Shown here: one piece after another, positions 1 to 64,000 of the stretch | Layout: each line of letters starts with the position of its first letter | Position numbering within the stretch: the first letter of the stretch is position 1 | Assembly: GCF_003790525.1 (NCBI RefSeq) | Contig: NZ_CP033635.1 | Reading direction: 5' to 3' (one strand) | From: Escherichia coli | GTDB taxonomy: Bacteria; Pseudomonadota; Gammaproteobacteria; Enterobacterales; Enterobacteriaceae | DNA: 64,000 bases | Position numbers and translations under genes: made by a program | The notes under the pieces: model-generated | Databases searched by the model: none | What the model was told of the DNA's origin: nothing | What the model saw: only the letters and a program-made list of their open reading frames with translations

Positions 1-814
1 CTGAGAAAGCGCCATGCGTAAATTTGCCTGTCTCGTAATCAAACTGTCCATGTAGCCAGGCGCAGGGATAGGTATTCAGATAGCGCTCATGTTCGCGCGC
101 CATTCCCTGGGGGCAGCAGAGGAGAATGTATTCACCATCAAGGGCGAAAAGATCAGGACATTCCCACATGTATCCTGCGTTATCAATTTCATTCAGACCA
201 TTACCAGCAATTTCTCCATGAAAAGACCAGGTATAGAGATCGACAGAGGAATACAGCAGCACTTTCCCCCGTTTCTCTTTATCTTGCGCGCCAAGCACCA
301 TGTACCATCGGCTGTTGTGCTTCCAGACTTTTGGATCACGAACATGTCCGGTGTAACCATCAGGTAACGGTATGACAGGGCCTAATTTATCAAACCCGCC
401 CTGGTTATTTTCGGTGGCCAGACATTGCCATGCCGTTCTGCTGCCATCATCAAACTTAACATTACCGGTATAGCAAAGTGTGAGAACGCCCTGATTATTA
501 ACCGCGCTTCCTGAGTAACAACCATTACGGTCATACTCTTTATCGGGCATTAGCGCTAATGGTTCATGCTGCCAGTGCAATAAATCCGTCGAACTCCAGT
601 GCCCCCAACATTTGTACTTATGATTACAATCCAATGGATTCCACTGATAAAACAGATGATAGCGGCCTCCTGACCAGCAAAAGCCATTTGGATCGTTCAT
701 TAGTCCGGTGACGGGAGCGAGATGCCAACAAGGATAGTGGGCATCTGCCTGTGCTTTGGACTGACCTTTCATCACTGCCTGTAAAATCGCGGGCATTTGT
801 GAAGGCATCGACAT
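1..814 (-). CDS. scrB: sucrose-6-phosphate hydrolase (GH32 invertase); N-terminal part only, gene runs off the window start
   Basis: Minus-strand frame open from 814 down to position 1; translation begins MSMPSQMPAILQAVMKGQSKAQADAHYPCWH; ATG overlaps the scrA stop (TAATG). Absent from the ORF track because no stop lies in the window. Confidence 0.75.
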   Translation of the reverse strand, partial: MSMPSQMPAILQAVMKGQSKAQADAHYPCWHLAPVTGLMNDPNGFCWSGGRYHLFYQWNPLDCNHKYKCWGHWSSTDLLHWQHEPLALMPDKEYDRNGCYSGSAVNNQGVLTLCYTGNVKFDDGSRTAWQCLATENNQGGFDKLGPVIPLPDGYTGHVRDPKVWKHNSRWYMVLGAQDKEKRGKVLLYSSVDLYTWSFHGEIAGNGLNEIDNAGYMWECPDLFALDGEYILLCCPQGMAREHERYLNTYPCAWLHGQFDYETGKFTHGAFS

Positions 815-2184
815 TACTCCTCGTCTGTTTTGTATTTGAGCAATAAAGAGAGACTAAAAGCGACAGCGAAAGCAATCACCATTCCAATAATATAATTAAC
901 CAACGATGTTGGCTGAACGATTGCCATGCCGGGTATTGCGGTCAGACCAACGGCAGTCATATAAACGTGAACAGAGACAACCCAGGCACCGCCGGCAGCG
1001 CCACCAATTAAGGCCGCAATAAAAGGTTTAACAAAACGAAGGTTGATACCAAAAATAGCGGCTTCAGTAATCCCTAACATTGCGGAAAAAGCCGAGGGTA
1101 GGGTGATTGCTTTAATTTTTGTATCTTTGGTTTTAAACCATACCGCCAGACATGCACCGCCTTGCGCAACGTTTGCCATTGCCCAAATAGGCAGCAGGAA
1201 ATTAACACCGATTGCAGGGTTACCTAAAAGTCCTGCTTCAATTGCGTGGAAGCTATGATGAATACCCGTAATAACAATCGCTGAATATAGCCCGCCGAAT
1301 AACAACCCCGCTAACCAGCCAGCGTGTGCAATCAGCGTGCTGAGAACGAAAGAGATACCATCACCTAACGCTCGCCCTGCCGGACCAATAATTAAAAGAG
1401 CGATAAAGCCAGAAATGACGACAGTCAGAAATGGCGTCAGAATGAGATCCAGAGCATCAGGGATAAACCTGCGTAACTGTTTTTCCACTATGCTCATAAA
1501 CCATACTGCCAGAAGCACGGGGAAAACCGTTCCCTGATAGCCAATCATGGCGATTTCAAAACCGAAGAAGTTCATTGTCTGAAATCCCGCAGCAACGCCC
1601 CAGGCATTTGTGAGTGCCGGGTGAGTCAGAATCCCTCCTAATGTCGCGCCAAGATAAGGATTTCCACCAAATTCACGAGCAGCAGTAAAGCCAATCAGGA
1701 TGGGGAGAATAATAAATGCGGCTGAACTGCACATATCCAGCAGGATATAAATCGCATTATCGGCATTCACCCAGCCATATGTTTTCACCATTCCCAGAAG
1801 CCCCATTAATAAACCAGAAGCAACAATGGCAGGAATGATGGGGACAAAAATATTAGAAAGCAGCCGTGCTATTCGCTGAAAAGGATTGAGTTTTTGAGCG
1901 GCGAGTCGAGCGGTATCTGCTTTACTGGATTCGCTAATACCCGCAACCTGAATAAAGGCAGCATAGACTTTATTAACCACGCCGGTGCCAAAGATGATCT
2001 GCATTTGCCCTGAATTACGAAAACAACCTTTCACTCCATCAATCTGGCCAATGGCATGTTGATCGGCAAGTGTGTCGTCAACCAGTACCAGCCGTAGGCG
2101 AGTGGCGCAATGTGCTGCACTGGCGATGTTCTCCTTACCACCTAATAAAGGAAGCAACGATTGGGCGATTTTATCGAAATCCAT
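814..2184 (-). CDS. scrA: PTS sucrose-specific EIIBC component
   Basis: 456 aa ORF; N-terminal EIIB-like motif (MDFDKIAQSLLPLLGGKENI...CATRLR) followed by a polytopic membrane domain. Confidence 0.85.
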   Translation of the reverse strand: MDFDKIAQSLLPLLGGKENIASAAHCATRLRLVLVDDTLADQHAIGQIDGVKGCFRNSGQMQIIFGTGVVNKVYAAFIQVAGISESSKADTARLAAQKLNPFQRIARLLSNIFVPIIPAIVASGLLMGLLGMVKTYGWVNADNAIYILLDMCSSAAFIILPILIGFTAAREFGGNPYLGATLGGILTHPALTNAWGVAAGFQTMNFFGFEIAMIGYQGTVFPVLLAVWFMSIVEKQLRRFIPDALDLILTPFLTVVISGFIALLIIGPAGRALGDGISFVLSTLIAHAGWLAGLLFGGLYSAIVITGIHHSFHAIEAGLLGNPAIGVNFLLPIWAMANVAQGGACLAVWFKTKDTKIKAITLPSAFSAMLGITEAAIFGINLRFVKPFIAALIGGAAGGAWVVSVHVYMTAVGLTAIPGMAIVQPTSLVNYIIGMVIAFAVAFSLSLLLKYKTDEE

Positions 2185-2244
2185 ATAACCCTCTAATTCA
2201 TTGTTATTTCAGTAAAAGCCTCACATTCGTGAGGCTGTCTGGTA

Positions 2245-3786
<1,542 letters not shown>

Positions 3787-3806
3787 TTATAAAAATTGCT
3801 AAAATG

Positions 3807-3820
3807 CTAAACCGGTTTAG
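3807..3820. promoter_or_regulatory. perfect 14-bp palindrome CTAAACCGGTTTAG, candidate ScrR (LacI-family) operator upstream of scrY
   Basis: Perfect inverted repeat read directly from the sequence in the scrK-scrY intergenic region. Confidence 0.5.
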
Positions 3821-3865
3821 GTGTTGATAATAAAGCTGACTTTTTAGCCAGAGCAATTATTTTCG

Positions 3866-3879
3866 CTAAACCGATTTAG
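3866..3879. promoter_or_regulatory. second operator-like near-palindrome CTAAACCGATTTAG
   Basis: One-mismatch copy of the 3807-3820 palindrome, 59 bp away in the same intergenic region. Confidence 0.45.
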
Positions 3880-3929
3880 TAAATGTGACAGGCACGACAA
3901 ATCGGGTTACAGATACAACAGCAGGATCA

Positions 3930-4850
3930 CTATTGTGAAGGGAGATCGTGTTGTCGGGGTAAGGCGGTTATCGCGCCTTTAGCCGTGGTCGCCAGAGCAC
4001 CACAAATCTGAGCTTGTGCAATGATTCGTTCAAGCTGTCTGGTATTTGTTGGTATTCCAGAATCAGCCAGACCTGCAAGTAATCCAGCGACAAAAGCATC
4101 TCCTGCCCCGGTCGTATCGACGACAGAAACAGGTTTGGCGGGATAGTGGATAAACTGCCCCTGAAAATACACAAGTACGCCATTTTTTCCTTGTGTAATA
4201 AGCAATAAAGTCAACGAATAACGTTGTACTAATGAATATGCGCCTTGCTGAACCTGGCTTTCGCCACTGATGAATAGCAACTCTTCTTCGGACAATTTAG
4301 CGATATTCGCCAGCGAAAGTGCGCGATCAAGGTATTTCCTTAATAGCGCTTCACTCTGCCAGAGATCGCTGCGGATATTGGGATCAAAACTGATGTTTCC
4401 GCCAGCCTGACGTATTTTCTCCATAGCCAGAAATGCGGTACTTCGGGAAGGTTCTGCACTGAGCGCAATGGAACAAAGATGGAGCCATTCACCCGGCCCA
4501 AATGCAGGAAGGTCACCAGGTTGTAAAAAAAGATCGGCACTTGGGCGTACCATAAAGGTAAAGTTTCTTTCTCCTTGCTCATCAAGTCCTACAGCCACAA
4601 TTGAGGTGCGTTGTTGAGGATCAAGAGACATATAATGTGTATCAACATTTTCTGTACTCAGTGTCTGATACATAAAGCGACCGAAAGGATCATCGCCAAC
4701 TTTGCCAATAAAGGCACTTTTCCCCCCCAGCCTTGCGATACCGACTGCAACATTAGCAGGCGCCCCGCCAGGACACTGTAGTAGTCTCCCCTGGCTTTCG
4801 GGTAATAAATCAACAACCGCATCACCGAGTACCCATACTCTTGCGCTCAT
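3930..4850 (-). CDS. scrK: fructokinase (PfkB/ribokinase family)
   Basis: 306 aa ORF with N-terminal GDAVVD and C-terminal DTTGAGDAF motifs. Confidence 0.85.
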   Translation of the reverse strand: MSARVWVLGDAVVDLLPESQGRLLQCPGGAPANVAVGIARLGGKSAFIGKVGDDPFGRFMYQTLSTENVDTHYMSLDPQQRTSIVAVGLDEQGERNFTFMVRPSADLFLQPGDLPAFGPGEWLHLCSIALSAEPSRSTAFLAMEKIRQAGGNISFDPNIRSDLWQSEALLRKYLDRALSLANIAKLSEEELLFISGESQVQQGAYSLVQRYSLTLLLITQGKNGVLVYFQGQFIHYPAKPVSVVDTTGAGDAFVAGLLAGLADSGIPTNTRQLERIIAQAQICGALATTAKGAITALPRQHDLPSQ

Positions 4851-4867
4851 AAAGGCTCCAATATACT

Positions 4868-4900
4868 AATTGCTAAACTAATTAAATCGGTTTAGCAATT
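4868..4900. promoter_or_regulatory. 33-bp inverted repeat AATTGCTAAAC-N11-GTTTAGCAATT containing a third operator-like copy (TTAAATCGGTTTAG), upstream of scrK
   Basis: Inverted repeat read from the sequence 18 bp upstream of the scrK start codon; shares the GCTAAAC/GTTTAGC half-sites with the two scrY-proximal palindromes. Confidence 0.4.
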
Positions 4901-5014
4901 AAAGCATAAACGCTGCTCAGGAGAGAACAATATTCAGCAGTGGTTACCCGGTATTTTGTGGTGGAAACGTGAATATGCCGGGATTAATCATCTACCCGGC
5001 ACTGTTTATCTCAC

Positions 5015-6493
5015 TTACGCATTCGACCAGCTCTGGATCGAATCTTCATTCCCCAGCTCACCATGCATCACTTCATACGATTTTTTCAGGATCACATCAG
5101 TGTGCTTGGTTAGGTCTTTGAAAATGCCTTTATTCATCGCGTCGTAGCGTTTGGCGTTGCTCTCAACAGGCATAAAGATATCTTTCACGCGAACCATTTT
5201 GTCGACAGCCGTTGCGTAATCCGGGTATAGCCCCAGACCTGCCGCCGTATTGATCGCAGCCCCCAGACTTGCACAACCATTAATGGCGTTTCGGCGTGCC
5301 GGAAGGTTGAACACGTCGGCAAAAATCTGCATAAACAGATCGCTGTTCGAACCGCCGCCAGTAATGATCACATGCTTTGCAAAGTGATTCATTTCATTAC
5401 ACATATTGTCGTAATTGTTCTTCAGCGTCAGCGCCACGCTTTCCAGTATCGAACGATATATCCATGCGTAATCCATGCTGGAATCAAAGCCGATCATAAT
5501 CCCGCGTTTGTATGGTTCCCACGGATTGGTCAGCCAGTCCAGCACCGTCATCAGACCATTACAGCCAGGCGGCACACAAGACGCTTTTTTGTTGAGCAAA
5601 TCTTCCGGTGAAAGATCCTGTGCTTTGGCATCCTGAATTAACGACTCGCCTAGCATGTCGCGTAGCCAGCTCACCGTCCACATGCCTTTGCGAATACCGT
5701 AACCTTCATACAGCAAGGTTTGCGGAATAGAAGACATAATCGGCCAGTACGCTACCGGATCTTTCGGCAGTGCTTTGCCGTTCATCATCAACGCGATGTA
5801 AGTGCCAAGAGAAATTACCGCCGTTTCATCATCCAGTAACCCTGCTCCCAGTGCTTCTACCGGTTTATCACTGGTGGTACAAACAACGGGCAGTCCAACC
5901 GGGAAATGTGTCGCCAGCGCGGCTTGTGGTGTGATATGCCCAAGAACAGTGCCCGGCATTTGCACATCAAAAAGCATCTGTCGGGGAATATTAAACTTCT
6001 CCATTACCGCGGTATCTTCGCTCCATGCCCAGGTCTTATAATCCACCGGCCACTGACCAAAATAGTTGGCGATATTGTCTTTAAACTCGCCGGTTAAACG
6101 GTGTGTCAGATAACCTGAAAAAGAGGTGACATATGCCACATCAGGATTGGTGTGCTCGTAGGGACGTGTAACGCGTGCATCCTGCCAGCTAATCAACGGC
6201 GCAGCTGGCGTGCCATCGGCTTTCAATAACGCACGGCAGCAACGGATGGATCCCAGACCAATACCGACAATATCTTCTTTATTTCCGGCAAACTGACTCA
6301 TCAAATCGTGACCGGCAAAACATAATGATGCCCATAAATCGTCGTCAGGATGTTCTGCGGTATCGGCATCTGGCGTGTGCATCGGCTGCAATAAGCCTTT
6401 GCCTTCGCAAACCACATTACCTTCCAGATCATACATCACCACTTTTGTGCTCTGACTTCCGCCATCAATCCCTATGATGTATTTTTTCGACAT
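5015..6493 (-). CDS. ygcE: FGGY-family sugar (pentulose/hexulose) kinase
   Basis: 492 aa ORF, N-terminal IGIDGGSQSTK actin-fold kinase motif. Confidence 0.85.
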   Translation of the reverse strand: MSKKYIIGIDGGSQSTKVVMYDLEGNVVCEGKGLLQPMHTPDADTAEHPDDDLWASLCFAGHDLMSQFAGNKEDIVGIGLGSIRCCRALLKADGTPAAPLISWQDARVTRPYEHTNPDVAYVTSFSGYLTHRLTGEFKDNIANYFGQWPVDYKTWAWSEDTAVMEKFNIPRQMLFDVQMPGTVLGHITPQAALATHFPVGLPVVCTTSDKPVEALGAGLLDDETAVISLGTYIALMMNGKALPKDPVAYWPIMSSIPQTLLYEGYGIRKGMWTVSWLRDMLGESLIQDAKAQDLSPEDLLNKKASCVPPGCNGLMTVLDWLTNPWEPYKRGIMIGFDSSMDYAWIYRSILESVALTLKNNYDNMCNEMNHFAKHVIITGGGSNSDLFMQIFADVFNLPARRNAINGCASLGAAINTAAGLGLYPDYATAVDKMVRVKDIFMPVESNAKRYDAMNKGIFKDLTKHTDVILKKSYEVMHGELGNEDSIQSWSNA

Positions 6494-6519
6494 GATTTTT
6501 CTCCTGTAATTTTCTGGAC

Positions 6520-7797
6520 TTACTTGCTGCTAGCCATAGCAGGGGCGCTATCAGCAGTACGAATTTTTTGGAACAGCAAAAAGGTAAAGATGATCACCAT
6601 GGCAAGCGCCGCCATGCCCATTAGCCACATGTTGCGGTAGGCTTCTGCAGCGGGCAGGGTGTCTTGCCAGTGGCCGATAATCGGGTAAACGAAGACATCC
6701 GGCAGGAATCCAATCACCGAACAAATACCTACCGTGGTGCCCATAATGTAAGACGGTGTTCTCGCTTCGCCGGGGCAGGCCCAGTACAGTCCACGTGAGG
6801 CGTAGCAGGTGAATCCCAGTAGTAAAATCAGGCCAATCCCCATAGCGACCGATTGCGGGTTAGAGTTGGTAACAAGCAGGGCAGTCAGTGCCAGCAGGCC
6901 GATGATGGAAAGGATTTGAATTACGCGGGTAGGGGATTTCACTTTACTGTAGGTGGTGATAATGCCGCCAAGTGGACCACACAGCGCGCGGAAGATTTTG
7001 TTGATCACAATCCCCATGTAGCTCGCCGCCACCAGCGACATGCCGTACATTTCGGTGAGATAGTTGGTGGAGTAACTCAGAATGGCGTAGATGGTGAAGA
7101 CGCCAAAAATCACCATGCTGCAATACCAGGTGGTGCTGATGCGCAAAACAGCCAGGATGTCGCTAAGCTGGAATGATTGTTTTTCTTCGTTATTGGCACT
7201 GCGCAGGTTGTTGTTATCGCTAACAAAAAACCAGCACAGAATCCCCAACAAGATGTAAACCACACTATAGATGATAATGACCGTTTTCAGGCTGGCGCTG
7301 TCATCCGGTGCAAAGCGAGAAAAGACCCACATGGTAAACACCGCCAGCGACATTACACCGACGCCGCGCAGCCCTTCCATCCAGCCCATAATTTTCCCTT
7401 GCTCGCTATGATCGCCCAGCAACGATGCGGCTTTAATCGACACCGACCACAGCATTAAAATCGTCGTTATCGCAAAGGCAACCTGAATACAGAGCATTAC
7501 CCACAGCGGTGGATAAGTTGCCATTAACAGACCCAGTAATCCGGTAATGATCATCGCGGAAGTAATCATTTTGCGATGTGAGAATTTATCGGCAATAACG
7601 CCACTGGGCGCATAAAGAATAATAGCTGCAATACCAAAGGTACTCATTATTAAACCTATCTCGGTATTGCTGAATCCCATAAATTTCGCCATGGGAATTT
7701 GATAAATATAACGTAAATAAGCCAGGTCGAAACTAACGCCGCCGCTAAAACTAATTATCGCGAGGGTTATCCAACGGCGATATGAGTTGTGTTGCAT
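6520..7797 (-). CDS. yqcE: MFS transporter
   Basis: 425 aa ORF, 12-TM-like hydrophobic profile; 27 bp upstream of ygcE on the same strand. Confidence 0.8.
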   Translation of the reverse strand: MQHNSYRRWITLAIISFSGGVSFDLAYLRYIYQIPMAKFMGFSNTEIGLIMSTFGIAAIILYAPSGVIADKFSHRKMITSAMIITGLLGLLMATYPPLWVMLCIQVAFAITTILMLWSVSIKAASLLGDHSEQGKIMGWMEGLRGVGVMSLAVFTMWVFSRFAPDDSASLKTVIIIYSVVYILLGILCWFFVSDNNNLRSANNEEKQSFQLSDILAVLRISTTWYCSMVIFGVFTIYAILSYSTNYLTEMYGMSLVAASYMGIVINKIFRALCGPLGGIITTYSKVKSPTRVIQILSIIGLLALTALLVTNSNPQSVAMGIGLILLLGFTCYASRGLYWACPGEARTPSYIMGTTVGICSVIGFLPDVFVYPIIGHWQDTLPAAEAYRNMWLMGMAALAMVIIFTFLLFQKIRTADSAPAMASSK

Positions 7798-7821
7798 ATC
7801 GTATTCCCATTTGTAATAGAC

Positions 7822-7869
7822 AAAAAAAAGAGAAAAGTAAGCCGCCCTTTCAGGTGGATTACTTTTCTC
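7822..7869 (-). terminator. leader hairpin plus U8 tract 24 nt upstream of the yqcE start (candidate attenuator/terminator)
   Basis: 11-bp stem GAGAAAAGTAA / TTACTTTTCTC (7830-7840 / 7859-7869) followed on the minus strand by eight U (7822-7829). Confidence 0.5.
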
Positions 7870-7972
7870 AGGTCTCTAGTAATTGCAATAAGAAATAACA
7901 TGGAAAGCAGTGGTGTTGTGTGAGAGTAGTCACGCTTCTGCTTTTTAAAATTATTTGACAATACGAATATCA

Positions 7973-7994
7973 CACTGTGATTACGATCACATTA
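7973..7994. promoter_or_regulatory. CRP-type binding site (TGTGA-N6-TCACA) in the divergent yqcE/ygcW control region
   Basis: TGTGA at 7976-7980, 6-bp spacer, TCACA at 7987-7991: a perfect CRP core consensus. Confidence 0.55.
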
Positions 7995-8043
7995 GCGCTT
8001 ATGCCCTTATGCTAAAAATTATCTCCAGTTACCAGAGATAATG

Positions 8044-8090
8044 AGAAAGGTAACTTCCCTCTCGCGGGGGAAGTTACCTTTCTTTTTTTT
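8044..8090 (+). terminator. leader hairpin plus T8 tract 24 nt upstream of the ygcW start (candidate attenuator/terminator)
   Basis: 15-16 bp stem GAGAAAGGTAACTTCCC / GGGAAGTTACCTTTC (8043-8059 / 8068-8082), 8-nt loop, then TTTTTTTT (8083-8090). Confidence 0.55.
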
Positions 8091-8114
8091 GCTTTACGGA
8101 AATTGGAGTTAACT

Positions 8115-8900
8115 ATGTCAATCGAATCTCTCAATGCGTTCTCAATGGATTTTTTCTCCCTGAAAGGTAAAACAGCAATTGTTACCGGCGGGAATAGCGG
8201 TTTAGGCCAGGCATTTGCCATGGCGTTGGCCAAAGCTGGCGCAAATGTCTTTATCCCTAGCTTCGTCAAAGATAACGGCGAAACAAAGGAAATGATTGAA
8301 AAACAGGGTGTCGAAGTTGATTTTATGCAGGTGGATATCACCGCAGAAGGCGCGCCGCAGAAGATTATCGCTGCCTGCTGTGAGCGCTTCGGTACCGTAG
8401 ATATTCTGGTTAACAATGCCGGTATTTGTAAGCTGAATAAGGTGCTGGACTTTGGTCGTGCCGACTGGGACCCGATGATTGACGTGAACCTGACCGCCGC
8501 ATTCGAGTTAAGCTATGAAGCTGCAAAAATTATGATCCCGCAGAAAAGCGGTAAAATCATTAATATCTGTTCATTATTCTCTTACTTAGGTGGACAATGG
8601 TCACCTGCATATTCTGCCACTAAACATGCTCTTGCCGGATTCACCAAAGCTTATTGTGATGAACTAGGTCAATATAATATTCAGGTAAATGGTATTGCCC
8701 CTGGATATTACGCTACCGATATCACCCTGGCGACACGCAGTAATCCAGAAACCAATCAGCGCGTTCTTGATCATATTCCAGCAAACCGTTGGGGCGATAC
8801 TCAGGATTTAATGGGCACAGCCATATTTCTCGCAAGTCCGGCATCGAATTATGTCAACGGACATTTATTAGTGGTTGATGGCGGTTATTTAGTGCGCTAA
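8115..8900 (+). CDS. ygcW: short-chain dehydrogenase/reductase (KduD/gluconate 5-dehydrogenase-like)
   Basis: Start moved from the ORF-track TTG (8103) to ATG 8115 (MSIESLNAF..., GGAG Shine-Dalgarno at 8105-8108); TGGNSGLG Rossmann motif. Confidence 0.85.
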   Translation: MSIESLNAFSMDFFSLKGKTAIVTGGNSGLGQAFAMALAKAGANVFIPSFVKDNGETKEMIEKQGVEVDFMQVDITAEGAPQKIIAACCERFGTVDILVNNAGICKLNKVLDFGRADWDPMIDVNLTAAFELSYEAAKIMIPQKSGKIINICSLFSYLGGQWSPAYSATKHALAGFTKAYCDELGQYNIQVNGIAPGYYATDITLATRSNPETNQRVLDHIPANRWGDTQDLMGTAIFLASPASNYVNGHLLVVDGGYLVR

Positions 8901-8969
8901 TCCATAACGGTGGTTTCTGTTTTCTCTTATTAATGATTATTCCATTTTTATTATCAGGAAGGAATTACT

Positions 8970-10424
8970 ATGTCTTTATCTCGCGCAGCGATTGTCGACC
9001 AGCTAAAGGAAATTGTTGGTGCAGATCGCGTAATTACCGATGAAACAGTATTAAAGAAAAACAGTATTGACCGTTTTCGCAAATTTCCGGATATTCATGG
9101 CATTTATACTTTGCCTATTCCGGCAGCGGTCGTAAAACTCGGTTCCACAGAGCAAGTGTCCCGTGTGCTGAATTTTATGAATGCGCACAAAATTAACGGT
9201 GTGCCGCGTACCGGTGCTTCCGCCACTGAAGGCGGGCTGGAAACCGTTGTGGAAAACTCGGTGGTGCTCGACGGCTCTGCCATGAATCAAATCATTAATG
9301 TTGATATTGAGAATATGCAGGCCACGGCGCAATGTGGCGTTCCGCTGGAGGTGCTGGAAAACGCGTTGCGTGAAAAAGGTTACACCACGGGGCATTCACC
9401 GCAATCAAAACCGCTGGCGCAGATGGGCGGCCTGGTAGCAACCCGCAGTATCGGGCAGTTCTCCACACTCTACGGCGCAATCGAAGATATGGTCGTTGGT
9501 CTGGAAGCAGTATTGGCTGATGGCACCGTCACACGTATTAAAAACGTACCACGCCGCGCGGCAGGCCCGGACATTCGTCACATTATCATCGGCAACGAAG
9601 GTGCATTGTGCTATATCACTGAAGTAACAGTGAAAATCTTTAAGTTCACCCCGGAAAACAACCTCTTCTACGGCTATATCCTGGAAGACATGAAAACCGG
9701 CTTCAACATCCTGCGTGAAATCATGGTGGAAGGGTATCGTCCGTCGATCGCTCGTTTGTATGACGTTGAAGATGGCACCCAACACTTCACCCATTTTGCC
9801 GACGGTAAATGTGTGCTGATCTTTATGGCTGAAGGTAACCCTCGCATTGCGAAGGCGACGGGTGAAGGGATTGCTGAAATCGTGGCGCGCTACCCGCAGT
9901 GCCAGCGCGTGGACAGCAAGCTGATCGAAACCTGGTTTAACAACCTGAACTGGGGACCGGATAAAGTGGCTGCCGAACGTGTGCAGATCCTCAAAACCGG
10001 CAACATGGGCTTTACCACCGAAGTGTCCGGCTGCTGGAGCTGCATCCACGAAATCTACGAAAGCGTTATTAACCGTATTCGCACCGAGTTCCCGCACGCC
10101 GACGACATCACCATGCTGGGCGGTCACTCCTCTCATAGCTATCAGAACGGCACCAACATGTACTTCGTCTACGACTACAACGTCGTTGACTGTAAGCCGG
10201 AAGAGGAAATCGACAAGTACCACAATCCGCTCAACAAAATCATTTGCGAAGAAACCATTCGCCTCGGCGGTTCGATGGTGCACCACCACGGTATTGGTAA
10301 ACATCGCGTTCACTGGAGCAAACTGGAACACGGCAGCGCGTGGACGTTGCTGGAAGGGCTGAAAAAACAGTTCGATCCTAACGGCATTATGAATACGGGT
10401 ACTATCTATCCGATTGAAAAATAA
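8970..10424 (+). CDS. ygcU: FAD-linked oxidase (GlcD / alkyl-DHAP synthase-like)
   Basis: 484 aa ORF with FAD-binding PCMH-type domain signature. Confidence 0.85.
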   Translation: MSLSRAAIVDQLKEIVGADRVITDETVLKKNSIDRFRKFPDIHGIYTLPIPAAVVKLGSTEQVSRVLNFMNAHKINGVPRTGASATEGGLETVVENSVVLDGSAMNQIINVDIENMQATAQCGVPLEVLENALREKGYTTGHSPQSKPLAQMGGLVATRSIGQFSTLYGAIEDMVVGLEAVLADGTVTRIKNVPRRAAGPDIRHIIIGNEGALCYITEVTVKIFKFTPENNLFYGYILEDMKTGFNILREIMVEGYRPSIARLYDVEDGTQHFTHFADGKCVLIFMAEGNPRIAKATGEGIAEIVARYPQCQRVDSKLIETWFNNLNWGPDKVAAERVQILKTGNMGFTTEVSGCWSCIHEIYESVINRIRTEFPHADDITMLGGHSSHSYQNGTNMYFVYDYNVVDCKPEEEIDKYHNPLNKIICEETIRLGGSMVHHHGIGKHRVHWSKLEHGSAWTLLEGLKKQFDPNGIMNTGTIYPIEK

Positions 10425-10465
10425 TGTGTGAGGCAGCGTTCCGCGATGACGGGGCGTTGCCTTTT

Positions 10466-10496
10466 CGGCTTCTCAGGCGAGAAGCCGTTCTTATTA
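10466..10496 (+). terminator. intercistronic terminator-like hairpin between ygcU and ygcS
   Basis: 9-bp stem CGGCTTCTC / GAGAAGCCG with loop AGGC, followed by TTCTTATTA. Confidence 0.4.
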
Positions 10497-10517
10497 CCGG
10501 ACAATGAAGGGGTAAAG

Positions 10518-11855
10518 ATGAACACTTCACCGGTGCGAATGGATGATTTACCACTTAACCGTTTTCACTGCCGCATTGCTGCGCTCACTTTCGGTGCGCA
10601 CCTGACCGACGGTTATGTCCTCGGCGTCATTGGTTACGCCATTATTCAGCTTACGCCCGCCATGCAACTGACGCCGTTTATGGCGGGAATGATTGGCGGC
10701 TCAGCACTCCTTGGTTTGTTTCTTGGCAGCCTGGTTCTTGGATGGATCTCCGACCATATTGGTCGGCAAAAAATCTTCACCTTCAGCTTTTTGCTGATTA
10801 CGCTCGCTTCGTTCTTGCAATTTTTTGCCACCACGCCAGAGCATCTTATTGGGCTGCGCATTTTGATCGGCATTGGTCTGGGAGGCGATTACTCAGTCGG
10901 TCACACCTTGCTGGCTGAATTTTCCCCGCGCCGCCATCGCGGTATTTTACTGGGCGCATTCAGCGTGGTGTGGACCGTAGGCTATGTGTTGGCAAGTATT
11001 GCCGGACATCACTTTATTTCCGAAAACCCGGAGGCCTGGCGCTGGCTGCTGGCATCAGCGGCGTTACCAGCCTTGCTGATTACGCTGCTACGTTGGGGCA
11101 CGCCGGAATCGCCACGCTGGCTACTGCGCCAGGGACGTTTTGCTGAAGCTCACGCTATTGTGCATCGCTATTTGGGGCCACATGTTTTACTGGGCGATGA
11201 AGTGGCAGCGGCGACCCATAAACACATCAAAACCTTGTTTTCTTCGCGCTACTGGCGACGCACGGCGTTTAACAGCGTCTTCTTTGTCTGCCTCGTAATC
11301 CCATGGTTTGTGATTTATACCTGGCTGCCGACCATCGCCCAGACTATTGGTCTGGAGGATGCGCTGACCGCCAGCCTGATGCTTAATGCGTTGTTAATTG
11401 TGGGCGCGCTGCTGGGATTAGTTCTGACGCACCTGCTGGCACATCGCAAGTTTTTGCTGGGAAGTTTTTTGCTGCTGGCGGCAACGCTGGTAGTGATGGC
11501 CTGTTTGCCTTCCGGCAGTTCATTAACGCTGCTGCTTTTTGTTCTCTTCAGCACCACCATTTCGGCAGTCAGTAATCTGGTGGGCATTTTGCCTGCGGAA
11601 AGTTTTCCTACTGACATTCGCTCGCTGGGCGTCGGTTTTGCCACCGCCATGAGTCGGTTGGGGGCGGCGGTAAGTACTGGCCTGCTGCCGTGGGTGCTGG
11701 CGCAGTGGGGAATGCAAGCCACCTTATTGCTCCTGGCGGCAGTGTTGTTGGTTGGTTTTGTTGTGACCTGGCTATGGGCACCAGAAACCAAAGCACTCCC
11801 GCTGGTGGCGGCGGGAAATGTAGGAGGTGCGAATGAACATTCTGTTAGCGTTTAA
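10518..11855 (+). CDS. ygcS: MFS sugar/metabolite transporter
   Basis: Start taken at ATG 10518 (MNTSPVRMDD...), 445 aa; the ORF-track start at 10428 is an upstream in-frame extension. Confidence 0.8.
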   Translation: MNTSPVRMDDLPLNRFHCRIAALTFGAHLTDGYVLGVIGYAIIQLTPAMQLTPFMAGMIGGSALLGLFLGSLVLGWISDHIGRQKIFTFSFLLITLASFLQFFATTPEHLIGLRILIGIGLGGDYSVGHTLLAEFSPRRHRGILLGAFSVVWTVGYVLASIAGHHFISENPEAWRWLLASAALPALLITLLRWGTPESPRWLLRQGRFAEAHAIVHRYLGPHVLLGDEVAAATHKHIKTLFSSRYWRRTAFNSVFFVCLVIPWFVIYTWLPTIAQTIGLEDALTASLMLNALLIVGALLGLVLTHLLAHRKFLLGSFLLLAATLVVMACLPSGSSLTLLLFVLFSTTISAVSNLVGILPAESFPTDIRSLGVGFATAMSRLGAAVSTGLLPWVLAQWGMQATLLLLAAVLLVGFVVTWLWAPETKALPLVAAGNVGGANEHSVSV

Positions 11856-12612
11856 AGCCGAACCGGATGCCGGAATGCTGGCGGAAAAAGAGTGGCAGGC
11901 GGCGGCTCAGGGTAATATTGGACCAGATGTTTCGCTACTGCGAAGTTTACTCGGTGCTGATGAACAGGCTGCCGCCGCGCTGCTGTTGGCGCAGAGAAAA
12001 AATGGTACTCCGATGTCTTTAACCGCGTTGAGCATGGGGGATGAACGGGCGTTGCACTGGCTGCGCTATCTCATGGCTCTTGGGTTTGAGGAAGCTGTAT
12101 TGCTGGAGACGGCGGCAGATCTGCGCTTTGCGCCGGAATTTGTCGCTCGCCATATTGCCGAGTGGCAGCATCAGAATCCGCTGGATCTGATCATTACCGG
12201 CTGCCAAAGCAGCGAAGGACAGAATGGGCAAACGCCATTTTTGCTGGCGGAAATGCTGGGCTGGCCCTGTTTCACCCAGGTGGAGCGTTTCACACTCGAC
12301 GCGCCGTTTATCACCCTCGAACAGCGTACTGAAAATGGGGTGCGCTGTTGCCGGGTTCGCTTGCCTGCGGTGATTGCCGTGCGTCAGTGCGGTGAAGTGG
12401 CCTTGCCAGTACCGGGAATGCGCCAGCGAATGGCTGCGGGGAAAGCAGAAATTATCCGTAAAACTGTTGCTGTCGAATTGCCAGCGATGCAGTGTCTGCA
12501 ACTGGCAAGAGCAGAGCAACGACGCGGAGCGACGCTGATTGATGGGCAAACGGTAGCAGAAAAAGCGCAAAAGCTATGGCAGGACTATTTACGCCAAAGG
12601 ATGCAGCCATGA
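11833..12612 (+). CDS. ygcR: electron transfer flavoprotein beta-like subunit (FixA-like)
   Basis: ATG 11833 (MNILLAFK...) preceded by AGGAGG at 11822-11827. Confidence 0.8.
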   Translation: MNILLAFKAEPDAGMLAEKEWQAAAQGNIGPDVSLLRSLLGADEQAAAALLLAQRKNGTPMSLTALSMGDERALHWLRYLMALGFEEAVLLETAADLRFAPEFVARHIAEWQHQNPLDLIITGCQSSEGQNGQTPFLLAEMLGWPCFTQVERFTLDAPFITLEQRTENGVRCCRVRLPAVIAVRQCGEVALPVPGMRQRMAAGKAEIIRKTVAVELPAMQCLQLARAEQRRGATLIDGQTVAEKAQKLWQDYLRQRMQP

Positions 12613-13469
12613 ATATCGCCATTGTGACAATAAATCAGGAGAATGCCGCAATAGCGAGCTGGCTGGCAGAACAGGATTTCAGCGGTTGTACCCTGGCGCA
12701 CTGGCAGATTGAACCTCAGCCCGTAGTGGCGGAACAGGTGCTGGATGCGTTGGTGGAACAGTGGCAGCGAACGCCTGCGGACGTTGTTCTCTTTCCGCCG
12801 GGAACGTTTGGCGATGAACTGTCGACCCGGCTGGCCTGGCGTTTACATGGTGCAAGCATCTGCCAGGTGACTTCGTTAGATATTCCAACCGTAAGCGTGC
12901 GCAAATCCCACTGGGGAAATGCGTTGACGGCGACGCTGCAAACAGACAAACGCCCGCTATGCCTTTCGCTGGCACGTCAGGCGGGAGCAGATAAAAACGC
13001 CACGTTGTCCTCTGGGATGCAGCAACTGAACATTGTCCCCGGCGCGCTTCCCGACTGGCTGGTTAGCCTAGAAAACCTGAAAAATGTTACCCGCGACCCA
13101 TTAGCTGAAGCCAGACGGGTGCTGGTGGTGGGGCAGGGCGGAGAGGCAGATAACCAGGAAATCGCTATGCTGGCAGAAAAGCTGGGAGCCGAAGTGGGCT
13201 ACAGTCGGGCACGAGTGATGAACGGTGGCGTTGATGCCGAAAAAGTCATTGGTATTTCCGGACATCTGCTGGCACCTGAGGTGTGTATTGTTGTTGGTGC
13301 TTCCGGCGCAGCAGCGTTAATGGCGGGCGTACGCAATAGCAAGTTTGTGGTGGCGATTAATCATGACGCCAGCGCAGCGGTATTTTCACAGGCAGATGTT
13401 GGCGTGGTTGATGACTGGAAAGTGGTGCTGGAGGCACTGGTGACAAACATTCACGCAGATTGCCAATAA
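12609..13469 (+). CDS. ygcQ: electron transfer flavoprotein alpha-like subunit (FixB-like)
   Basis: ATG 12609 (MNIAIVT...) overlapping the ygcR stop (ATGA). Confidence 0.8.
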   Translation: MNIAIVTINQENAAIASWLAEQDFSGCTLAHWQIEPQPVVAEQVLDALVEQWQRTPADVVLFPPGTFGDELSTRLAWRLHGASICQVTSLDIPTVSVRKSHWGNALTATLQTDKRPLCLSLARQAGADKNATLSSGMQQLNIVPGALPDWLVSLENLKNVTRDPLAEARRVLVVGQGGEADNQEIAMLAEKLGAEVGYSRARVMNGGVDAEKVIGISGHLLAPEVCIVVGASGAAALMAGVRNSKFVVAINHDASAAVFSQADVGVVDDWKVVLEALVTNIHADCQ

Positions 13470-13475
13470 CGTGTT

Positions 13476-13585
13476 GCCGGATGATCCTGCCTACGGTTCT
13501 GGCCTGGGGACTTGTAGGCCTGATAAGACGCGTCAAGCGTCGCATCAGGCGCTGAATGTCGGATGTGGCGTGCAGCCTACAAATC
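13476..13585. repeat. REP/BIME palindromic units in the convergent ygcQ/ygcP gap
   Basis: GCCTGATAAGACGCGTCAAGCGTCGCATCAGGC and flanking GCCGGATG.../...GCAGCCTACA REP-like units. Confidence 0.6.
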
Positions 13586-13615
13586 ACACAAATTCAATTC
13601 GTTACGATTATCCCG

Positions 13616-14191
13616 TTAAAGCAATTTTTTCGCCAACGTCCAGACCCCGGTATTCGTGGTGGAAAGCGCCACGACACCCGCGTTAATCGCATTACGCGCA
13701 TCTTCTTCATCGCACACCAGCCCGCCGGCAATCAGCGGTTGGCGGATTTTCTCCGTCACCCAGCCCAGCACTTTGGGCATACAGCCAGGCAGGATCTCAA
13801 TACAATCCGGATTCGATTGCGCAACTTGCTTATCAATGTTGTGAAACGAAATCGAATCAACAATAAACAGTCGATGAATACAGAAAAAACCTTCCGCTCT
13901 TGCTGCTTTCAGCATTGAGGCTTTGGTACTGATAATTCCGTCCGCCTCGGTCACCAGTTTCAAAAACTGAATCACCACTTCTTTATTTGACGCGCCTTCC
14001 AGCAAATCAACATGAATAAAAGCATATTTCCCGGCGTTCTTAATCTTTTTAACGATATTACTAATGGTGCAGATATTGCCGTACAACACGGAAATAAACT
14101 GGCATTCAGAGTCGATTGCCAGTTGCAGGCTGGCATTATCTTTAACGGCAGCAATCACCGGATTCTGGCGGAGCAGGTGTAAGAGGGGCAT
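13616..14191 (-). CDS. ygcP: GlpP-family (glycerol-3-phosphate-responsive type) transcription antiterminator
   Basis: 191 aa ORF; sequence and size match the GlpP/YgcP family. Confidence 0.8.
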   Translation of the reverse strand: MPLLHLLRQNPVIAAVKDNASLQLAIDSECQFISVLYGNICTISNIVKKIKNAGKYAFIHVDLLEGASNKEVVIQFLKLVTEADGIISTKASMLKAARAEGFFCIHRLFIVDSISFHNIDKQVAQSNPDCIEILPGCMPKVLGWVTEKIRQPLIAGGLVCDEEDARNAINAGVVALSTTNTGVWTLAKKLL

Positions 14192-14207
14192 AAATTATCC
14201 TTATTAT

Positions 14208-14468
14208 TTATCCAAAACGGTAGGTGATGCCGAATCCGGAAGGTGGATAGCGCCACTGTTGTAGTGTTTTTTCGTCGCACAGCAAACGGCAGGTGCCACA
14301 CTCCAGGCAACTGCGATAGTCAATACGTAAGTCACCTTCTGGTGTGAGCGAAAAAAGACCAGCCGGACAAGCGTTAATCAACCATTGTACCGTCTGACGC
14401 TCAACGGAGTCAGCCGGAACAATGTGCGGCGCATCGGCAACGCGCCAGAGATTACGGGCTACAGACAT
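14208..14468 (-). CDS. ygcO: ferredoxin-like protein (FixX-like)
   Basis: Start taken at MSVARNLW (86 aa); cysteine cluster CLECGTCRLLC; overlaps the ygcN stop. Confidence 0.7.
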   Translation of the reverse strand: MSVARNLWRVADAPHIVPADSVERQTVQWLINACPAGLFSLTPEGDLRIDYRSCLECGTCRLLCDEKTLQQWRYPPSGFGITYRFG

Positions 14469-15730
14469 CGCAGACTCCTGATAACATCGCCCGCCAGATG
14501 CCACAGGCCGTGACGACGTAAATGACGCCAGAATAACTGGTGCAGCGGTGGAACAGGTTTATCACCCTGATCCCATAAATCGCGGGAAATATCCTGCATT
14601 AACGCAGGCCACGCCCGATACCAGCCAGGGCGTTGCAAAAGCGCCGGAACATGCTGATAACGTTGTAGAACATCCCACAGCAGGCTGCGCTCTACGTTGT
14701 GATGATAAAGCGCAAACAGATTTTGCGGCTCGCGGTGCTGGCAGGCGCTTATCAGCGTTTGTGCCGCCGCCTGCGCGCCAGTTAGCGCCATATCCATGCC
14801 GCGCACGGAAATTCCGGTATTGACGCAACTGCGCAACGTATCGCCCACCAGCAGCCAGCCGTTACCGGCGTATTGCACCTGCATACTGTGCAAGCCACCT
14901 TCTGGCACCAGATGCGCACCATACTCCAGTGATTCCGTGTTTTTGATAAGCGGGCGCACTGCCGGATGCGTTTTAAAGCGAGCCAGCAGCTCGCTTGCCG
15001 GAACACGACTTTGCGTAAGTGAAGAGAGCGGGCAAACAATCCCTAACGAGAGCGTTTGTTGATTAGTATAAAGAAATGCGCCGCCGGGTAAGTCATCACA
15101 GATCCCGCCGCTGAACAGCAACGCTGCGCCTTCGTTATTCTCCAGATGAAAACGTTCTTCAATAGCGGATGTTTCCAGCGACAGCACTTCTTTGATCCCC
15201 AACGCCATCGCTTCGCCAGCAGGACGAGTCACTAACCCGTGACGTTCAGCCAGGACGCTGTTGGCACCTTCTGCCAGCACCACATAACGGGCGCGGAGAA
15301 TATCGTCACCACAAATGACACCACACACCCTGCCGTTTTCTTCATACAGCGCATCCACCGTCGCACCGGGGATGCATTCGACACCTTCTTTTTCGGCTTC
15401 GGCAACCAGCCACGGATCGAACCGTGCACGTAATACACTCCAGGATTCACCGCCGGGCTGTAAGCTGGAAAACGTCGTTGCGCCATCCGGCGTTAACAGG
15501 GAAAGGCTTTCGTGAGTGATGCGTCGTTCAAGAGGCGCGGTCAGATGAAATTGTGGGAGGAGTTCCGCGAGCGCCTGGGTATATAAACGCCCGCCGGAAA
15601 GATTTTTGCTGCCGGGGATTTCAGCGCGTTCCAGTAACAAAACGGATAAACCCGCTCGCGCGCAGCGTAACGCGCAAGCGGTGCCTGCAATACCGGCACC
15701 AATAATAATAATGTCGCAGTCGTCTTCCAT
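14459..15730 (-). CDS. ygcN: FAD-dependent oxidoreductase (FixC / ETF-quinone oxidoreductase-like)
   Basis: Start taken at MEDDCDIIIIGAGIAG (423 aa); GxGxxG FAD motif. Confidence 0.8.
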   Translation of the reverse strand: MEDDCDIIIIGAGIAGTACALRCARAGLSVLLLERAEIPGSKNLSGGRLYTQALAELLPQFHLTAPLERRITHESLSLLTPDGATTFSSLQPGGESWSVLRARFDPWLVAEAEKEGVECIPGATVDALYEENGRVCGVICGDDILRARYVVLAEGANSVLAERHGLVTRPAGEAMALGIKEVLSLETSAIEERFHLENNEGAALLFSGGICDDLPGGAFLYTNQQTLSLGIVCPLSSLTQSRVPASELLARFKTHPAVRPLIKNTESLEYGAHLVPEGGLHSMQVQYAGNGWLLVGDTLRSCVNTGISVRGMDMALTGAQAAAQTLISACQHREPQNLFALYHHNVERSLLWDVLQRYQHVPALLQRPGWYRAWPALMQDISRDLWDQGDKPVPPLHQLFWRHLRRHGLWHLAGDVIRSLRCL

Positions 15731-15807
15731 GTCATGCCCCAGATATCCAGAACACAACACCCTAACATAGCGTTACTTAAGGGAAATTGACCGCCGACAC
15801 ACTCTTA

Positions 15808-16173
15808 TCATTCGCCGCGATAGATACAACCTGCGGTGCAGGTTTCTTTTACCATCACCGCACTTAACAGCGGCACAACGGGTTTAACCTGATCCCAAAT
15901 CCATTTTGCTAAAACTTCGCTGGTTGGGTTTTCCAGACCTGGAATATCATTGAGATAATGGTGATCGAGGCGCTCGTAGGTTGGCTTAAACGCCGCTTTC
16001 AGTTCAGCGAAATCGATAATCCAGCCCGTATGCGGATCGACTTCCCCGGTAATTTCCAGTCGCACCATAAAGGAATGCCCGTGCAGGCGACCACATTTAT
16101 GTCCTTCCGGGACGTGTGGTAAGCGGTGAGCGGCTTCGAAGGTGAAATCTTTAAATAACGTGGTGGACATCAT
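15808..16173 (-). CDS. queD: 6-carboxy-5,6,7,8-tetrahydropterin synthase
   Basis: Start taken at [19 protein letters not shown] (121 aa); conserved CGRLHGHS motif. Confidence 0.85.
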
Positions 16174-16488
16174 AATTTCTCTACAGGACGATAAAACCGC
16201 CGTAGAGTACCGGAAAGGCTGTTTTTTCGCATTATCTAAAACGACTTTGTTGCGCAAAATCGCTGATTTATCTTAATGATTGGCTAAATTCATTTGTTTT
16301 TCATTGGGTTGAGTAATCTATTTTGTTGTTAAAGACTATTGCTAAAACAGGTTAGTCGATTTGGTTATTAGTTATCGCTATCCCGTCTTTAATCCACACC
16401 GTTCACCCCGTTAACCTTACCTTCTCTTCTGTTTTATGGGCGCTGACAGGGCGCAGAAACAGCTTTGCTTACTGGAACATAACGACGC

Positions 16489-18288
16489 ATGACGACACAG
16501 GTCTCACCTTCCGCGTTGCTTCCGTTGAACCCGGAGCAACTGGCACGCCTTCAGGCGGCCACGACCGATTTAACTCCCACCCAGCTTGCCTGGGTTTCTG
16601 GCTATTTCTGGGGCGTGCTCAACCAGCAGCCTGCTGCGCTTGCAGCGACGCCAGCGCCCGCCGCAGAAATGCCGGGTATAACTATTATCTCCGCCTCGCA
16701 AACCGGCAATGCGCGCCGGGTTGCTGAAGCGTTACGCGATGACTTATTAGCGGCAAAACTAAACGTTAAGCTGGTGAACGCGGGCGACTATAAATTCAAA
16801 CAAATCGCCAGCGAAAAACTGCTTATCGTGGTGACGTCAACGCAAGGGGAAGGGGAACCGCCGGAAGAAGCCGTCGCGCTGCATAAGTTCCTGTTCTCCA
16901 AAAAAGCGCCGAAGCTGGAAAACACCGCATTTGCCGTGTTTAGCCTCGGCGATAGCTCTTATGAATTTTTCTGCCAGTCCGGGAAAGATTTTGACAGCAA
17001 GCTGGCGGAACTGGGCGGTGAACGCCTGCTCGACCGTGTCGATGCCGATGTTGAATATCAGGCCGCTGCCAGCGAGTGGCGCGCCCGCGTGGTTGATGCG
17101 CTTAAATCGCGTGCGCCTGTCGCGGCACCTTCGCAATCCGTCGCTACTGGCACGGTAAATGAAATCCACACCAGCCCGTATAGCAAAGACGCGCCGCTGG
17201 TGGCGAGCCTCTCTGTTAACCAGAAAATTACCGGGCGTAACTCTGAAAAAGACGTTCGCCATATCGAAATTGACTTAGGTGACTCGGGCCTGCGTTACCA
17301 GCCGGGTGACGCGCTGGGCGTCTGGTATCAGAACGATCCGGCACTGGTGAAAGAACTTGTCGAACTGCTGTGGCTGAAAGGCGATGAACCTGTCACCGTT
17401 GAGGGCAAAACCCTGCCGCTGAATGAGGCGCTACAGTGGCATTTTGAACTGACCGTCAACACCGCCAACATTGTTGAGAACTATGCCACGCTTACCCGCA
17501 GCGAAACGCTGCTGCCGCTGGTGGGCGATAAAGCGAAGTTGCAGCATTACGCCGCGACGACGCCGATTGTTGACATGGTGCGTTTCTCTCCGGCGCAACT
17601 GGATGCCGAAGCGCTGATTAATCTGCTGCGCCCGCTGACGCCGCGCCTGTATTCCATCGCCTCTTCGCAGGCGGAAGTCGAGAACGAAGTACACGTCACC
17701 GTTGGTGTGGTGCGTTACGACGTGGAAGGCCGCGCCCGTGCCGGTGGTGCCTCCAGCTTCCTCGCGGATCGTGTGGAAGAAGAGGGTGAAGTCCGCGTCT
17801 TTATCGAACATAACGATAACTTCCGCCTGCCAGCCAATCCGGAAACGCCGGTGATTATGATTGGCCCAGGCACCGGCATTGCGCCGTTCCGCGCCTTTAT
17901 GCAGCAACGCGCCGCCGACGAAGCGCCGGGGAAAAACTGGCTGTTCTTTGGCAACCCGCACTTTACGGAAGATTTCCTCTACCAGGTGGAATGGCAGCGC
18001 TACGTCAAAGAGGGCGTGCTGACGCGTATCGATCTTGCCTGGTCGCGCGATCAAAAAGAAAAAATTTACGTACAAGACAAACTGCGCGAACAGGGCGCGG
18101 AGCTGTGGCGCTGGATCAATGACGGTGCCCACATTTATGTCTGCGGCGACGCTAATCGCATGGCGAAAGACGTTGAACAGGCACTTCTGGAAGTGATTGC
18201 CGAATTTGGTGGCATGGACACCGAAGCGGCGGATGAATTTTTAAGTGAGCTGCGCGTAGAGCGCCGTTATCAGCGAGATGTCTACTAA
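16489..18288 (+). CDS. cysJ: sulfite reductase [NADPH] flavoprotein alpha subunit
   Basis: 599 aa; flavodoxin plus FAD/NADPH domains. Confidence 0.95.
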
Positions 18289-20000
18289 TGAGCGAAAAAC
18301 ATCCAGGGCCTTTAGTGGTCGAAGGAAAACTGACAGACGCCGAGCGCATGAAGCTTGAAAGCAACTACCTGCGCGGCACCATTGCGGAAGATTTAAACGA
18401 CGGTCTGACCGGCGGCTTTAAGGGCGACAACTTCCTGCTGATCCGCTTCCACGGCATGTATCAGCAGGATGACCGCGACATCCGCGCCGAACGTGCTGAA
18501 CAGAAGCTGGAGCCGCGCCACGCGATGCTGTTGCGCTGCCGTCTGCCGGGTGGCGTGATCACCACCAAACAGTGGCAGGCGATCGATAAATTTGCCGGTG
18601 AAAACACCATCTATGGCAGCATTCGCCTGACCAACCGCCAGACGTTTCAGTTCCACGGCATTCTGAAAAAGAACGTCAAACCGGTGCACCAGATGCTGCA
18701 CTCGGTCGGTCTTGATGCGCTGGCGACTGCTAACGACATGAACCGTAACGTACTCTGCACCTCGAACCCTTACGAGTCGCAGCTACACGCGGAAGCGTAT
18801 GAATGGGCGAAGAAAATCTCTGAACATCTGCTGCCGCGTACCCGCGCGTATGCGGAGATCTGGCTCGATCAGGAAAAAGTCGCCACCACCGATGAAGAAC
18901 CGATCCTCGGTCAGACTTATTTGCCGCGTAAATTCAAAACCACGGTAGTGATCCCGCCGCAGAACGATATCGATCTGCATGCCAACGACATGAACTTCGT
19001 GGCAATCGCCGAAAACGGCAAGCTGGTGGGCTTTAACCTGCTGGTGGGGGGTGGGCTTTCTATCGAACACGGCAACAAGAAAACCTACGCCCGCACGGCG
19101 AGTGAGTTTGGCTATCTGCCGCTGGAGCATACGCTAGCGGTGGCGGAAGCCGTCGTGACAACTCAGCGTGACTGGGGTAACCGAACCGATCGTAAAAATG
19201 CCAAAACCAAATACACGCTGGAGCGCGTGGGGGTCGAGACGTTTAAAGCAGAAGTGGAACGTCGCGCGGGGATCAAGTTCGAACCGATCCGTCCGTATGA
19301 ATTTACCGGGCGCGGCGATCGTATCGGCTGGGTTAAGGGCATTGATGATAACTGGCACCTGACGCTGTTTATCGAAAATGGTCGCATCCTTGATTATCCG
19401 GGGCGTCCGCTGAAAACCGGCTTGTTGGAGATCGCGAAGATCCACAAAGGTGATTTCCGCATTACGGCGAACCAGAATCTGATCATCGCCGGCGTGCCGG
19501 AAAGCGAGAAAGCGAAGATCGAGAAGATCGCCAAAGAAAGCGGGTTAATGAATGCCGTCACGCCGCAGCGTGAAAACTCAATGGCCTGCGTGTCATTCCC
19601 GACTTGCCCGCTGGCGATGGCGGAAGCGGAGCGTTTCCTGCCGTCTTTTATCGACAAAATCGATAATTTAATGGCGAAACATGGTGTCAGCGATGAGCAT
19701 ATCGTGATGCGTGTAACAGGCTGCCCGAACGGTTGTGGTCGCGCGATGCTGGCGGAAGTGGGTCTGGTGGGGAAAGCGCCGGGTCGCTACAACCTGCATC
19801 TTGGCGGCAACCGCATTGGGACACGTATCCCACGGATGTATAAAGAAAACATCACCGAACCGGAAATCCTGGCGTCGCTTGATGAACTGATAGGGCGCTG
19901 GGCGAAAGAGCGCGAAGCGGGTGAAGGCTTCGGCGACTTTACGGTGCGTGCGGGCATCATTCGCCCGGTGCTCGATCCGGCGCGCGATTTGTGGGATTAA
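18288..20000 (+). CDS. cysI: sulfite reductase [NADPH] hemoprotein beta subunit
   Basis: 570 aa; start overlaps the cysJ stop (TAATG). Confidence 0.95.
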
Positions 20001-20019
20001 CCATCAGCCCGGTCTTGAA

Positions 20020-20051
20020 GGCCTGATAAGACGCGTGAGCGTCGCATCAGG
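20020..20051. repeat. REP element between cysI and cysH
   Basis: GCCTGATAAGACGCGTGAGCGTCGCATCAGGC palindromic unit. Confidence 0.6.
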
Positions 20052-20073
20052 CAAGGCAAACAGTGAGGAATCT

Positions 20074-20808
20074 ATGTCCAAACTCGATCTAAACGCCCTG
20101 AACGAACTGCCGAAGGTAGATCGCATTCTGGCGCTGGCGGAAACTAACGCCGAACTGGAAAAACTGGACGCTGAAGGCCGCGTTGCCTGGGCGCTGGATA
20201 ATCTGCCCGGTGAATATGTACTTTCTTCCAGCTTTGGCATTCAGGCGGCGGTGAGCCTGCATCTGGTGAATCAGATTCACCCGGATATTCCAGTGATCCT
20301 CACCGATACCGGTTATCTGTTCCCGGAAACCTACCGCTTTATTGACGAGTTAACGGACAAACTCAAACTCAACCTGAAAGTGTACCGTGCTACCGAAAGC
20401 GCTGCCTGGCAGGAAGCGCGCTACGGCAAACTGTGGGAACAGGGCGTTGAAGGTATTGAAAAGTACAACGATATCAACAAAGTCGAACCGATGAACCGGG
20501 CGCTAAAAGAACTGAACGCGCAAACCTGGTTTGCCGGCCTGCGCCGTGAACAATCCGGCAGTCGTGCCAATTTACCGGTGCTGGCAATTCAGCGTGGCGT
20601 ATTTAAAGTGCTGCCGATTATCGACTGGGATAACCGAACTATTTATCAGTACCTGCAAAAACATGGCCTGAAATATCACCCATTATGGGATGAAGGATAT
20701 TTATCGGTCGGTGATACCCATACAACCCGTAAATGGGAACCCGGCATGGCGGAAGAAGAAACGCGTTTCTTTGGCTTAAAAAGAGAATGTGGGTTACACG
20801 AAGGGTAA
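20074..20808 (+). CDS. cysH: phosphoadenosine phosphosulfate (PAPS) reductase
   Basis: Start taken at [14 protein letters not shown] (244 aa); the ORF-track start at 19921 is an upstream extension across the REP. Confidence 0.9.
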
Positions 20809-21072
20809 ATATTGCCGGATAAATTAAACGCCTCTGTCAGAAATGATGGGGGCGTTTTTATTTTGCGAGCAGCATTCCTGATTTTAAACGTGAACGTCGT
20901 TGGAAGAATTAACAGGTATAGAATGGCGTTGGGTGCTTGAGGCTGTCTGGCGTTAAGCATTCGCGAGGTTCCAGATGGACAAAAGCCCCAGGCGATATTT
21001 CTATCAACCTGAGGCCAGCGTTCGAACCCAAACAATTCGAATGTTAGTCTCTTCTTTGCAGGGAGGCAAGAC

Positions 21073-21225
21073 ATGCTGACAAAATATGCCCTTGTGGCAA
21101 TCATAGTGCTGTGTTTTACAGTACTGGGATTCACGCTGATGGTAGGCGACTCGTTGTGTGAGTTGAGTATCAGAGAACGTGGTATGGAGTTTAAGGCGGT
21201 TCTCGCTTACGAATCGAAGAAGTAG
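21073..21225 (+). CDS. Hok/Gef-family type I toxin (50 aa)
   Basis: Below the ORF-track length cutoff; ATG at 21073 preceded by GGGAGG (21061-21066); [50 protein letters not shown] has the Hok family TM helix plus LCE...AYES signature. Confidence 0.7.
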
Positions 21226-21246
21226 CCACCACGCGGGGGTAAAACC

Positions 21247-22585
21247 CATAAGCGCTAACTTAAGGGTTGTGGTATTACGCCTGATATGATTTAACGTGCC
21301 GATGAATTACTCTCACGATAACTGGTCAGCAATTCTGGCCCATATTGGTAAGCCCGAAGAACTGGATACTTCGGCACGTAATGCCGGGGCTCTAACCCGC
21401 CGCCGCGAAATTCGTGATGCTGCAACTCTGCTACGTCTGGGGCTGGCTTACGGCCCCGGGGGGATGTCATTACGTGAAGTCACTGCATGGGCTCAGCTCC
21501 ATGACGTTGCAACATTATCTGACGTGGCTCTCCTGAAGCGGCTGCGGAATGCCGCCGACTGGTTTGGCATACTTGCCGCACAAACACTTGCTGTACGCGC
21601 CGCAGTTACGGGTTGTACAAGCGGAAAGAGATTGCGTCTTGTCGATGGAACAGCAATCAGTGCGCCCGGGGGCGGCAGCGCTGAATGGCGACTACATATG
21701 GGATATGATCCTCATACCTGTCAGTTCACTGATTTTGAGCTAACCGACAGCAGAGACGCTGAACGGCTGGACCGATTTGCGCAAACGGCAGACGAGATAC
21801 GCATTGCTGACCGGGGATTCGGTTCGCGTCCCGAATGTATCCGCTCACTTGCTTTTGGAGAAGCTGATTATATCGTCCGGGTTCACTGGCGAGGATTGCG
21901 CTGGTTAACTGCAGAAGGAATGCGCTTTGACATGATGGGTTTTCTGCGCGGGCTGGATTGCGGTAAGAACGGTGAAACCACTGTAATGATAGGCAATTCA
22001 GGTAATAAAAAAGCCGGAGCTCCCTTTCCGGCACGTCTCATTGCCGTATCACTTCCTCCCGAAAAAGCATTAATCAGTAAAACCCGACTGCTCAGCGAGA
22101 ATCGTCGAAAAGGACGAGTAGTTCAGGCGGAAACGCTGGAAGCAGCGGGCCATGTGCTATTGCTAACATCATTACCGGAAGATGAATATTCAGCAGAGCA
22201 AGTGGCTGATTGTTACCGTCTGCGATGGCAAATTGAACTGGCTTTTAAGCGGCTCAAAAGTTTGCTGCACCTGGATGCTTTGCGTGCAAAGGAACCTGAA
22301 CTCGCGAAAGCGTGGATATTTGCTAATCTACTCGCCGCATTTTTAATTGACGACATAATCCAGCCATCGCTGGATTTCCCCCCCAGAAGTGCCGGATCCG
22401 AAAAGAAGAACTAACTCGTTGTGGAGAATAACAAAAATGGTCATCTGGAGCTTACAGGTGGCCATTCGTGGGACAGTATCCCTGACAGCCTACAAAACGC
22501 AATTGAAGAACGCGAGGCATCGTCTTAACGAGGCACCGAGGCGTCGCATTCTTCAGATGGTTCAACCCTTAAGTTAGCGCTTATG
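21247..22585 (+). mobile_element. IS186 insertion sequence (about 1339 bp)
   Basis: 23-bp terminal inverted repeats CATAAGCGCTAACTTAAGGGTTG (21247-21269) and its reverse complement (22563-22585); encodes IS186-type transposase; flanked by a duplicated GGGTAAAACC-type target. Confidence 0.9.
21302..22414 (+). CDS. insL: IS186 transposase (IS4 family)
   Basis: 370 aa from ATG 21302 (MNYSHDNWSAILAHIGKPEEL...); the ORF track starts two codons earlier at a GTG. Confidence 0.9.
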   Translation: MNYSHDNWSAILAHIGKPEELDTSARNAGALTRRREIRDAATLLRLGLAYGPGGMSLREVTAWAQLHDVATLSDVALLKRLRNAADWFGILAAQTLAVRAAVTGCTSGKRLRLVDGTAISAPGGGSAEWRLHMGYDPHTCQFTDFELTDSRDAERLDRFAQTADEIRIADRGFGSRPECIRSLAFGEADYIVRVHWRGLRWLTAEGMRFDMMGFLRGLDCGKNGETTVMIGNSGNKKAGAPFPARLIAVSLPPEKALISKTRLLSENRRKGRVVQAETLEAAGHVLLLTSLPEDEYSAEQVADCYRLRWQIELAFKRLKSLLHLDALRAKEPELAKAWIFANLLAAFLIDDIIQPSLDFPPRSAGSEKKN

Positions 22586-22768
22586 GGGTAAAACCCCGCG
22601 TACTGAATTGTGATGGTTTGGTCTCCTGCACCCTTTTTTAATTTATATTGTTTATGTGAATATTATGCCTATGTTTATTATTCATATATATTACGGATGA
22701 AAATTATTTGATTATTCATAATGTAAATATTTTATTGAACGATATATATCACAGATAATTTTTAATAT

Positions 22769-25468
22769 ATGCGTAAATATCCTTTAAGTTTACTGAAGGA
22801 TAAAAATATTGTGACTTTTTTTGATTTCTGGGGAAAAACCCGACGCGGCGAGAAAGACGGGGGCGACGACTATCACCTTCTTTGCTGGCATTCGCTGGAT
22901 GTAGCCGCGATGGGCTATTTAATGGTTAAAAGCAATTGCTTCGGACTGGCTGACTATTTTCGTCAATTAGGTTTCGCTGACACGGAGCAGGCAGCACAAT
23001 TTTTCGCCTGGCTGCTGTGCTGGCACGATATTGGAAAATTTGCCCGCTCTTTTCAGCAACTTTACCTGCACCCACAACTCAAGGTCCCGGAAGGCGCAAG
23101 AAAGAATTACGAAAAGATCTCTCATTCAACGCTGGGCTACTGGTTGTGGAACCATTATTTAAGTGAATGTCAGGAGTTGCTTCCTTCATCTTCACTCTCT
23201 CCGCGCAAACTTAAACGGGTGATGGAGATGTGGATGCCCATGACTACCGGGCATCATGGTCGACCCCCTGAGCGTATGGATGAACTGGATAATTTTCTGC
23301 CTGAAGACAAAGGTGCCGCACGAGATTTTCTCCTTGCAATCAAGGTACTGTTTCCGCTCATAGAGATCCCCACATTCTGGGATGATGACGAGGGCGTTGA
23401 ACTTATAAAACAACTTTCCTGGTATATCTCTGCAACCGTCGTACTTGCAGACTGGACGGGATCGTCAACGCGATATTTTCCACGCGTCGCACAGACAATG
23501 GATATTGAAGATTACTGGCAGAAAACTTTAGTTCAGGCTCAAAACGCCTTAACCGTCTTTCCTCCAAAAGCAGAAAGCGCGCCTTTCACCGGAATTAATA
23601 CGCTGTTTCCTTTTATTGAGAATCCGACACCGCTACAGCAAAAGGTGCTGGATCTGGATATCAGCCAGCCGGGACCACAGTTATTTATTCTGGAGGATGT
23701 AACCGGCGCAGGTAAAACAGAAGCGGCGCTTATCCTGGCGCACAGGTTGATGGCTGCGGGGAAAGCGCAGGGTTTGTTTTTTGGCCTGCCAACAATGGCA
23801 ACGGCCAATGCCATGTACGATCGACTGGTCAAAACCTGGCTTGCTTTCTATTCGCCAGAGTCCCGCCCCAGCCTGGTGCTGGCACACAGTGCCCGAACAT
23901 TAATGGACCGCTTTAATGAATCACTCTGGTCCGGTGATTTAGTCGGGTCAGAAGAACCGGATGAACAAACGTTCAGTCAGGGATGTGCGGCCTGGTTTGC
24001 CGACAGTAACAAGAAGGCGCTACTGGCTGAAATTGGCGTCGGCACGCTGGATCAGGCGATGATGGCTGTGATGCCGTTCAAACATAATAATCTGCGGCTT
24101 CTGGGACTGAGTAACAAAATCCTGCTGGCTGATGAGATCCATGCCTGTGACGCTTACATGTCATGCATTCTTGAAGGGCTGATCGAGCGGCAGGCGCGTG
24201 GCGGAAACAGCGTCATTTTGCTTTCTGCCACGTTATCTCAACAGCAGCGCGACAAACTCGTTGCTGCCTTTGCGCGTGGTATAGAGGGCCAGCAAGAAGC
24301 TCCGTTCCTGGAAAAGGATGATTACCCCTGGCTGACGCACGTTACGAAATCCGATGTGCATTCACACCGGGTAGCGACGCGCAAAGACGTTGAGCGCAGC
24401 GTGAGTGTGGGTTGGCTTCATAGCGAACAAGAGTGTATTGCGCGTATCGCATCGGCGGTAAGTCAGGGGAAATGTATCGCCTGGATCCGAAATTCTGTCG
24501 ATGACGCCATCCAGGTTCATCGTCAGTTACTTGCCCGCGGCGTCATTCCTGCTTCCAGCCTTTCACTTTTTCATAGCCGCTTTGCTTTTAGCGATCGCCA
24601 GCGAATTGAAACGGAGACGCTGGCACGCTTTGGTAAAGAAGACTGTTCACAGCGTGCCGGAAAAGTCCTCATTTGTACTCAAGTCCTGGAGCAGAGCGTT
24701 GACTGCGACCTGGACGAAATGATTTCCGACCTTGCCCCTGTTGATTTACTGATCCAGCGAGCAGGGCGATTACAGCGACATATCCGCGATATGAATGGCC
24801 AGTTAAAGCGTGACGGTAAAGACGAGCGTCACCCTCCTGAATTGCTGATTCTGGCCCCCGTCTGGGACGACTCTCCGGGTGACGAATGGTTTGGCAGTGC
24901 CATGCGTAACAGTGCATTTGTCTATCCCGATCATGGGCGAATCTGGCTGACGCAGCGTGTGCTGCGTGAGCAAGGTGCTATTCAGATGCCACACTCAGCC
25001 CGGCTTCTGATTGAATCAGTCTACGGTGAGGACGTAGTAATGCCGGAAGGGTTTGCCCGCAGCGAGCAGGAGCAAGTGGGCAAATATTACTGCGATCGCG
25101 CAATGGCTAAAAAGTTTGTACTGAACTTCAGGCCCGGCTATGCCGCCAATATCAACGATTACCTCCCGGAAAAACTGTCGACACGTCTGGCTGAAGAGTC
25201 TGTTTCCCTGTGGCTGGCTACCTGTATTGACGGTGTGGTGAAGCCTTATGCCACAGGTGCACACGCATGGGAAATGAGCGTTGTCAGAGTGCGCCGAAGC
25301 TGGTGGAAAAAACATCGGGATGAGTTTTCTTTACTGGAAGGGGATGCGTTCAGGCAGTGGTGCGTTGAACAGCGGCATGATCCGGAGATGGCAAACGTGA
25401 TTTTAGTCACCGATGACGAAAGTTGTGGGTATTCGGCTACGGAGGGATTGATTGGCAAGGTTGGTTGA
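22769..25468 (+). CDS. cas3: Cas3 helicase-nuclease (type I-E)
   Basis: 899 aa; N-terminal HD region and superfamily-2 helicase motifs (GAGKTEAA, DEIH); first gene of the cas cluster. Confidence 0.9.
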   Translation: MRKYPLSLLKDKNIVTFFDFWGKTRRGEKDGGDDYHLLCWHSLDVAAMGYLMVKSNCFGLADYFRQLGFADTEQAAQFFAWLLCWHDIGKFARSFQQLYLHPQLKVPEGARKNYEKISHSTLGYWLWNHYLSECQELLPSSSLSPRKLKRVMEMWMPMTTGHHGRPPERMDELDNFLPEDKGAARDFLLAIKVLFPLIEIPTFWDDDEGVELIKQLSWYISATVVLADWTGSSTRYFPRVAQTMDIEDYWQKTLVQAQNALTVFPPKAESAPFTGINTLFPFIENPTPLQQKVLDLDISQPGPQLFILEDVTGAGKTEAALILAHRLMAAGKAQGLFFGLPTMATANAMYDRLVKTWLAFYSPESRPSLVLAHSARTLMDRFNESLWSGDLVGSEEPDEQTFSQGCAAWFADSNKKALLAEIGVGTLDQAMMAVMPFKHNNLRLLGLSNKILLADEIHACDAYMSCILEGLIERQARGGNSVILLSATLSQQQRDKLVAAFARGIEGQQEAPFLEKDDYPWLTHVTKSDVHSHRVATRKDVERSVSVGWLHSEQECIARIASAVSQGKCIAWIRNSVDDAIQVHRQLLARGVIPASSLSLFHSRFAFSDRQRIETETLARFGKEDCSQRAGKVLICTQVLEQSVDCDLDEMISDLAPVDLLIQRAGRLQRHIRDMNGQLKRDGKDERHPPELLILAPVWDDSPGDEWFGSAMRNSAFVYPDHGRIWLTQRVLREQGAIQMPHSARLLIESVYGEDVVMPEGFARSEQEQVGKYYCDRAMAKKFVLNFRPGYAANINDYLPEKLSTRLAEESVSLWLATCIDGVVKPYATGAHAWEMSVVRVRRSWWKKHRDEFSLLEGDAFRQWCVEQRHDPEMANVILVTDDESCGYSATEGLIGKVG

Positions 25469-25565
25469 GATGTCTGCGACAGGATTCTCTGAATAGTTGA
25501 TACACAAAAAAGGATGGAAGGATGGACAACCGACCAGGGATGGTCTTTTTTACGAGAGGATGCGT

Positions 25566-27128
25566 ATGAACTCGTTTTCACTTCTGACAACCCCGTGGTT
25601 GCCTGTTCGTTTCAAAGACGGAACGACAGGCAAGCTGGCACCAGTCGATCTGGCTGATGAAAATGTTGTCGATATCGCCGCACCGCGAGCAGATTTACAA
25701 GGTGCGGCCTGGCAGTTTTTGCTGGGACTACTACAAACCAGCTTCGCGCCAAAAGATCATCGTCGTTGGGATGATATCTGGGAAGACGGACTGGAAGCTG
25801 AAAAGCTACGAGAAGCATTGCTGTCTTTAGAACATGCTTTCCAGTTTGGGCCTGATTCATCTTCATTTATGCAGGATTTTGAGGCGCTCACGGGAGATAA
25901 AGTTCCGGTCGCTTCGCTACTGCCTGAGATTCCCGGCTCTCAAACGACGAAGTTTAATAAAGACCATTTTATCAAGCGGGGTGTAACGGAATATCTGTGC
26001 CCCCATTGCTTAGCATTGGCCTTGTTCTCTTTACAGTTGAATGCACCCGCGGGCGGCAAAGGCTATCGCACCGGTTTACGAGGCGGTGGGCCGATGACGA
26101 CTCTCATTGAATTACAGGAATATCAGGGCAATCAACAAACACCCTTGTGGCGCAAACTGTGGCTCAACGTGATGCCGCAGGATGAAGCCGACTTACCGCT
26201 ACCCAAAAAATTTGACGATCTGATTTTCCCCTGGCTAGGCCCGACGCGTACCAGCGAACTGGTCGGTGCGGTGGTAACCCATGATCAGGTCAATAAACTC
26301 CAGGCGTACTGGGGAATGCCGCGGCGTATACGTATTGATTTTAATACCACGACAGTCGGCAACTGCGATATTTGCGACGAGCAGAACGACGCGCTCCTGA
26401 GCCTGATGACGACCAAAAATTATGGTGCCAATTATGCCATGTGGCAGCATCCCTTAACGCCTTACCGTGTACCACTTAAAGAGGGTGGCGAGTTTTACTC
26501 CGTTAAACCACAACCGGGCGGTTTAATCTGGCGCGACTGGTTAGGCCTTATCGAAACGGGTAAATCAGAAAACAATACGGAACTTCCCGCGTTGGTGGTG
26601 AAACTCTTTAATGCCAGCAGTCTGAAACAGGCAAAAGTGGGCCTATGGGGATTTGGTTATGATTTTGACAACATGAAAGCGCGCTGTTGGTACGAACACC
26701 ATTTCCCGCTACTGCTCAATAAAAAAGAAGGCCAGATACCGAAGCTGCGGCTGGCTGCGCAAACGGCTTCACGGATTCTGAGTCTGTTACGGAGTGCATT
26801 GAAAGAAGCATGGTTCTCCGATCCAAAAGGTGCAAGGGGTGATTTCAGTTTTGTGGATATCGACTTCTGGAACAAAACTCAGCATCGCTTCCTGAGGTTA
26901 GTGCGCCAAATTGAAGAAGGTCAGGATGCGGATGAATTACTCGGCAAATGGCAAAAGGAAATGTGGTTATTCGCGCGTCAGGATTTTGACGAGCGTGTAT
27001 TCACTAATCCTTATGAGCCCGTTGATTTGAAACGCGTCATGACCGCGCGCAAGAAATATTTTACAACATCGGCGGAGAAGCAAAGTGCTAAAGCCGCCAG
27101 GGAGAAAAAGCAGGAGGCTGCTGAATGA
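25566..27128 (+). CDS. casA: Cascade large subunit Cse1 (CasA)
   Basis: Start taken at ATG 25566 (MNSFSLLTTPWLPVR) with GAGAGG upstream; the ORF track begins at a TTG at 25497; position right after cas3. Confidence 0.8.
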   Translation: MNSFSLLTTPWLPVRFKDGTTGKLAPVDLADENVVDIAAPRADLQGAAWQFLLGLLQTSFAPKDHRRWDDIWEDGLEAEKLREALLSLEHAFQFGPDSSSFMQDFEALTGDKVPVASLLPEIPGSQTTKFNKDHFIKRGVTEYLCPHCLALALFSLQLNAPAGGKGYRTGLRGGGPMTTLIELQEYQGNQQTPLWRKLWLNVMPQDEADLPLPKKFDDLIFPWLGPTRTSELVGAVVTHDQVNKLQAYWGMPRRIRIDFNTTTVGNCDICDEQNDALLSLMTTKNYGANYAMWQHPLTPYRVPLKEGGEFYSVKPQPGGLIWRDWLGLIETGKSENNTELPALVVKLFNASSLKQAKVGLWGFGYDFDNMKARCWYEHHFPLLLNKKEGQIPKLRLAAQTASRILSLLRSALKEAWFSDPKGARGDFSFVDIDFWNKTQHRFLRLVRQIEEGQDADELLGKWQKEMWLFARQDFDERVFTNPYEPVDLKRVMTARKKYFTTSAEKQSAKAAREKKQEAAE

Positions 27129-27661
27129 GTATTGTAAAAGAGGAGCACAAAGCCACGCTGCGTAAATGGCACGAAGAGTTGCAGGAAAAACGCGGCAATC
27201 GTGCCAGTCTGCGGCGTAGCACAACGGTTAATGATGTTTGTCTGTCAGAAGGTTTTCGTTCTCTGCTGATGCAGACCCACACGTTGTGGAAAATTGAATC
27301 ACAGGAGTGGCGTTTTACCGCACTGGCGCTGGTTGCCGCCGTTGCCGCCAATGTAAAAGCCATTGATGAACGGCAGCCTTTTGCCGCGCAGTTGGCGGCG
27401 GTAATGTCTGAGGGGCGTTTTACTCGCCTGTCGGCAATCAAAACGCCGGATGATTTACTGCGCCAGTTACGTCGCGCGGTCAAATTATTAAACGGTTCCG
27501 TCAATCTTATCTCTTTGGCAGACGATATTTTCCGCTGGTGCCAGGAGAGTGACGACCTGCTCAACCATCACCGCCGTCAGCAGCGGCCAACAGAATTTAT
27601 CCGTATCCGCTGGGCGCTGGAATATTACCAGGCTGGCGACGCCGATAACGAACAAAATTAA
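27125..27661 (+). CDS. casB: Cascade small subunit Cse2 (CasB)
   Basis: 178 aa; ATG overlaps the cse1 stop (ATGA); position in the operon. Confidence 0.8.
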   Translation: MSIVKEEHKATLRKWHEELQEKRGNRASLRRSTTVNDVCLSEGFRSLLMQTHTLWKIESQEWRFTALALVAAVAANVKAIDERQPFAAQLAAVMSEGRFTRLSAIKTPDDLLRQLRRAVKLLNGSVNLISLADDIFRWCQESDDLLNHHRRQQRPTEFIRIRWALEYYQAGDADNEQN

Positions 27662-27675
27662 TAAAGGACTATCTC

Positions 27676-28731
27676 ATGACGACATTTATTCAGCTTCATT
27701 TGTTAACCGCTTACCCTGCAGCCAACCTTAACCGTGATGACACCGGTGCGCCGAAAACCGTGGTGCTGGGTGGAGCAACGCGTCTGCGCGTTTCCTCGCA
27801 AAGTCTGAAACGTGCGTGGCGCACTTCTGCACTTTTTGAACAGGCGCTGGCGGGCCATATTGGTATTCGTAGTGGGCGTATCGCGCGCGAGGCAGCAACT
27901 ATCATGATAGAGAAAGGAATCGAAGAAAAAAAAGCCATCGAATGGGCGGCAGATATTGCCGATTATCTTGGTAAAGCCAAAAAAGACAAAAAACCAAAAG
28001 ATCCGCTCACTAACGCTGAAACTGAACAGCTCGTCCATATCAGCCCGGCAGAATTTGACGCCGTAAAAGCGCTGGCCCATCAACTGGCAGAAGAAAAGCG
28101 CGCGCCAAAAGAGGACGATCTCGCTTTGTTACGTAAAGATCGTATGGCGGTAGATATCGCCATGTTTGGTCGTATGCTGGCGAATAAACCCGAGTTTAAT
28201 GTTGAAGCCGCCTGTCAGGTCGCGCACGCGTTTGGTGTCAGTGAAACGATTGTCGAAGATGATTTTTTCACCGCCGTTGATGATTTGCGCCAGGCCTCTG
28301 AAGATGCTGGTGCAGGGCATCTTGGTGAAACTGGATTTGGTTCTGCGCTGTTCTACACCTATATCTGCATTGATAAAGATCTGCTGGTCGAAAACCTCGG
28401 CGGTGACGAAGCATTAGCTAATCAGACCCTGCGCGCCTTTACGGAAGCAGCGTTTAAAGTTTCCCCAACCGGTAAACAAAACAGCTTTGCCAGCCGTGCC
28501 TACGCCTCCTGGGCGCTGGCAGAAAAAGGCACCGAACAACCGCGTTCTCTGGCGGCGGCTTTCTATGAACCCATTAATGGCACACGTCAGTTAGATGTGG
28601 CGGTGCAGCGTATTACAACGCTTCGCGAAAACATGAATACGGTTTACGAACAGAAGACCGAATGCGCAAGTTTTGACGTGATGAACAAACAGGGAAGCAT
28701 GAAGGACGTGCTGGACTTTATCTGCGCGTAA
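27676..28731 (+). CDS. casC: Cascade backbone subunit Cas7e (CasC)
   Basis: 351 aa; position and size in the I-E operon. Confidence 0.85.
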   Translation: MTTFIQLHLLTAYPAANLNRDDTGAPKTVVLGGATRLRVSSQSLKRAWRTSALFEQALAGHIGIRSGRIAREAATIMIEKGIEEKKAIEWAADIADYLGKAKKDKKPKDPLTNAETEQLVHISPAEFDAVKALAHQLAEEKRAPKEDDLALLRKDRMAVDIAMFGRMLANKPEFNVEAACQVAHAFGVSETIVEDDFFTAVDDLRQASEDAGAGHLGETGFGSALFYTYICIDKDLLVENLGGDEALANQTLRAFTEAAFKVSPTGKQNSFASRAYASWALAEKGTEQPRSLAAAFYEPINGTRQLDVAVQRITTLRENMNTVYEQKTECASFDVMNKQGSMKDVLDFICA

Positions 28732-28741
28732 GGGGCGGCTT

Positions 28742-29488
28742 ATGAGCCAATATCTGATTTTTCAGCTTCATGGGCCAATGGCATCCTGGGGCGTTGATGC
28801 ACCCGGTGAGGTGCGTCATAGCCATGAACTGCCTTCGCGTTCAGCATTGCTGGGGCTGCTGGCTGCCGGGGTAGGGATACGGCGTGATGACACCGAATGC
28901 TTAAACGCGTTTAATCGCCACTATTCACTGGTGGTTTGCGCCAGCCGTAACCCGCGCTGGGCACGGGATTATCACACGGTCCAGATGCCAAAAGAGGTGC
29001 GTAAAGCGCGTTATTTCAGCCGTCGCGAAGAGTTGAGCGACCCTGATCTTCTAAGCGCGATTATCTCCCGGCGCGACTACTACACCGATGCCTGGTGGAT
29101 GGTGGCCGTGGCAACAACAGCTGATGCGCCTTACAGCCTCGAACAGTTGCAGGAAGGTTTACGCCATCCGGTTTTTCCGCTTTATCTGGGGCGAAAAAGC
29201 CATCCGCTGGCATTACCCCTTGCGCCGTTACTGCTCGAAGGCAACGCGTCTGATGCCTTACGTAACGCATACCAACAGTATCAGGATCGTTTCCACGAAC
29301 TAAAAGTCTCACTCCCGAAACTTCAGGATGAATGCTGGTGGGAAGGGGAGCACGATGGCCTGGTCTCGAGCAAAATATTACGCCGCCGGGATGTTCCTTT
29401 AAATCGTCAGCAGTGGCTGTTTGGGGAACGCACCGTCAATCAGGGGCCGTGGCTCAGCAAGGAGGAACCATGTACCTCTCAAGAATAA
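28742..29488 (+). CDS. casD: Cascade subunit Cas5e (CasD)
   Basis: 248 aa; position in the operon. Confidence 0.85.
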   Translation: MSQYLIFQLHGPMASWGVDAPGEVRHSHELPSRSALLGLLAAGVGIRRDDTECLNAFNRHYSLVVCASRNPRWARDYHTVQMPKEVRKARYFSRREELSDPDLLSAIISRRDYYTDAWWMVAVATTADAPYSLEQLQEGLRHPVFPLYLGRKSHPLALPLAPLLLEGNASDALRNAYQQYQDRFHELKVSLPKLQDECWWEGEHDGLVSSKILRRRDVPLNRQQWLFGERTVNQGPWLSKEEPCTSQE

Positions 29489-30116
29489 CCTTACATACCG
29501 GCCAGCTTTCGCCTGCGCAGTTGCTGCATCTGGTGGATCGCGGGGAATATGTGATGCATCAGTGGCTGTGGGATCTTTTTCCTGGCGGCAAAGAAAGGCA
29601 ATTTCTTTATCGTCGGGAAGAACTCCAGGGCGCGTTTCGCTTTTTTGTCCTGTCGCAGGAACGCCCGGCGGAAAGTGAAACGTTCACCATCGAATGCCGG
29701 TCATTTGCGCCTGAACTGCATACCGGACAATCCCTTTGTTTCAACCTGCGGGCGAATCCAACAGTCTGTAAAGCGGGTAAGCGCCACGATCTGCTGATGG
29801 AGGCGAAACGGCAGGTGAGGGGGCAGGCGGAAGGAAGAAATGTCTGGTTGCATCAACAACAGGCGGCGCTGGACTGGCTGGCAGCGCAGGGGGAGAGAAG
29901 CGGTTTTACACTGCTGGATACCTCGGTCGATGCCTACCGACAACAGCAACTGCGGCGGGAAAACTCCCGGCAACTGATCCAGTTCAGTAGCGTGGATTAT
30001 ACAGGGATGCTTACAGTCACCGATCCAGGGTTATTTCTGCAACGTCTCTGCCTGGGGTATGGCAAAAGCCGGGCGTTCGGCTGTGGTCTGATGTTAATCA
30101 AACCCGGAGCAGAGGC

Positions 30117-30120
<4 letters not shown>
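29470..30120 (+). CDS. casE: crRNA endoribonuclease Cas6e (CasE)
   Basis: Start taken at MYLSRITLHTG with GGAGGA at 29461-29466; overlaps the casD 3' end by 19 bp. Confidence 0.85.
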
Positions 30121-31330
<1,210 letters not shown>

Positions 31331-31426
31331 GTTACCCGTTCTTTAAAAATAAGGAAAAGTTTGAATTTAGTTGGTAGATTGTTGTTGTGGAATAAAATTG
31401 TTTAAAAACAGATACGTATGCTTAGT
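31331..31426 (+). promoter_or_regulatory. CRISPR leader (AT-rich) between cas2 and the first repeat
   Basis: 96-bp AT-rich segment immediately 5' of repeat 1, on the same side as cas1-cas2. Confidence 0.6.
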
Positions 31427-32797
31427 GTGTTCCCTGCGCCAGCGGGGATAAACCGGTGACCATAAGGGCATTTCATACTGCCTTGCTGTGTTCCCTGCGC
31501 CAGCGGGGATAAACCGGTGAACGTGACAACGCCCGCGACAGAAACGTCGTGTTCCCTGCGCCAGCGGGGATAAACCGGGAAGAAGCGGTAAAGCGGGTTC
31601 CAGTTCAGCGTGTTCCCTGCGCCAGCGGGGATAAACCGAAATTAATTTCGAAACGGGCGTTGATGGTGAAGTGTTCCCTGCGCCAGCGGGGATAAACCGG
31701 CTGGCGCACCTTACGCAAAAATAGACGTAAAGTGTTCCCTGCGCCAGCGGGGATAAACCGCCAGGGAGCGAAGCTGTGGCCATGCTGAAAGGGTGTTCCC
31801 TGCGCCAGCGGGGATAAACCGGGGTTCTATTTCCTCGGGATTTGCCGACACGCGTGTTCCCTGCGCCAGCGGGGATAAACCGGTCAACGCTGGTCAGGCG
31901 TGGTACTTCCTCCGGTGTTCCCTGCGCCAGCGGGGATAAACCGGCTGCCGCGCTTTCGGTGTGGGAGCAGTATGAGTGTTCCCTGCGCCAGCGGGGATAA
32001 ACCGAAACTCCGTGGTGTAGTGCGTTTGTTGGTGCGGTGTTCCCTGCGCCAGCGGGGATAAACCGTTGGTATTAACGGGAATGTAGTCACTCCAGGAGTG
32101 TTCCCTGCGCCAGCGGGGATAAACCGGCGATCGTATTTTCCGCTACGTCGCTCAAATGGTGTTCCCTGCGCCAGCGGGGATAAACCGTCGTTGATGGTGT
32201 GATGAGTGTACAAAAAAAAGTGTTCCCTGCGCCAGCGGGGATAAACCGACGACTGAATCCGGCGAGGCTATCAACTGGCCGTGTTCCCTGCGCCAGCGGG
32301 GATAAACCGCCGCACACGTCGAGCTGGTGGGGATTAATGCTGTGTTCCCTGCGCCAGCGGGGATAAACCGCAGTAAACGTTCGCGCGTTCTCGCGCTCAC
32401 GAGTGTTCCCTGCGCCAGCGGGGATAAACCCTCTGTGTATTCGCTACCAGCCAGCACCGGTACGTGTTCCCTGCGCCAGCGGGGATAAACCGCAGGGTAA
32501 CTGGCTGCTCCTCAACCATTCCGCGTGTTCCCCGCGCCAGCGGGGATAAACCGGGGTTTTAGCGACCGGACCAGAGTACGCAACAGTGTTCCCCGCGCCA
32601 GCGGGGATAAACCGTTGCGCCTTAAGTTCCTTAACTTCCTCTGTATGTGTTCCCCGCGCCAGCGGGGATAAACCGGGAGTGATGAATTGGAAGTAACGGA
32701 TAACCGCGTGTTCCCTGCGCCAGCGGGGATAAACCGGACGCACTGGATGCGATGATGGATATCACTTAGAGTTCCCCCCGCCCCTGCGGTAGAACTC
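31427..32797 (+). CRISPR. type I-E CRISPR array: 23 repeats of 29 bp (last one degenerate), 22 spacers of 32 bp, period 61 bp
   Basis: Repeat GTGTTCCCTGCGCCAGCGGGGATAAACCG starting at 31427, 31488, 31549 ... 32708 (every 61 bp); degenerate terminal repeat GAGTTCCCCCCGCCCCTGCGGTAGAACTC at 32769-32797. Confidence 0.95.
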
Positions 32798-32819
32798 CCA
32801 GCTCCCATTTTCAAACCCA

Positions 32820-33857
32820 TCAAGACGCCTTCGCCAGCTCTTTCACCAGAGGTAGCATTATCCGCATAACGTCACGGCAGCGACGTTCTATTCTTCCAGG
32901 AAGTGCCTTATCAATATGTTGTTGATTATCCAGTCTTACGTCATGCCAGCTATTTCCCGCAGGGAATGCAGCTGTTTTTGCGCGTTGCTGATAACCATCC
33001 TTATTTCCAAGATTCCAGTTGGTCGCCTCCACCGAAAGTACCGCAATACCGGCTTTGTCGAAAACTTCGGCGTCATTACAACAGCCAGTACCCTTCGGAT
33101 AATTTTTATTCAAACCCGGATTGGTCGTTGCGGCAATTCCATGACTACGCGCAATTGCCAGCGCCCTGTCGCGCGTTAATTTCCTTACTGCTTCAGGGGT
33201 TTTTACACCGCTGTTGAAATACAATTTATCGCCAACAATTAAGTTATCGAGATTAATCACCAGCAGTGTATTTTTCTTTTCGGAGTCACTCATCCGCTTG
33301 AGTAAATTCTCAGCGCCTAATTTCCCTTCCTCTTCGCCGCTGGTCGCCACAAATCGAATACCATACTCGGTAGGCGTATTTTTCAGGCGTTCTGCCAATT
33401 CCAGCATGACACCTAAACCTGCGGCGTTATCATCCATTCCTTGTAACGTCAGCCCGCCGAGATTGGCATCGGCGTCAGCATCGCTCAGCGGGGCGTAAGT
33501 ATCCAGATGCGCCATAATGATGATCTGCTGCGGCGCTTTGCCTTCATGAGCGGCAATCACCGTACTTCCCGTCACGTTATGCCAGCTCTTGCGATTATCG
33601 CGGGCGGTATAAATATACCGACTATTAAATGTCCGAATATCACTGCGATAACCCATTTGCTGAAACTGTTGGCGAATATAATCGGCAGATAACATTTCTG
33701 CTGGAGTTCCGGTCATGCGTCCCGGAAAGAAAGTAGCAATATGTCGTGCCTGGGTATTAGCAAAATCGCCAGGTTTAGGTGACGAGGCGTGTACGGGGAG
33801 AATAAAGCATACGCCGAGCGCCAGGGCAGCGGTACGGTGGCGCAATGCGGAAAACAT
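32820..33857 (-). CDS. iap: alkaline phosphatase isozyme conversion aminopeptidase
   Basis: 345 aa with signal peptide; M28-peptidase-like; convergent with the CRISPR array. Confidence 0.85.
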   Translation of the reverse strand: MFSALRHRTAALALGVCFILPVHASSPKPGDFANTQARHIATFFPGRMTGTPAEMLSADYIRQQFQQMGYRSDIRTFNSRYIYTARDNRKSWHNVTGSTVIAAHEGKAPQQIIIMAHLDTYAPLSDADADANLGGLTLQGMDDNAAGLGVMLELAERLKNTPTEYGIRFVATSGEEEGKLGAENLLKRMSDSEKKNTLLVINLDNLIVGDKLYFNSGVKTPEAVRKLTRDRALAIARSHGIAATTNPGLNKNYPKGTGCCNDAEVFDKAGIAVLSVEATNWNLGNKDGYQQRAKTAAFPAGNSWHDVRLDNQQHIDKALPGRIERRCRDVMRIMLPLVKELAKAS

Positions 33858-34108
33858 AGTGAGTCCTTAAATACCATGCAAATTTTTTTACCGCCATAGT
33901 ATGAAACTGCCGCTGCGCTAAAACAATTTCAAATCTTCCTAAACGCCCGAAATCCGGTGCCTTAAGCACTTTTTGATATTAGCTTTGCCAAATCGTTATT
34001 CCGTTAAGGAACTACTCATTCTAATTGGTAATTTCATTCGTTCTCTTACGCTCCCTATAGTCGAAACATCTGATGGCAAGAAAATAGCGGTATTGCAAAG
34101 GAACGGTT

Positions 34109-35017
34109 ATGGATCAAATACGACTTACTCACCTGCGGCAACTGGAGGCGGAAAGCATCCACATTATTCGCGAGGTGGCGGCAGAATTCTCAAATCCGGT
34201 GATGCTCTACTCTATCGGTAAAGATTCCAGCGTCATGCTGCATCTGGCGCGCAAGGCGTTTTATCCAGGTACGCTGCCTTTCCCGTTGCTGCATGTCGAT
34301 ACCGGCTGGAAATTCCGCGAGATGTATGAGTTCCGCGATCGTACGGCGAAAGCCTACGGCTGCGAGCTGCTGGTGCATAAAAACCCGGAAGGCGTGGCGA
34401 TGGGGATTAATCCATTCGTACACGGCAGCGCGAAACATACCGATATTATGAAAACTGAAGGCCTGAAACAGGCGCTGAACAAATACGGTTTTGATGCCGC
34501 CTTCGGTGGTGCGCGCCGTGACGAAGAGAAATCCCGCGCTAAAGAGCGAATCTACTCTTTCCGTGACCGCTTCCATCGCTGGGATCCGAAAAATCAGCGC
34601 CCGGAGCTGTGGCACAACTACAACGGGCAAATTAACAAAGGCGAAAGCATCCGCGTCTTCCCGCTCTCTAACTGGACCGAGCAGGATATCTGGCAATACA
34701 TCTGGCTGGAAAATATCGACATTGTGCCGCTGTATCTCGCTGCGGAACGTCCGGTTCTGGAACGCGACGGTATGTTGATGATGATTGATGACAACCGTAT
34801 CGACCTGCAACCGGGCGAAGTGATTAAAAAACGGATGGTGCGTTTCCGTACGCTGGGCTGCTGGCCGCTGACCGGTGCGGTGGAGTCAAATGCACAAACA
34901 CTGCCGGAGATCATCGAAGAGATGCTGGTTTCCACCACCAGTGAACGTCAGGGCCGCGTGATTGACCGCGACCAGGCGGGGTCTATGGAGCTGAAAAAAC
35001 GTCAGGGGTATTTTTAA
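34109..35017 (+). CDS. cysD: sulfate adenylyltransferase subunit 2
   Basis: 302 aa; PAPS-reductase-like fold signature. Confidence 0.95.
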
Positions 35018-35018
35018 G

Positions 35019-36446
35019 ATGAACACCGCACTTGCACAACAAATCGCCAATGAAGGCGGCGTCGAAGCCTGGATGATTGCGCAACAACATAAAAGCCTGC
35101 TGCGTTTTCTGACCTGTGGTAGCGTCGATGACGGCAAAAGTACCCTGATTGGTCGCCTGCTACACGATACCCGCCAAATCTACGAAGATCAGCTCTCATC
35201 GCTGCATAACGACAGTAAGCGTCACGGCACCCAGGGCGAAAAGCTGGATCTGGCACTGCTGGTGGACGGCCTGCAAGCTGAGCGCGAACAGGGCATCACT
35301 ATTGATGTGGCCTACCGCTATTTCTCTACCGAGAAGCGTAAATTTATTATCGCCGACACCCCAGGGCACGAGCAGTACACCCGCAATATGGCGACTGGCG
35401 CATCGACATGTGAACTGGCGATCTTACTGATCGATGCCCGTAAAGGCGTGCTCGATCAAACCCGTCGTCACAGTTTTATCTCCACACTGTTGGGGATCAA
35501 ACATCTGGTCGTGGCGATCAACAAAATGGATCTGGTGGATTACAGTGAAGAGACGTTCACCCGTATTCGTGAAGATTATCTGACTTTTGCCGGGCAGCTG
35601 CCGGGTAATCTGGATATCCGCTTTGTGCCGCTCTCCGCACTGGAAGGCGACAACGTGGCTTCGCAAAGTGAAAGTATGCCGTGGTACAGCGGTCCGACAC
35701 TGCTCGAAGTGCTGGAAACCGTGGAGATCCAGCGAGTGGTGGATGCACAGCCTATGCGCTTCCCGGTGCAGTACGTTAACCGCCCGAATCTCGATTTTCG
35801 TGGCTACGCCGGAACGCTGGCATCCGGTCGCGTGGAAGTCGGGCAACGTGTAAAAGTGTTGCCCTCTGGTGTGGAATCAAACGTCGCGCGGATCGTGACT
35901 TTTGATGGCGATCGCGAAGAAGCCTTTGCCGGAGAAGCGATCACCCTGGTGCTGACGGATGAGATCGACATCAGCCGTGGCGATCTGCTGCTGGCGGCAG
36001 ACGAAGCGTTACCGGCTGTGCAGAGCGCGTCGGTGGATGTGGTATGGATGGCGGAACAGCCGCTTTCCCCAGGCCAGAGTTACGACATCAAAATTGCCGG
36101 TAAGAAGACGCGTGCTCGTGTTGATGGCATTCGTTATCAGGTTGATATCAATAACCTTACCCAACGCGAAGTTGAAAACCTGCCGCTGAACGGCATCGGC
36201 CTGGTAGATCTCACCTTTGACGAGCCGCTGGTGTTAGATCGTTATCAGCAAAACCCGGTTACCGGTGGGCTGATTTTTATCGATCGCCTGAGTAATGTGA
36301 CCGTAGGTGCCGGTATGGTGCACGAACCAGTTAGCCAGGCAACTGCTGCGCCATCTGAATTCAGTGCATTCGAACTGGAATTGAATGCCCTGGTTCGCCG
36401 CCATTTCCCGCATTGGGGTGCGCGCGATTTACTGGGAGATAAATAA
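35019..36446 (+). CDS. cysN: sulfate adenylyltransferase subunit 1 (GTPase)
   Basis: 475 aa; GTP-binding motifs GSVDDGKST and DTPGH. Confidence 0.95.
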
Positions 36447-37051
36447 TGGCTCTGCATGACGAAAACGTCGTCTGGCATAGCCACCCAGTCACTGTGCAAC
36501 AACGCGAGCTACACCACGGTCATCGTGGTGTAGTGCTGTGGTTTACCGGCCTCTCCGGGTCCGGTAAATCAACGGTCGCCGGGGCGCTGGAGGAGGCGTT
36601 ACATAAACTTGGCGTCAGTACGTATCTGCTGGATGGCGACAACGTTCGCCACGGATTATGCAGCGATCTCGGTTTTAGCGATGCCGACCGTAAAGAGAAT
36701 ATCCGTCGCGTCGGTGAAGTGGCGAATTTGATGGTTGAAGCCGGACTGGTGGTGCTGACCGCATTTATCTCGCCACACCGCGCCGAACGCCAGATGGTTC
36801 GCGAACGCGTAGGAGAAGGGCGCTTTATCGAAGTGTTTGTCGATACGCCGCTGGCGATTTGCGAAGCCCGCGATCCAAAAGGCTTATATAAGAAAGCGCG
36901 TGCCGGTGAACTGCGTAACTTTACGGGAATAGATTCTGTTTACGAAGCGCCTGAATCGGCAGAAATTCATCTCAATGGTGAACAATTAGTAACAAATTTG
37001 GTACAGCAATTATTAGATCTGTTGAGACAGAACGATATTATCAGATCCTGA
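36446..37051 (+). CDS. cysC: adenylylsulfate (APS) kinase
   Basis: 201 aa; P-loop GLSGSGKST; start overlaps the cysN stop. Confidence 0.95.
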
Positions 37052-37100
37052 GACACCACCGGGTTTCCATGCCCGGTTCGTCAAAGTAACAGGATCAAAT

Positions 37101-37424
37101 ATGCGTAATAGCCATAACATTACACTAACAAATAACGACAGCCTTACTGAGGATGAAGAAACCACATGGTCACTGCCTGGTGCCGTGGTCGGTTTTATCT
37201 CATGGTTATTTGCGCTGGCGATGCCGATGTTGATTTATGGCTCTAACACGCTGTTCTTCTTTATCTACACCTGGCCTTTCTTTCTGGCACTGATGCCTGT
37301 CGCGGTAGTGGTGGGGATTGCGCTGCATTCATTGATGGACGGAAAGCTACGCTACAGTATTGTTTTCACCCTGGTGACAGTAGGCATTATGTTTGGCGCA
37401 CTGTTTATGTGGCTACTGGGCTAA
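37101..37424 (+). CDS. ygbE: small inner-membrane protein (DUF3561-type)
   Basis: 107 aa, predicted transmembrane helices. Confidence 0.75.
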   Translation: MRNSHNITLTNNDSLTEDEETTWSLPGAVVGFISWLFALAMPMLIYGSNTLFFFIYTWPFFLALMPVAVVVGIALHSLMDGKLRYSIVFTLVTVGIMFGALFMWLLG

Positions 37425-37617
37425 TTTGTACTTTCTTGTCTCCTCTGTTCATAATTCAAACCGTAACTAATAATGAGATTATGTTCTGCACGCCCTGGGT
37501 ATACGTAACAATGGACAAATGTGGTACATTTGCCCGCGTTGTCGCGGTATCCCCAACAGAGGATGTAGAGTCGTCTTCGGATGCATGGGATGATGATGCC
37601 GTTTTTCAGGGGGCAGG

Positions 37618-37929
37618 ATGGGTAAACTAACGCTGCTGTTGCTGGCTATTCTGGTCTGGCTACAGTATTCGCTGTGGTTCGGTAAGAACGGTATACATGA
37701 CTATACCCGCGTCAATGATGATGTGGCGGCACAGCAAGCTACAAACGCTAAACTTAAAGCGCGAAACGATCAACTTTTTGCCGAAATTGACGATCTCAAT
37801 GGCGGCCAGGAGGCGCTCGAAGAGCGTGCGCGTAATGAACTCAGCATGACCAGGCCGGGCGAAACTTTTTATCGTCTGGTGCCTGACGCGTCGAAGCGCG
37901 CACAGTCTGCGGGGCAAAACAATCGATAA
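37618..37929 (+). CDS. ftsB: cell division protein FtsB
   Basis: 103 aa; N-terminal TM segment then coiled coil. Confidence 0.9.
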
Positions 37930-37947
37930 ATCAGCCCAGGAATTAAC

Positions 37948-38658
37948 ATGGCAACCACTCATTTGGATGTTTGCGCCGTGGTTCCGGCGGCCGGATTTGG
38001 CCGTCGAATGCAAACGGAATGTCCTAAGCAATATCTCTCAATCGGTAATCAAACCATTCTTGAACACTCGGTGCATGCGCTGCTGGCGCATCCCCGGGTG
38101 ACACGTGTCGTCATTGCCATAAGTCCTGGCGATAGCCGTTTTGCAAAACTTCCTCTGGCGAATCATCCGCAAATCACCGTTGTAGATGGCGGTGATGAGC
38201 GTGCCGATTCCGTGCTGGCAGGTTTGAAAGCCGCTGGCGACGCGCAGTGGGTATTGGTGCATGATGCCGCTCGTCCTTGTCTGCATCAGGATGACCTCGC
38301 GCGATTGTTGGCGTTGAGCGAAACCAGCCGCACGGGAGGGATCCTCGCCGCACCAGTGCGCGATACGATGAAACGTGCCGAACCGGGCAAAAATGCCATT
38401 GCTCATACCGTTGATCGCAACGGCTTATGGCACGCGCTGACGCCGCAATTTTTCCCTCGTGAGCTGTTACATGACTGTCTGACGCGTGCTCTAAATGAAG
38501 GCGCGACTATTACTGACGAAGCCTCGGCGCTGGAATATTGCGGATTTCATCCGCAGTTGGTCGAAGGCCGCGCGGATAACATTAAAGTCACGCGCCCGGA
38601 GGATTTGGCGCTGGCCGAATTTTACCTCACCCGAACCATCCATCAGGAGAATACATAA
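37948..38658 (+). CDS. ispD: 2-C-methyl-D-erythritol 4-phosphate cytidylyltransferase
   Basis: 236 aa; N-terminal [12 protein letters not shown] motif. Confidence 0.9.
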
Positions 38659-39137
38659 TGCGAATTGGACACGGTTTTGACGTACACGCCTTTGGCGGTG
38701 AAGGCCCAATTATCATTGGTGGCGTGCGCATTCCTTACGAAAAAGGGCTGCTGGCGCATTCTGATGGCGACGTGGCGCTCCATGCGTTGACCGATGCATT
38801 GCTTGGCGCGGCGGCGCTGGGGGATATCGGCAAACTGTTCCCGGATACCGATCCGGCATTTAAAGGTGCCGACAGCCGCGAGCTGTTGCGCGAAGCCTGG
38901 CGTCGTATTCAGGCGAAAGGTTATGCCCTCGGCAACGTCGATGTCACTATCATCGCTCAGGCACCGAAGATGTTGCCGCACATTCCACAAATGCGCGTGT
39001 TTATTGCCGAAGATCTCGGCTGCCATATGGATGATGTTAACGTGAAAGCCACTACTACGGAAAAACTGGGATTTACCGGACGTGGGGAAGGGATTGCCTG
39101 TGAAGCGGTGGCGCTACTCATTAAGGCAACGAAATGA
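38658..39137 (+). CDS. ispF: 2-C-methyl-D-erythritol 2,4-cyclodiphosphate synthase
   Basis: 159 aa; [12 protein letters not shown] motif; start overlaps the ispD stop. Confidence 0.9.
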
Positions 39138-40163
39138 TTGAGTTCGATAATCTCACTTACCTCCACGGCAAACCGCAAGGCACCGGGCTGCTGAAAGCGA
39201 ATCCGGAAGACTTTGTGGTGGTGGAAGATTTGGGCTTTGAGCCTGATGGTGAAGGTGAGCATATTCTGGTTAGAATCCTCAAAAACGGCTGCAATACCCG
39301 TTTTGTGGCGGATGCACTGGCGAAATTCCTGAAAATTCATGCCCGTGAAGTCAGCTTCGCTGGGCAAAAAGATAAACATGCTGTTACGGAACAGTGGTTA
39401 TGCGCTCGCGTGCCGGGCAAAGAGATGCCCGATCTGAGCGCCTTTCAACTGGAAGGCTGCCAGGTGCTGGAGTATGCGCGGCACAAGCGCAAGCTGCGTT
39501 TAGGGGCGCTGAAAGGTAACGCCTTTACCCTGGTACTACGCGAAGTGAGCAATCGCGATGACGTTGAACAACGTCTGATCGATATTTGCGTAAAAGGTGT
39601 ACCGAACTACTTCGGTGCCCAACGTTTTGGGATTGGCGGTAGCAACTTGCAGGGCGCGCTGCGCTGGGCGCAAACCAATACTCCGGTGCGCGATCGCAAT
39701 AAACGGAGTTTTTGGTTGTCGGCAGCCCGCAGTGCGTTGTTTAATCAGATTGTTGCTGAGCGCCTCAAAAAAGCAGACGTTAATCAAGTTGTTGACGGCG
39801 ATGCGCTACAATTAGCCGGACGTGGTAGCTGGTTTGTTGCAACCACCGAAGAAGTGGCGGAATTACAGCGTCGCGTCAACGATAAAGAGCTAATGATAAC
39901 CGCCGCATTGCCGGGCAGTGGCGAATGGGGAACTCAGCGTGAAGCGCTGGCATTCGAACAAGCAGCTGTCGCCGCAGAAACTGAATTACAAGCTTTACTG
40001 GTGCGCGAAAAAGTTGAAGCCGCGCGCAGAGCGATGCTGCTGTATCCGCAACAATTAAGCTGGAACTGGTGGGATGACGTCACCGTAGAAATCCGTTTCT
40101 GGCTTCCGGCGGGTAGTTTTGCAACCAGCGTTGTCAGGGAACTTATCAACACAACAGGTGATT

Positions 40164-40183
<20 letters not shown>
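39134..40183 (+). CDS. truD: tRNA pseudouridine(13) synthase
   Basis: 349 aa; overlaps the ispF stop. Confidence 0.9.
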
Positions 40184-41545
<1,362 letters not shown>

Positions 41546-41684
41546 AACGTGAGGAAATACCTGGATTTTTCCTGGTTATTTTGCCGCAGGTCAGCGTATC
41601 GTGAACATCTTTTCCAGTGTTCAGTATGGTGCCTTGCACGGTAATTATGTCACTGGTTATTAACCAATTTTTCCTGGGGGATAA

Positions 41685-42824
41685 ATGAGCGCGGGAAGCC
41701 CAAAATTCACCGTTCGCCGCATTGCGGCTTTGTCACTGGTTTCGCTATGGCTGGCAGGCTGTTCTGACACTTCAAATCCACCGGCCCCGGTCAGCTCCGT
41801 TAATGGCAATGCGCCTGCAAATACCAATTCTGGTATGTTGATTACGCCGCCGCCGAAAATGGGGACGACGTCTACAGCGCAGCAACCGCAAATTCAGCCG
41901 GTACAGCAGCCACAAATTCAGGCCACTCAACAACCGCAAATCCAGCCGGTGCAGCCAGTAGCTCAGCAGCCGGTACAGATGGAAAACGGACGCATCGTCT
42001 ATAACCGTCAGTATGGGAACATTCCGAAAGGCAGTTATAGCGGCAGTACCTATACAGTGAAAAAAGGCGACACACTTTTCTATATCGCCTGGATTACTGG
42101 CAACGATTTCCGTGACCTTGCTCAGCGCAACAATATTCAGGCACCATATGCGCTGAACGTCGGTCAGACCTTACAGGTGGGGAATGCTTCCGGTACGCCA
42201 ATCACTGGCGGAAATGCCATTACCCAGGCCGACGCAGCAGAGCAAGGAGTTGTGATCAAGCCTGCACAAAATTCCACCGTTGCTGTTGCTTCGCAACCGA
42301 CAATTACGTATTCTGAGTCTTCGGGTGAACAGAGTGCTAACAAAATGTTGCCGAACAACAAGCCAACTGCGACCACGGTCACAGCGCCTGTAACGGTACC
42401 AACAGCAAGCACAACCGAGCCGACTGTCAGCAGTACATCAACCAGTACGCCTATCTCCACCTGGCGCTGGCCGACTGAGGGCAAAGTGATCGAAACCTTT
42501 GGCGCTTCTGAGGGGGGCAACAAGGGGATTGATATCGCAGGCAGCAAAGGACAGGCAATTATCGCGACTGCAGATGGCCGCGTTGTTTATGCCGGTAACG
42601 CGCTGCGCGGCTACGGTAATCTGATTATCATCAAACATAATGATGATTACCTGAGTGCCTACGCCCATAACGACACAATGCTGGTCCGGGAACAACAAGA
42701 AGTGAAGGCGGGGCAAAAAATAGCAACCATGGGTAGCACCGGAACCAGTTCAACACGCTTGCATTTTGAAATTCGTTACAAGGGGAAATCCGTAAACCCG
42801 CTGCGTTATTTGCCGCAGCGATAA
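41685..42824 (+). CDS. nlpD: murein hydrolase activator lipoprotein NlpD (LysM plus M23 domains)
   Basis: 379 aa; lipobox LAGCS; Q/P-rich repeats; C-terminal M23 domain. Confidence 0.9.
42286..42314 (+). promoter_or_regulatory. candidate major rpoS promoter inside nlpD (-35 TTGCTT, 17-bp spacer, -10 TATTCT)
   Basis: Hexamers at 42286-42291 and 42309-42314 put the transcription start about 566 nt upstream of the rpoS ATG, consistent with the long rpoS 5' UTR described in the literature. Confidence 0.5.
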
Positions 42825-42886
42825 ATCGGCGGAACCAGGCTTTTGCTTGAATGTTCCGTCAAGGGATCACGGGTAGGAGCCACCTT

Positions 42887-43879
42887 ATGAGTCAGAATAC
42901 GCTGAAAGTTCATGATTTAAATGAAGATGCGGAATTTGATGAGAACGGAGTTGAGGTTTTTGACGAAAAGGCCTTAGTAGAAGAGGAACCCAGTGATAAC
43001 GATTTGGCCGAAGAGGAACTGTTATCGCAGGGAGCCACACAGCGTGTGCTGGACGCGACTCAGCTTTACCTTGGTGAGATTGGTTATTCACCACTGTTAA
43101 CGGCCGAAGAAGAAGTTTATTTTGCGCGTCGCGCACTGCGTGGAGATGTTGCCTCTCGCCGCCGGATGATCGAGAGTAACTTGCGTCTGGTGGTAAAAAT
43201 TGCCCGCCGTTATGGCAATCGTGGTCTGGCGTTGCTGGACCTGATCGAAGAGGGCAACCTGGGGCTGATCCGCGCGGTAGAGAAGTTTGACCCGGAACGT
43301 GGTTTCCGCTTCTCAACATACGCAACCTGGTGGATTCGCCAGACGATCGAACGGGCGATTATGAACCAAACCCGTACTATTCGTTTGCCGATTCACATCG
43401 TAAAGGAGCTGAACGTTTACCTGCGAACCGCACGCGAGTTGTCCCATAAACTGGACCATGAACCAAGTGCGGAAGAGATCGCAGAGCAACTGGATAAGCC
43501 AGTTGATGACGTCAGCCGTATGCTTCGTCTTAACGAGCGCATTACCTCGGTAGACACCCCGCTGGGTGGTGATTCCGAAAAAGCGTTGCTGGACATCCTG
43601 GCCGATGAAAAAGAGAACGGTCCGGAAGATACCACGCAAGATGACGATATGAAGCAGAGCATCGTCAAATGGCTGTTCGAGCTGAACGCCAAACAGCGTG
43701 AAGTGCTGGCACGTCGATTCGGTTTGCTGGGGTACGAAGCGGCAACACTGGAAGATGTAGGTCGTGAAATTGGCCTCACCCGTGAACGTGTTCGCCAGAT
43801 TCAGGTTGAAGGCCTGCGCCGTTTGCGCGAAATCCTGCAAACGCAGGGGCTGAATATCGAAGCGCTGTTCCGCGAATAA
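42887..43879 (+). CDS. rpoS: RNA polymerase sigma factor RpoS (sigma-38)
   Basis: Start taken at [21 protein letters not shown] (330 aa); sigma-70 family regions 2-4. Confidence 0.95.
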
Positions 43880-43894
43880 GTAAGCATCTGTCAG

Positions 43895-43931
43895 AAAGGC
43901 CAGTCTCAAGCGAGGCTGGCCTTTTTCTTTT
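43895..43931 (+). terminator. rho-independent terminator downstream of rpoS
   Basis: 13-bp stem AAAGGCCAGTCTC / GAGGCTGGCCTTT (one mismatch) with a 4-nt loop, followed by TTTCTTTTATTT. Confidence 0.6.
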
Positions 43932-43998
43932 ATTTGGGAGTCGGTGTGTTTTGTCGCCTGGATAAGACACGTCAGCGTCCCACCCGGCAATCAACATC

Positions 43999-44439
43999 CT
44001 ATTTGCTCATCATCTTGCGCACCAGCTGCATAAACAGCTCCTGCTCTTCTGCACTCAAACGCCCCAAAAATTCCTCATCCACACTGTCACCAATCGGTAT
44101 CGCCGCAGCAAGTACCTTTTCTCCTTCGGCAGTCAGCCAGACAAAGCGTCGCCGCTTATCAGCAGAGTCATGTTCTCGTCTGACTAAGCCACGATTTTCC
44201 ATTCGTGCCAACATTTCTGCCAGCGTTGCTTTGGTGCTGACGGCTGCTTCTATCAGTGCCACCTGTTCGATACCAGGTTTATCAGCAATGGCGCGCATCA
44301 CCGCGTACTGTGGTTTGGTCAGATCAGGTAACTCGTGCTGCCAGCGAGCCGTGTGCTGCTGAAAAAGCTGTCGTAACTGATGGAACGCTTTATTTCGTAA
44401 CGCCATGTAAACTCCGGGCAAACTATCTGCCGCTATCAT
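43999..44439 (-). CDS. MarR/SlyA-family transcriptional regulator
   Basis: 146 aa; winged-helix MarR-type sequence; divergent from the decarboxylase cluster. Confidence 0.8.
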   Translation of the reverse strand: MIAADSLPGVYMALRNKAFHQLRQLFQQHTARWQHELPDLTKPQYAVMRAIADKPGIEQVALIEAAVSTKATLAEMLARMENRGLVRREHDSADKRRRFVWLTAEGEKVLAAAIPIGDSVDEEFLGRLSAEEQELFMQLVRKMMSK

Positions 44440-44521
44440 AGCGGTTTTTCAGTGACGAAGAAGATGTTGTTACTTTTCAGCGCTTGCCGCGATGAAAACA
44501 GAGGCGTATTTTAATAATAAC

Positions 44522-44535
44522 GTTCGTATACGAAC
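44522..44535. promoter_or_regulatory. perfect 14-bp palindrome GTTCGTATACGAAC between the MarR-family gene and the decarboxylase operon (candidate operator)
   Basis: Perfect inverted repeat 18 bp upstream of the ATG at 44553. Confidence 0.35.
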
Positions 44536-44552
44536 AATTTAGAGAGTAAGCA

Positions 44553-45146
44553 ATGAAACTGATCGTCGGGATGACAGGGGCTACCGGTGCGCCTCTTGGG
44601 GTGGCATTACTGCAAGCGCTGCGGGAGATGCCGAATGTCGAGACTCATCTGGTGATGTCGAAGTGGGCGAGAACCACCATTGAACTGGAAACGCCTTACA
44701 GCGCTCGCGATGTTGCTGCCCTCGCAGACTTCAGCCATAACCCGGCGGATCAGGCGGCGACCATCTCCTCAGGTTCCTTTCGTACCGACGGCATGATCGT
44801 TATTCCGTGCAGTATGAAAACGCTCGCCGGTATCCGTGCCGGTTACGCCGATGGCCTGGTGGGGCGCGCGGCGGACGTCGTGCTCAAAGAAGGCCGCAAA
44901 CTGGTGCTGGTGCCGCGTGAAATGCCGCTTAGCACAATCCATCTCGAAAATATGCTCGCACTTTCGCGCATGGGCGTGGCGATGGTGCCGCCGATGCCTG
45001 CCTTTTATAACCATCCCGAAACGGTAGATGACATTGTCCACCACGTGGTAGCCCGCGTGCTGGATCAATTTGGCCTCGAACATCCTCACGCCAGGCGCTG
45101 GCAAGGATTGCCGCAGGCCCGGAATTTTTCTCAGGAGAATGAATAA
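44553..45146 (+). CDS. ecdB: UbiX-family flavin prenyltransferase (aromatic acid decarboxylase B subunit)
   Basis: 197 aa; UbiX/Pad1-type N-terminus MKLIVGMTGATGA. Confidence 0.8.
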   Translation: MKLIVGMTGATGAPLGVALLQALREMPNVETHLVMSKWARTTIELETPYSARDVAALADFSHNPADQAATISSGSFRTDGMIVIPCSMKTLAGIRAGYADGLVGRAADVVLKEGRKLVLVPREMPLSTIHLENMLALSRMGVAMVPPMPAFYNHPETVDDIVHHVVARVLDQFGLEHPHARRWQGLPQARNFSQENE

Positions 45147-46573
45147 TGGCATTTGATGATTTACGCAGCTTTTTACAGGCGCTCGACGACCATGGGCAAT
45201 TGCTGAAAATCAGCGAAGAGGTGAACGCAGAACCGGATCTGGCAGCCGCAGCCAACGCCACCGGGCGTATCGGCGACGGCGCGCCCGCGCTGTGGTTTGA
45301 CAATATTCGCGGCTTTACCGATGCCCGCGTGGCGATGAACACCATCGGTTCCTGGCAGAACCACGCGATTTCCCTCGGCCTGCCGCCAAATACCCCGGTT
45401 AAAAAACAGATCGATGAGTTTATCCGCCGCTGGGACAACTTCCCGATAGCCCCGGAACGCCGAGCCAATCCAGCCTGGGCGCAGAACACCGTCGATGGCG
45501 AAAAGATTAACCTGTTCGATATCCTGCCGCTGTTTCGTTTAAACGACGGTGATGGCGGTTTCTATCTCGACAAAGCGTGCGTGGTTTCCCGCGATCCGCT
45601 CGACCCGGATAACTTCGGCAAGCAGAACGTCGGTATCTACCGCATGGAAGTGAAGGGCAAACGTAAGCTCGGCCTGCAACCGGTGCCGATGCACGATATC
45701 GCGCTGCATCTGCATAAAGCGGAAGAGCGCGGTGAAGATCTGCCGATTGCCATCACCCTCGGTAACGATCCGATCATCACCCTGATGGGGGCCACGCCGC
45801 TGAAATATGATCAGTCCGAGTACGAAATGGCGGGCGCGCTGCGCGAAAGTCCGTACCCGATTGCCACCGCCCCACTGACCGGTTTTGATGTACCCTGGGG
45901 CTCGGAAGTGATCCTCGAAGGGGTTATCGAAAGTCGTAAACGTGAAATCGAAGGGCCGTTCGGTGAGTTTACCGGGCACTACTCCGGCGGGCGCAACATG
46001 ACCGTGGTGCGCATCGATAACGTCTCTTATCGCAGCAAACCCATTTTTGAATCGCTCTATCTCGGGATGCCGTGGACGGAAATCGACTACCTGATGGGGC
46101 CAGCCACCTGCGTGCCGCTGTATCAGCAACTGAAAGCCGAGTTCCCGGAAGTGCAGGCGGTAAACGCCATGTACACCCACGGCCTGCTGGCGATTATCTC
46201 CACCAAAAAACGCTACGGTGGCTTTGCCCGCGCGGTGGGCCTCCGTGCGATGACCACGCCACACGGTCTGGGCTATGTGAAGATGGTGATTATGGTCGAT
46301 GAAGACGTTGATCCGTTCAACCTGCCGCAGGTGATGTGGGCGCTCTCTTCGAAAGTGAACCCGGCAGGGGATTTGGTGCAGTTGCCGAATATGTCCGTGC
46401 TGGAACTCGACCCTGGCTCAAGTCCGGCGGGGATCACCGACAAGCTGATTATCGACGCCACCACGCCTGTCGCCCCGGACAACCGTGGTCACTACAGTCA
46501 GCCGGTGGTGGATTTACCGGAAACCAAAGCCTGGGCTGAAAAACTGACCGCTATGCTGGCCGCACGTCAATAA
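45146..46573 (+). CDS. ecdC: UbiD-family aromatic acid decarboxylase (C subunit)
   Basis: 475 aa; UbiD-family size and sequence; start overlaps the upstream stop. Confidence 0.8.
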   Translation: MAFDDLRSFLQALDDHGQLLKISEEVNAEPDLAAAANATGRIGDGAPALWFDNIRGFTDARVAMNTIGSWQNHAISLGLPPNTPVKKQIDEFIRRWDNFPIAPERRANPAWAQNTVDGEKINLFDILPLFRLNDGDGGFYLDKACVVSRDPLDPDNFGKQNVGIYRMEVKGKRKLGLQPVPMHDIALHLHKAEERGEDLPIAITLGNDPIITLMGATPLKYDQSEYEMAGALRESPYPIATAPLTGFDVPWGSEVILEGVIESRKREIEGPFGEFTGHYSGGRNMTVVRIDNVSYRSKPIFESLYLGMPWTEIDYLMGPATCVPLYQQLKAEFPEVQAVNAMYTHGLLAIISTKKRYGGFARAVGLRAMTTPHGLGYVKMVIMVDEDVDPFNLPQVMWALSSKVNPAGDLVQLPNMSVLELDPGSSPAGITDKLIIDATTPVAPDNRGHYSQPVVDLPETKAWAEKLTAMLAARQ

Positions 46574-46583
46574 GGAGAACAAG

Positions 46584-46820
46584 ATGATTTGTCCACGTTG
46601 TGCTGATGAACAGATTGAAGTGATGGCGAAATCGCCGGTAAAAGATGTCTGGACGGTCTACCAGTGCCAGCATTGCCTCTATACCTGGCGCGATACCGAA
46701 CCGCTGCGCCGCACCAGCCGCGAACATTATCCCGAAGCGTTCCGCATGACGCAGAAAGATATTGATGACGCGCCGATGGTGCCGAGCATCCCGCCGCTGC
46801 TGGCGGAAGGTAAGTGTTAA
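46584..46820 (+). CDS. ecdD: decarboxylase small subunit (D subunit, zinc-ribbon-like)
   Basis: 78 aa; CPRC...CQHC motif; 10 bp after the UbiD-like gene. Confidence 0.75.
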   Translation: MICPRCADEQIEVMAKSPVKDVWTVYQCQHCLYTWRDTEPLRRTSREHYPEAFRMTQKDIDDAPMVPSIPPLLAEGKC

Positions 46821-46861
46821 TAAAAAAGTGCCGGGTAGAGGCTTTGCTTTACCCGGCCACG

Positions 46862-47518
46862 TTATTTAATTTTATAAAACGATAACCGTCTGCTTTCCGG
46901 CGAGCCGGTATCAATATAAACCTGATTGGCAAATGTCTGGATGTTATCAAACATCATATGTCCAAAGATAAAACAGTCGGCACCGTTTATTTCTTTTAAC
47001 TCTCCCTTGAATGATTTCTGCACGCGATCAACAGGCCAGAGTAATTCGCTTTCTGCTATTTCTTTACCAAACTGATATTCATCACCCGGATAATCCGCAT
47101 GTGCGATGACATATTTTATTCTGTCGTTAGTGATTTCAATAATATGTGGAAGATTATGAAAACGTAGCAACAGGTCTATTGCTTCTTTTTGTTCCGTATC
47201 ACTTAACTCAAAGAACCAGTCGCCACCGCTGGCAAGCCACATATTGCCATCGCCGGTCGCGAACGCATCCAACGCCATCGCTTCATGGTTGCCTTTAACC
47301 GATGTAAACCAGGGCTGGTTTAACAGGCGCAGCACGTTAAGACTCTCCGGCCCACGATCGATGTTATCGCCTACCGAAATAAGTAAGTCGGTTTCAGGGC
47401 AAAAAGAGAGTTGATGTAAGCGGGATTGTAATAATTGATAGTCACCATGAATATCACCAACGGCCCATATATGGCGATAGTGATGGACATTGATTTTTTG
47501 ATAGCGTGTAGATGGCAT
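46862..47518 (-). CDS. pphB: serine/threonine protein phosphatase 2
   Basis: 218 aa; metallophosphatase motifs GDIHG and GNHE. Confidence 0.85.
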   Translation of the reverse strand: MPSTRYQKINVHHYRHIWAVGDIHGDYQLLQSRLHQLSFCPETDLLISVGDNIDRGPESLNVLRLLNQPWFTSVKGNHEAMALDAFATGDGNMWLASGGDWFFELSDTEQKEAIDLLLRFHNLPHIIEITNDRIKYVIAHADYPGDEYQFGKEIAESELLWPVDRVQKSFKGELKEINGADCFIFGHMMFDNIQTFANQVYIDTGSPESRRLSFYKIK

Positions 47519-47590
47519 GGTTTTACCCTGTAAAATAAGATTTCCTATTATACAGGGTATTTTTATTTGATTCGTCAGTTGTCGTTAATA

Positions 47591-47617
47591 TTCCCGATAG
47601 CAAAAGACTATCGGGAA
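47591..47617 (-). terminator. hairpin downstream of mutS (candidate terminator)
   Basis: 10-bp stem TTCCCGATAG / CTATCGGGAA with 7-nt loop, 6 bp after the mutS stop; only a weak U tract follows. Confidence 0.35.
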
Positions 47618-47623
47618 TTGTTA

Positions 47624-50185
47624 TTACACCAGACTCTTCAAGCGATAAATCCACTCCAGCGCCTGACGCGGAGTGAGTGAATCTGGGTCCAGGTTTTCCA
47701 GTGCCTCGACCGCAGGCGAAGTTTCTTCCGGTACGGATAGCAAAGACATTTGTGTACCATCCACTTGCGTAGCAGCGGCGTTCGGCGAAATGCTTTCCAG
47801 CTCACGCAGTTTTTGCCGTGCGCGCTTAATAACCTCTTTTGGCACGCCTGCCAGCGCTGCAACCGCCAGGCCGTAGCTTTTGCTTGCCGCGCCATCCTGC
47901 ACGCTATGCATAAAGGCAATGGTGTCGCCGTGCTCCAGCGCATCGAGATGCACGTTGGCGACGCCTTCCATTTTCTCCGGCAGTTGGGTCAGCTCGAAAT
48001 AGTGGGTAGCAAACAGCGTCAACGCTTTGATCTTATTTGCCAGATTTTCCGCGCATGCCCACGCCAGCGACAGACCATCGTAAGTGGACGTTCCACGCCC
48101 AATCTCGTCCATCAACACCAGACTGTATTCGGTGGCGTTATGTAAAATATTGGCGGTTTCGGTCATCTCCACCATAAAGGTTGAACGTCCGGAAGCCAGA
48201 TCATCCGCGGCACCTACGCGGGTAAAGATGCGATCGATCGGGCCAATCTCGACTTTTTGCGCCGGTACGTAGCTGCCGATATAGGCCATCAGCGCAATCA
48301 ACGCGGTCTGGCGCATATAGGTACTTTTACCGCCCATGTTCGGACCGGTGATGATCAACATGCGGCGCTGCGGCGACAGGTTCAGCGGGTTGGCGATAAA
48401 CGGCTCATTCAGTACCTGTTCAACCACCGGATGGCGGCCTTCGGTAATGCGAATGCCAGGTTTATCAATAAAGGTCGGGCAGGTGTAGTTCAGGGTATAG
48501 GCCCGTTCCGCCAGGTTCACCAGCACGTCGAGTTCCGCCAGCGCGCTCGCGCTCTGTTGCAACGCTTCCAGATGCGGCAACAGCAAGTCGAACAGCTCTT
48601 CATAAAGTTGTTTTTCCAGAGCCAGTGCTTTGCCTTTTGAGGTGAGAACTTTATCTTCGTACTCTTTCAGCTCCGGAATAATGTAACGCTCGGCGTTTTT
48701 CAGCGTCTGGCGGCGCATGTAGTTAATCGGTGCCAGATGGCTTTGCCCACGGCTGATCTGAATGTAGTAGCCGTGCACTGCATTAAAGCCAACTTTCAGC
48801 GTGTCCAGGCCGGTACGTTCACGCTCGCGGACCTCCAGACGCTCCAGATAATCGGTCGCGCCGTCAGCCAGCGCGCGCCACTCATCCAGCTCTTCGTTAT
48901 AGCCCGGTGCGATAACACCACCGTCGCGTACCAGCACTGGCGGTGTGTCGATGATTGCTCGCTCCAGCAGATCGCGCAGCTCGGCAAACTCGCCCATTTT
49001 TTCACGCAGCGCCTGTACCGGAGCGCTATCGACATTTTCTAATAGTGCACGCAGCTCCGGCAGTTGCTGGAAAGCGTGACGCATACGGGCCAGATCGCGT
49101 GGGCGAGCAGTTCGTAAAGCCAGACGTGCCAGAATACGTTCCAGGTCGCCGACCTGACGCAGTACCGGCTGCAGCTCGGCGGTGAAATCCTGCAATGCGC
49201 CAATAGTTTGCTGGCGCTCAAGCAACACGCGGGTATCGCGCACTGGCATATGCAGCCAGCGTTTCAGCATACGGCTGCCCATCGGCGTGACGGTGCAGTC
49301 GAGCACAGAAGCCAGCGTATTTTCCGCACCACCCGCCAGATTCTGGGTGATTTCCAGATTACGACGCGTCGCGGCATCCATAATGATGCTGTCCTGCTCA
49401 CGTTCCATGGTGATAGAACGAATATGCGGCAGGGTCGTGCGTTGGGTATCTTTCGCATACTGCAACAGACAACCGGCAGCACAAAGTCCGCGCGGCGCGT
49501 TCTCGACGCCAAAACCGACCAGATCGCGAGTGCCAAATTGCAGATTCAACTGCTGGCGCGCGGTGTCGATTTCAAACTCCCACAGCGGGCGACGGCGCAG
49601 TCCGCGACGACCTTCAATCAGCGACATCTCGGCGAAATCTTCTGCATACAACAGCTCTGCCGGATTAGTGCGTTGCAGCTCTGCCGCCATCGTTTCGCGG
49701 TCAGCCGGTTCGCTCAGGCGAAAACGCCCGGAACTGATATCCAGCGTCGCGTAGCCGAAACCTTTGCTGTCCTGCCAGATAGCCGCCAGCAGGTTATCCT
49801 GACGCTCCTGCAACAGCGCTTCATCGCTGATGGTGCCCGGCGTAACGATACGCACAACTTTGCGCTCAACCGGACCTTTGCTGGTCGCCGGATCGCCAAT
49901 TTGTTCGCAGATGGCAACGGACTCGCCCTGATTCACCAGTTTGGCGAGGTAGTTTTCCACCGCATGGTAGGGGATCCCCGCCATCGGGATCGGCTCTCCC
50001 GCTGAAGCACCGCGTTTGGTCAGTGAAATATCCAGCAGTTGCGAGGCGCGTTTTGCATCGTCATAAAATAGTTCATAAAAATCACCCATCCGGTAAAACA
50101 GCAGGATCTCGGGATGCTGGGCTTTCAGCTTGAGATATTGCTGCATCATGGGCGTATGGGCATCGAAATTTTCTATTGCACTCAT
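47624..50185 (-). CDS. mutS: DNA mismatch repair protein MutS
   Basis: 853 aa; [22 protein letters not shown]-terminus; Walker [10 protein letters not shown]. Confidence 0.95.
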
Positions 50186-50431
50186 GGGGTTATGTCCGGT
50201 TCCCTGATATTAAATGGGGTGTGATGGTTTTTATTTTCGTTGTAATCACATAAGGCGCACATGATACCGGAGTTAATCATTTCAGGGGAAGAAGCGAACG
50301 GCGAGTTCTTGATGGTGATTCCGGGAAAGATGCTGTTTTGCAGCTTTTGCGTGATGCTTATGAAGCAAGTACGCAAAATTGCGTCGGTTGAATAAACCTC
50401 CTCCTTCAGAGCCATAGTCCCCTTTCAAATT

Positions 50432-50454
50432 AAGTTGTAATATAAATACACCTT
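50432..50454. promoter_or_regulatory. NsrR-like operator candidate upstream of ygbA
   Basis: AAGTTGTAATATAAATACACCTT: 11-1-11 imperfect inverted repeat whose right half resembles the NsrR half-site AAATACATCTT; 18 bp before the ygbA ATG. Confidence 0.35.
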
Positions 50455-50471
50455 AAGAGTATGGAGGCAGC

Positions 50472-50816
50472 ATGTCCGGCAAGCGTATCTCTCGTGAAAA
50501 ACTGACGATTAAAAAAATGATCGATCTTTATCAAGCGAAATGCCCGCAGGCGTCAGCGGAGCCGGAGCATTACGACGCGCTGTTTGCCTACGCGCAAAAG
50601 CGGCTGGATAAATGTGTGTTCGGCGAAGAGAAACCAGCCTGTAAGCAGTGTCCGGTGCACTGTTACCAGCCAGCAAAGCGTGAAGAGATGAAACAGATTA
50701 TGCGTTGGGCCGGGCCGCGAATGCTGTGGCGTCATCCGATCTTAACCGTGCGTCATCTCATCGATGACAAGCGTCCGGTGCCGGAGTTGCCAGAAAAATA
50801 TCGTCCAAAGAAATAA
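50472..50816 (+). CDS. ygbA: conserved protein YgbA
   Basis: 114 aa; cysteine-rich (CPQ...CKQCPVHC). Confidence 0.8.
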   Translation: MSGKRISREKLTIKKMIDLYQAKCPQASAEPEHYDALFAYAQKRLDKCVFGEEKPACKQCPVHCYQPAKREEMKQIMRWAGPRMLWRHPILTVRHLIDDKRPVPELPEKYRPKK

Positions 50817-50820
50817 ATCT

Positions 50821-50843
50821 GCCGGAGAGCCATACTCTCCGGC
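50821..50843 (-). terminator. hairpin between convergent ygbA and the Mop-like gene
   Basis: 9-bp stem GCCGGAGAG / CTCTCCGGC with 5-nt loop; a U-rich tract follows only on the minus-strand transcript. Confidence 0.45.
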
Positions 50844-50854
50844 AAATAAGGCGT

Positions 50855-51283
50855 TTACGCTTTGGTGGCAATCAGGATGGCTGATGCTTTGATCAATGCA
50901 ATAACGCGCGAGCCAGTGGTGAGTTTCATTTCATCCTGACTTTCATTTGTTACCACTGCCACAATTTCAAAACCCGCATCCGTTTTGATATGGACAGTGG
51001 CGTTCACTGCGCCTTCGGTGATTGTCGACACGCTGCCAGCAAACTGGTTGCGAGCAGAGAATTTCAGTCCACAGTCTTCCGTTGCCAGTGTTACCCACGG
51101 GGCTTTAATCAGGGCAATCGCTTCTTTCCCTTTTGCCAGACCAAGAGCCTGCTGGCTGCTGTGTGTAACAATTGCCACCAGCTTTGCACCACCTGCCAGC
51201 GTCAGTTCTACTTCATCATTCACAGCGCCCATTGCTACTGCGCTAACTGTTCCGGTTAATTGATTTCTTGCTGAAACTGCCAT
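50855..51283 (-). CDS. tandem Mop/TOBE-domain molybdate-binding protein
   Basis: Start taken at MAVSARNQLTG with AAAGGAGG just upstream; two about 70-aa repeats each with an SARN-type opening and ALIKA motif; 45 bp downstream of fhlA on the same strand. Confidence 0.65.
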   Translation of the reverse strand: MAVSARNQLTGTVSAVAMGAVNDEVELTLAGGAKLVAIVTHSSQQALGLAKGKEAIALIKAPWVTLATEDCGLKFSARNQFAGSVSTITEGAVNATVHIKTDAGFEIVAVVTNESQDEMKLTTGSRVIALIKASAILIATKA

Positions 51284-51327
51284 ACTGCCTCCTTTCATTG
51301 AATGTTGATCGAGTATAACCACATCTG

Positions 51328-53406
51328 TTAAATCAATGCCGATTTATCAATTCCCAGTCGCTTCATCCGTGACAGCAGAGTCGTGCGTTTCAGCCCCAGA
51401 CGTTGCGCAGCGCCTTTAGGCCCGGCAACCACGCCGTTTGTTTCTTTCAGCACGCGAACAATCAACTGATATTCATCTTCGCCCTCCTGGGCGACAACCG
51501 TTGCGGCAGGCGGCGTTTCAGGTTCTGGTAAAGCAATATCTGGCAATGACAGCTGCAGCACGTTGCCGCGTGTTAGCAATACCGCGCGCTCGATGACGTT
51601 TTCCAGCTCACGCACGTTGCCCGGCCATTCCATGTTGCTCAGGATGCGCAGCGTCTCGGCAGGAATGCTGTCGATATTGCGCCCCAGACGACGGGCAATT
51701 TTGAAGGTAAAGGCTTTCGCCAGCAGCGGAATATCTTCCGGACGCTCGCGTAGTGGCGGCAGGTGGATCGGGAATACGTTCAGGCGGTAATAGAGATCAC
51801 TACGGAACTCTCGGTCGGCGACCATTTTTTTCAGATCGCGGTTAGTCGCGGCAATTAAACGTACGTCCGTCTGAATGATTTTGTTGCTGCCGAGGCGTTC
51901 AAACTCCTGTTCCTGTAATACACGCAGCAACTTCGGCTGTAACTCCAGCGGCATATCGCCCACTTCGTCGAGGAACAGGGAGCTTTTATCCGCCAGTTCA
52001 AAACGACCAATGCGCTGGGCGCTGGCACCGGTAAAAGCCCCACGCTCATGACCAAACAGATCGCTCTCCAGCAATCCGGCAGGCATCGCCGCGCAGTTCA
52101 TTTTTACCATGCGGCGATTATTACGCCCACTGAGATTATGGATAGCACGGGCAATCAGCTCTTTACCCGTGCCAGTTTCACCGAGGATCAGCACGGTACT
52201 GTCACTTTGCGCCACCATTTCAACTTGTTTAAGCACGCTGTACATGGCTTCGCTGCGGCCAATAATCTCGCCAAATTCACTATCAACATTGTTGAGCTGC
52301 TCGGTCAGGGCGAGGTTTTCATCAACCAGCCGTTCTTTCAGACGATGGATTTCCTGATAGGCGAGGGCGTTATCGACAGCGATTGCCACACGTTCGGCAA
52401 TCTGGCGCAGTAAATTCAGATTGGTAGTGGTAAACACTTTCTCTTCGCATTGCGCCAGTTTCAGCACGCCCAGCATGGTGTCGCCAGACATCAGCGGTAA
52501 CAGGCACAAGGTTTGAATCTGGTTGCCCCAGGTGTCGAACAACATGCGTTCATAGGGGGCTAAATCGTCCCGCTCGTGGAGATTAATCAACAGCATCTCT
52601 TTACTTTTGAAGACGCGTTCGGTGAGGGTTCCGGCTTCATCGACTTCGCTCTGTTCGTGGGCGGGATGCTGTTTATCAAGATAGTGAGTGGAGTAGATGT
52701 TGAGTTTGTTTTTACGGTGGCTGCGTAAGACGATGCTGATATCGTCAATGTCGAAGTAGTAATGGATTTCTTTGGCGACTTCGCTGACCAGTTCGTCCAT
52801 ATCCAGGCGGGAAAGCACCGCGTTGGTAATGGCAACCAGGATGCGGAAGTTATCGCGCTCCCGGCATAACAACTCATAGTCGACATTGTTAACGACGCGG
52901 CTCTGGATTTGTTCGGTGACGACCGAAACGATCTGCGTAAATGTTTGCAGACGATTGAACTCTTTTTCGCTCCAGGGGCGATCGTCATAACGAATAAATT
53001 CACAGCCACCAAAAATATGCCCTTCCGCCGCCAGTGGCATCAGGCAATAGTGACCAAATTTGGGGTATAGTCCACCTGCGGCCAGCTGCGGCCAGGTTTC
53101 ACAAAATTCTTCGTAACTGCAATGCAGCGTATCAGGGCGCGACAAAATGCTGCGTACCGGACCGTGTGCCAGAACAGTTTCGTCTTCATATTTAATGGGG
53201 GTGTCTTTTTCACGCGACGCGTAATAAGACGCACGTTGAGTCTGCGCTTGCCACAACACAATAGCCGCGTTGTCGGCGAGCGCAGAACGCTTTACCAGTT
53301 GCGAAAGAGCCTCACACAGCGAGGCCAGATCGGGCTGCTGCAATAGTGTCCGAGTGATGTCGAACAACCCTTGTTGTCCGAGATCACTCATCGGTGTATA
53401 TGACAT
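51328..53406 (-). CDS. fhlA: formate hydrogenlyase transcriptional activator (sigma-54 enhancer-binding protein)
   Basis: Start taken at MSYTPMSDLGQQ (692 aa); AAA+ sigma-54 activator motifs GETGTGKE and GAFTGA; C-terminal HTH. Confidence 0.9.
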   Translation of the reverse strand: MSYTPMSDLGQQGLFDITRTLLQQPDLASLCEALSQLVKRSALADNAAIVLWQAQTQRASYYASREKDTPIKYEDETVLAHGPVRSILSRPDTLHCSYEEFCETWPQLAAGGLYPKFGHYCLMPLAAEGHIFGGCEFIRYDDRPWSEKEFNRLQTFTQIVSVVTEQIQSRVVNNVDYELLCRERDNFRILVAITNAVLSRLDMDELVSEVAKEIHYYFDIDDISIVLRSHRKNKLNIYSTHYLDKQHPAHEQSEVDEAGTLTERVFKSKEMLLINLHERDDLAPYERMLFDTWGNQIQTLCLLPLMSGDTMLGVLKLAQCEEKVFTTTNLNLLRQIAERVAIAVDNALAYQEIHRLKERLVDENLALTEQLNNVDSEFGEIIGRSEAMYSVLKQVEMVAQSDSTVLILGETGTGKELIARAIHNLSGRNNRRMVKMNCAAMPAGLLESDLFGHERGAFTGASAQRIGRFELADKSSLFLDEVGDMPLELQPKLLRVLQEQEFERLGSNKIIQTDVRLIAATNRDLKKMVADREFRSDLYYRLNVFPIHLPPLRERPEDIPLLAKAFTFKIARRLGRNIDSIPAETLRILSNMEWPGNVRELENVIERAVLLTRGNVLQLSLPDIALPEPETPPAATVVAQEGEDEYQLIVRVLKETNGVVAGPKGAAQRLGLKRTTLLSRMKRLGIDKSALI

Positions 53407-53479
53407 TTTGTTCTTCCAGGAAAGCACCGCAAAGCGGTGCAAAAGGTCATTGACTAACTATAGGAGATTTAGAATTTTA

Positions 53480-54490
53480 TTAGCATATACGCGGAAGCGG
53501 TTCGGCGTGTGGTAAATCGAGGGTTCGTTTCACGCCATACAGACCGGCAAGACGAACACCTTTACGTTCCACCACTTCACCAATCAGCGCCGCGTCTTTC
53601 CCCAGTGGATGGGAATGTAACGCTGCCAGCACTTGCTCTGCCGCGTTGCGTTCAACGGCGATCACCAGTTTGCCTTCGTTGGCAAAGTTAAGGGCGTCCA
53701 GTCCCAGCAGCTCGCAAACGCCACGCACAGCAGGTTTAACCGGCAGTGCCGCTTCTGAAAGTTCAATACCACAACCGCAGGCTGCCGCGAACTCATGTAC
53801 CACCGCGTTTACACCACCACGGGTGGCATCACGCAGCGCTTTCACGCCGGGAATGTCACGCAGCGTCTGAATAAGCGGCGTTAGTACCGCACAGTCGCTG
53901 ACCAGTTCGCCATCCAGCCCCAGCTGCTCACGCAGGTTAAGGATAGTCGCCCCGTGGTCGCCGAGAGTTCCACTCACCAGCAGAACATCGCCTGCGGTTA
54001 GCGTTTGTGCGCCCCAGTGAATATTCGCCGGAATTGCGCCCATGCCAGCGGTGTTGATAAACAGTTTATCTGCCGCGCCGCGCTGCACCACTTTAGTGTC
54101 GCCAGTAACGATGGCAATGCCTGCCGCGCGGGCGGTTTCTGCCATGCTGGTCACTACGGCTTTCAGTGTCTCCATCGGCAATCCTTCTTCGAGGATAAAG
54201 CCACAGGAGAGATAGCGCGGAATAGCGCCACTGACCGCAACGTCATTCGCGGTGCCGCAAATCGCCAGCTTGCCGATATTACCGCCAGGGAAGAACAGCG
54301 GGTCAATAACGTAACTGTCGGTGGAGAACGCCAGACGGTCGCCTTCCGCTACCAGCTGCGCCAGATCAAGACGTGCCTGATCTTCCTGCTCTGCCAGCCA
54401 CGGGTTGGCAAAGGCTTCCATAAACAGGCTGTTGATTAATTGCTGCATCGCCTGGCCGCCGCTACCGTGGGCGAGTTGGATATTATTCAC
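53480..54490 (-). CDS. hypE: hydrogenase maturation protein HypE
   Basis: 336 aa; PurM-like fold; position in the hyp operon. Confidence 0.9.
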   Translation of the reverse strand: MNNIQLAHGSGGQAMQQLINSLFMEAFANPWLAEQEDQARLDLAQLVAEGDRLAFSTDSYVIDPLFFPGGNIGKLAICGTANDVAVSGAIPRYLSCGFILEEGLPMETLKAVVTSMAETARAAGIAIVTGDTKVVQRGAADKLFINTAGMGAIPANIHWGAQTLTAGDVLLVSGTLGDHGATILNLREQLGLDGELVSDCAVLTPLIQTLRDIPGVKALRDATRGGVNAVVHEFAAACGCGIELSEAALPVKPAVRGVCELLGLDALNFANEGKLVIAVERNAAEQVLAALHSHPLGKDAALIGEVVERKGVRLAGLYGVKRTLDLPHAEPLPRIC

Positions 54491-55608
54491 GCTTCACTCT
54501 CCTGCTGACGATACTGATACCACGCGGCGCACGCTCCTTCGGAGGAAACCATCAGCGCACCAAACGCGGTTTGAGGATTACAGGTGTTACCAAACAGCGG
54601 GCATTGATGCGGCTTACATTTGCCCGTTAATACTTCGCCACAACGTGCGCGCGGGTCATCGCAGACCTGCTGCGGTGCCGGGCGGAAATGCGCTTCGGCA
54701 TCGAATCGTTGATAATCCGGCGTCAGGTGTACACCAGAAGATTCAATCACGCCTAAGCCGCGCCATTCGCTGTCGCCGTTGACACAGAACACATCGGCAA
54801 TCGCCTGTTGCGCCAGCAGGTTACCGGCATCCGGCACCACCCGACGATACTGATTCTCTACCTTGCTGTGGGCCGCTATTTTCTGCTCCACCAGCATGAC
54901 CACGCCTTGCAGTAGATCAAGCGGTTCGAAACCAGCCACCACCAGCGGACGATGAAAATCGCTGGCGATAAAATTATAGGCATCAGTGCCGATCACCATA
55001 CTGACGTGGCCGGGCGCGAGGAACGCGTCGATACCGTTATCCGGCTGTTCCAGCAAACTGCGCAGTGTTGGGATGAGCGTAATGTGCTGGCAGAAGAAGT
55101 AAAAATTCTGCACATCGCGGGCTTTTGCCTGTTGCAGAGTGATGGCGGTGGTCGGCATGGTGGTTTCAAAACCCAAGCCGAAGAACACCACTTTGCGGGT
55201 TGGATTCTCCTGCGCCAGTTTCAACGCATCCATCGGCGAGTAAACGATGCGCACATCGGCACCGCGTGCCTTTGCCTGTAACAGCGAACCCTGTTTCCCT
55301 GGTACGCGCATGGCGTCGCCAAAGGTACAGAAGATGACTTCCGGATGGCTGGCAATCTCCACGCAGGTGTCGATTCTACCCATCGGCAGTACACACACCG
55401 GGCAACCGGGACCGTGGATAAACTCAACGTTTTCCGGCAGCAACTGGTCGAGGCCGAATTTAAAAATGGCGTGGGTATGACCGCCACACACTTCCATAAT
55501 CCGCAGAGGGCGTTCGGCGGTGTAAGAGAGATGTGAAGCACGTTCGCGCAGATGCTCAATTAACTGCATCACCTGTTCCGGCGCGCGATATTCATCAACA
55601 AAACGCAT
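54487..55608 (-). CDS. hypD: hydrogenase maturation protein HypD
   Basis: 373 aa; conserved cysteine motifs. Confidence 0.9.
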   Translation of the reverse strand: MRFVDEYRAPEQVMQLIEHLRERASHLSYTAERPLRIMEVCGGHTHAIFKFGLDQLLPENVEFIHGPGCPVCVLPMGRIDTCVEIASHPEVIFCTFGDAMRVPGKQGSLLQAKARGADVRIVYSPMDALKLAQENPTRKVVFFGLGFETTMPTTAITLQQAKARDVQNFYFFCQHITLIPTLRSLLEQPDNGIDAFLAPGHVSMVIGTDAYNFIASDFHRPLVVAGFEPLDLLQGVVMLVEQKIAAHSKVENQYRRVVPDAGNLLAQQAIADVFCVNGDSEWRGLGVIESSGVHLTPDYQRFDAEAHFRPAPQQVCDDPRARCGEVLTGKCKPHQCPLFGNTCNPQTAFGALMVSSEGACAAWYQYRQQESEA

Positions 55609-55880
55609 TATTTTTCCTCGCCATACAACAGCGCACCGACATCCGGCTCAACGTCAAACATGTTTTGTAAGGCGTCGAGAGTGTCGCGCGCTTCGGCTTC
55701 ATTAATTACGCTCATGGCAAAGCCAACGTGAACCAGTACCCACTGGCCTACGCGTGGCTGACCGTTTTCATCGCAGCTGCCGACTAACGTTAAATCGACA
55801 TCGCGCTGAATGCCGCAGACGTCGACTTTCGCCTGGTTGCCGTCAATGGTGCGGATCTGGCCGGGAACGCCTATGCACAT
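55608..55880 (-). CDS. hypC: hydrogenase maturation chaperone HypC
   Basis: Start taken at MCIGVPGQI (90 aa). Confidence 0.9.
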
Positions 55881-56743
55881 CGCTGTGTCTCCAGCCAGTT
55901 CAGCCACTGGTCCATCCCTTCGCCGCTGGTGGCGGAAATAAGGATGATTTCAATTTCTGGATTGACTTCGCGGGCGCAGGCGATGCACTTCTCAACGTCA
56001 AAGTTGAGATACGGCAGCAGGTCAACTTTGTTGAGCAGCATCAGTGAGGCGGCGGCAAACATATGTGGATATTTCAGCGGTTTGTCTTCACCTTCGGTAA
56101 CGGAAAGCACCGCCACTTTGTGTTTTTCACCGAGATCGAAGCTCGCCGGACATACGAGGTTGCCAACGTTTTCGATAAACAGAATACCGTTATCGTCCAG
56201 TGGCAGGCGCGGCGCGGCGTCGGCGATCATCTGTGCGTCAAGATGGCAACCTTTACCGGTATTCACCTGAATCGCTGGTGTGCCGGTAGCACGAATGCGT
56301 GCGGCATCGTTCACGGTTTGCTGATCGCCTTCAATAACCGCGCACGGAACGCTGTCTTTCAGGCGCATTAAGGTTTCCGTCAGCAGGGTGGTTTTACCGG
56401 AACCAGGGCTGGAAACCAGGTTGAGCACCAGTTGCTTGCGGGCAGCAAAGCGCGCGCGGTTGCGTTCAGCCAGACGGTTGTTTTTGTCCAGCACGTCAAT
56501 TTCGACTTCCAGCATCCGACGCTGGCTCATGCCCGGCGCGTGAGTGCCCGCTTCGCCATGACCGTAATGCAGGTCGCCTTCTTCAGTCTGGCTGGGGGTA
56601 AATTCAGGCGCTTTAATGCCGGTGATTTTCATCTTCGGGCGTGCCGCCGGGGCAAATGGCGCGCTACGAAACGCGGAATGAGGGTTATGTTCATCACCCT
56701 CAATATAGAGGTTGCCTTCACCGCAACCGCATGTTGTACACAT
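55871..56743 (-). CDS. hypB: hydrogenase nickel-incorporation GTPase HypB
   Basis: 290 aa; [11 protein letters not shown]-terminus; P-loop GSPGSGKT. Confidence 0.9.
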
Positions 56744-56746
56744 CGC

Positions 56747-57097
56747 TCACTCCTGGTCTATTTCTATCCGCCGAATCTGTAAACCGTCGTCTGCCACAAT
56801 CTGTAGCATGTCACCATGACACTGTGGACAGCGGCGGACGCGCTGGGTCAGTAGCGTCACATACTGTTGGCATGTTTCACACCAGCATTCGGCCTCTTGT
56901 TCTTCGAGGTGCAGTTTACAACCTTCCGCCATGCTGCCGCGGCAAACCAGATCAAAACAAAAGGCAAGAGAGCTGGTTTCGACACAAGAAAATGCGCCAA
57001 TTTTGAGCCAGACCCCAGTTACGCGTTTTGCGCCGTGTTTTGCGGCCTGCTGTTCGATCAATTCCAGTGCCCGTTGGCAGAGGGTTATTTCGTGCAT
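56747..57097 (-). CDS. hypA: hydrogenase maturation factor HypA
   Basis: Start taken at MHEITLCQRAL (116 aa); zinc-finger CxxC pairs. Confidence 0.9.
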   Translation of the reverse strand: MHEITLCQRALELIEQQAAKHGAKRVTGVWLKIGAFSCVETSSLAFCFDLVCRGSMAEGCKLHLEEQEAECWCETCQQYVTLLTQRVRRCPQCHGDMLQIVADDGLQIRRIEIDQE

Positions 57098-57126
57098 ATC
57101 GCCTCCCATTAACTATTGCCAGCTAC

Positions 57127-57143
57127 AAGCAATAATTGTGCCA
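57127..57143 (-). promoter_or_regulatory. sigma-54 (-24/-12) promoter for the hyp operon
   Basis: Reverse complement reads TGGCAC-AATTA-TTGCTT, a full match to the TGGCAC-N5-TTGCW consensus, about 30 bp upstream of hypA. Confidence 0.6.
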
Positions 57144-57169
57144 GTGTTGATTATCCCTGCGGTGAATAA

Positions 57170-57191
57170 TGTCGATGATGTCGAAATGACA
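57170..57191. promoter_or_regulatory. candidate FhlA upstream activating sequence in the hypA-hycA intergenic region
   Basis: TGTCGATGATGTCGAAATGACA, followed by CGTCGACACGGCGACG; closely resembles a second copy at 57821-57846. Confidence 0.45.
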
Positions 57192-57256
57192 CGTCGACAC
57201 GGCGACGAAATTCATCTTTAGCTTAAAAATCTCTTTAATAACAATAAATTAAAAGT

Positions 57257-57273
57257 TGGCACAGAAAATGCTT
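57257..57273 (+). promoter_or_regulatory. sigma-54 (-24/-12) promoter for the hyc operon
   Basis: TGGCAC-AGAAA-ATGCTT about 36 bp upstream of the hycA ATG. Confidence 0.65.
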
Positions 57274-57308
57274 AAAGCTGGCATCTCTGTTAAACGGGTA
57301 ACCTGACA

Positions 57309-57770
57309 ATGACTATTTGGGAAATAAGCGAGAAAGCCGATTACATCGCACAGCGGCATCGTCGCCTACAGGACCAGTGGCACATCTACTGTAATTCGCT
57401 GGTTCAGGGGATCACGTTATCGAAAGCGCGCCTGCATCACGCCATGAGCTGCGCGCCGGACAAAGAACTCTGTTTCGTCCTTTTTGAACATTTTCGTATT
57501 TATGTCACCCTGGCGGATGGCTTTAACAGCCACACCATCGAGTATTACGTCGAAACAAAAGAGGGTGAAGACAAACAGTGGATTGCGCAGGCGCAACTGA
57601 GCATTGACGGCATGATTGATGGCAAGGTCAACATCCGCGATCGGGAACAGGTTCTGGAACACTATCTCGAAAAAATCGCTGGCGTTTACGACAGCTTATA
57701 TACCGCCATTGAAAACAATGTGCCGGTGAATTTAAGCCAACTGGTAAAGGGACAAAGCCCGGCAGCATGA
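57309..57770 (+). CDS. hycA: formate hydrogenlyase regulatory protein HycA
   Basis: 153 aa; first gene of the hyc operon. Confidence 0.9.
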   Translation: MTIWEISEKADYIAQRHRRLQDQWHIYCNSLVQGITLSKARLHHAMSCAPDKELCFVLFEHFRIYVTLADGFNSHTIEYYVETKEGEDKQWIAQAQLSIDGMIDGKVNIRDREQVLEHYLEKIAGVYDSLYTAIENNVPVNLSQLVKGQSPAA

Positions 57771-57820
57771 GCTGAGGCTTTGCCCGTTTTGCAGGCGTTA
57801 CGCCTGTTTGGGGATGGGCG

Positions 57821-57846
57821 TGTCGATGAGTGTCGAAAATGACATT
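57821..57846. promoter_or_regulatory. second FhlA-UAS-like motif in the hycA-hycB intergenic region
   Basis: TGTCGATGAGTGTCGAAAATGACATT, near-identical in pattern to 57170-57191. Confidence 0.4.
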
Positions 57847-57894
57847 TCATCGGCATGTTTTCGTCAAAAATGACAATCACCTGAGGAATGCCTG

Positions 57895-58506
57895 GTGAAT
57901 CGTTTTGTAATTGCTGACTCCACGCTCTGTATCGGCTGCCACACTTGTGAGGCTGCCTGTTCAGAGACGCATCGCCAGCACGGCCTGCAATCAATGCCGC
58001 GCCTGCGAGTGATGCTCAATGAAAAAGAATCTGCGCCGCAGCTCTGTCACCACTGTGAAGATGCGCCCTGTGCGGTGGTTTGCCCGGTTAACGCCATCAC
58101 CCGCGTTGATGGGGCCGTGCAGTTGAATGAAAGTCTGTGCGTAAGCTGCAAACTGTGCGGCATCGCCTGCCCGTTTGGCGCAATTGAATTTTCCGGCAGC
58201 CGTCCGCTGGATATTCCGGCAAACGCCAATACCCCGAAAGCGCCACCGGCACCGCCTGCTCCGGCGCGTGTCAGCACATTGCTTGACTGGGTGCCAGGTA
58301 TTCGCGCGATCGCCGTCAAATGTGACCTTTGTAGTTTTGATGAACAAGGTCCGGCCTGCGTGCGGATGTGCCCGACTAAAGCCCTGCATCTGGTGGATAA
58401 CACCGATATCGCCCGCGTCAGCAAACGTAAGCGTGAGCTGACTTTTAACACGGACTTTGGCGATCTCACCTTGTTTCAGCAGGCTCAAAGTGGAGAGGCT
58501 AAATGA
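57895..58506 (+). CDS. hycB: formate hydrogenlyase subunit 2 (4Fe-4S ferredoxin-type)
   Basis: 203 aa, GTG start; multiple CxxCxxCxxxCP motifs. Confidence 0.9.
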   Translation: MNRFVIADSTLCIGCHTCEAACSETHRQHGLQSMPRLRVMLNEKESAPQLCHHCEDAPCAVVCPVNAITRVDGAVQLNESLCVSCKLCGIACPFGAIEFSGSRPLDIPANANTPKAPPAPPAPARVSTLLDWVPGIRAIAVKCDLCSFDEQGPACVRMCPTKALHLVDNTDIARVSKRKRELTFNTDFGDLTLFQQAQSGEAK

Positions 58507-60329
58507 GCGCAATTTCCCTGATCAATAGCGGCGTGGCGTGGTTTGTCGCCGCCGCTGTTCTGGCATTTCTCTTTTCTTTTCAAAAGGCGCTAAGCGGCTG
58601 GATAGCCGGAATTGGCGGCGCGGTTGGTAGCCTGTATACGGCAGCCGCGGGCTTTACTGTGCTGACTGGCGCGGTTGGCGTGAGCGGTGCGCTGTCGCTG
58701 GTAAGCTACGATGTGCAAATCTCTCCGCTTAACGCGATTTGGCTGATTACGCTCGGTCTGTGCGGTCTGTTTGTCAGCCTCTACAACATTGACTGGCATC
58801 GCCACGCGCAGGTGAAGTGCAACGGCTTGCAGATCAATATGTTGATGGCTGCCGCCGTCTGCGCCGTCATTGCCAGCAACCTCGGCATGTTCGTGGTAAT
58901 GGCCGAAGTCATGGCCTTGTGTGCGGTGTTCCTCACCAGCAACAGCAAAGAGGGCAAACTGTGGTTTGCGCTGGGGCGTCTTGGCACTCTGCTGCTGGCG
59001 ATTGCTTGCTGGCTGCTGTGGCAGCGTTACGGCACGCTGGATCTGCGCCTGCTGGATATGCGTATGCAACAGTTGCCGCTCGGTTCCGATATCTGGCTGC
59101 TCGGTGTGATTGGCTTTGGCCTGCTGGCCGGGATTATTCCGCTGCACGGCTGGGTGCCGCAGGCACATGCTAACGCCTCTGCGCCAGCTGCCGCGTTGTT
59201 TTCCACGGTAGTCATGAAAATTGGCCTGCTGGGCATTTTAACCCTGTCACTGCTGGGCGGTAATGCACCGCTGTGGTGGGGGATCGCACTGCTGGTACTC
59301 GGCATGATCACCGCATTCGTCGGCGGTCTGTATGCGTTGATGGAACATAATATCCAACGTCTGCTGGCTTACCACACCCTGGAGAATATCGGCATTATCC
59401 TGCTGGGGCTGGGCGCTGGCGTAACGGGTATCGCGCTCGAACAACCGGCGCTGATTGCCCTTGGTCTGGTCGGTGGTCTGTACCATCTGCTTAACCATAG
59501 CCTGTTCAAAAGCGTGCTTTTCCTCGGGGCGGGGAGCGTCTGGTTCCGTACCGGTCATCGCGATATCGAAAAACTCGGTGGTATTGGCAAGAAAATGCCG
59601 GTTATCTCCATCGCCATGTTAGTCGGGCTGATGGCAATGGCTGCGCTGCCGCCACTGAACGGGTTTGCCGGGGAATGGGTTATCTATCAATCCTTCTTCA
59701 AACTGAGCAATAGTGGCGCGTTTGTTGCCCGTCTTCTCGGGCCGCTGCTTGCCGTGGGGCTGGCAATTACCGGTGCGCTGGCGGTGATGTGTATGGCGAA
59801 AGTTTATGGCGTTACTTTCCTCGGCGCGCCGCGTACCAAAGAGGCCGAAAACGCCACCTGTGCGCCGCTCCTGATGAGCGTAAGCGTAGTGGCACTGGCG
59901 ATTTGCTGCGTAATTGGCGGTGTTGCTGCGCCGTGGCTACTGCCGATGCTCTCTGCTGCTGTACCTCTGCCGCTGGAGCCTGCTAACACCACCGTTTCTC
60001 AACCCATGATCACGTTGCTGCTGATTGCCTGCCCGCTGCTGCCATTCATCATTATGGCGATTTGCAAAGGCGATCGTTTGCCGTCGCGTTCCCGCGGCGC
60101 GGCCTGGGTGTGCGGCTACGATCATGAAAAATCAATGGTGATTACCGCTCACGGTTTTGCCATGCCGGTGAAACAGGCGTTTGCGCCGGTGCTGAAACTA
60201 CGCAAATGGCTGAATCCGGTGTCGCTGGTGCCGGGCTGGCAGTGCGAGGGGAGTGCGTTGCTGTTCCGCCGGATGGCGCTGGTTGAACTGGCGGTGCTGG
60301 TGGTGATTATTGTTTCACGAGGAGCCTGA
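58503..60329 (+). CDS. hycC: formate hydrogenlyase subunit 3 (membrane antiporter-like)
   Basis: 608 aa polytopic membrane protein. Confidence 0.9.
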   Translation: MSAISLINSGVAWFVAAAVLAFLFSFQKALSGWIAGIGGAVGSLYTAAAGFTVLTGAVGVSGALSLVSYDVQISPLNAIWLITLGLCGLFVSLYNIDWHRHAQVKCNGLQINMLMAAAVCAVIASNLGMFVVMAEVMALCAVFLTSNSKEGKLWFALGRLGTLLLAIACWLLWQRYGTLDLRLLDMRMQQLPLGSDIWLLGVIGFGLLAGIIPLHGWVPQAHANASAPAAALFSTVVMKIGLLGILTLSLLGGNAPLWWGIALLVLGMITAFVGGLYALMEHNIQRLLAYHTLENIGIILLGLGAGVTGIALEQPALIALGLVGGLYHLLNHSLFKSVLFLGAGSVWFRTGHRDIEKLGGIGKKMPVISIAMLVGLMAMAALPPLNGFAGEWVIYQSFFKLSNSGAFVARLLGPLLAVGLAITGALAVMCMAKVYGVTFLGAPRTKEAENATCAPLLMSVSVVALAICCVIGGVAAPWLLPMLSAAVPLPLEPANTTVSQPMITLLLIACPLLPFIIMAICKGDRLPSRSRGAAWVCGYDHEKSMVITAHGFAMPVKQAFAPVLKLRKWLNPVSLVPGWQCEGSALLFRRMALVELAVLVVIIVSRGA

Positions 60330-60331
60330 GA

Positions 60332-61255
60332 ATGAGTGTTTTATATCCGTTAATTCAGGCGCTGGTGTTATTTGCCGTTGCGCCGCTGCTCTCCGGTATA
60401 ACCCGCGTGGCGCGCGCCCGCTTGCATAACCGTCGCGGGCCGGGCGTGTTGCAGGAGTATCGCGACATTATCAAACTGCTGGGTCGCCAGAGCGTTGGCC
60501 CGGATGCCTCCGGCTGGGTGTTCCGCCTGACGCCGTATGTGATGGTGGGCGTCATGCTGACTATCGCCACTGCGCTGCCGGTGGTGACCGTCGGTTCTCC
60601 GCTGCCGCAACTGGGCGATTTGATCACCTTACTGTATCTCTTCGCCATCGCGCGTTTCTTCTTTGCCATTTCTGGTCTGGATACCGGTAGCCCGTTTACC
60701 GCTATCGGCGCGAGCCGTGAAGCGATGCTTGGCGTGTTGGTTGAACCGATGCTGCTGCTTGGTCTGTGGGTCGCCGCACAGGTTGCCGGTTCCACCAACA
60801 TCAGCAACATCACCGACACCGTTTATCACTGGCCACTGAGCCAGAGCATCCCGCTGGTGCTGGCGCTTTGTGCCTGTGCGTTCGCCACTTTTATCGAAAT
60901 GGGCAAACTGCCGTTCGACCTGGCGGAAGCCGAGCAGGAGTTGCAGGAAGGTCCGCTCTCTGAGTACAGCGGCAGCGGTTTTGGCGTCATGAAATGGGGC
61001 ATCAGCCTGAAACAGCTGGTGGTGTTGCAGATGTTCGTCGGGGTGTTTATTCCGTGGGGACAAATGGAAACCTTCACCGTCGGTGGGCTGCTGCTGGCAC
61101 TGGTGATTGCCATCGTCAAACTGGTGGTCGGCGTACTGGTTATCGCGCTGTTCGAAAACAGCATGGCCCGTCTGCGTCTTGATATTACTCCGCGCATTAC
61201 CTGGGCTGGGTTTGGCTTTGCATTTTTAGCGTTCGTCTCCTTGCTGGCGGCGTGA
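60332..61255 (+). CDS. hycD: formate hydrogenlyase subunit 4 (membrane)
   Basis: 307 aa membrane protein. Confidence 0.9.
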   Translation: MSVLYPLIQALVLFAVAPLLSGITRVARARLHNRRGPGVLQEYRDIIKLLGRQSVGPDASGWVFRLTPYVMVGVMLTIATALPVVTVGSPLPQLGDLITLLYLFAIARFFFAISGLDTGSPFTAIGASREAMLGVLVEPMLLLGLWVAAQVAGSTNISNITDTVYHWPLSQSIPLVLALCACAFATFIEMGKLPFDLAEAEQELQEGPLSEYSGSGFGVMKWGISLKQLVVLQMFVGVFIPWGQMETFTVGGLLLALVIAIVKLVVGVLVIALFENSMARLRLDITPRITWAGFGFAFLAFVSLLAA

Positions 61256-61272
61256 TTAAAGAGAGTTTGAGC

Positions 61273-62982
61273 ATGTCTGAAGAAAAATTAGGTCAACATT
61301 ATCTCGCCGCGCTGAATGAGGCATTTCCGGGCGTCGTGCTGGACCACGCCTGGCAGACCAAAGATCAGCTAACCGTCACCGTGAAGGTGAACTACCTGCC
61401 GGAAGTGGTGGAGTTTCTCTACTACAAACAAGGGGGCTGGCTGTCGGTGCTGTTTGGTAACGACGAACGCAAACTGAATGGTCATTACGCCGTTTACTAC
61501 GTGCTGTCGATGGAGAAGGGCACCAAATGCTGGATAACCGTGCGCGTCGAAGTTGACGCCAACAAACCGGAATATCCGTCCGTGACACCGCGCGTTCCGG
61601 CGGCGGTGTGGGGCGAGCGCGAAGTGCGCGATATGTACGGTTTGATTCCGGTAGGGCTTCCGGATGAACGTCGTCTGGTGCTGCCGGATGACTGGCCGGA
61701 TGAACTTTATCCGCTGCGTAAAGACAGCATGGATTATCGTCAGCGTCCGGCACCGACTACCGATGCTGAAACCTACGAGTTCATCAACGAACTGGGCGAC
61801 AAGAAAAACAATGTCGTGCCGATTGGTCCGCTGCACGTCACTTCTGACGAACCGGGTCACTTCCGTCTGTTCGTCGATGGCGAAAACATTATCGACGCCG
61901 ACTACCGCCTGTTCTATGTCCATCGCGGCATGGAAAAACTGGCGGAAACCCGCATGGGTTACAACGAAGTGACCTTCCTCTCTGACCGTGTGTGCGGGAT
62001 CTGCGGCTTTGCTCACAGCACCGCCTACACCACGTCGGTGGAAAACGCGATGGGTATTCAGGTGCCAGAACGTGCGCAGATGATCCGCGCCATTCTGCTG
62101 GAGGTGGAACGCCTGCACTCGCATCTGCTCAACCTCGGCCTGGCCTGTCACTTTACCGGCTTCGACTCCGGCTTTATGCAGTTCTTCCGCGTGCGTGAAA
62201 CCTCCATGAAAATGGCAGAGATCCTTACCGGTGCACGTAAAACCTACGGCCTGAACCTGATCGGCGGGATTCGTCGCGATCTGCTGAAAGACGACATGAT
62301 CCAGACCCGCCAGCTGGCACAACAGATGCGTCGTGAAGTGCAGGAGCTGGTGGATGTGCTGCTGAGCACACCGAACATGGAACAACGCACCGTCGGCATT
62401 GGTCGTCTGGACCCGGAAATCGCTCGCGACTTCAGTAACGTTGGCCCGATGGTCCGTGCCAGCGGTCATGCCCGTGATACCCGTGCCGATCACCCGTTTG
62501 TTGGTTATGGCCTGCTGCCAATGGAAGTCCACAGCGAGCAGGGCTGCGACGTTATTTCCCGTCTGAAAGTGCGTATCAACGAAGTCTATACCGCGCTGAA
62601 TATGATCGATTACGGTCTGGATAACCTGCCGGGCGGCCCGCTGATGGTGGAAGGCTTTACCTACATTCCGCACCGTTTCGCGCTGGGCTTTGCCGAAGCG
62701 CCGCGCGGCGACGATATCCACTGGAGCATGACCGGCGACAACCAGAAGCTGTACCGCTGGCGCTGCCGTGCGGCGACCTACGCAAACTGGCCGACCCTGC
62801 GCTACATGCTGCGCGGCAACACCGTTTCCGATGCGCCGTTGATTATCGGTAGCCTGGACCCTTGCTACTCCTGTACCGACCGCATGACCGTGGTCGATGT
62901 ACGTAAGAAGAAGAGCAAAGTGGTGCCGTACAAAGAACTCGAGCGCTACAGCATTGAGCGTAAAAACTCGCCGCTGAAATAA
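61273..62982 (+). CDS. hycE: hydrogenase 3 large subunit
   Basis: Start taken at MSEEKLGQHYL (569 aa); NiFe-site motif RVCGICGFAH. Confidence 0.9.
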   Translation: MSEEKLGQHYLAALNEAFPGVVLDHAWQTKDQLTVTVKVNYLPEVVEFLYYKQGGWLSVLFGNDERKLNGHYAVYYVLSMEKGTKCWITVRVEVDANKPEYPSVTPRVPAAVWGEREVRDMYGLIPVGLPDERRLVLPDDWPDELYPLRKDSMDYRQRPAPTTDAETYEFINELGDKKNNVVPIGPLHVTSDEPGHFRLFVDGENIIDADYRLFYVHRGMEKLAETRMGYNEVTFLSDRVCGICGFAHSTAYTTSVENAMGIQVPERAQMIRAILLEVERLHSHLLNLGLACHFTGFDSGFMQFFRVRETSMKMAEILTGARKTYGLNLIGGIRRDLLKDDMIQTRQLAQQMRREVQELVDVLLSTPNMEQRTVGIGRLDPEIARDFSNVGPMVRASGHARDTRADHPFVGYGLLPMEVHSEQGCDVISRLKVRINEVYTALNMIDYGLDNLPGGPLMVEGFTYIPHRFALGFAEAPRGDDIHWSMTGDNQKLYRWRCRAATYANWPTLRYMLRGNTVSDAPLIIGSLDPCYSCTDRMTVVDVRKKKSKVVPYKELERYSIERKNSPLK

Positions 62983-62991
62983 GGAATCGCC

Positions 62992-63534
62992 ATGTTTACC
63001 TTTATCAAAAAAGTCATCAAAACCGGCACGGCGACCTCGTCTTATCCGCTGGAGCCGATTGCGGTTGATAAAAACTTCCGTGGTAAGCCAGAGCAGAACC
63101 CGCAGCAGTGCATCGGCTGCTCGGCCTGCGTCAATGCCTGCCCGTCAAACGCCTTAACGGTTGAAACTGACCTCGCCACAGGAGAGCTTGCCTGGGAGTT
63201 TAATCTCGGGCGCTGCATCTTCTGTGGACGCTGCGAAGAAGTTTGCCCGACGGCGGCGATCAAACTGTCGCAAGAGTACGAACTGGCGGTGTGGAAGAAA
63301 GAAGACTTCCTGCAACAGTCCCGCTTCGCGCTGTGCAACTGTCGCGTCTGCAATCGTCCTTTCGCCGTCCAGAAAGAGATCGACTACGCCATTGCGCTGC
63401 TTAAGCACAACGGCGACAGCCGCGCGGAAAACCACCGCGAAAGCTTTGAGACTTGCCCGGAATGTAAGCGCCAGAAATGCCTGGTGCCGTCCGACCGTAT
63501 TGAACTGACTCGCCATATGAAAGAGGCCATCTGA
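62992..63534 (+). CDS. hycF: formate hydrogenlyase subunit 6 (4Fe-4S)
   Basis: 180 aa; two CxxCxxCxxxCP motifs. Confidence 0.9.
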
Positions 63535-64000
63535 TGAGCAATTTATTAGGCCCCCGTGACGCTAACGGCATTCCGGTCCCGATGACGGTGGATGAATCCA
63601 TCGCCAGCATGAAGGCGTCGTTACTGAAAAAAATCAAACGTTCTGCCTACGTTTACCGCGTGGACTGCGGCGGCTGCAACGGCTGTGAAATCGAAATTTT
63701 CGCCACGCTTTCGCCGCTGTTCGATGCAGAACGCTTCGGCATTAAAGTCGTCCCGTCACCGCGTCATGCGGATATTTTACTGTTTACCGGCGCGGTCACC
63801 CGTGCAATGCGATCCCCTGCGCTGCGTGCGTGGCAGTCCGCGCCGGACCCGAAAATCTGTATCTCCTACGGTGCCTGCGGTAACAGCGGCGGGATCTTCC
63901 ACGATCTCTACTGCGTGTGGGGCGGTACGGATAAAATCGTCCCGGTAGATGTCTACATCCCTGGCTGCCCGCCAACGCCAGCCGCTACGCTATACGGCTT
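63534..64000 (+). CDS. hycG: hydrogenase 3 small subunit; N-terminal part only, runs off the window end
   Basis: ATG at 63534 overlapping the hycF stop (TGATG); [31 protein letters not shown]...; frame open to position 64000. Confidence 0.85.

Follow-up and report, generated by a model that had tools for sequence, protein, structure and literature searches.

Sucrose (scr) regulons have been described on the Salmonella plasmid pUR400 and in Klebsiella pneumoniae, and in both their five genes and the gene order are those of the Escherichia coli cluster considered here. pUR400 carries them on a plasmid, whereas the E. coli cluster sits at a fixed chromosomal site. The closest described system is the scr locus which Stephens et al. 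(2024, PMC11251922) described in E. coli of phylogroups B2 and F and which, according to the citations in that paper, Diez-Villasenor et al. (2010) and Trevino-Quintanilla et al. (2007) had already noted. In the collection of Stephens et al. nearly one half of the B2 isolates carried scr (4/16 for ECOR B2), as did 4/6 of ECOR F, and the trait is tied mainly to phylogroup F and to the B2 branch with ST131 and ST1193. It was demonstrated that the cloned scr locus of the B2 isolate SCU-147 confers sucrose fermentation and growth, and that deletion of scrR speeds up growth (PMC11251922). The scr genes explain the fast growth of a minority of E. coli on sucrose, a trait which is relevant to diagnostics and to the use of sucrose as an industrial feedstock. 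Another accessory sucrose cluster of E. coli is the csc regulon (cscB, cscK, cscA, cscR, at argW-dsdCXA), which likewise encodes a LacI-type repressor and a fructokinase. It differs in having a non-PTS H+ symporter, no porin and another locus, and in supporting slower growth (PMC11251922).

The stretch of DNA analysed here, called the window, comprises 64,000 nucleotides of an E. coli contig (NZ_CP033635.1). The minus strand of its positions 1-4850 is almost certainly the chromosomal E. coli scr regulon (scrK / scrYAB-scrR), a module for PTS-dependent sucrose catabolism which occupies the slot between ygcE and queE; none of the observations speaks against this reading. The cluster is real, intact and ordinary, and it has been published before. 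It shares with the B2/F locus of PMC11251922 the genes, their order, the queE-side position replacing CRISPR2.2, the size of 6.7 kb and the lack of flanking IS, and nothing of substance differs between the two. As the locus, the occupancy of the slot and the sucrose function are all in print (PMC11251922, PMC12736100), the window contributes no more than a further example, confirmed and intact.

Genes of the cluster

The reading frames at the start of the window and their flank are as follows.

1..814, minus strand: scrB, sucrose-6-phosphate hydrolase (GH32); N-terminal 271 of 469 codons, the gene being cut by the window start
814..2184, minus strand: scrA, sucrose-specific PTS enzyme IIBC, 456 aa (TIGR01996)
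2245..3762, minus strand: scrY, sucrose-specific outer-membrane porin, 505 aa (PDB 1A0S match)
3930..4850, minus strand: scrK, ATP-dependent fructokinase of the pfkB/ribokinase family, 306 aa (NF006957)
5015..6493, minus strand: ygcE, FGGY-family sugar kinase, 492 aa (RefSeq annotation in SMS-3-5 and K-12, FGGY matches)

A preliminary description of this DNA had placed scrK, scrY, scrA and scrB on the minus strand adjoining ygcE, and both the coordinates of the open reading frames and the family scores bear this out. In the ORF list and translations of window 1-4850 none of the four frames, including the partial scrB, contains a stop or a frameshift, and the catalytic motifs are kept. In the profile search ScrA, ScrB and ScrK scored above the curated thresholds. 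ScrA matches the sucrose PTS IIBC family TIGR01996 with 649.6 bits (cutoff 559.3) over residues 3-448. It has the EIIB motif HCATRLR with Cys26 as the phospho-cysteine, and no IIA domain was matched in its 456 residues by the same search. The full ScrB protein reaches 548.1 bits against TIGR01322 (cutoff 356.4), and all three GH32 catalytic motifs, NDPNG (40), RDP (159) and ECP (218), lie inside the 271 codons present; its matches among solved sucrose-6-phosphate hydrolases are 7VCO (E = 4e-79) and 6NU7 (E = 1.5e-68). ScrK scores 506.4 bits against the fructokinase equivalog NF006957 (cutoff 450), contains the motifs GGAPAN (28) and GAGD (248), and has the fructokinases 5EY7/5YGG as its best solved relatives (E = 1e-96). 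It should be noted here that the RefSeq label of scrK is 'aminoimidazole riboside kinase', and 'cscK' in some RefSeq records. ScrY, a porin of the LamB superfamily, matches the solved 'sucrose-specific porin' 1A0S (also 1A0T/1OH2) with E = 1.7e-226. Its residues 93-505 align with 1-413 of this pUR400 structure without a gap, that is over the whole crystallised part, and a signal peptide and an N-terminal extension of about 70 extra residues precede them. A csc cluster was ruled out, since the transporter is a PTS IIBC and not the LacY-type symporter CscB (which goes with the invertase CscA), and the location is ygcE-queE and not argW-dsdCXA. The genes of the window are of the PTS type and hence not csc, despite the 'cscK' label.

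The identification of scrB in the preliminary description holds, but the gene is not complete in the window; the cut is made by the window edge and is not a truncation in the genome. Window positions 1-15000 are 100% identical to E. coli SMS-3-5, and the 271 codons encode exactly the N-terminal 271 aa of the SMS-3-5 protein WP_023141769.1. Past position 1 the SMS-3-5 sequence continues with the rest of scrB, a 25-bp gap, scrR (335 aa), an 85-bp gap and queE, and both scrB and scrR are complete there. The regulator gene which had been expected just beyond position 1 is present there, in the order scrB-scrR-queE. SMS-3-5 ScrR is of the LacI/FruR type, with 462.8 bits against TIGR02417 (cutoff 389.55). 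From the window ORFs and this continuation, scrK, scrY, scrA, scrB and scrR all lie on one strand in that order.

Truncated, nonfunctional scr frames had been named beforehand as counter-evidence to an scr island; the frames were found uninterrupted and full-length against the references. The cluster of the source strain is intact and is predicted to be functional for sucrose use. It could instead be a decayed or silent remnant that no longer serves sucrose use in this strain, and the end of scrB is indeed not readable inside the window. Some E. coli scr loci are known to be inactivated, for example through an IS3 within scrY in isolates of F/ST62 (PMC11251922) or, in some genomes, through insertions of IS5/IS2. 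Against this stand the four uninterrupted in-window frames that match the references and keep their catalytic motifs, the complete scrB and scrR of the identical SMS-3-5 sequence, and the identity of at least 98.6% that the lineage maintains across 987 genomes. In the larger collection of Stephens et al., 20/24 isolates with scr genes were Suc+, and an IS3 insertion in scrY was present in the three Suc- isolates that were dissected (PMC11251922). We consider decay in the present strain to be extremely improbable and take the cluster as an intact, presumably working one.

Control regions and the proposed pathway

The control elements are located as follows.

3763..3929, minus strand: scrK-scrY intergenic control region, 167 bp, with two operator boxes, a CRP-like site and a promoter-like element
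3807-3820: predicted operator box upstream of scrY, CTAAACCGGTTTAG, inverted repeat
3866-3879: predicted operator box upstream of scrY, CTAAATCGGTTTAG on the minus strand, inverted repeat
3883-3856: promoter-like element TTTACT-16-AATAAT from the promoter scan
3884-3899: CRP-like site, TGTCG-N6-TCACA
4851..5009, minus strand: scrK upstream control region and ygcE-side island junction (inverted repeat, K-12 alignment)
4882-4895: predicted operator box upstream of scrK, within a 35-bp near-palindrome at 4867-4901

Three conserved 14-bp palindromic boxes of the CTAAACCGGTTTAG type appear to mark two putative repressor-controlled regions, upstream of scrK and of scrY. When the scrK-scrY gap was aligned across three lineages, the boxes and the TTTG/TCACA half-sites stood out as conserved islands and the rest had diverged. 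In most of 80 related loci the scrY boxes occupy positions of about -116 and -57 relative to the start of scrY, and the scrK box is at about -43 from scrK; this last box is also kept against a plasmid lineage which is only about 71% identical. Two control regions, one for scrK and one for scrY, and a tight spacing of scrYAB had been proposed before. The conserved boxes agree with this, as do the 60-bp gap between scrY and scrA and the 1-nt overlap of scrA and scrB (TAATG), in which the scrB ATG shares a base with the scrA stop codon. In a simple promoter scan no candidate sigma-70 promoter in front of scrK was convincing, and no Rfam regulatory RNA was found in 1-8200. The DNA that separates scrK from the scrY promoter shows no convincing terminator for scrK, so that read-through from scrK into scrYAB is possible, as Stephens et al. 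have speculated (PMC11251922).

The steps proposed for ScrY, ScrA, ScrB and ScrK follow the pUR400/Klebsiella pathway as it is summarised in PMC11251922. The ScrY porin would let sucrose pass the outer membrane, and ScrA would take the sugar up and phosphorylate it to sucrose-6-phosphate. Lacking an IIA domain, ScrA must be supplied with phosphate by a IIA protein of the host, classically Crr/IIA-Glc. In the next step ScrB would split sucrose-6-phosphate into glucose-6-phosphate and fructose, and the fructose released would be phosphorylated by ScrK. The regulatory part is predicted from the DNA alone: ScrR, encoded just outside the window, could bind the one 14-bp box upstream of scrK and the two upstream of scrY, and the CRP-like site would lie about 42 bp upstream of the inferred scrY start. 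Repressor boxes combined with a CRP-like site at scrY suggest that expression should need both an inducer and cAMP-CRP.

The ygcE-queE slot and the history of the cluster

The slot between ygcE and queE has another known occupant. In K-12 MG1655 it holds no scr genes but a 1.37-kb gap with the CRISPR2.2/2.3 arrays and their leader, bounded, exactly like the scr block, by the stop codons of ygcE and queE (ygcF). The preliminary description had given queE as the gene following ygcE in K-12; the two are neighbours, although not directly, as these arrays lie in between. The scr block measures 6.72 kb and fills the whole space from stop codon to stop codon, with a GC content of 46.7% against about 51-52% in the flanks. 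Homology with K-12 breaks 5 nt past the ygcE stop (resuming at 5010) and 2 nt past the queE stop. The island had been drawn up to position 4900, which is right for its genes but not for its end, since an operator occupies 4882-4895 and K-12 homology is back only at about 5010. ygcE itself is a conserved core-genome flank outside the island and was found in 5,422/5,426 genomes. The K-12 gap being filled by CRISPR2.2/2.3 and the leader, the scr block is an alternative occupant and not a simple insertion. The two alleles have no sequence relationship, and neither repeat nor leader remains in the scr allele. No CRISPR repeat was found in 1-5100 when up to 3 mismatches were allowed, and a blastn comparison of the K-12 intergenic DNA with the SMS-3-5 locus yielded no more than chance matches of 12-15 nt (E = 3.9).

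Among 5,426 complete E. coli genomes, scr adjoins ygcE in 840 and the CRISPR leader is present in 4,575, which together account for 5,415. Occupation of the slot by scr or by the CRISPR leader is thus an almost clean either/or, and such occupancy of 'Region C' has been reported in a 2025 CRISPR survey (PMC12736100). A truly empty ygcE-queE site was not found; the shortest variant, in strain GF3-3 (about 400 bp), keeps a K-12-type leader and one CRISPR repeat. As a two-state locus holding either a CRISPR array or a sugar operon, ygcE-queE is useful for typing. In the source strain the type I-E cas operon is still complete, and the CRISPR2.1 array, with 22 repeats, is retained as well.

That the block is accessory, as had been supposed, follows from the K-12 slot without scr and from the presence of this scr lineage in 987/5,426 complete genomes (identity at least 98.6%); alignment to K-12-type references and scr-positive genomes likewise found the former without the scr gene order at this position. 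The block could be a recently acquired mobile element (a transposon, an ICE or plasmid-derived) that targeted the CRISPR array, and not an old lineage-restricted allele. Its lower GC would fit, and a module about 97-98% identical occurs on IncF plasmids, flanked by IS1, and in another chromosomal island with IS3 and restriction-modification remnants. However, the limits of the mobile module are window position 4966 and the scrR stop codon, and neither ygcE nor queE sequence is included in it. The block in the ygcE-queE slot lacks direct and inverted repeats at both boundaries, no tRNA lies at this site, and no integrase, transposase or IS is annotated between the two genes in SMS-3-5. Stephens et al. 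also saw no IS or transposable element flanking scr, and the B2/F distribution fits descent (PMC11251922). Recent capture by a mobile element is thus very unlikely. A classical genomic island or integrative element was rejected too, as integrase, tRNA and boundary repeats are lacking and only the GC content fits. With none of these features and no IS at hand, spread of the old allele within E. coli was most likely by descent and homologous recombination in the conserved flanks. There is a very slim chance that the either/or reflects more than old replacement and flank recombination, for example capture mediated by the CRISPR array or leader, or a selective trade-off of sucrose use against retention of a second type I-E array.

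The relatives of the cluster are graded. The window carries the phylogroup-F allele of the SMS-3-5 type, which differs by about 1% from the common allele of B2. Over 1-4900, B2 genomes such as EC958 show about 99% identity, and over cluster and junction the value for ST131 and other B2 genomes is 98.8-99.0%. The K. pneumoniae scr genes belong to another sequence lineage, with proteins 65-91% identical and an unchanged spacing of the operator boxes. For divergent plasmid-borne clusters the nucleotide identity is about 71%, and plasmid pCX07, annotated with the same five genes, shows 67% for ScrB, 68% for ScrK, 74% for ScrY, 82% for ScrR and 91.7% for ScrA. About 70 other Enterobacterales species share the order scrK-Y-A-B-R, and the distances of the operator boxes are conserved there. 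In 0/80 related loci was ygcE or queE found near scr, and so no donor was identified. Across 100,044 species-representative genomes the best ScrY identity was 83% (Kluyvera, Citrobacter, Enterobacter, Lelliottia), and one fragment at 98% in the ScrY scan came from an unclassified Enterobacteriaceae MAG.

Sucrose genes at the window edge

Four consecutive reading frames lie on the minus strand within the window's first 5 kb, and their family assignments are unambiguous.

Sucrose genes and the adjoining gene (window coordinates)
from 814, running off position 1, minus strand: scrB, 271 of 469 codons present
814-2184, minus strand: scrA, 456 aa; TIGR01996, sucrose-specific PTS IIBC, 649.6 bits (curated cutoff 559.3)
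2245-3762, minus strand: scrY, 505 aa; residues 93-505 align gap-free with the crystallised sucrose porin 1A0S (E = 1.7e-226)
3930-4850, minus strand: scrK, 306 aa; fructokinase equivalog NF006957, 506.4 bits (cutoff 450)
5015-6493: ygcE, the next gene after the scr block

The reading frames and family matches bear out the placement of scr genes on the minus strand beside ygcE in the preliminary description; the one reservation is that scrB is cut off at the window edge. The scrB start overlaps the scrA stop codon (TAATG), the 271 codons present match the full-length E. coli SMS-3-5 gene (NC_010498.1) exactly, and the GH32 motifs NDPNG, RDP and ECP all lie within them; the truncation is due only to the window edge. 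The solved structures closest to ScrK are fructokinases. In most genomes RefSeq/PGAP calls the scrK product 'aminoimidazole riboside kinase', and in others 'cscK: fructokinase'; since ScrK scores above the cutoff of the fructokinase equivalog model (506 against 450), the more frequent name is misleading. Past ygcE the gene order is yqcE, ygcW, ygcU and ygcS.

Positions 1-15000 are 100% identical to SMS-3-5, where the order is queE, 85 bp, scrR, 25 bp, scrB, scrA, scrY, scrK, 164 bp and ygcE. Thus the regulator gene that had been expected just outside the window does follow scrB; it encodes a 335-aa LacI family protein scoring 462.8 bits on TIGR02417, 'D-fructose-responsive transcription factor'. 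Further out, beyond queE, the queE-eno region of SMS-3-5 (locus L001, 447-1793) is unlike K-12: a LemA family gene, three genes with TPM domains, one of them a pseudogene, and, adjoining eno, an IS4 transposase lie where K-12 has yqcG and ygcG.

Occupancy of the ygcE-queE slot

MG1655 has no scr genes, and its ygcE and queE are 1,372 bp apart. This stretch combines a small number of degenerate CRISPR repeats with an AT-rich spacer, a CGGTTTATCCCCGCTGGCGCGGGGAAC-type array of seven repeats and, adjoining queE, an AT-rich leader; the repeats are the CRISPR2.2/2.3 arrays. The scr block is accessory, as had been proposed. The accompanying statement that ygcE is followed by queE in K-12 needs refining: the two genes are not directly adjacent there. 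Junction alignment showed that homology of the window to K-12 stops 5 nt past the ygcE stop codon (about position 5010) and, on the other side, 2 nt past the queE stop codon. A block of 6,721 bp fills the slot completely; its GC content is 46.7%, compared with about 51-52% on either side, and the scr allele retains no detectable trace of the intergenic DNA of K-12. An integrase, a transposase, a tRNA, boundary repeats and Rfam RNAs were looked for in the block and none was found. The block occupies a CRISPR locus as an alternative to the arrays and is not an insertion between two adjacent genes.

Of 5,426 complete E. coli genomes, 987 carry the scr lineage of the window, in every case at an identity of at least 98.6%. 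Among the same genomes scr is contiguous with ygcE in 840 and a K-12-type CRISPR leader adjoins queE in 4,575, together 5,415 of 5,426, an almost clean either/or. Even the shortest variant lacking scr that was found retains the leader and one repeat. The rest of the scr copies are of a slightly different version, about 97-98% identical, ending at window position 4966 and at the scrR stop codon, and are found on IncF plasmids beside IS1 and in an unrelated chromosomal island. The IncF copy on p98207-contig_3 (L003) spans 6371-12967, and the island of the E. coli E32 chromosome (L088) also holds IS3 along with H-NS-like and restriction-modification remnants; neither module is accompanied by any ygcE or queE sequence. 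More divergent clusters, at only about 71% identity to the window lineage, lie on plasmids of E. coli, Leclercia, Citrobacter and Enterobacter, and the scr proteins of plasmid pCX07 are 67-92% identical. The best ScrY match among 100,044 species-representative genomes was 83% (Kluyvera, Citrobacter, Enterobacter, Lelliottia), and ygcE or queE was found near none of 80 related scr loci. The ygcE-queE position is specific to E. coli.

The locus is already known. Stephens et al. 2024 (PMC11251922) described a 6.7-kb scr locus adjoining queE in scr-positive B2 and F isolates, at the site of the CRISPR2.2 array in scr-negative strains (crediting Diez-Villasenor et al. 2010), with no IS or transposable element flanking it. 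In that work scrA, B, K, R and Y were the only genes separating the Suc+ from the Suc- genomes compared, the cloned locus conferred sucrose fermentation and growth, and deletion of scrR gave faster growth. In a 2025 survey of urinary isolates (PMC12736100) 'Region C' between ygcE and queE held a repeat array, scr genes or nothing. What was read here is thus a published locus, correctly recognised: the earlier observation is confirmed and its interpretation supported, with two refinements, the K-12 CRISPR array in the slot and the cutting of scrB by the window edge only. The sole non-trivial residue is the either/or in a strain that keeps cas-E, and that pattern is itself published; a mechanistic link between scr and CRISPR-array occupancy of the slot is considered highly improbable.

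Predicted control and pathway

Candidate control elements (window coordinates)
4882-4895: palindromic box upstream of scrK, within a 35-bp near-palindrome
3866-3879: 14-bp palindromic box in the 167-bp scrK-scrY spacer
3807-3820: 14-bp palindromic box in the same spacer, perfect CTAAACCGGTTTAG
3883-3856: promoter-like TTTACT-16-AATAAT, overlapping the distal box
3884-3899: conserved TGTCG-N6-TCACA, directly upstream of the -35 hexamer and about 42 bp upstream of the inferred start

The boxes are conserved islands in spacer alignments with two scr lineages only about 70% identical, and of 80 loci in other species most have them at about -116 and -57 relative to scrY and about -43 relative to scrK. 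About 42 bp upstream of the start is where a class II CRP site lies. Taken together, the boxes, the promoter-like element and the CRP-positioned motif suggest that ScrR would repress at the promoters upstream of both scrK and scrY, and that cAMP-CRP may activate scrYAB. This predicted arrangement favours the two transcription units previously implied. Because no clear terminator was found after scrK, part of the transcription may read through, and Stephens et al. (PMC11251922) speculated likewise.

Following the pathway established for the pUR400 and Klebsiella systems, as outlined in PMC11251922, sucrose would enter the periplasm through ScrY and be taken up and phosphorylated by ScrA through the PTS; ScrB would hydrolyse sucrose-6-phosphate to glucose-6-phosphate and fructose, and ScrK would phosphorylate the fructose. 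ScrA is IIBC only and should therefore depend on a host IIA, classically Crr.

CRISPR-cas and other features of the window

The type I-E cas operon is complete (cas3 to cas2, about 22.7-31.3 kb) and precedes a 22-repeat array adjoining iap (31429-32734), in which most repeats are the G-to-A variant GCGCAGGGAAC. Thus the strain retains cas-E and CRISPR2.1 despite scr in the CRISPR2.2/2.3 slot. Between a hok/gef gene and cas3 lies a 1,337-bp IS4-family insertion sequence (IS186/IS421-like, 21248-22584), with a transposase frame at 21296-22414 on the plus strand, terminal inverted repeats of 39 nt and a 12-bp palindromic target duplication, GGGGTAAAACCC, at 21236-21247 and 22585-22596. The RefSeq record of SMS-3-5 lacks this element and otherwise agrees with the window at 100% and 99.998%; at least 1,382 E. 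coli genomes have this site occupied. The mutS-rpoS interval (about 43.2-45.2 kb; locus L007, 18530-21351), a known polymorphic region of E. coli, holds pphB, a MarR regulator and three clustered genes whose annotation is non-oxidative hydroxyarylic acid decarboxylase subunits B, C and D.

Follow-up and report, generated by a model that had tools for sequence, protein, structure and literature searches.

The window analysed here is a stretch of 64,000 nucleotides of Escherichia coli DNA (contig NZ_CP033635.1), and its bases 1-21,247 match the E. coli SMS-3-5 chromosome NC_010498.1, in reverse complement, without a difference. The scr genes lie at its beginning and are read from the minus strand. 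The features of the locus, including the elements of the scrY-scrA gap, are given below in window coordinates.

1..814, minus strand: scrB, sucrose-6-phosphate hydrolase, truncated by the window start
814..2184, minus strand: scrA, sucrose PTS EIIBC, 456 aa, with its ATG at 2184-2182; RefSeq agrees
2189..2194, minus strand: scrA Shine-Dalgarno sequence AGAGGG; orthologues keep (C)AGAGG(T/G) ahead of the scrA ATG
2195..2213, minus strand: A/U-rich linker ACUGAAAUAACAAUGAAUU, predicted to be unstructured
2214..2217, minus strand: U run UUUU, including the closing U of the stem, then ACUG
2217..2236, minus strand: RNA hairpin with 5' arm AGCCUCAC (2236-2229), loop GAAU (2228-2225) and 3' arm GUGAGGCU (2224-2217)
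2247-2245, minus strand: scrY stop codon UAA, 8 nt upstream of the hairpin
2245..3762, minus strand: scrY, sucrose porin of 505 aa, a LamB-family carbohydrate porin; RefSeq agrees
3883-3856, minus strand: promoter-like site of scrY
3807-3820 and 3866-3879, minus strand: 14-bp palindromes CTAAACCGGTTTAG and CTAAATCGGTTTAG, respectively, flanking the promoter-like site
3930-4850, minus strand: scrK, the upstream ORF, fructokinase; RefSeq agrees

The 456-aa ORF assigned to scrA matched sucrose PTS IIBC (TIGR01996) with 649.6 bits, the cutoff being 559.3. In SMS-3-5, the scrKYABR block is located between ygcE and queE, and scrK and scrYABR have been stated to be the transcription units (PMC11251922). 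The two palindromes around the scrY promoter-like site fit the ScrR operators published for pUR400 (PMC11251922). Regarding a possible internal promoter for scrA, we found no promoter-like site on the minus strand in the gap or in the 3' end of scrY. Since the start codon of scrB overlaps the stop codon of scrA, an overlap of the TAATG type that is found in most orthologues, the scrY-scrA gap is the only sizeable one from scrY to scrB.

Two further observations concern the surroundings of the locus. At the left edge of the scr insertion, the ygcE-scrK gap contains a hairpin, GTGCCGGG...CCCGGCAT (window ~4975-5002, -13.6 kcal/mol, 12-nt loop), located 13 nt past the ygcE stop and devoid of a U tract, which may be a 3' structure of ygcE or a junction feature of the scr island. 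Besides, a 1349-bp insertion at window positions 21248-22596 is missing from the RefSeq record of SMS-3-5, so the window is not byte-identical to NC_010498.1. It encodes a 372-aa IS4-family transposase (21296-22414; NF033592, 133 bits) and lies inside ACGCGGGGGTAAAACCCCGCGT, a GC-rich hairpin of the hok-cas3 gap on the downstream side of hok. From its start, CATAAGCGCTAACTTAAGGG, this insertion looks IS186-like.

The scrY-scrA hairpin and its variation in E. coli

The gap between scrY and scrA measures 60 nt (2185-2244). The initial annotation had placed in it a perfect 8-bp inverted repeat with a 4-nt loop (2217-2236), followed by a short U tract on the mRNA strand, and each of these points was borne out by the sequence. 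The arms AGCCTCAC (2217-2224) and GTGAGGCT (2229-2236) are 100% complementary, the position between the scrY stop (2245-2247) and the scrA ATG (2184-2182) is exact, and the stem is followed on the mRNA strand by UUUACUGA, which makes UUUU when the closing U is counted. The hairpin is present in both the MFE and the centroid structures, and five of its eight pairs are G-C. With the hairpin in parentheses, the gap reads as mRNA UAA-UACCAGAC-(AGCCUCAC-GAAU-GUGAGGCU)-UUUACUGAAAUAACAAUGAAUU-AGAGGG-UUAU-AUG. The linker downstream of the stem contains GA|AUU, which fits the RNase E motif RN|WUU as described in PMC5927463 and gives a weak hint of an RNase E site at this point.

We then compared the hairpin with chance expectation. 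The 28-nt hairpin has an energy of -13.6 kcal/mol (z = -4.65), with 0 of 200 shuffles as good. Likewise, the best hairpin in the 60-nt gap reaches -13.0 kcal/mol, while 200 dinucleotide shuffles average -2.5 and none of them equals it. Perfect 8-bp inverted repeats with loops of 3-8 nt are rare, with only 11 registers (8 sites) in the 64-kb window. Of the 19 same-strand gaps in the vicinity that measure 25 nt or more, nine contain a hairpin of -11 kcal/mol or better and five one of -13 kcal/mol or better. As around half of the same-strand gaps have similar hairpins, the one of E. coli is unremarkable when taken alone and is no proof of function; the single E. coli sequence stands only weakly above chance.

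Of 5,426 complete E. coli genomes, 987 have the scr locus, and we compared its alleles (loci L086-L090 and L028) with window positions 2217-2236. The 20-nt hairpin is a local polymorphism hot spot, as it holds five of the seven columns that vary in the 106-nt stretch around the gap. In about 840 records the stem is intact and the loop is GAAU or GGAU, the loop positions varying freely, while about 38 plasmid copies combine an intact stem with changes in the linker and the Shine-Dalgarno sequence. In about 50 records, one pair has changed from G-C to G-U and the U run is lengthened to five (the TUM1880 allele). Finally, around 62 of 988 records (6%) carry A-U at that same pair, but have a C.A mismatch elsewhere in the stem. 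In this mismatch allele the stem is at -4 kcal/mol, the gap folds no better than its shuffles (z = -0.1), and the minimum-energy fold pairs the freed CCUC with the scrA Shine-Dalgarno sequence. Counting in the allele with one G-U, all eight pairs are kept in 94% of the E. coli records. Judged from these sequences, the series of G-C, G-U and A-U across alleles is a classical compensatory path. The existence of the mismatch allele means that the hairpin is at least dispensable in some lineages.

A hairpin conserved in position and structure across Enterobacterales

To follow the gap beyond E. coli, ScrY sequences of five taxa were aligned over their last 215 residues, and one genome per species was then scanned. 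Together with plasmid matches, the scan gave 84 loci with scrA directly after scrY, from about 80 species of Enterobacterales, and these loci contain 79 distinct scrY-scrA gaps of 57 to 193 nt. Nearly all of the 79 gaps have a GC-rich hairpin, starting at a median of 6 nt past the scrY stop. The median energy of the best hairpin is -18.1 kcal/mol, and the E. coli stem (-13.0 kcal/mol) is among the weakest. In 87% of the gaps, no more than 5 of 200 dinucleotide-shuffled versions matched the native sequence in stability. Our hairpin finder works by stem extension and is blind to bulged and large-loop hairpins; in three of the ten exceptions (L004, L061 and L036), RNAfold shows hairpins of precisely these kinds, so these three are artefacts of the finder.

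The stem sequences are unrelated between genera and fall into roughly 12-15 types, while the (C)AGAGG(U/G) part near the Shine-Dalgarno sequence can still be aligned. Examples of the stems are AGCCUCAC in E. coli, ACGCUCCCGC in Enterobacter/Lelliottia, GGCCCCGG or CGGCCCC in Pantoea/Kosakonia, CCGGGGCGAC in Klebsiella/Raoultella, CCCUGGCGGAGG in Serratia, GGGCCUUCGGG in Mangrovibacter and CGCCGGUCGUCG in Brenneria. Within two groups we could follow the individual pairs. In the Enterobacter/Lelliottia group, 95.2% of the cells are paired and double changes are found in 4 of 10 pairs; in the Pantoea/Kosakonia group, the values are 96.4% and 5 of 7 pairs. The covariation score was above 500 of 500 shuffles and above all slid-partner controls in both groups, although these controls overstate independence because the sampled species are related. 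A full turnover of the sequence with retention of a hairpin at one position is still hard to explain without selection on the structure.

Regarding the rest of the gap, the orthologous linkers are 38% A, and ATAA[AC] occurs in 63 of the 79 gaps. The AAU-AAC-AAU of E. coli is (ARN)3-like. From its sequence, it is conceivable that this A-rich linker is a site for Hfq and sRNAs, of the (ARN)n or SgrS type, or a translation enhancer.

The gaps of Klebsiella, Raoultella and pUR400-like loci form a type of their own. They measure 126-138 nt in L004, L022, L025, L033, L036-L041, L047, L050 and L061 (alignment A4) and contain three successive hairpins plus a predicted long-range helix, in which CGCCUGA, located ~7-14 nt past the scrY stop, pairs with UUCAGAGGG, comprising the scrA Shine-Dalgarno sequence. 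The pUR400-like version is deduced from the loci with a 135-nt gap, L004 and L061. Like the gap of E. coli, that of pUR400, Klebsiella and Raoultella occupies the orthologous position and has a strong hairpin, CCGGGGCG...CGCCCCGG, after scrY; unlike the 60-nt gap of the SMS-3-5 type, it is 135-138 nt long, and the two have no sequence similarity. The predicted long-range helix could serve as a translational-coupling device in these species; it has no covariation support because it is almost invariant in sequence.

We also came across two ScrY-like porin genes with no scrA after them, in an uncultured Cedecea (L031) and in Klebsiella sp. BIGb0407 (L043). Both still have a strong GC hairpin after the stop codon (GGCCCCC...GGGGGCC, and GCCCCC...GGGGGC in L043), with a U tract that is absent or weak.

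U tract and terminator character

The stem of E. coli has the dimensions of a canonical terminator stem (at least 5 bp, GC-rich, with a loop of 3-8 nt), as it has 8 bp, a 4-nt loop and an energy of -13 kcal/mol. However, a consensus terminator scan, with a threshold of at least 5 T in 8 nt, did not call the hairpin, since the 8 nt that follow the stem (UUUACUGA) include just 4 T. Using the scores of d'Aubenton-Carafa, the E. coli tail has a T-score of 3.33, a value reached by 1.6% of random window positions. The corresponding discriminant is borderline, at about +5 in one register only and with one closing pair peeled, and is a rough value because modern energies were fed into the 1990 formula.

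In the same region, the sole call of the consensus scan was a weak plus-strand site at 2237-2256, overlapping the scrY stop. It coincides with a small hairpin on the mRNA strand, CUGGU...ACCAG, which has the scrY stop codon in its loop and is probably incidental, since one of its arms codes for a conserved T-W-F.

When the 8 nt past the stem were inspected in the 79 gaps, we found no T in 6 of them, one in 26, two in 23, three in 18, four in 5 and five in 1. At least four T are thus present in 6 of the 79 gaps and at least five in only one, while 55 have two or fewer. The median T-score of the orthologues is 1.27 versus 0.93 for random positions, and 29% of the orthologous tails are above the random 90th percentile, where 10% are expected. 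Typical tails are AGAGATCA, ACACAATA and GCACTGAC, and also AGAGAUCA, ACACAAUA and GCACUGAC. The allele of E. coli is the opposite outlier, since its stem is among the weakest and its tail among the richest in U. Given that the U tract is not retained in the orthologues, it is the hairpin, and not a canonical terminator, that is selected across the family.

A canonical intrinsic terminator is present at the end of the operon, 3' of scrR (L001 10245-10282, just outside the window). It consists of ATCGCCCC-TGTAAAAC-GGGGCGAT followed by TGTTTTTC, also written AUCGCCCC-UGUAAAAC-GGGGCGAU and then UGUUUUUC, and has the convergent queE on its other side. With a textbook terminator after scrR, the scrY-scrA hairpin is of a different grade.

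The initial annotation had offered a partial terminator or an mRNA-stability element as the role of the hairpin, which might in this way set the ratio of porin to transporter. That a selected RNA hairpin lies here is upheld by the 79 gaps and by the covariation. The terminator half of the proposal is plausible for the E. coli allele, given its T-score, and does not extend to the family, where the U tract is not conserved; nor did the consensus scan make a call in E. coli. Because of this lack of conservation, the stability element fits better than the terminator.

One can still argue that the hairpin is primarily a leaky Rho-independent terminator, with release at the U run, so that scrA, scrB and scrR would be transcribed less than scrY and the stabilisation of the terminated RNA would be only secondary. 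Leaky internal intrinsic terminators are known, such as T1 of rpsU-dnaG-rpoD and the hairpin between fecA and fecB. They share with the scr gap a GC-rich stem and a short U run between cistrons of one unit, together with the expected step down in downstream expression, and differ in that the U run of scr is 4 nt in E. coli and absent in most orthologues. The E. coli stem of 7-8 bp with its UUUU, the rough discriminant, the five U of the TUM1880 allele and the excess of orthologous tails above the 90th percentile all speak for such a terminator. Against this, tails like AGAGATCA, ACACAATA and GCACTGAC cannot support intrinsic termination, most gaps have at most two T, the scan gave no call with 4/8 T, and the terminator at the end of scrR is far more canonical. 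We therefore regard termination as the primary role as unlikely, while the E. coli allele in particular, with its weak stem and four to five U, is probably also a leaky terminator, as far as its sequence tells.

Possible functions in the scr operon

Our preferred reading, to which we assign a probability of roughly 0.45 and which remains tentative, is that of a protective 3' hairpin that would define and stabilise a scrY-only mRNA end, as a family-wide function. Hairpins of this class have been documented for malE-malF, are found in about 12% of the E. coli operons and are conserved in Salmonella and Enterobacter (PMC5927463). In them, an endonuclease cuts the transcript downstream, and PNPase and RNase II can then attack the distal cistrons, but they stall at the hairpin, so that the upstream cistron stays stable (PMC5927463). 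In the scr operon, a stable hairpin likewise stands at the 3' boundary of the upstream cistron within one transcription unit, and its structure is conserved in related species (87% of the 79 gaps, with covariation in two groups).

By analogy, we infer as follows which nucleases act, where the transcripts end and how the ScrY:ScrA ratio changes. Within the polycistronic scrYAB(R) mRNA, the conserved hairpin would mark and protect the 3' end of the scrY segment. RNase E would presumably cut the transcript downstream, either within the A/U-rich linker or in scrA and scrB, which would be translated less densely. Exonucleases acting 3' to 5' would then degrade back and stall at the hairpin, and the scrY message would outlive that of scrA and scrB, yielding more porin than transporter or hydrolase from a single promoter. 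The E. coli hairpin would probably stop a small share of the RNA polymerases as well, in the manner of a leaky intrinsic terminator and with the same effect. Under either the decay barrier or the leaky terminator, scrY mRNA should exceed scrA mRNA and a 3' end should fall at ~2210-2216, and conservation of the hairpin does not separate a decay barrier from other roles that depend on a hairpin.

The likeness to the class of malE-malF (Dar & Sorek 2018, PMC5927463), which for scr is drawn from sequence, comprises a stable hairpin directly after a promoter-proximal gene for an envelope component, an upstream product needed in higher amount than the downstream membrane transporter, conservation of the structure in related enterobacteria, and a U tract that is not required. 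Unlike the REP hairpins of malE-malF, the scr hairpin is single-copy and is not a REP element. The strain used in the study of PMC5927463 was K-12, which has no scr. A second parallel is the 'mRNA decay terminator' of the Rhodobacter capsulatus puf operon (pufBALMX, cited in PMC5927463), also an intercistronic stem-loop, which ends 3'-to-5' decay and sets the stoichiometry of the operon products; the scr hairpin would resemble it on sequence grounds. The puf structure belongs to another organism and operon, is larger and has been proven experimentally, whereas that of scr is known from sequence. A full-text literature search, which did not cover the 1991 pUR400 papers, returned no description of a hairpin in the scrY-scrA gap.

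The hairpin could also be without a function in present-day E. coli, either as the decaying remnant of a terminator or hairpin that came along with the scrY module or as a palindrome that arose by chance. The E. coli stem does belong to the weakest class among the orthologues, comparable hairpins are found in many gaps, most of the variable columns fall in the hairpin, and the mismatch allele makes up ~6% of the records. We nevertheless hold this to be quite unlikely, since 94% of the records keep the eight pairs, the alleles form the compensatory series described above, and the hairpin has been kept at its position across ~80 species with significant covariation.

A role in the translation of scrA seems less likely still. 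With CCUC in its 5' arm and GAGG in its 3' arm, the hairpin might hold CCUC away from the scrA Shine-Dalgarno sequence, or it might insulate scrA from the ribosomes that terminate on scrY or couple it to them. The fold of the mismatch allele, which pairs CCUC with the Shine-Dalgarno sequence, points in this direction, as does the predicted helix of the 135-nt gaps of the Klebsiella/pUR400 type, between bases after the scrY stop and TTCAGAGGG, which includes the scrA Shine-Dalgarno sequence. However, the pairing of CCUC with the Shine-Dalgarno sequence extends to only 4 bp, in a fold no better than shuffles, many orthologous stems have neither Shine-Dalgarno nor anti-Shine-Dalgarno content, and the nearly invariant long-range helix, with no covariation, is absent from the gap of the E. 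coli type.

A related and very doubtful idea is a ribosome-sensing device, in which formation of the hairpin would track the translation of scrY against its transcription and couple scrA and scrB to the translation of the porin. As the hairpin starts 8 nt past the stop codon, a ribosome that finishes scrY would sit on the 5' arm or melt it. Whether the hairpin forms, and with it the termination or block of decay and the exposure of the anti-Shine-Dalgarno-like CCUC arm, would then depend on how tightly translation of scrY keeps up with transcription. In the same speculative vein, porin-first sugar operons of Enterobacterales might use a hairpin right behind the stop codon as a general means of setting stoichiometry.

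The least likely reading, extremely improbable despite a perfect DNA palindrome with a 4-bp centre, is a DNA-level or repeat element, that is, a site for ScrR or another protein or a REP/BIME-type sequence, as the arms AGCCTCAC/GTGAGGCT are unrelated to the CTAAACCGGTTTAG-type ScrR operators, the palindrome differs between genera although ScrR is conserved, the hairpin occurs at a median of one place per genome in the 987 genomes (extra places being found only at extra scr loci), no second copy with up to 3 mismatches was found in the 64-kb window, and an Rfam 15 search of positions 1-8000 at E<=1 returned only an unrelated sub-threshold snoRNA match at 5738-5792.

Returning to the protective hairpin, its confirmation would mean that a single ScrR-controlled promoter gives more outer-membrane porin than inner-membrane EIIBC and hydrolase. 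The scrY-scrA hairpin would add a new example to a known class of operon fine-tuning, which would not surprise a specialist and changes no general concept; it would be a cleanly conserved, intergenic, non-REP member of the protective-hairpin class. The natural alleles of E. coli (intact, G-U and mismatched) constitute a ready-made allelic series. If the reading is true, it would be relevant when scr cassettes are moved into production strains, with regard to the ScrY:ScrA balance and to envelope stress.

Follow-up and report, generated by a model that had tools for sequence, protein, structure and literature searches.

A catabolic gene cluster of Escherichia coli probably controlled by CRP and a leader-RNA terminator switch read by YgcP

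The ygc genes

Positions 5015-15730 of the window (the whole 64-kb stretch of DNA that was analysed) match E. coli SMS-3-5 (NC_010498.1; megablast) with 100% identity and carry ten intact ygc genes, on which the RefSeq annotation and the list of open reading frames are concordant. The genes lie in three apparent transcription units. The yqcE-ygcE operon, on the minus strand, encodes an MFS carrier (yqcE, 6520-7797) and, as its second gene, an FGGY kinase (ygcE, 5015-6493). The unit on the plus strand is composed of ygcW (8115-8900; SDR dehydrogenase), ygcU (8970-10424; FAD_binding_4/FAD-oxidase_C protein), ygcS (10446-11855; MFS carrier), and ygcR (11833-12612) and ygcQ (12609-13469), whose products are divergent homologues of ETF beta and ETF alpha, respectively. 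The third unit, on the minus strand, comprises ygcN (14459-15730; FixC-like FAD oxidoreductase of the ETF:quinone oxidoreductase type), ygcO (14208-14468; FixX-like ferredoxin), and ygcP (13616-14191; GlpP-family antiterminator). At least 80% of the stretch is found in 5060 of 5426 complete E. coli genomes.

Profile matches bear out, at the family level, the assignments made for all ten genes in an earlier sequence-only reading. None of the ten proteins reaches a curated NCBIfam equivalog cut-off; thus, no ygc function is assigned by homology. The best NCBIfam matches of YgcE are xylulokinase and LsrK (approx. 140 bits, far under their cut-offs), and its nearest solved structure is that of LsrK (5ya0). 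YgcW scores 348.6 bits against the KduD-type model NF005390 (cut-off, 369), YgcN scores 375 bits against NF007450 and 360 bits against the FixC model (both under the cut-offs), and YgcO scores 80 bits against a cut-off of 166, while YgcR and YgcQ match ETF beta and ETF alpha with E values of 1.5e-11 and 4e-21. YqcE is distantly related to D-galactonate and phosphoglycerate transporter families. The matches of YgcS are to aromatic-acid, sugar-porter, and organic-cation-transporter/SV2 families (TIGR00895, 183 bits; TIGR00879, 145 bits; TIGR00898, 138 bits), and the protein resembles organic-cation carriers. No ygc substrate or physiological role was found in the literature searched by gene names, in which the substrate is still unassigned, as had been noted before.

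CRP sites and the leader switch

Each of the two divergent operons begins with a CRP site followed by a leader of 77 nt, which has an antiterminator hairpin (P1) overlapping a strong terminator. The perfect CRP site TGTGAttacgaTCACA (7976-7991) has its centre (7983.5) 41.5 bp from the putative ygcW start near 8025. It is present in a CRP-binding table for ETEC (PMC4287617) and is bound in vitro with a Kd of 1.7 nM (PMC12871828). A second, CRP-like site, TGTGAgagtagTCACG (7919-7934), was read from the sequence and is conserved in enterobacterial orthologous regions; its centre (7926.5) lies 41.5 bp from the yqcE start, for which we infer a position near 7885, directly before P1. A list of Crp-activated genes includes yqcE-ygcE (PMC8085971). 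Both sites would be of class II.

The yqcE leader (7811-7887, minus strand) matches covariance model R1 with 74.9 bits (E 1.8e-17). In its P1, ATTACT (7883-7878) pairs with AGTAAT (7863-7858) around the loop AGAGACCTGAGAAA, and P1 overlaps a terminator with a stem at 7869-7830 and a U-run at 7829-7822; the fold has an energy of -27.5 kcal/mol (z -3.9). The ygcW leader (8024-8103, plus strand; 75.8 bits, E 9.7e-18) has the same arrangement: AGTTACC (8027-8033) pairs with GGTAACT (8049-8055) around the loop AGAGATAATGAGAAA, overlapping a 19-bp terminator (8043-8084) with a U-run that extends to 8090. A Shine-Dalgarno sequence (8105-8108) and the ATG at 8115 follow. Within the 11.7 kb scanned, no terminator-like site is stronger than this leader, which folds at -44.7 kcal/mol (z -8.3). 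The motif shared by the two leaders occurs exactly twice in the window, where no occurrence is expected by chance, and ygcN-O-P, as a separate transcription unit, has no such leader. The yqcE and ygcW leaders, which had been proposed for reporter fusions, do share a regulatory element. It has no match in Rfam.

An alignment of 54 leaders from Enterobacterales, Negativicutes, Clostridia, Bacilli, and Actinomycetes supports both alternative structures. P1 is paired in 95.2% of cases, with compensatory changes at five of its seven pairs, and the lower stem of the terminator in 99.5%, with compensatory changes at three of eight. Neither was matched in pairing or covariation score by any of 500 shuffles, although the sequences are related, and kinship allows such controls to be exceeded without real structure; moreover, the seed pattern of the alignment was already P1-like, though it did not force complementarity. 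In particular, alignment column 27 covaries with both of its alternative partners, as expected for a switch. By the covariance model, 57 of 58 loci with a ygcP gene have the leader, and 20 of the 25 loci without one lack it. In metagenomes, the exact motif was matched 20 times, in 19 cases next to genes of the ygc type or of the regulon. Taken from sequence comparison, these findings suggest that the cluster is probably switched on by CRP together with a leader-RNA terminator switch that is read by YgcP. The combination of a CRP site with a covarying leader switch is the main new result of this analysis.

YgcP, the presumed reader of both leaders, matches Pfam G3P_antiterm (PF04309) over its full length (E 1.6e-62) and PDB 3kts with an E value of 1e-27. 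The same regulator family includes GlpP of Bacillus subtilis, which acts on the glpD, glpFK, and glpTQ leaders. In PglpD, PglpT, and PglpFK, the promoter is followed in the 5' UTR by a protein-binding site and, after it, an intrinsic terminator (PMC9604022). The ygc leaders share this layout, and in both systems catabolite control is layered on top; however, the ygc system is found in Proteobacteria and uses CRP instead of CcpA, and its regulated genes are not glp genes. YgcP shares only about 33-40% identity with GlpP from canonical loci. The ligand of YgcP is also probably not plain glycerol 3-phosphate (G3P). Model R1 detects the leader in only one of five canonical glpP loci, a weak match in the right place (locus L106), and the ygc leader is a tightly conserved sub-type. 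Inspection by eye of L106 and a second canonical locus, L107, revealed a purine-rich GAGA..GAGA loop overlapping a terminator. Antitermination of the BglG/SacY (RAT) type follows the same logic, in which a protein-stabilised hairpin pre-empts an overlapping intrinsic terminator in a catabolic leader, but is unrelated to the ygc system in protein family, RNA motif, and signal alike, and YgcP lacks PTS regulation domains.

By default, the leader of each transcript would fold as a strong intrinsic terminator just 5' of the first gene. Ligand-loaded YgcP would bind the purine-rich loop (AGAG...GAGAAA) and hold P1, which would sequester part of the 5' arm of the terminator and permit read-through. 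The kinase YgcE probably supplies this ligand as its phosphorylated product, an analogue of G3P.

A conserved three-enzyme core and its putative electron acceptors

YgcW, YgcU, and YgcE occur together in nearly all full-length loci, which span at least five phyla, and YgcE orthologues adjoin YgcU in nearly all of them. Identity to the E. coli proteins across phyla is 63-82% for YgcW, 65-75% for YgcU, and 43-58% for YgcE. Minimal operons consist of these three genes and one importer. Among the loci compared, YgcNO and close relatives of YqcE and YgcS are confined to Enterobacterales: YqcE homologues of at least 68% identity were found only there, those of Actinomycetes, a rumen Eubacterium, a Vibrio, and two metagenomic contigs are more distant (23-34%), and no YgcS homologue was detected outside the order. 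Judging from these loci, several phyla share a three-enzyme pathway, of which the E. coli ygc cluster represents the enterobacterial form. The earlier proposal that these neighbouring, apparently co-regulated genes make up a catabolic system, with an electron-transfer module of ETF and FixCX-like proteins and a GlpP-type antiterminator, is supported. It is to be corrected in that only YgcW, YgcU, and YgcE form the conserved core, ETF is accessory, and FixCX and the close YqcE/YgcS homologues are enterobacterial additions.

YgcU had been described as an FAD-linked oxidase; the family stands, but the protein is more exactly an alkyl-DHAP-synthase (ADPS/AGPS)-like flavoenzyme. Its nearest solved relatives are ADPS structures (4bby/2uuu, E 4e-40), which precede LctD (E 1.6e-21) and D-LDH, and ADPS provides the top Foldseek matches; the structure predicted for YgcU is of poor quality (pLDDT 69). 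The ADPS catalytic positions are retained (His615-617 loop, H438-440; Tyr578, Y398; Arg419, R262), and the His-His-His loop, Tyr, and Arg are invariant in 14 of 14 aligned sequences from several phyla. In contrast to ADPS, YgcU lacks the N-terminal region of approx. 190 residues, its gene is linked to those of an ETF, which ADPS does not need, and it belongs to a CRP-controlled operon with importers and a kinase, which suggests that it would run degradatively on a water-soluble substrate. ADPS belongs to ether-lipid biosynthesis, and in eukaryotes its partner there, acyl/alkyl-DHAP reductase, which interconverts alkyl-DHAP and alkyl-G3P, is an SDR, as is YgcW.

In anaerobes, ETF genes lie directly 3' of ygcU, with ETF beta first, and in Clostridia the regulon holds two sets of an FAD-linked oxidase-family dehydrogenase with EtfB/EtfA. 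The ETF genes are missing from most clusters of aerobes; none lies within 10 kb of the clusters of aerobic Bacilli, Actinomycetes, SAR324, and Erwinia/Pantoea-type bacteria. The same four protein types (ETF beta, ETF alpha, FixC-type flavoprotein, and FixX-type ferredoxin) constitute the cai-linked FixABCX system of E. coli and its paralogue YdiQRST. Unlike in FixABCX, however, the ygc genes are split (ygcRQ on the plus and ygcNO on the minus strand), all scores fall under the equivalog cut-offs, the partner enzyme is a VAO-family flavoprotein and not an acyl-CoA dehydrogenase, and the module is accessory to its pathway. FixABCX acts in the metabolism of carnitine, a quaternary amine, and this parallels the betaine-type transporters encoded beside ygc homologues.

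Candidate substrate and alternative readings

Outside Enterobacterales, the leader lies directly 5' of genes for BCCT carriers, OpuB/C-type ABC importers, and MTTB methyltransferase homologues, and one Vibrio cluster has both MFS and BCCT carriers. The predicted substrate is therefore less likely to be an ordinary sugar than a zwitterionic or quaternary-ammonium compound that ends in a glycerol-like group. The "sugar, sugar acid or polyol" of the sequence-only reading found no specific support, given that the same regulon elsewhere includes betaine/choline/carnitine-type importers and homologues of quaternary-amine methyltransferases. The transporter genes behind the same switch narrow the substrate search; enterobacterial clusters use MFS carriers instead of BCCT, however, and E. 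coli may therefore handle a different compound. Some loci also encode accessory enzymes from families of glycerol- and triose-level metabolism, such as an aldo-keto reductase resembling L-glyceraldehyde-3-phosphate reductase and, in a leader-controlled BCCT operon, a GldA-type glycerol dehydrogenase. ETF-less clusters contain a module of an aldo-keto reductase and a formaldehyde-activating-enzyme-domain protein, which is not predicted by the scheme proposed below.

We give about an even chance to the proposal that ygc is a single inducible system for such a zwitterionic or quaternary-ammonium substrate, organised in layers of control, chemistry, and electrons. A small compound that ends in a glycerol-like diol would, once imported, be phosphorylated by YgcE at its primary hydroxyl and oxidised by YgcW at the neighbouring secondary hydroxyl, yielding a substituted dihydroxyacetone phosphate. 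YgcU might then use flavin-N5 chemistry, as alkyl-DHAP synthase does, at the carbon beside the ketone, setting free the substituent and a product at the level of triose phosphate. When oxygen is scarce, the flavin could be re-oxidised via the dedicated ETF YgcRQ, from which, in Enterobacterales, electrons may pass via YgcN/YgcO to the quinone pool.

The tight linkage of ygcU to ETF genes fits a plain dehydrogenase better, because ADPS chemistry involves no net redox change and a dedicated ETF is not obviously needed. Such an enzyme belongs to the ordinary polyol or sugar-acid pathway of the earlier reading, a possible but doubtful alternative, in which MFS import, oxidation by YgcW, and phosphorylation by YgcE are combined with YgcU as a GlcD/LctD-type dehydrogenase that passes two electrons to ETF and on through YgcN/O to the quinone pool, and YgcP senses a sugar phosphate. 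Sugar and polyol pathways typically employ enzymes of the FGGY, SDR, and GlcD-like families, YgcW stands near the models for KduD and gluconate 5-dehydrogenase, and the best matches of the E. coli MFS carriers include D-galactonate and sugar-porter families. Moreover, the order ygcU-ETF beta-ETF alpha mirrors LctBCD, the lactate dehydrogenase-EtfAB complex of Acetobacterium woodii (PDB 7qh2), in which an FAD-linked oxidase-family dehydrogenase likewise adjoins its own EtfB/EtfA. However, YgcU is far nearer to ADPS, whose specific catalytic residues it keeps, than to LctD, and nothing points to a 2-hydroxyacid substrate or to electron confurcation for it; many clusters dispense with ETF, and elsewhere the leader precedes betaine-type importers and MTTB homologues instead of sugar carriers.

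It is improbable that ygc provides a second, oxygen-independent glycerol route, with YgcE as glycerol kinase, YgcU and ETF as G3P dehydrogenase, and YgcP sensing G3P as GlpP does in Bacillus. The full-length G3P_antiterm domain of YgcP, the distant relation of YgcE to GlpK, the binding of triose phosphate by ADPS-like enzymes, and the GldA-type enzyme in one regulon would agree with it, but the GlpK model gives YgcE 102 bits where its cut-off is 590, such a route would leave the SDR and the betaine-type importers without a role, and canonical glpP-glpK-glpF and glpP-G3P-dehydrogenase loci occur as separate systems whose GlpP is only about 34% identical to YgcP. Furthermore, glpK mutants of E. 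coli are not known to grow on glycerol.

That the cluster, acquired horizontally, persists in E. coli as a cryptic remnant that has lost its function is more improbable still: the lack of a phenotype in the literature searched by gene names, the absence of most of the cluster from approx. 7% of complete genomes, and the much faster evolution of the ETF and FixCX genes within Enterobacteriaceae (55-79% identity versus 89-97% for the core; between E. coli and Citrobacter/Klebsiella, 55-63% for YgcQ and 92-94% for YgcU) are set against ten intact reading frames, retention in the great majority of the genomes counted above, and strong conservation of the core proteins, YgcP, both leaders, and both CRP sites across enterobacterial genera.

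The ygc cluster and its conserved core

The ygc cluster (5015-15730) is 100% identical to E. coli SMS-3-5 (NC_010498.1), and of 5426 complete E. coli genomes, 5060 contain at least 80% of it. Ten intact genes are recognized both in the RefSeq annotation and in a mechanical ORF list; they form three apparent units, the minus-strand pair yqcE-ygcE and triplet ygcN-ygcO-ygcP and the plus-strand series ygcW-ygcU-ygcS-ygcR-ygcQ. The cluster described in the sequence-only reading is therefore real, and the family assignments made there all hold at family level in NCBIfam and Pfam scans. None of the ygc proteins reaches a curated NCBIfam equivalog cut-off; in particular, among the models for KduD and gluconate 5-dehydrogenase SDRs, YgcW scores 348.6 bits against the KduD-type NF005390 (cut-off, 369) and 275 bits against TIGR01832 (cut-off, 339).

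A sucrose-utilization island abuts ygcE (window positions 1-4850). It encodes a LacI-type regulator, a sucrose-6-phosphate hydrolase, a sucrose PTS IIBC component, a carbohydrate porin (2245-3762, minus strand), and a kinase annotated as aminoimidazole riboside kinase (3930-4850, minus strand). Within the plus-strand unit, a 9-bp G+C-rich hairpin, CGGCTTCTC-aggc-GAGAAGCCG (10466-10487, plus strand), lies in the first ygcS codons just after ygcU and might modulate distal ygcS-R-Q expression.

A scan with a YgcU alignment, taking one genome per species, identified 80 loci in Enterobacterales, SAR324, Desulfobacterota, Negativicutes, Clostridia, halophilic Bacilli, Syntrophomonadaceae, and Actinomycetes. 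Comparison of genome context, in search of conserved neighbours, revealed a core that is fixed across phyla: YgcU, which is unusually conserved (65-75% identity across phyla), the SDR YgcW (63-82% identical to the E. coli protein in a blastp census), and the FGGY kinase YgcE (43-58%). YgcP (39-61%) accompanies the core in Firmicutes, Actinomycetes, and Enterobacterales. Halobacillus and Virgibacillus carry minimal operons composed of ygcW-ygcE-ygcU and one importer, with ygcP alongside; thus, the three enzymes appear to be enough. In the same census, YgcN, YgcO, and YgcS were detected only in Enterobacterales, and YqcE has only distant homologues (23-34%) outside this order. Two public records hold Enterobacteriaceae-type ygc clusters under other labels (loci L005 and L027): one, with 99% identity to E. 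coli, is filed as a Planctomycetota MAG, and the other, with 88%, as Chryseobacterium sp. 18061. Both labels probably reflect mis-binning or contamination.

The earlier statement that no substrate has been assigned also stands: full-text searches with the ygc gene names yielded neither a substrate nor a functional assignment, and the functional content found concerns CRP only. Matches to 'ygcE' are mostly a journal abbreviation, and 'ygcO' in one paper is a misprint for ycgO (PMC13104625). Deletion of ygcU was negative in a test of D-serine effects (PMC13012123). No literature was found that links enzymes resembling alkyl-dihydroxyacetone-phosphate synthase (ADPS), FGGY kinases, and BCCT carriers. 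The set of y-genes as such was known before; the new elements are a core shared across phyla, the resemblance of YgcU to ADPS, a connection with betaine-type transport and, chief among them, a leader-RNA switch tied to YgcP. Together, they would provide ten E. coli K-12-type y-genes, so far 'unknown', with a definite hypothesis open to bench work.

The leader RNA and its presumed regulator

Two sites for CRP lie in the 318-bp divergent region, a perfect one at 7976-7991 and, at 7919-7934, a second that is CRP-like. If both are class II sites centred at -41.5, transcription would start near 8025 on the plus strand and near 7885 on the minus strand; each inferred start follows a TGn-extended -10 element and lies 2-3 nt before a shared leader motif. 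A CRP site has been predicted for the ygc region (PMC1794230), a CRP-binding table for ETEC includes the site TGTGATTACGATCACA (PMC4287617), and an in vitro Kd of 1.7 nM has been reported for the CRP site (PMC12871828). Moreover, a list of Crp-activated genes includes yqcE-ygcE (PMC8085971).

The shared motif, TTACYAGAGA-N3-4-GAGAAARGTAAY, has exactly two copies in the 64-kb window, where none is expected by chance, and each copy constitutes the 5' side of a strong terminator. The terminator of the ygcW leader consists of a 19-bp stem followed by a U-run (-44.7 kcal/mol, z -8.3), and the yqcE leader has a comparable hairpin (-27.5 kcal/mol, z -3.9). In other phyla, too, this architecture precedes ygc genes. 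When 54 leaders were aligned (A2), support was obtained for both of two mutually exclusive predicted helices. In the putative antiterminator hairpin P1, NTTACY pairs with RGTAAN around the loop AGAG-N-GAGAAA; P1 is 95.2% paired, with changes on both sides in five of its seven pairs, in a collection whose first members were gathered by a P1-resembling pattern that did not impose complementarity. Compensatory changes include G-C to A-U in 21 sequences and, in Saccharopolyspora, the replacement of GUUAC/GUAAC by GUCGC/GCGAC. In the lower stem of the terminator, GAGAAAAG pairs with CUUUUCUC (99.5% paired; three of eight pairs compensatory). For either helix, none of 500 shuffles equalled the pairing or the covariation score of the real leaders, a control that leaders related by descent can exceed without real structure; controls with a slid register collapse. 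Column 27 of the alignment shows covariation with each of its two alternative partners, the pattern that a switch should produce.

A covariance model of the 77-nt leader (R1), searched over 1.54 Mb, returned about 116 matches at E < 1e-6, exactly two of which fall in the window (8024-8103, plus strand, and 7811-7887, minus strand). When R1 was combined with the blastp census, the leader was found in 57 of 58 loci that encode YgcP and was not detected in 20 of 25 loci that lack it. Four of the five YgcP-less loci with a leader are contigs shorter than 10 kb or are cut at a contig end; the fifth belongs to a Serratia species whose YgcP homologue is encoded on a different contig. An exact-pattern scan of metagenomes gave 20 loci, 19 of them beside ygc-type or regulon genes; the match at L098, which has neither a terminator nor ygc genes, was discarded as chance. 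No R1 match was obtained in L078, a rumen Eubacterium MAG that contains the full core, ETF genes, a BCCT carrier, and a 39%-identical YgcP; this locus may have a diverged leader or a different control.

No curated Rfam 15 model matches 7798-8115 on either strand at E <= 1. Two weak Rfam matches elsewhere (one naRNA4-like and one snoRNA) are below their gathering scores and irrelevant. The naRNA4-like element (13517-13589, minus strand) scores 29.4 bits, the gathering score being 59.5; it is located between ygcQ and ygcP, which converge, and is probably a REP-type repeat that is not part of the ygc system.

YgcP is a full-length G3P_antiterm protein (PF04309; E 1.6e-62, model positions 1-173 of 173) that also matches PDB entry 3kts (1.2e-27). 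As in GlpP systems, a regulator of this family is accompanied by intrinsic terminators in 5' leaders, here those of the ygcW and yqcE operons, and by an alternative, terminator-overlapping structure whose conservation follows that of the regulator. The layout matches that of B. subtilis GlpP targets, in which a promoter is followed by the GlpP site and then by an inherent terminator (PMC9604022). However, GlpP acts on glpFK, glpD, and glpTQ, whereas the ygc leaders precede ygcW-U-S-R-Q and yqcE-ygcE. Canonical loci, in which glpP accompanies glp genes, are separate from ygc, and their GlpP is only about 34% identical to YgcP. R1 gave one weak match among the canonical glp leaders (L106, 19 bits, in the right place) and none in L107, L108, L110, or L111; a similar GAGA..GAGA loop can be discerned by eye in two canonical glpP loci. 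Given the shared layout, the low GlpP identity, and the single weak match, the ygc leader is treated here as a presumably distinct, tightly conserved variant of the known mechanism. Searches of the literature found no report of GlpP-type protein-dependent antitermination in Proteobacteria, and E. coli would gain such a mechanism. The leader is a compact, portable RNA element with covariation support and would serve as a simple reporter in the search for an inducer.

YgcU and the electron-transfer module

YgcU contains the FAD_binding_4 (PF01565) and FAD-oxidase_C (PF02913) domains of the VAO/PCMH fold. Among proteins of solved structure, alkyl-DHAP synthases come closest to it (4bby, E 4e-40), ahead of glycolate oxidase, LctD, and D-lactate dehydrogenases. 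The catalytic residues of ADPS (guinea-pig numbering) are retained: the His615-His617 loop corresponds to H438-H440 of YgcU, Tyr578 to Y398, and Arg419 to R262, the Tyr and Arg positions having been located via the mutant PDB sequences 4bca and 4bc7. In a profile alignment, the catalytic positions are invariant in all 14 YgcU sequences. Foldseek, run with an AlphaFold model that was built from the 14-sequence alignment and used for fold ranking alone (pLDDT only 69), returned ADPS for all of the top 33 matches, with a TM score of about 0.6. Unlike ADPS (658 residues), YgcU has 484 residues and lacks the N-terminal region of about 190 residues, the alignment beginning at ADPS residue 192.

ADPS binds a substituted DHAP and swaps the substituent through a flavin-N5 adduct, with no net redox change. 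A kinase and an SDR acting on a 1,2-diol would yield exactly such a substituted DHAP, and YgcP, as a GlpP-type sensor, would be expected to recognize a G3P-like intermediate. Taken together, the binding and exchange of substituted DHAP by ADPS, the presumed output of the kinase and the SDR, and the type of sensor suggest an ADPS-like chemistry for the ygc pathway. If YgcU runs this chemistry in the degradative direction, it would provide a new enzymatic means of breaking such bonds, which would matter for the turnover of osmolytes or betaine lipids in guts, sediments, and saline habitats.

The FixABCX-like module noted from the sequence is present at the level of homology: EtfB, EtfA, FixC, and FixX homologues were all detected, each under its curated cut-off (YgcR, 35 bits against 219; YgcQ, 62 against 549; YgcN, 360 against 610; YgcO, 80 against 166). 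Unlike the contiguous fixABCX operon, the module is split, with ygcRQ at the end of the plus-strand operon and ygcNO on the minus strand with ygcP. In anaerobes, the ETF genes directly follow ygcU; in the blastp census, their products are only 27-39% identical. No ETF genes lie within 10 kb of the clusters in Halobacillus, Virgibacillus, Thalassobacillus, Alkalihalobacillus, Saccharopolyspora, Prauserella, or SAR324, or in clusters of the Erwinia/Pantoea type. When the E. coli window (11833-15730) was compared with Citrobacter, Klebsiella, and Enterobacter loci (L008-L016 and L041), the core and YgcP were 89-97% identical between genera and the ETF and FixCX proteins only 55-79%. On these identities, the electron-transfer module evolves several times faster than the core and is thus an accessory subject to a different selective regime.

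The main alternative assigns YgcU to a polyol or sugar-acid pathway, as a conventional dehydrogenase linked to ETF. Since ADPS catalyzes no net redox change, the conserved linkage between ygcU and the ETF genes is the strongest argument for such a dehydrogenase, which is nevertheless doubtful as an account of the cluster. Under ADPS-like chemistry, the ETF may keep the YgcU flavin oxidized when oxygen is absent, and a role as anaerobic flavin re-oxidant fits the absence of ETF from aerobes. That ygc is a redundant glycerol route is quite unlikely, and that it is a cryptic remnant is unlikelier still. In all, 16 anaerobe loci have a second GlcD-like FAD oxidase; in three from Clostridia (L063, L065, and L068), it belongs to the regulon and has its own second ETF beta/alpha pair, and both are located downstream of ygcU-ETF.

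Regulon content, substrate class and a possible role in betaine-lipid breakdown

Outside Enterobacterales, the leader directly precedes the core operon and also three other types of genes. These encode BCCT carriers (L003, L064, L065, and L068), OpuB/C-type ABC importers with OsmF/OpuAC-like binding proteins (L074, L075, L090, L093, and L094), and MTTB-family methyltransferases (L074, L090, and L096). In L071 and L095, the MTTB-family gene is located inside the core operon. The closest solved structures of the MTTB proteins of the regulon are glycine-betaine methyltransferases. Among the non-enterobacterial genome loci, 24 of 37 have at least one of the BCCT, OpuB/C-type, and MTTB gene types, and many of the other 13 are short contigs. 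In a Vibrio cluster, an MFS and a BCCT carrier both lie behind two strong leaders. YgcS of E. coli has a further match, at 138 bits, to the organic-cation-transporter family.

Among the accessory enzymes are a GldA-family glycerol dehydrogenase and a SurE-like phosphatase (L064). The ETF-less clusters encode two proteins that travel together: an aldo-keto reductase, which resembles L-glyceraldehyde-3-phosphate reductase, and one that contains a formaldehyde-activating-enzyme (Fae) domain (L034, L039, L046, L048, L049 at about 1-4300, and L050 at 5033-7390); between SAR324 and Enterobacterales, the reductase is 71% and the Fae-domain protein 55% identical. In Enterobacterales, this module also includes an SSADH-type aldehyde dehydrogenase and a GcvA-like LysR regulator. 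The GldA-family, SurE-like, and aldo-keto reductase enzymes point to three-carbon chemistry.

The leader-linked importers, the MTTB genes, and the three-carbon accessory enzymes thus lead away from an ordinary sugar. At least outside Enterobacterales, they suggest a compound that has a glycerol-like end and is zwitterionic or of the quaternary-ammonium type, and so narrow the range of candidates. The interpretation of ygc as a catabolic system for a sugar, sugar acid, or polyol is only partly supported: a co-localized, apparently co-regulated catabolic cluster with ETF/FixCX homologues and a GlpP-type regulator is borne out, and nothing specific favours a sugar, sugar acid, or polyol as its substrate. 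DHPS, a sulfonate excreted by E. coli, was set aside as a substrate because the cross-phylum importers are of the cation/zwitterion type; the idea rested on the adjoining cysJIH genes, an adjacency that is ordinary E. coli synteny. The same is true of the region 3' of cysJIH (21073-31387), which contains a hok/gef toxin gene (21073-21225), cas3 (21420-24119) together with type I-E cas genes, and a CRISPR array (30078-31387).

A more specific proposal is that the YgcE-YgcW-YgcU trio runs ether-lipid biosynthesis backwards on the glyceryl-betaine backbones of betaine lipids. Its substrates would be the water-soluble backbones that remain once DGTS, DGTA, and DGCC are deacylated. The kinase would phosphorylate the free primary hydroxyl of the glyceryl ether, and the SDR would oxidize C2 to give an alkyl-DHAP. 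YgcU would then reverse the second ADPS half-reaction, cleaving the ether bond into DHAP and a betaine alcohol, e.g., homoserine betaine. The betaine alcohol would be processed by lineage-specific enzymes: by one route, an alcohol dehydrogenase, a betaine-aldehyde-type dehydrogenase, and an aspartase-like lyase would yield fumarate and trimethylamine, and in anaerobes, MTTB demethylases would act. The ADPS catalytic residues kept in YgcU, as well as the BCCT/Opu-type importers and MTTB genes under the same leader, are hints that favour this betaine-lipid scheme. If true, a flavin-dependent route of ether cleavage would be described for the first time, and phosphorus-free membrane lipids of an abundant class would have a sink.

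The betaine-lipid scheme is nonetheless improbable as it stands, since candidate genes for its follow-on route were noted in two loci. In L002, the route from the alcohol via aspartate betaine to fumarate was proposed from Pfam names before the NCBIfam scan, which then identified aspartate-ammonia-lyase-like (466 bits) and betaine-aldehyde-dehydrogenase-like (530 bits) proteins; in L051, an aspartase-like gene adjoins an MTTB gene. A literature search found no bacterial catabolic pathway for betaine-lipid head groups; a deacylated DGCC derivative has been reported in nature (PMC10362313).

Follow-up and report, generated by a model that had tools for sequence, protein, structure and literature searches.

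Two terminated leaders and a probable GlpP-type antitermination switch in the divergent yqcE/ygcW control region of Escherichia coli

The question raised by this locus is why both genes of a divergent pair, yqcE and ygcW, are preceded by a strong intrinsic terminator that ends shortly before the start codon. The window, meaning the whole stretch of 64,000 nucleotides that was analysed, was annotated with the RefSeq genes of SMS-3-5, which is identical in sequence. A preliminary description had interpreted the locus as a catabolite-controlled, antitermination-gated operon pair; that reading of the sequence is supported by the present analysis. We consider it very probable that the two leaders form an AND gate of CRP and antitermination, the latter of the GlpP type. 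The genes concerned are as follows.

6520-7797, minus strand: yqcE, MFS transporter, first gene of the yqcE-ygcE operon (open reading frame list and RefSeq annotation)
8115-13469, plus strand: ygcW-ygcU-ygcS-ygcR-ygcQ operon, encoding an SDR, an FAD oxidase, an MFS transporter and ETF beta and alpha subunits (open reading frame list and RefSeq annotation)
13616-14191, minus strand: ygcP, PF04309 (GlpP family), last gene of ygcN-ygcO-ygcP, proposed antiterminator

The ATG of yqcE is at 7797 on the minus strand and that of ygcW at 8115 on the plus strand. The ygcP gene is located 5.5 kb from the leaders in a separate operon. The FGGY kinase YgcE, the SDR and the FAD oxidase/ETF proteins make up the gene context, and glpF, glpK and glpD are absent from it. 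The ygc/yqc cluster was found in 93% of complete E. coli genomes.

Leader terminators, CRP sites and published short RNAs

Direct reading of the intergenic region gave the following terminators and spacers.

7822-7869, minus strand: yqcE leader intrinsic terminator, hairpin GAGAAAAGTAATCCACCTGAAAGGGCGGCTTACTTTTCTC (7869 to 7830) followed by U8 (7829 to 7822)
7798-7821, minus strand: 24-nt spacer from the T tract to the yqcE ATG, including the ribosome-binding site
8043-8090, plus strand: ygcW leader intrinsic terminator, hairpin GAGAAAGGTAACTTCCCTCTCGCGGGGGAAGTTACCTTTCT (8043 to 8082/84) followed by U8 (8083 to 8090)
8091-8114, plus strand: 24-nt spacer before the ygcW ATG, including the GGAG ribosome-binding site

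The yqcE and ygcW terminators had folding energies of -20.5 kcal/mol (z = -5.0) and -30.6 kcal/mol (z = -7.1), respectively, and were matched in stability by 0 of 200 shuffles. A terminator scan returned 7 sites, compared with 0.9 expected. Among 90 distinct leaders, 91.6% of the terminator pairs were paired, compared with 54-65% in slid controls, and pairing was kept even though the upper stems were wholly different between leaders and genera. The yqcE hairpin and its T8 lie exactly where they had been described, 24 nt ahead of the ATG. For ygcW, the hairpin, the T8 and the spacing were likewise confirmed, but the hairpin starts at 8043 and not at 8044; in K-12, T9 instead of T8 precedes ygcW. 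The spacing of exactly 24 nt is true of both leaders here but does not hold as a general rule, since it was 22-28 nt in Escherichia, Citrobacter, Klebsiella and Enterobacter (22-25 nt on the yqcE side) and 19-68 nt in more distant genera. Both 5' arms open with the common motif GAGAAA(A/G)GTAA, and AGAGA is located 3-4 nt upstream of each, in agreement with the earlier reading. With one mismatch allowed, this 11-mer had 7 matches in the 64 kb, compared with 1.19 expected, and 4 of the 7 were at the hairpins, namely the two 5' arms and their complementary-strand echoes (3 exact, 1 with one mismatch).

Upstream of the two hairpins, promoter cores and CRP sites were assigned as follows.

7884-7900, minus strand: yqcE promoter core, extended -10 TGtTATTTC (7900 to 7892), predicted start near A7884
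8010-8025, plus strand: ygcW promoter core, extended -10 TGcTAAAAA (8010 to 8018), predicted start at 8023-8025
7976-7991: CRP site 1, TGTGATTACGATCACA, with a perfect core and centred on 7983.5, at about -39.5 to -41.5 relative to the ygcW start
7919-7934: putative CRP site 2, TGTGAGAGTAGTCACG, matching 9 of 10 core positions and centred on 7926.5, at about -42.5 relative to the yqcE start

In relatives, TGnTA on the yqcE side (at a fixed distance) and TGnTAAAAAT on the ygcW side were conserved. In all loci, 58.5-60.5 nt separated the centre of CRP site 1 from the GAGAAA of the ygcW leader. Every complete divergent locus also had CRP site 2, placed 56.5-62.5 nt from the yqcE hairpin, with the distance between the two sites varying from 36 to 173 nt. 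The centres are 39.5 and 42.5 nt from the 5' ends of published RNAs, these ends being RNA-seq segment boundaries. CRP was reported to bind site 1 in vitro with a Kd of 1.7 nM (PMC12871828), and a ChIP-seq peak covers the site in ETEC in vivo (PMC4287617), so that both footprinting and ChIP-seq evidence of its occupancy has been published. The perfect core described at 7976-7991 between the hairpins was thus confirmed, and catabolite control through CRP is backed by these binding data; a single shared site, as first proposed, gave way to two sites, one per promoter. Each promoter has an extended -10 in addition to a CRP site at about -41.5, a layout that points to two divergent CRP-dependent promoters of class II geometry, with site 2 predicted to serve yqcE.

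Two short RNAs from this intergenic region, ecr2774 (73 nt) and ecr2775 (63 nt), were published by Romero et al. 2014 (PMC4681348, Table S5). Each is on the strand of its downstream gene, ecr2775 was positive in a northern blot, and both were catalogued as sRNAs of unknown function with a simple stem-loop, possibly REP-like (PMC4681348). Mapped onto K-12, ecr2775 has its 5' end at about 7884 and ends at the yqcE T tract; ecr2774 has its 5' end at about 8023 and ends about 5 nt past the ygcW T tract. By length and position they are the same RNAs as the promoter-to-T-tract segments described here. The predicted transcription starts rest on the borders of RNA-seq segments, converted with an offset of +1978 between the genome versions. 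The 5' ends are 15-20 nt upstream of the hairpins and the 3' ends are at the T tracts, placing the terminators inside the transcripts as had been claimed; the 63- and 73-nt RNAs have 5' ends upstream of the hairpins and fit short terminated products. Filed as sRNAs in PMC4681348, they are read here as the prematurely terminated products of two attenuators.

A small hairpin with two GAG boxes upstream of each terminator

A small hairpin of 6-7 bp, designated P1 and missed in the preliminary description, was located upstream of, and overlapping, each terminator.

7858-7883, minus strand: yqcE P1, AUUACU (7883 to 7878), loop AGAGACCUGAGAAA (7877 to 7864), AGUAAU (7863 to 7858)
8027-8055, plus strand: ygcW P1, AGUUACC (8027 to 8033), loop AGAGAUAAUGAGAAA (8034 to 8048), GGUAACU (8049 to 8055), overlapping the terminator 5' arm

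In the yqcE leader, the 3' strand of P1 and the GAGAAA box double as the terminator 5' arm. The loop of 14-15 nt holds two GAG boxes in the arrangement AGAG-N3-5-GAGAAA. Folded alone, the ygcW P1 formed 7 bp and a 15-nt loop with -6.7 kcal/mol (z = -2.9), and the 5' part of the yqcE leader formed a weak P1 helix with -2.6 kcal/mol.

P1 helix types were parsed directly from 102 leaders. GUUACU/AGUAAC was found in 35, AUUACU/AGUAAU in 25, GUUACC/GGUGAC in 15, GUUACC/GGUAAC in 11 and GUUGCC/GGCGAC in 1; GUUGCU/AGCGAC was the form in Listeria and Bacillus. Two-sided (compensatory) changes occurred in 3 of the 6 P1 pairs. In total, 90% of the P1 cells were paired compared with 17-60% in slid controls, and 0 of 500 shuffles reached the observed value. 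These pair counts came from a MAFFT alignment of 90 leaders and are conservative, because about 14 leaders with a 4-nt insert after P1 were misplaced in it. A family-wide alignment of P1 and its loop was not used for counting, as its 3' strand was out of register. Covariation in related genomes, proposed earlier as a check on the leaders, was therefore found for P1 in the form of compensatory changes and of pairing above the slid controls. In Listeria and Bacillus, the GAG boxes were kept outside the terminator stem, and therefore terminator pairing does not explain their conservation.

All complete divergent ygcW/yqcE loci of Enterobacterales, about 50 in number, had P1 and the terminator in each of the two leaders. 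In all divergent loci spanning the whole intergenic region, from about 20 Enterobacterales genera, there were exactly two strong copies, one per leader. The leader copies scored 57-85 bits with a model (R1) trained on ygc-type leaders only, and no further copy was found in the 64-kb window. The syntenic operon of Listeria, Bacillus and Thalassobacillus had leaders of the same design, the Listeria arrangement being a single operon. A regular expression for the whole design gave 110 matches in 1.37 Mb, compared with 0 in shuffled sequence. The ygcP gene was linked to ygcW/ygcU/yqcE/ygcE from E. coli to Listeria in at least 60 loci, and since the loci were fetched by their PF04309 gene, the linkage of the leader element to that gene is to be read accordingly. 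In two PF04309 loci, from Alkalicoccus and Serratia microhaemolytica, no leader motif was found in the fetched flanks. Folding of the full ygcW leader paired its 5' end with the ribosome-binding site, a pairing that was not clearly conserved.

YgcP and canonical GlpP leaders

YgcP matched PF04309 (G3P_antiterm) over its full length (model positions 1-173 of 173, E = 1.6e-62), which bears out the earlier assignment of 13616-14191 as a GlpP-family gene. It is 28% identical to GlpP of the B. subtilis group in a gapless alignment (E = 2e-35) and has the structural relatives 3kts and 1vkf in the PDB. A literature search on ygcP found no functional study. GlpP-type antitermination is a kind of regulation already known from B. 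subtilis; Holmberg and Rutberg (1991 and 1992) and Glatz and colleagues (1996 and 1998) are said to have described it for glpD, glpFK and glpTQ.

The leaders of canonical GlpP targets showed the same design, those of glpD and glpF in the B. subtilis group being targets of GlpP established by experiment. In the B. subtilis group, the contig of which was reached with a primer sequence of PMC9604022 used as a DNA pattern in metagenomes, the glpD leader reads GGUC CUGAGACGAGGAGA GACC and the glpF leader UGUG AUGGAGAACUCGGAGAC CACA, each followed by a terminator. The design was also seen in glpF and glpD of Caldalkalibacillus and in five more leaders adjoining PF04309 genes. In the literature searched, no explicit description of the GAG-box hairpin was found for B. 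subtilis. The P1 of canonical glp leaders is 4-6 bp long, and where the window is flexible a helix of 4 bp can be fitted by chance; pair counting with 4-bp helices chosen by eye would be circular. In 94 kb of canonical GlpP loci, the three best R1 matches were leaders already picked by eye (E = 2e-4 for L071, 0.024 for L070 and 0.026 for L068 glpF). The glpD leader of the B. subtilis group scored 16.5 bits (E = 0.4), and R1 picks up canonical glp leaders weakly and intermixed with generic terminators.

In both systems there are a PF04309 protein, an intrinsic leader terminator directly downstream of the promoter, and a small 5' hairpin with two GAG boxes in its loop, whose 3' strand makes up the terminator base together with the second GAG box. 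Catabolite control is superimposed in both, by CcpA in B. subtilis and by CRP here. They differ in that E. coli is a Gram-negative host with a GlpP relative only 28% identical, P1 is longer here (6-7 bp, compared with 4-5 bp), and two mirror-image leaders share one intergenic region. The targets here also differ, comprising an SDR, an FAD oxidase with ETF, an FGGY kinase and two MFS transporters. As the regulated genes are not glp genes, the ligand is therefore probably not glycerol-3-phosphate, and the gene context suggests another phosphorylated compound as the effector of YgcP.

The proposed switch and competing readings

In the proposed mechanism, each CRP promoter would drive a leader of 60-70 nt that acts as a terminator/antiterminator switch. 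In the off state, formation of the terminator, strong at -20 to -30 kcal/mol and followed by U8, would halt transcription about 24 nt ahead of the start codon, leaving the published short RNAs. In the on state, YgcP loaded with a phosphorylated inducer, which probably is made by the YgcE kinase and need not be glycerol-3-phosphate, would bind the weak P1 at the RNA 5' end through the two GAG boxes of the loop. Binding would sequester GAGAAA-RGUAAC, which is the terminator 5' arm, and polymerase would then read through into yqcE-ygcE and ygcW-ygcU-ygcS-ygcR-ygcQ. With a CRP promoter in front of an antiterminator switch, expression would therefore need two signals, cAMP-CRP for initiation and YgcP with its inducer for elongation. 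We infer YgcP binding, its ligand dependence and the exact transcription starts.

Another RNA-binding factor, either a global regulator or a different protein of the cluster, might read the GAG-box hairpin in place of YgcP. The distance of 5.5 kb and the separate operon of ygcP would fit this, and the contact between YgcP and RNA is predicted from sequence. However, the motif tracks PF04309 genes across glpFK, glpD, ABC transporters, an MFS operon and the ygc cluster, and B. subtilis GlpP was reported to bind glpD leader RNA (Glatz et al. 1998, as cited in PMC9604022 and PMC7430163). We regard this alternative as very improbable.

It is very unlikely that ecr2774 and ecr2775 are stand-alone trans-acting sRNAs with constitutive terminators and that the downstream genes use other promoters. 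Although the RNAs were sRNA candidates in Romero et al. 2014 (PMC4681348) and one was detected in a northern blot, they end 24 nt before co-oriented start codons, which leaves no space for another promoter. Moreover, the orthologous operons have this layout ahead of them in every genus, also in the single operon of Listeria, and the design equals that of the glpD and glpF leaders. The yqcE-ygcE operon behaves as CRP-activated, in keeping with a CRP promoter that lies ahead of the leader.

Hairpins that exclude one another within a 5' leader are a hallmark of riboswitches and attenuators, and the ygcW leader contains a 24-codon ORF (ATG at 8041, TAA at 8110-8112), so that the leaders might sense a metabolite or translation directly and independently of protein. 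The ORF was rejected as a leader peptide because its ATG is not conserved, being missing from the yqcE leader and replaced by CTG or AAG in many orthologues. Furthermore, the sole conserved unpaired element is the loop, and 14-15 nt are too few for a known aptamer. A search of 7000-9000 against Rfam 15 gave no family match at E <= 10 beyond noise and none close to a gathering score, and the glpF and glpD leaders of the B. subtilis group were likewise unmatched. A PF04309 gene was linked in nearly every locus fetched, the loci having been fetched by that gene. Taken on these points, protein-independent sensing has a very low probability.

That the elements act as DNA-level inverted repeats, either repressor operators or REP-like sequences (the latter hinted at in Romero et al. 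2014), is exceedingly improbable, since the differing upper stems remain paired, a U tract follows in every case on the sense strand and not on the other, the conserved strand of P1 upstream breaks the symmetry of the element, the RNAs terminate at the T tracts, and, against REP/BIME membership, there are two copies only in the 64-kb window and per related locus, always at leaders.

Returning to the YgcP-gated switch, P1 with its GAG boxes, its conservation in Firmicutes and in glp leaders, the two CRP sites and the link to the published RNAs are new beyond the preliminary description. We lean slightly towards a wider view in which the two-GAG-box 5' hairpin overlapping a terminator is the general RNA target of PF04309 proteins in Firmicutes and Proteobacteria, with YgcP having diverged and its ligand having switched from glycerol-3-phosphate to a YgcE-phosphorylated product. 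Among Gram-negative model organisms, E. coli would then be the first with a GlpP-type antitermination regulon, namely the ygc cluster, and the leaders of this cluster could be used as a ready-made reporter for the inducer and hence for the pathway substrate. The ecr2774 and ecr2775 'sRNAs' would gain an explanation. The comparison yields a compact definition, in sequence and structure, of a GlpP-family RNA target that is absent from Rfam and could help with the annotation of GlpP regulons across many genomes.

Should YgcP gate both operons through these leaders, BglG would no longer stand for the one class of protein-mediated catabolic antitermination in E. coli, and a second class would be added. 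The bgl operon is likewise an E. coli catabolic operon with a CRP promoter and a protein-stabilised antiterminator overlapping a leader terminator, the role of the protein being a proposal in the present case. BglG is a CAT-PRD protein under PTS phosphorylation that reads a RAT stem with internal loops, whereas the hairpin here is plain with GAG boxes in its loop, and no CAT-PRD-type protein is annotated in the ygc/yqc locus. HutP/hut and TRAP/trp of B. subtilis are similar in that the protein would recognise repeated short single-stranded GAG-like triplets near a terminator. They differ in that HutP and TRAP are ring oligomers with folds unrelated to PF04309 and bind 6-11 triplets over long stretches, whereas the leaders here carry two boxes in one loop.

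Leader terminators and CRP sites of the ygcW–yqcE region

Features of the ygc region (window positions; genes from the RefSeq annotation and ORF list, terminators by direct sequence reading):
5015–6493, minus strand, ygcE
6520–7797, minus strand, yqcE
7869 to 7830, minus strand, yqcE leader hairpin, with T8 at 7829 to 7822, 24 nt to the yqcE ATG
7900 to 7892, minus strand, candidate extended -10 of the yqcE promoter, TGtTATTTC
7919–7934, CRP-like site 2
7976–7991, CRP site 1, TGTGATTACGATCACA
8010–8018, plus strand, candidate extended -10 of the ygcW promoter, TGcTAAAAA
From 8043, plus strand, ygcW leader hairpin, with T8 at 8083–8090, 24 nt to the ATG at 8115
8115–8900, plus strand, ygcW
3' of ygcW, plus strand, ygcU, ygcS, ygcR and ygcQ
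13616–14191, minus strand, ygcP, preceded on this strand by ygcO and ygcN

The region was 100% identical to that of E. coli SMS-3-5 and was found at an identity of at least 95% in 5066 of 5426 complete E. coli genomes. In the window strain, a sucrose-utilisation block encoding a LacI-family regulator, sucrose-6-P hydrolase, sucrose PTS IIBC, a porin and a kinase was located 3' of ygcE (about 1–4850; 1–6151 of the fetched locus L001).

The preliminary description placed a hairpin and eight T residues exactly 24 nt before the start codon of both yqcE and ygcW. Both terminators were read directly in the window; the ygcW hairpin was present but starts at 8043, not 8044, and the 24-nt spacing, exact in both leaders here, was lineage-specific, ranging from 19 to 68 nt in other genera. 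K-12 has T9 before ygcW, compared with T8 in the window. The motif GAGAAA(A/G)GTAA opens the 5' arm of both hairpins and AGAGA lies 3–4 nt upstream of each, as had been described. The yqcE and ygcW hairpins folded with -20.5 and -30.6 kcal/mol, respectively (z = -5.0 and -7.1 versus shuffles). A terminator scan returned 7 sites versus 0.9 expected, and the 11-mer motif gave 7 matches versus 1.19 expected with one mismatch allowed, four of them at the hairpins (both 5' arms, each counted again on the complementary strand). Terminator pairing was conserved, with 91.6% paired versus 54–65% in controls; pair 33–69 was AU in 66 leaders and GC in 23.

The perfect CRP core proposed between the leaders was present as TGTGATTACGATCACA. 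CRP binds this sequence in vitro with a Kd of 1.7 nM (PMC12871828) and in vivo according to ChIP-seq in ETEC (PMC4287617). The CRP site prediction dates to 2007 (PMC1794230), and yqcE-ygcE is listed as CRP-activated (PMC8085971). However, this is not a single shared site but one of two, each at a steady distance from its own leader, and two CRP-like sites were found in every complete divergent Enterobacterales intergenic region. The centre of site 1 was 58.5–60.5 nt from GAGAAA of the ygcW leader, and that of site 2 was 56.5–62.5 nt from the yqcE hairpin. The spacing between the two sites varied from 36 to 173 nt, indicating that each belongs to its own promoter. A second palindrome, ATCACACTGTGAT at 7969–7981, overlaps the left half of site 1 with its half-sites inverted in order, and is also found in K-12.

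Short RNAs and transcription starts

Romero et al. (2014; PMC4681348) reported two short RNAs in this intergenic region, each co-oriented with the gene downstream of it: ecr2774 (2898315–2898388, 73 nt) and ecr2775 (2898527–2898590, 63 nt, positive in a northern blot), both classed as "simple stem-loop, perhaps REP-like". They were mapped onto K-12 using an inferred +1978 offset between genome versions; their lengths and the 138-nt gap between them are independent of this offset. Mapped in this way, ecr2775 has its first nucleotide at the A that directly precedes AUUACU and its last 1 nt past T8; for ecr2774, the 5' end is about 18–20 nt upstream of the hairpin and the 3' end about 5 nt past the T tract. 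Both hairpins thus lie downstream of the transcription starts, and short RNAs that end at the terminators are made, the opposite of two of the three outcomes that would have counted against the preliminary description. We read ecr2774 and ecr2775 as the terminated leader products of ygcW and yqcE, respectively, a reading that differs from their published class.

With starts taken from the published RNA 5' ends, the centres of sites 1 and 2 were about 39.5 and 42.5 nt upstream, respectively, and both promoters are predicted to have class II geometry. The two candidate extended -10 elements are conserved and fit this geometry.

The putative antiterminator hairpin P1 and its conservation

A 6-nt strand upstream of each terminator is complementary to RGUAAY within the terminator 5' arm. 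The putative antiterminator hairpin P1 formed in this way (GUUACC/GGUAAC in the ygcW leader and AUUACU/AGUAAU in the yqcE leader) closes a 14–15 nt loop, AGAG(A/C)-N2-5-GAGAAA, and its 5' boundary is at +2 to +5 of the transcript. P1 alone is weak, with -6.7 and -2.6 kcal/mol versus -30.6 and -20.5 kcal/mol for the ygcW and yqcE terminators, respectively, which would be the usual balance for a protein-stabilised antiterminator. In the yqcE leaders of Serratia, Pantoea and Erwinia (e.g., L043 13346–13421 and L050 13310–13384), the P1 5' strand is separated from the first GAG box by a 4-nt insert (GAAW, GUCU or GACC); the resulting 18-nt loops indicate that spacing on that side is tolerant.

P1 pairing was preserved through two-sided changes at three of six positions in 102 leaders. 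The types were GUUACU/AGUAAC (35 leaders), AUUACU/AGUAAU (25), GUUACC/GGUGAC (15), GUUACC/GGUAAC (11), GUUGCC/GGCGAC (1), and GUUGCU/AGCGAC in Listeria and Bacillus. In the MAFFT alignment, the paired share of P1 cells was 90% versus 17–60% for slid partners, and none of 500 shuffles matched, a result that stands despite about 14 misaligned rows. The covariation check suggested earlier therefore supported both P1 and the terminator.

The assignment of ygcP to the GlpP family was borne out by a full-length PF04309 match (E = 1.6e-62). A YgcP scan with one genome per species gave 64 loci from about 20 Enterobacterales genera and from Listeria, Bacillus, Thalassobacillus, Lachnoclostridium and Faecalibacterium. 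With few exceptions, and also in the Firmicutes, ygcP adjoins ygcW, ygcU, yqcE and ygcE. The leader element was found within 125 nt upstream of ygcW and yqcE in every Enterobacterales locus having the intergenic region. The covariance model R1, trained on ygc-type leaders, detected exactly two strong copies per locus (57–85 bits) and no further copy in the 64-kb window, where the next match (24 bits) was an ordinary terminator at 43866–43935.

Several loci departed from this layout. In Citrobacter youngae (L011 16320–16470) and Klebsiella spallanzanii (L012 12666–12816), an ERIC-like repeat of about 150 nt (…GAATCCCGATGAGCTTACTGTAGTAAGTGATTCGGGTGAG…) separates the terminator of the yqcE leader from the start codon of yqcE, and the leader is intact. 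The intergenic region of Limnobaculum eriocheiris (L033 13855–13986) has shrunk to 130 nt, with one palindromic hairpin set between A9 and T9; P1, the CRP sites and the promoters are missing, apparently after a rearrangement between the inverted hairpins of the two leaders. Serratia sp. DD3 (L041 17551–17623, minus strand) carries a full leader element without an intact yqcE downstream; ygcE follows about 750 nt further on, and the locus appears rearranged. No GAG-box/terminator motif was found in the fetched flanks of the PF04309 genes of Serratia microhaemolytica (L046), which also lacks the remaining ygc cluster, and Alkalicoccus urumqiensis (L067); the targets of these two proteins could be located in other parts of the genome.

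GlpP leaders and the proposed mechanism

YgcW is 77% identical in Listeria, where five species carry a single element behind a TTGACT-17-TATATA promoter, before one operon (ygcU-ygcP-yqcE-ygcW-ygcE). The Listeria leader reads GUUGCU AGAGAAUUGAGAUA AGCGAC, followed by a terminator. Its GAGAUA box is outside the terminator stem, so that terminator pairing does not explain why the box is conserved; contact with a protein would be the simplest reason.

Canonical loci showed the same design. In the Caldalkalibacillus glpF-glpK-glpP-glpD locus, the glpF and glpD leaders read UUGGUC GGAGACAAGGAGAA GACCAA and GGUC AGAGAACUGGAGAA GACC, respectively, each with a terminator. A contig reached through a published primer sequence was assigned to the B. 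subtilis group on the primer match and the gene order yhxA-glpP-glpF-glpK-glpD, and the opening of its GlpP is consistent with the B. subtilis GlpP start. Its glpD leader reads GGUC CUGAGACGAGGAGA GACC with a terminator of -41.4 kcal/mol, and its glpF leader UGUG AUGGAGAACUCGGAGAC CACA with a terminator. Five more leaders adjoining PF04309 genes, from Oceanobacillus, Rossellomorea, Heyndrickxia and a metagenome contig, shared this design; the operons that follow them are of ABC transporter, MFS, hydrolase and glpA-like types. A regular expression for the whole design gave 110 matches in 1.37 Mb of fetched loci and none after shuffling. The top three R1 matches in 94 kb were canonical leaders, at modest significance (E = 2e-4 to 0.03); the B. 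subtilis-group glpD leader scored E = 0.4. Rfam 15 held no family matching the E. coli or B. subtilis-group leaders. The leader comparison also provides a short definition of the RNA target of the GlpP family.

YgcP and the B. subtilis-group GlpP share 28% identity over the full length, ungapped, and both systems combine a GAG-box hairpin with a terminator. Unlike canonical GlpP loci, the E. coli ygc cluster has no glp genes. The mechanism class is already known from B. subtilis, where experiments reported in the literature established conditional termination and binding by GlpP for the glpD and glpF leaders; PMC9604022 and PMC7430163 cite Glatz et al. (1998) for GlpP binding to the glpD leader RNA. 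Our literature search found no description of a GlpP-type mechanism in E. coli, on the ygc cluster with its two mirror-image leaders.

We propose that cAMP-CRP would drive initiation at both promoters. If the inducer is absent, the terminators would form and release the RNAs of 63 and 73 nt; once it is present, YgcP would bind the GAG-box loop, keep P1 closed and block the terminator 5' arm. Since the cluster lacks glp genes and encodes the FGGY kinase YgcE, the most economical guess for the ligand is a phosphorylated polyol or sugar made by YgcE. Other explanations are a different RNA-binding protein, a protein-free riboswitch or leader-peptide attenuator, stand-alone sRNAs, and DNA-level palindromes or REP elements, the last in line with the published class of the two RNAs. 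The position and asymmetry of the element, its covariation and its linkage to PF04309 disfavour each of the four, and even jointly they appear rather unlikely. Protein binding to a hairpin at the 5' end might, in addition, make the mRNA more stable, an effect reported in the literature for GlpP and glpD.

The ygcW leader also contains a 24-codon ORF (8041–8112, plus strand, MRKVTSLSRGKLPFFFLLYGNWS*) that crosses the terminator and ends 2 nt short of the ygcW ATG; many orthologues, like the yqcE leader, lack the ATG of this ORF. When the whole ygcW leader was folded, its 5' end (8021–8027, UCUCCAG) paired with the ribosome-binding region (8103–8109, UUGGAGU), and this pairing, whose conservation looked weak, may point to further control of translation in read-through transcripts.

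Follow-up and report, generated by a model that had tools for sequence, protein, structure and literature searches.

Does the junction between ygcU and ygcS in Escherichia coli hold a signal that sets the expression of the genes on its two sides apart, and if so, of what kind? We investigated this question in a stretch of 64,000 nucleotides of E. coli DNA (contig NZ_CP033635.1; hereafter the window, numbered from its first letter), in which the ygc cluster is arranged as ygcE and yqcE on the minus strand, ygcW-ygcU-ygcS-ygcR-ygcQ on the plus strand, and ygcP-ygcO-ygcN again on the minus strand. A sequence-only reading had placed a terminator-like hairpin in a gap of 93 nt between ygcU and ygcS. 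This gap length holds for the K-12 annotation, with the TAA stop codon of ygcU at 10422-10424 (+) and the ATG of ygcS at 10518, and the gap itself (10425-10517) corresponds to 2897871-2897963 of K-12 MG1655 (NC_000913.3). In the literature on the ygc genes we found no treatment of the ygcU-ygcS junction, and an Rfam scan of 7500-17000 (E-value of at most 1) gave no covariance-model match in 10425-10517.

A few features of the surrounding DNA are recorded here for completeness. In the matching genome, a CRISPR array is annotated beside ygcE (window positions ~3300-4376, L001 1-1077), where CRISPR2 is known to lie, between ygcE and queE. Past ygcQ, where the operon ends, there are REP-type palindromes (13470-13600) and a sub-threshold Rfam match to naRNA4 (13517-13589, minus strand; 29.4 bits against a gathering score of 59.5), which most likely arises because the naRNA4 family is REP-derived. 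In E. coli O157:H7 F1273 (L069), ygcS is annotated as a frameshifted pseudogene, and decay of the distal operon genes may be under way in some lineages.

Results

Two hairpins in the gap

The hairpin at 10466-10487 (+; hereafter hairpin 2) has the sequence CGGCTTCTC-AGGC-GAGAAGCCG, in which the 5' arm (10466-10474) and the 3' arm (10479-10487) form nine perfect pairs, six G-C and three A-U, around a 4-nt loop (10475-10478); it is identical in K-12. Directly 3' of the stem lies the U-rich tract UUCUUAUU (10488-10495, +), part of a tail (10488-10497, TTCTTATTAC) with six T among its first eight positions. By itself, hairpin 2 folds with -14.9 kcal/mol (z = -4.5), and 0/200 shuffles fold as well. 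The GC-rich 9-bp stem, 4-nt loop and U-rich tail that had been read from the sequence are thus confirmed by both sequence and folding. Rho-independent terminators combine a GC-rich stem of about 5-14 bp and a loop of 3-8 nt with some 7-9 nt of U-rich sequence immediately behind the stem; hairpin 2 has both parts, its tract being interrupted at 6/8 U. A version of the tail with a repaired U-tract would read UUUUUUUU. Hairpins with a perfect stem of 9 bp or more and a loop of 3-8 nt are uncommon: the 64-kb window has five distinct ones, among them that of the ygcW leader, where dinucleotide shuffles lead one to expect 1.7. The chance of finding such a perfect hairpin in a given 93-nt gap is about 0.0025.

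The gap contains another hairpin that the sequence-only reading had overlooked, though it is larger than hairpin 2. Hairpin 1 (10430-10463, +) has a stem of 14 bp, including four G.U pairs, and the loop CGAUGA, and it folds with -23.6 kcal/mol (z = -3.4); the gap as a whole, with both hairpins, reaches -42.9 kcal/mol (z = -4.7). A run of UUUU (10462-10465) stands at the end of hairpin 1, directly upstream of hairpin 2. Hairpin 1 counts as another borderline hairpin of terminator type. None of the non-Escherichia genera that we compared has it; within the Escherichia species it shows pair-preserving substitutions (U.G to C-G and U.G to U-A). The gap between ygcW and ygcU contains no comparable hairpin (z = -0.54). 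We also considered a small predicted hairpin over the ribosome-binding site of ygcS (10488-10520), which folds no better than its shuffles (z = -0.65), and on this basis rejected sequestration of that site by a hairpin.

We found no promoter-like site in 10300-10520, that is, none within or 3' of the gap. As there is no promoter between hairpin 2 and ygcS, the expression of ygcSRQ could be set at this place quantitatively at most, and not independently. Synonymous-site conservation at the 3' end of ygcU is not raised (0.56, against a gene mean of 0.63), which argues against an embedded promoter or the body of a conserved sRNA.

The start codon of ygcS

Whether the hairpins are intergenic depends on where ygcS begins. 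In most E. coli genomes, RefSeq/PGAP annotates a YgcS of 469 aa that starts at the ATG at 10446-10448 (+), which lies within the loop of hairpin 1, and both hairpins are then coding; the curated K-12 annotation has ygcS start at 10518 and encode 445 aa. Both hairpins might accordingly be features of a coding sequence instead of an intergenic signal, a reading that draws on the use of the upstream start in most genomes, on the open frame from 10428 to 10518 in Escherichia and on the invariance of ATG 10446 in nine Escherichia sequences. The orthologues speak against it: in all Enterobacteriaceae loci YgcS aligns (tblastn) from residue 1 at the equivalent of the ATG at 10518-10520 (+), which follows a conserved Shine-Dalgarno sequence, GAAGGGG (10506-10512, +; 5 nt 5' of the ATG). 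This sequence closes a block, TTACCGGAC..GAAGGGG (10494-10512, +), that is conserved in alignments of the orthologous loci. Furthermore, an in-frame upstream start is missing from 21 out of 28 non-Escherichia loci, in five a stop codon occurs 12 nt upstream, and the 24-codon extension sits on an insert that only Escherichia has. Together with the curated start in K-12, these observations make a coding role of the hairpins very improbable, and we rejected the N-terminal extension of YgcS as conserved coding sequence given the missing in-frame starts and the in-frame stops in other genera. Because of the alignment of the orthologues, their lack of upstream starts and the restriction of the insert to Escherichia, the PGAP start at 10446 is very probably wrong and the hairpins intergenic. 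One E. coli genome has lost 1 bp 3' of the upstream ATG, and its ygcS is annotated from the 10518-type start.

Conservation and covariation of hairpin 2

To see how far hairpin 2 extends beyond E. coli, we compared 65 loci encoding relatives of YgcU, with 33 distinct Enterobacteriaceae sequences at the ygcU-ygcS junction. Two of the loci come from assemblies with unexpected labels, one a 'Planctomycetota MAG' (L003) whose ygcU locus is 99% identical to that of E. coli, and the other a 'Chryseobacterium sp.' (L025) whose ygcU locus is 88% identical to that of E. coli, as in other Enterobacteriaceae; both are probably contamination or mis-binning in public assemblies. Among the loci examined, every Enterobacteriaceae locus with the gene order ygcU-ygcS has hairpin 2 at the junction, either as the consensus CGGCUUCYC-N4-GRGAAGCCG or as a compensated variant of it. 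The carriers are Escherichia, Klebsiella, Raoultella, Superficieibacter, Citrobacter, Pluralibacter, Mixta, Entomohabitans, Yokenella, Cedecea, Buttiauxella and several genomes labelled Enterobacter, and the compensated stems (5' arm/3' arm) are CGGCTCCTC/GAGGAGCCG, TGGCTTCCT/GGGAAGCCA, CGGCTTTTC/GGAAAGCCG, GGTCGGCTC/GAGCCGACC and GTGCGGTCTC/GAGGCCGCAC. We found no further copies of the hairpin motif in these loci: there is one per locus, always at the ygcU-ygcS junction.

Over the 33 sequences, 94.9% of the cells are paired, compared to 38-57% when the 3' partner is slid. Eight out of 10 pairs have changed on both sides in a compensatory manner, and 0/500 shuffles reach the observed values. 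RNAalifold, which was run independently, recovers the base of the helix. The wobbles are strongly unequal (22 U.G cells against 2 G.U cells, with 5 non-pairs in the nine core pairs); since almost all of them are U.G on the plus strand, and hence would be C.A mismatches on the other, the structure forms in RNA of the sense strand. This strand bias also rules out that hairpin 2 is a DNA operator. In most genera 14-18 out of the 18 stem positions are identical, while the loop varies freely between genera and the 4-fold sites of ygcU are saturated (identity 0.43-0.53). Because identity and pairing of the stem are kept where neutral sites are saturated, hairpin 2 is under clear purifying selection. 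The identity of the stem exceeds what pairing alone requires, and this excess could point to a sequence-specific partner.

The 93-nt gap is found in 5,092 out of 5,426 E. coli genomes at a median of one place per genome, and hairpin 2 is nearly invariant across these 5,092 genomes. A dispersed repeat of the REP/BIME or ERIC/IRU type was therefore rejected as an identity for hairpin 2; as a control for the copy number, the insert found at this site in Enterobacter (L010) is dispersed, with five places in the median E. coli genome. One Escherichia lineage (L002) carries a C.A mismatch in the stem.

The U-tract and the strength of the terminator

In the 33 sequences, T occurs at a frequency of 55-82% at each of the tail positions 1-8 and drops to 24% at position 9. 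The enrichment is thus limited to the 8 nt after the stem, which is the length of a terminator U-tract. With stem and 8-nt U-rich tract both conserved, and the stem with covariation, across the Enterobacteriaceae, the earlier description of the hairpin as terminator-like is supported. As a score of terminator strength we used the discriminant of d'Aubenton-Carafa (1990), of which only relative values should be read: hairpin 2 reaches +2.0, just positive and borderline, against +7.7 for the core of hairpin 1, +38 for the ygcW leader and +32 for the yqcE leader. The tails of the orthologues range from U8 (an Enterobacteriaceae MAG) and U7 (C. sedlakii) to poor ones, and the stem is intact with a poor U-tract in C. 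koseri, C. amalonaticus, C. youngae and Enterobacter sp. 10-1. Given that just 18 out of 33 orthologous hairpins score above 0 and that intact stems occur with poor tails, the stem is more conserved than its quality as a terminator.

This difference bears on a second reading, in which the hairpin would work mainly after transcription, by holding up 3'-to-5' exonucleases or marking a processing boundary, and would so stabilize ygcWU relative to ygcSRQ, with little or no termination. Such a role would agree with the stems that are kept beside poor U-tracts, with the borderline score in E. coli and with the GC-rich hairpins, not homologous to hairpin 2, that stand at the equivalent place in Serratia, Rahnella, Limnobaculum and Budvicia. 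A stabilizer has no need of a U-tract, however, and a T enrichment that, over the 33 sequences, covers exactly the first 8 nt past the stem is a signature of termination. We consider a purely post-transcriptional role possible but rather unlikely, and it overlaps with the explanation that we favor, as terminator hairpins also stabilize 3' ends.

A hairpin also follows ygcU where this is the last gene (Erwinia, Pantoea, Ewingella and some Serratia), with a T-rich tail in the Erwinia and Pantoea loci, and in Serratia a hairpin of the form GGCCCGG..CCGGGCC stands 3' of ygcU whether or not ygcS comes next. In MAGs of Firmicutes and Desulfobacterales, ygcR lies directly 3' of ygcU, with no hairpin. 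These arrangements fit an origin as the terminator of a ygcWU module that was made internal once ygcSRQ joined downstream. It is conceivable that hairpin 2 is now nothing else than this old end-of-operon terminator, without a present function in E. coli, where the U-tract is eroded and the stem of L002 has its mismatch. A relic would not be expected to keep 94.9% pairing and compensatory changes across genera whose synonymous sites are saturated, nor to stay nearly invariant in thousands of E. coli genomes, and we regard this possibility as unlikely.

Published maps of 3' ends bear on the leaders upstream but not on hairpin 2. The tables of Adams et al., 2021 (PMC7815308) and of TERMITe list no 3' end at ygcU/ygcS; as transcription ends in the ygcW leader under the conditions used, this absence is expected and uninformative.

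The leader elements and the question of a second checkpoint

The sequence-only reading had also suggested that hairpin 2 might be another antitermination checkpoint, besides the leader hairpins of ygcW and yqcE. These two leaders (ygcW, 8029-8092, +, comprising the antiterminator/terminator element and its U-run and serving here as the reference for a strong terminator and for the leader motif; yqcE, 7822-7882, minus strand) share an element of about 30 nt, CARTTACYAGAGAYNNNGAGAAARGTAAY, which is more than the motif GAGAAA(A/G)GTAA alone. The upstream RTTACY copy in this element can pair with the 5' arm of the leader terminator (RGTAAY) and co-varies with it in other genera, for example as AGTTGCC/GGCGACT in one MAG; this predicted pairing is a classic antiterminator/terminator alternative. 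The leader terminators are presumed to be targets of the GlpP-like antiterminator YgcP. For growth in LB, Adams et al., 2021 (PMC7815308) list a Term-seq 3' end in front of each of the two genes: that of ygcW lies 38 nt from the gene and outside Rho regions, with a read count of 40,640 and an intrinsic score of 15.8, and that of yqcE lies at 36 nt, with an intrinsic score of 11.4. On the K-12 sequence (NC_000913.3) these 3' ends are at 2900311 (-) and 2900556 (+), which correspond to ~8077 and ~7833 in the window. Both are located where the inner stem ends on its 3' side (following GUUACC and CUUACUUUU, respectively) and not at the end of the long U-run. This position suggests that exonucleases have trimmed the ends or, alternatively, that the hairpin which works as terminator is the inner stem.

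None of this is found at the ygcU-ygcS junction. The window has exactly two copies of the element TTACYAGAGA-N(3-6)-GAGAAARGTAA, one at 7859-7882 (-) and one at 8029-8053 (+), and the same search bears out the earlier statement that hairpin 2 lacks the GAGAAA(A/G)GTAA motif. In about 50 related loci the element, nearly invariant across Enterobacterales, is upstream of ygcW and yqcE only and never at the ygcU-ygcS junction. One match lies 5' of the ygcW homologue in a Syntrophomonadaceae MAG (L052, position 5549). When the 3' arm of hairpin 2 was removed, we found no conserved alternative pairing of its 5' arm, which remained unpaired in E. coli and paired inconsistently in other genera; when folded in full context, the terminator hairpin always forms. 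With the leader element confined to the regions upstream of ygcW and yqcE, and no conserved antiterminator pairing, a further antitermination checkpoint at this place is unsupported.

The same observations weigh on the idea that hairpin 2 is a site to which a protein or an RNA binds sequence-specifically, YgcP (with this as its second target) being one candidate, and thereby a regulated checkpoint for ygcSRQ. The near invariance of the stem (GGCUUCYC/GRGAAGCC) despite saturated neutral sites would be explained by such a site, and the apex CUUCCC..GGGAAG resembles that of the ygcW leader terminator (ACUUCCC..GGGGAAGU). Yet the yqcE leader lacks the CUUCCC apex, so that the resemblance is not common to both leaders, and the loop of hairpin 2 is free to vary. 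Considering in addition the absence of the leader element from the junction, in the window as in the related loci, the lack of a conserved alternative pairing of the 5' arm and the lack of an Rfam match, we find a binding site of this kind quite unlikely.

The distance from the ygcU stop codon

Where no insert is present (23 sequences), hairpin 2 begins 6-17 nt after the ygcU stop codon, and in 19 out of 23 the distance is 8-9 nt. In Escherichia, the insert that carries hairpin 1 has moved the stop codon 41 nt away from hairpin 2. On the other side, the end of the stem and the ygcS ATG are 19-32 nt apart across the sequences, a space taken up by the ribosome-binding site. A terminating ribosome masks a terminator near the stop codon: repression of the tR2 terminator was nearly complete at a few to about 10 bp past the stop codon, and its full efficiency was reached once the distance exceeded about 30 bp (Li et al., 2015; PMC4824070). 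The ancestral spacing of 8-9 nt is within this masking range, so read-through there would depend on translation of ygcU.

The spacer between the ygcU stop codon and hairpin 2 looks like a hot spot for insertion. Inserts of 120-200 nt are found in Klebsiella spallanzanii, Raoultella terrigena and Enterobacter sp. 10-1, and C. koseri has a short form at the same position. The inserts of these four lineages are ERIC/IRU-like repeats (L006 9456-9590, L010 9456-9660, L054 9456-9580 and L008 3689-3749), and the core of the Enterobacter insert (GTGAAT..CCAGGAGC..GTGACTGGGG) corresponds to that of ERIC/IRU. Over 22 nt, the 5' half of hairpin 1 (GAGGCAGCGT..GATGACG) can be matched to the K. spallanzanii insert at its right end, with orientation and position in agreement and a score of 22 against a null maximum of 20 (300 shuffles). 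One out of eight such comparisons is clearly significant, so the match is only suggestive, and hairpin 1 may be the relic of an ERIC-like repeat.

From these distances, a translation-gated internal terminator can be envisaged. The ribosome that finishes ygcU would mask the stem, and transcription would reach ygcSRQ only while translation of ygcU kept pace with RNA polymerase; the insertions in Escherichia and, independently, in four lineages with ERIC-like inserts would have broken this gate, after which the U-tract eroded and read-through was restored. A greater distance between stop codon and stem does go with a weaker U-tract, which is the expected direction, though not significantly (Mann-Whitney, p = 0.11, with sequences that are not independent). 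We put this scenario forward tentatively and give it a low probability. A more remote variant would make hairpin 2 the 3' end of an unrecognized regulatory RNA from the 3' end of ygcU; neither the RIL-seq nor the Hfq interactome supplements mention ygcU/ygcS, and they thus offer no support for an sRNA.

Discussion

Overall, we consider it somewhat more probable than not that hairpin 2, together with the 8 nt of U-rich sequence behind it, is a conserved RNA element of the Rho-independent terminator type, located on the sense strand inside the ygcW-ygcU-ygcS-ygcR-ygcQ unit and acting as a leaky internal attenuator and 3'-end stabilizer that sets ygcWU above ygcSRQ. We envisage that RNA polymerase that has passed the regulated leader terminator would stop at hairpin 2 in a fraction of rounds, and that the hairpin would then shield the 3' end of the ygcWU message. 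The enzyme genes ygcWU would in this way be expressed above the genes for the transporter and the electron-transfer flavoprotein, the latter being made only by read-through. In E. coli, hairpin 2 is expected to be weak, given the interrupted U-tract and the borderline score, and hairpins 1 and 2 may act together; in most other genera, where the stem follows the ygcU stop codon by 8-9 nt, read-through would be coupled to the translation of ygcU. YgcU probably needs YgcRQ as an electron acceptor, as the MAGs of Firmicutes and Desulfobacterales with ygcR next to ygcU suggest, so strong termination at hairpin 2 would be counter-productive. The earlier proposal that the hairpin makes ygcSRQ expression partly independent of the upstream genes is therefore plausible in a restricted form, as partial uncoupling from ygcWU by a leaky attenuator.

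Internal Rho-independent terminators and attenuators are familiar in E. coli, including those at rplL-rpoB, at rpsU-dnaG (T1) and at gltI-gltJ, where the terminator yields SroC. Like these, hairpin 2 is a GC-rich stem-loop with a U-tract on the sense strand between cistrons of one unit, it has no promoter downstream, and graded expression of the distal genes would be expected. Unlike these, its termination is predicted from sequence, with the interrupted U-tract and borderline score of the E. coli copy, and no sRNA product comparable to SroC is known for it, ygcU/ygcS being absent from the RIL-seq supplements. Judged by its sequence, hairpin 2 is a previously undescribed example of this familiar kind, an intra-operon hairpin of the intrinsic-terminator type that is predicted to be weak in E. 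coli. With the ygcW and yqcE leader terminators it has in common the gene cluster, the hairpin and U-run type and the conservation across the same genera, and with the ygcW leader only, the resemblance of the stem apex. The leaders differ from it by the TTACYAGAGA-N-GAGAAARGTAA element with the pairing RTTACY copy, by runs of U8-9, by scores of +32 to +38 and by their Term-seq 3' ends.

Two further classes invite comparison. REP/BIME elements such as that of malE-malF, a case of differential decay within an operon, and ERIC/IRU repeats resemble hairpin 2 in being stable hairpins in an intercistronic gap; in contrast to them, hairpin 2 is single-copy in E. coli, has a U-tract and is present with or without a repeat insert. 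Ribosome-masked terminators, for which the pyrBI attenuator and the tR2 constructs (PMC4824070) are models, resemble it in the short distance past the stop codon in the insert-free sequences. They differ in that the distance in Escherichia exceeds the ~30 bp at which repression of tR2 disappears (PMC4824070), and in that no leader peptide or regulatory logic is evident at hairpin 2, where the link to translation is one that we infer.

The fixed spacing of 8-9 nt between the ygcU stop codon and the stem offers a natural test case for the masking of terminators by ribosomes. The annotation of ygcS carries a probable systematic start-codon error, which would affect most of the ~5,000 RefSeq genomes of E. 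coli. The ygc cluster is an uncharacterised catabolic locus of E. coli, and a conserved weak stop signal that splits its operon into an enzyme part (ygcWU) and a transporter and electron-transfer-flavoprotein part (ygcSRQ) would be useful to consider when the pathway is to be induced or reconstructed.
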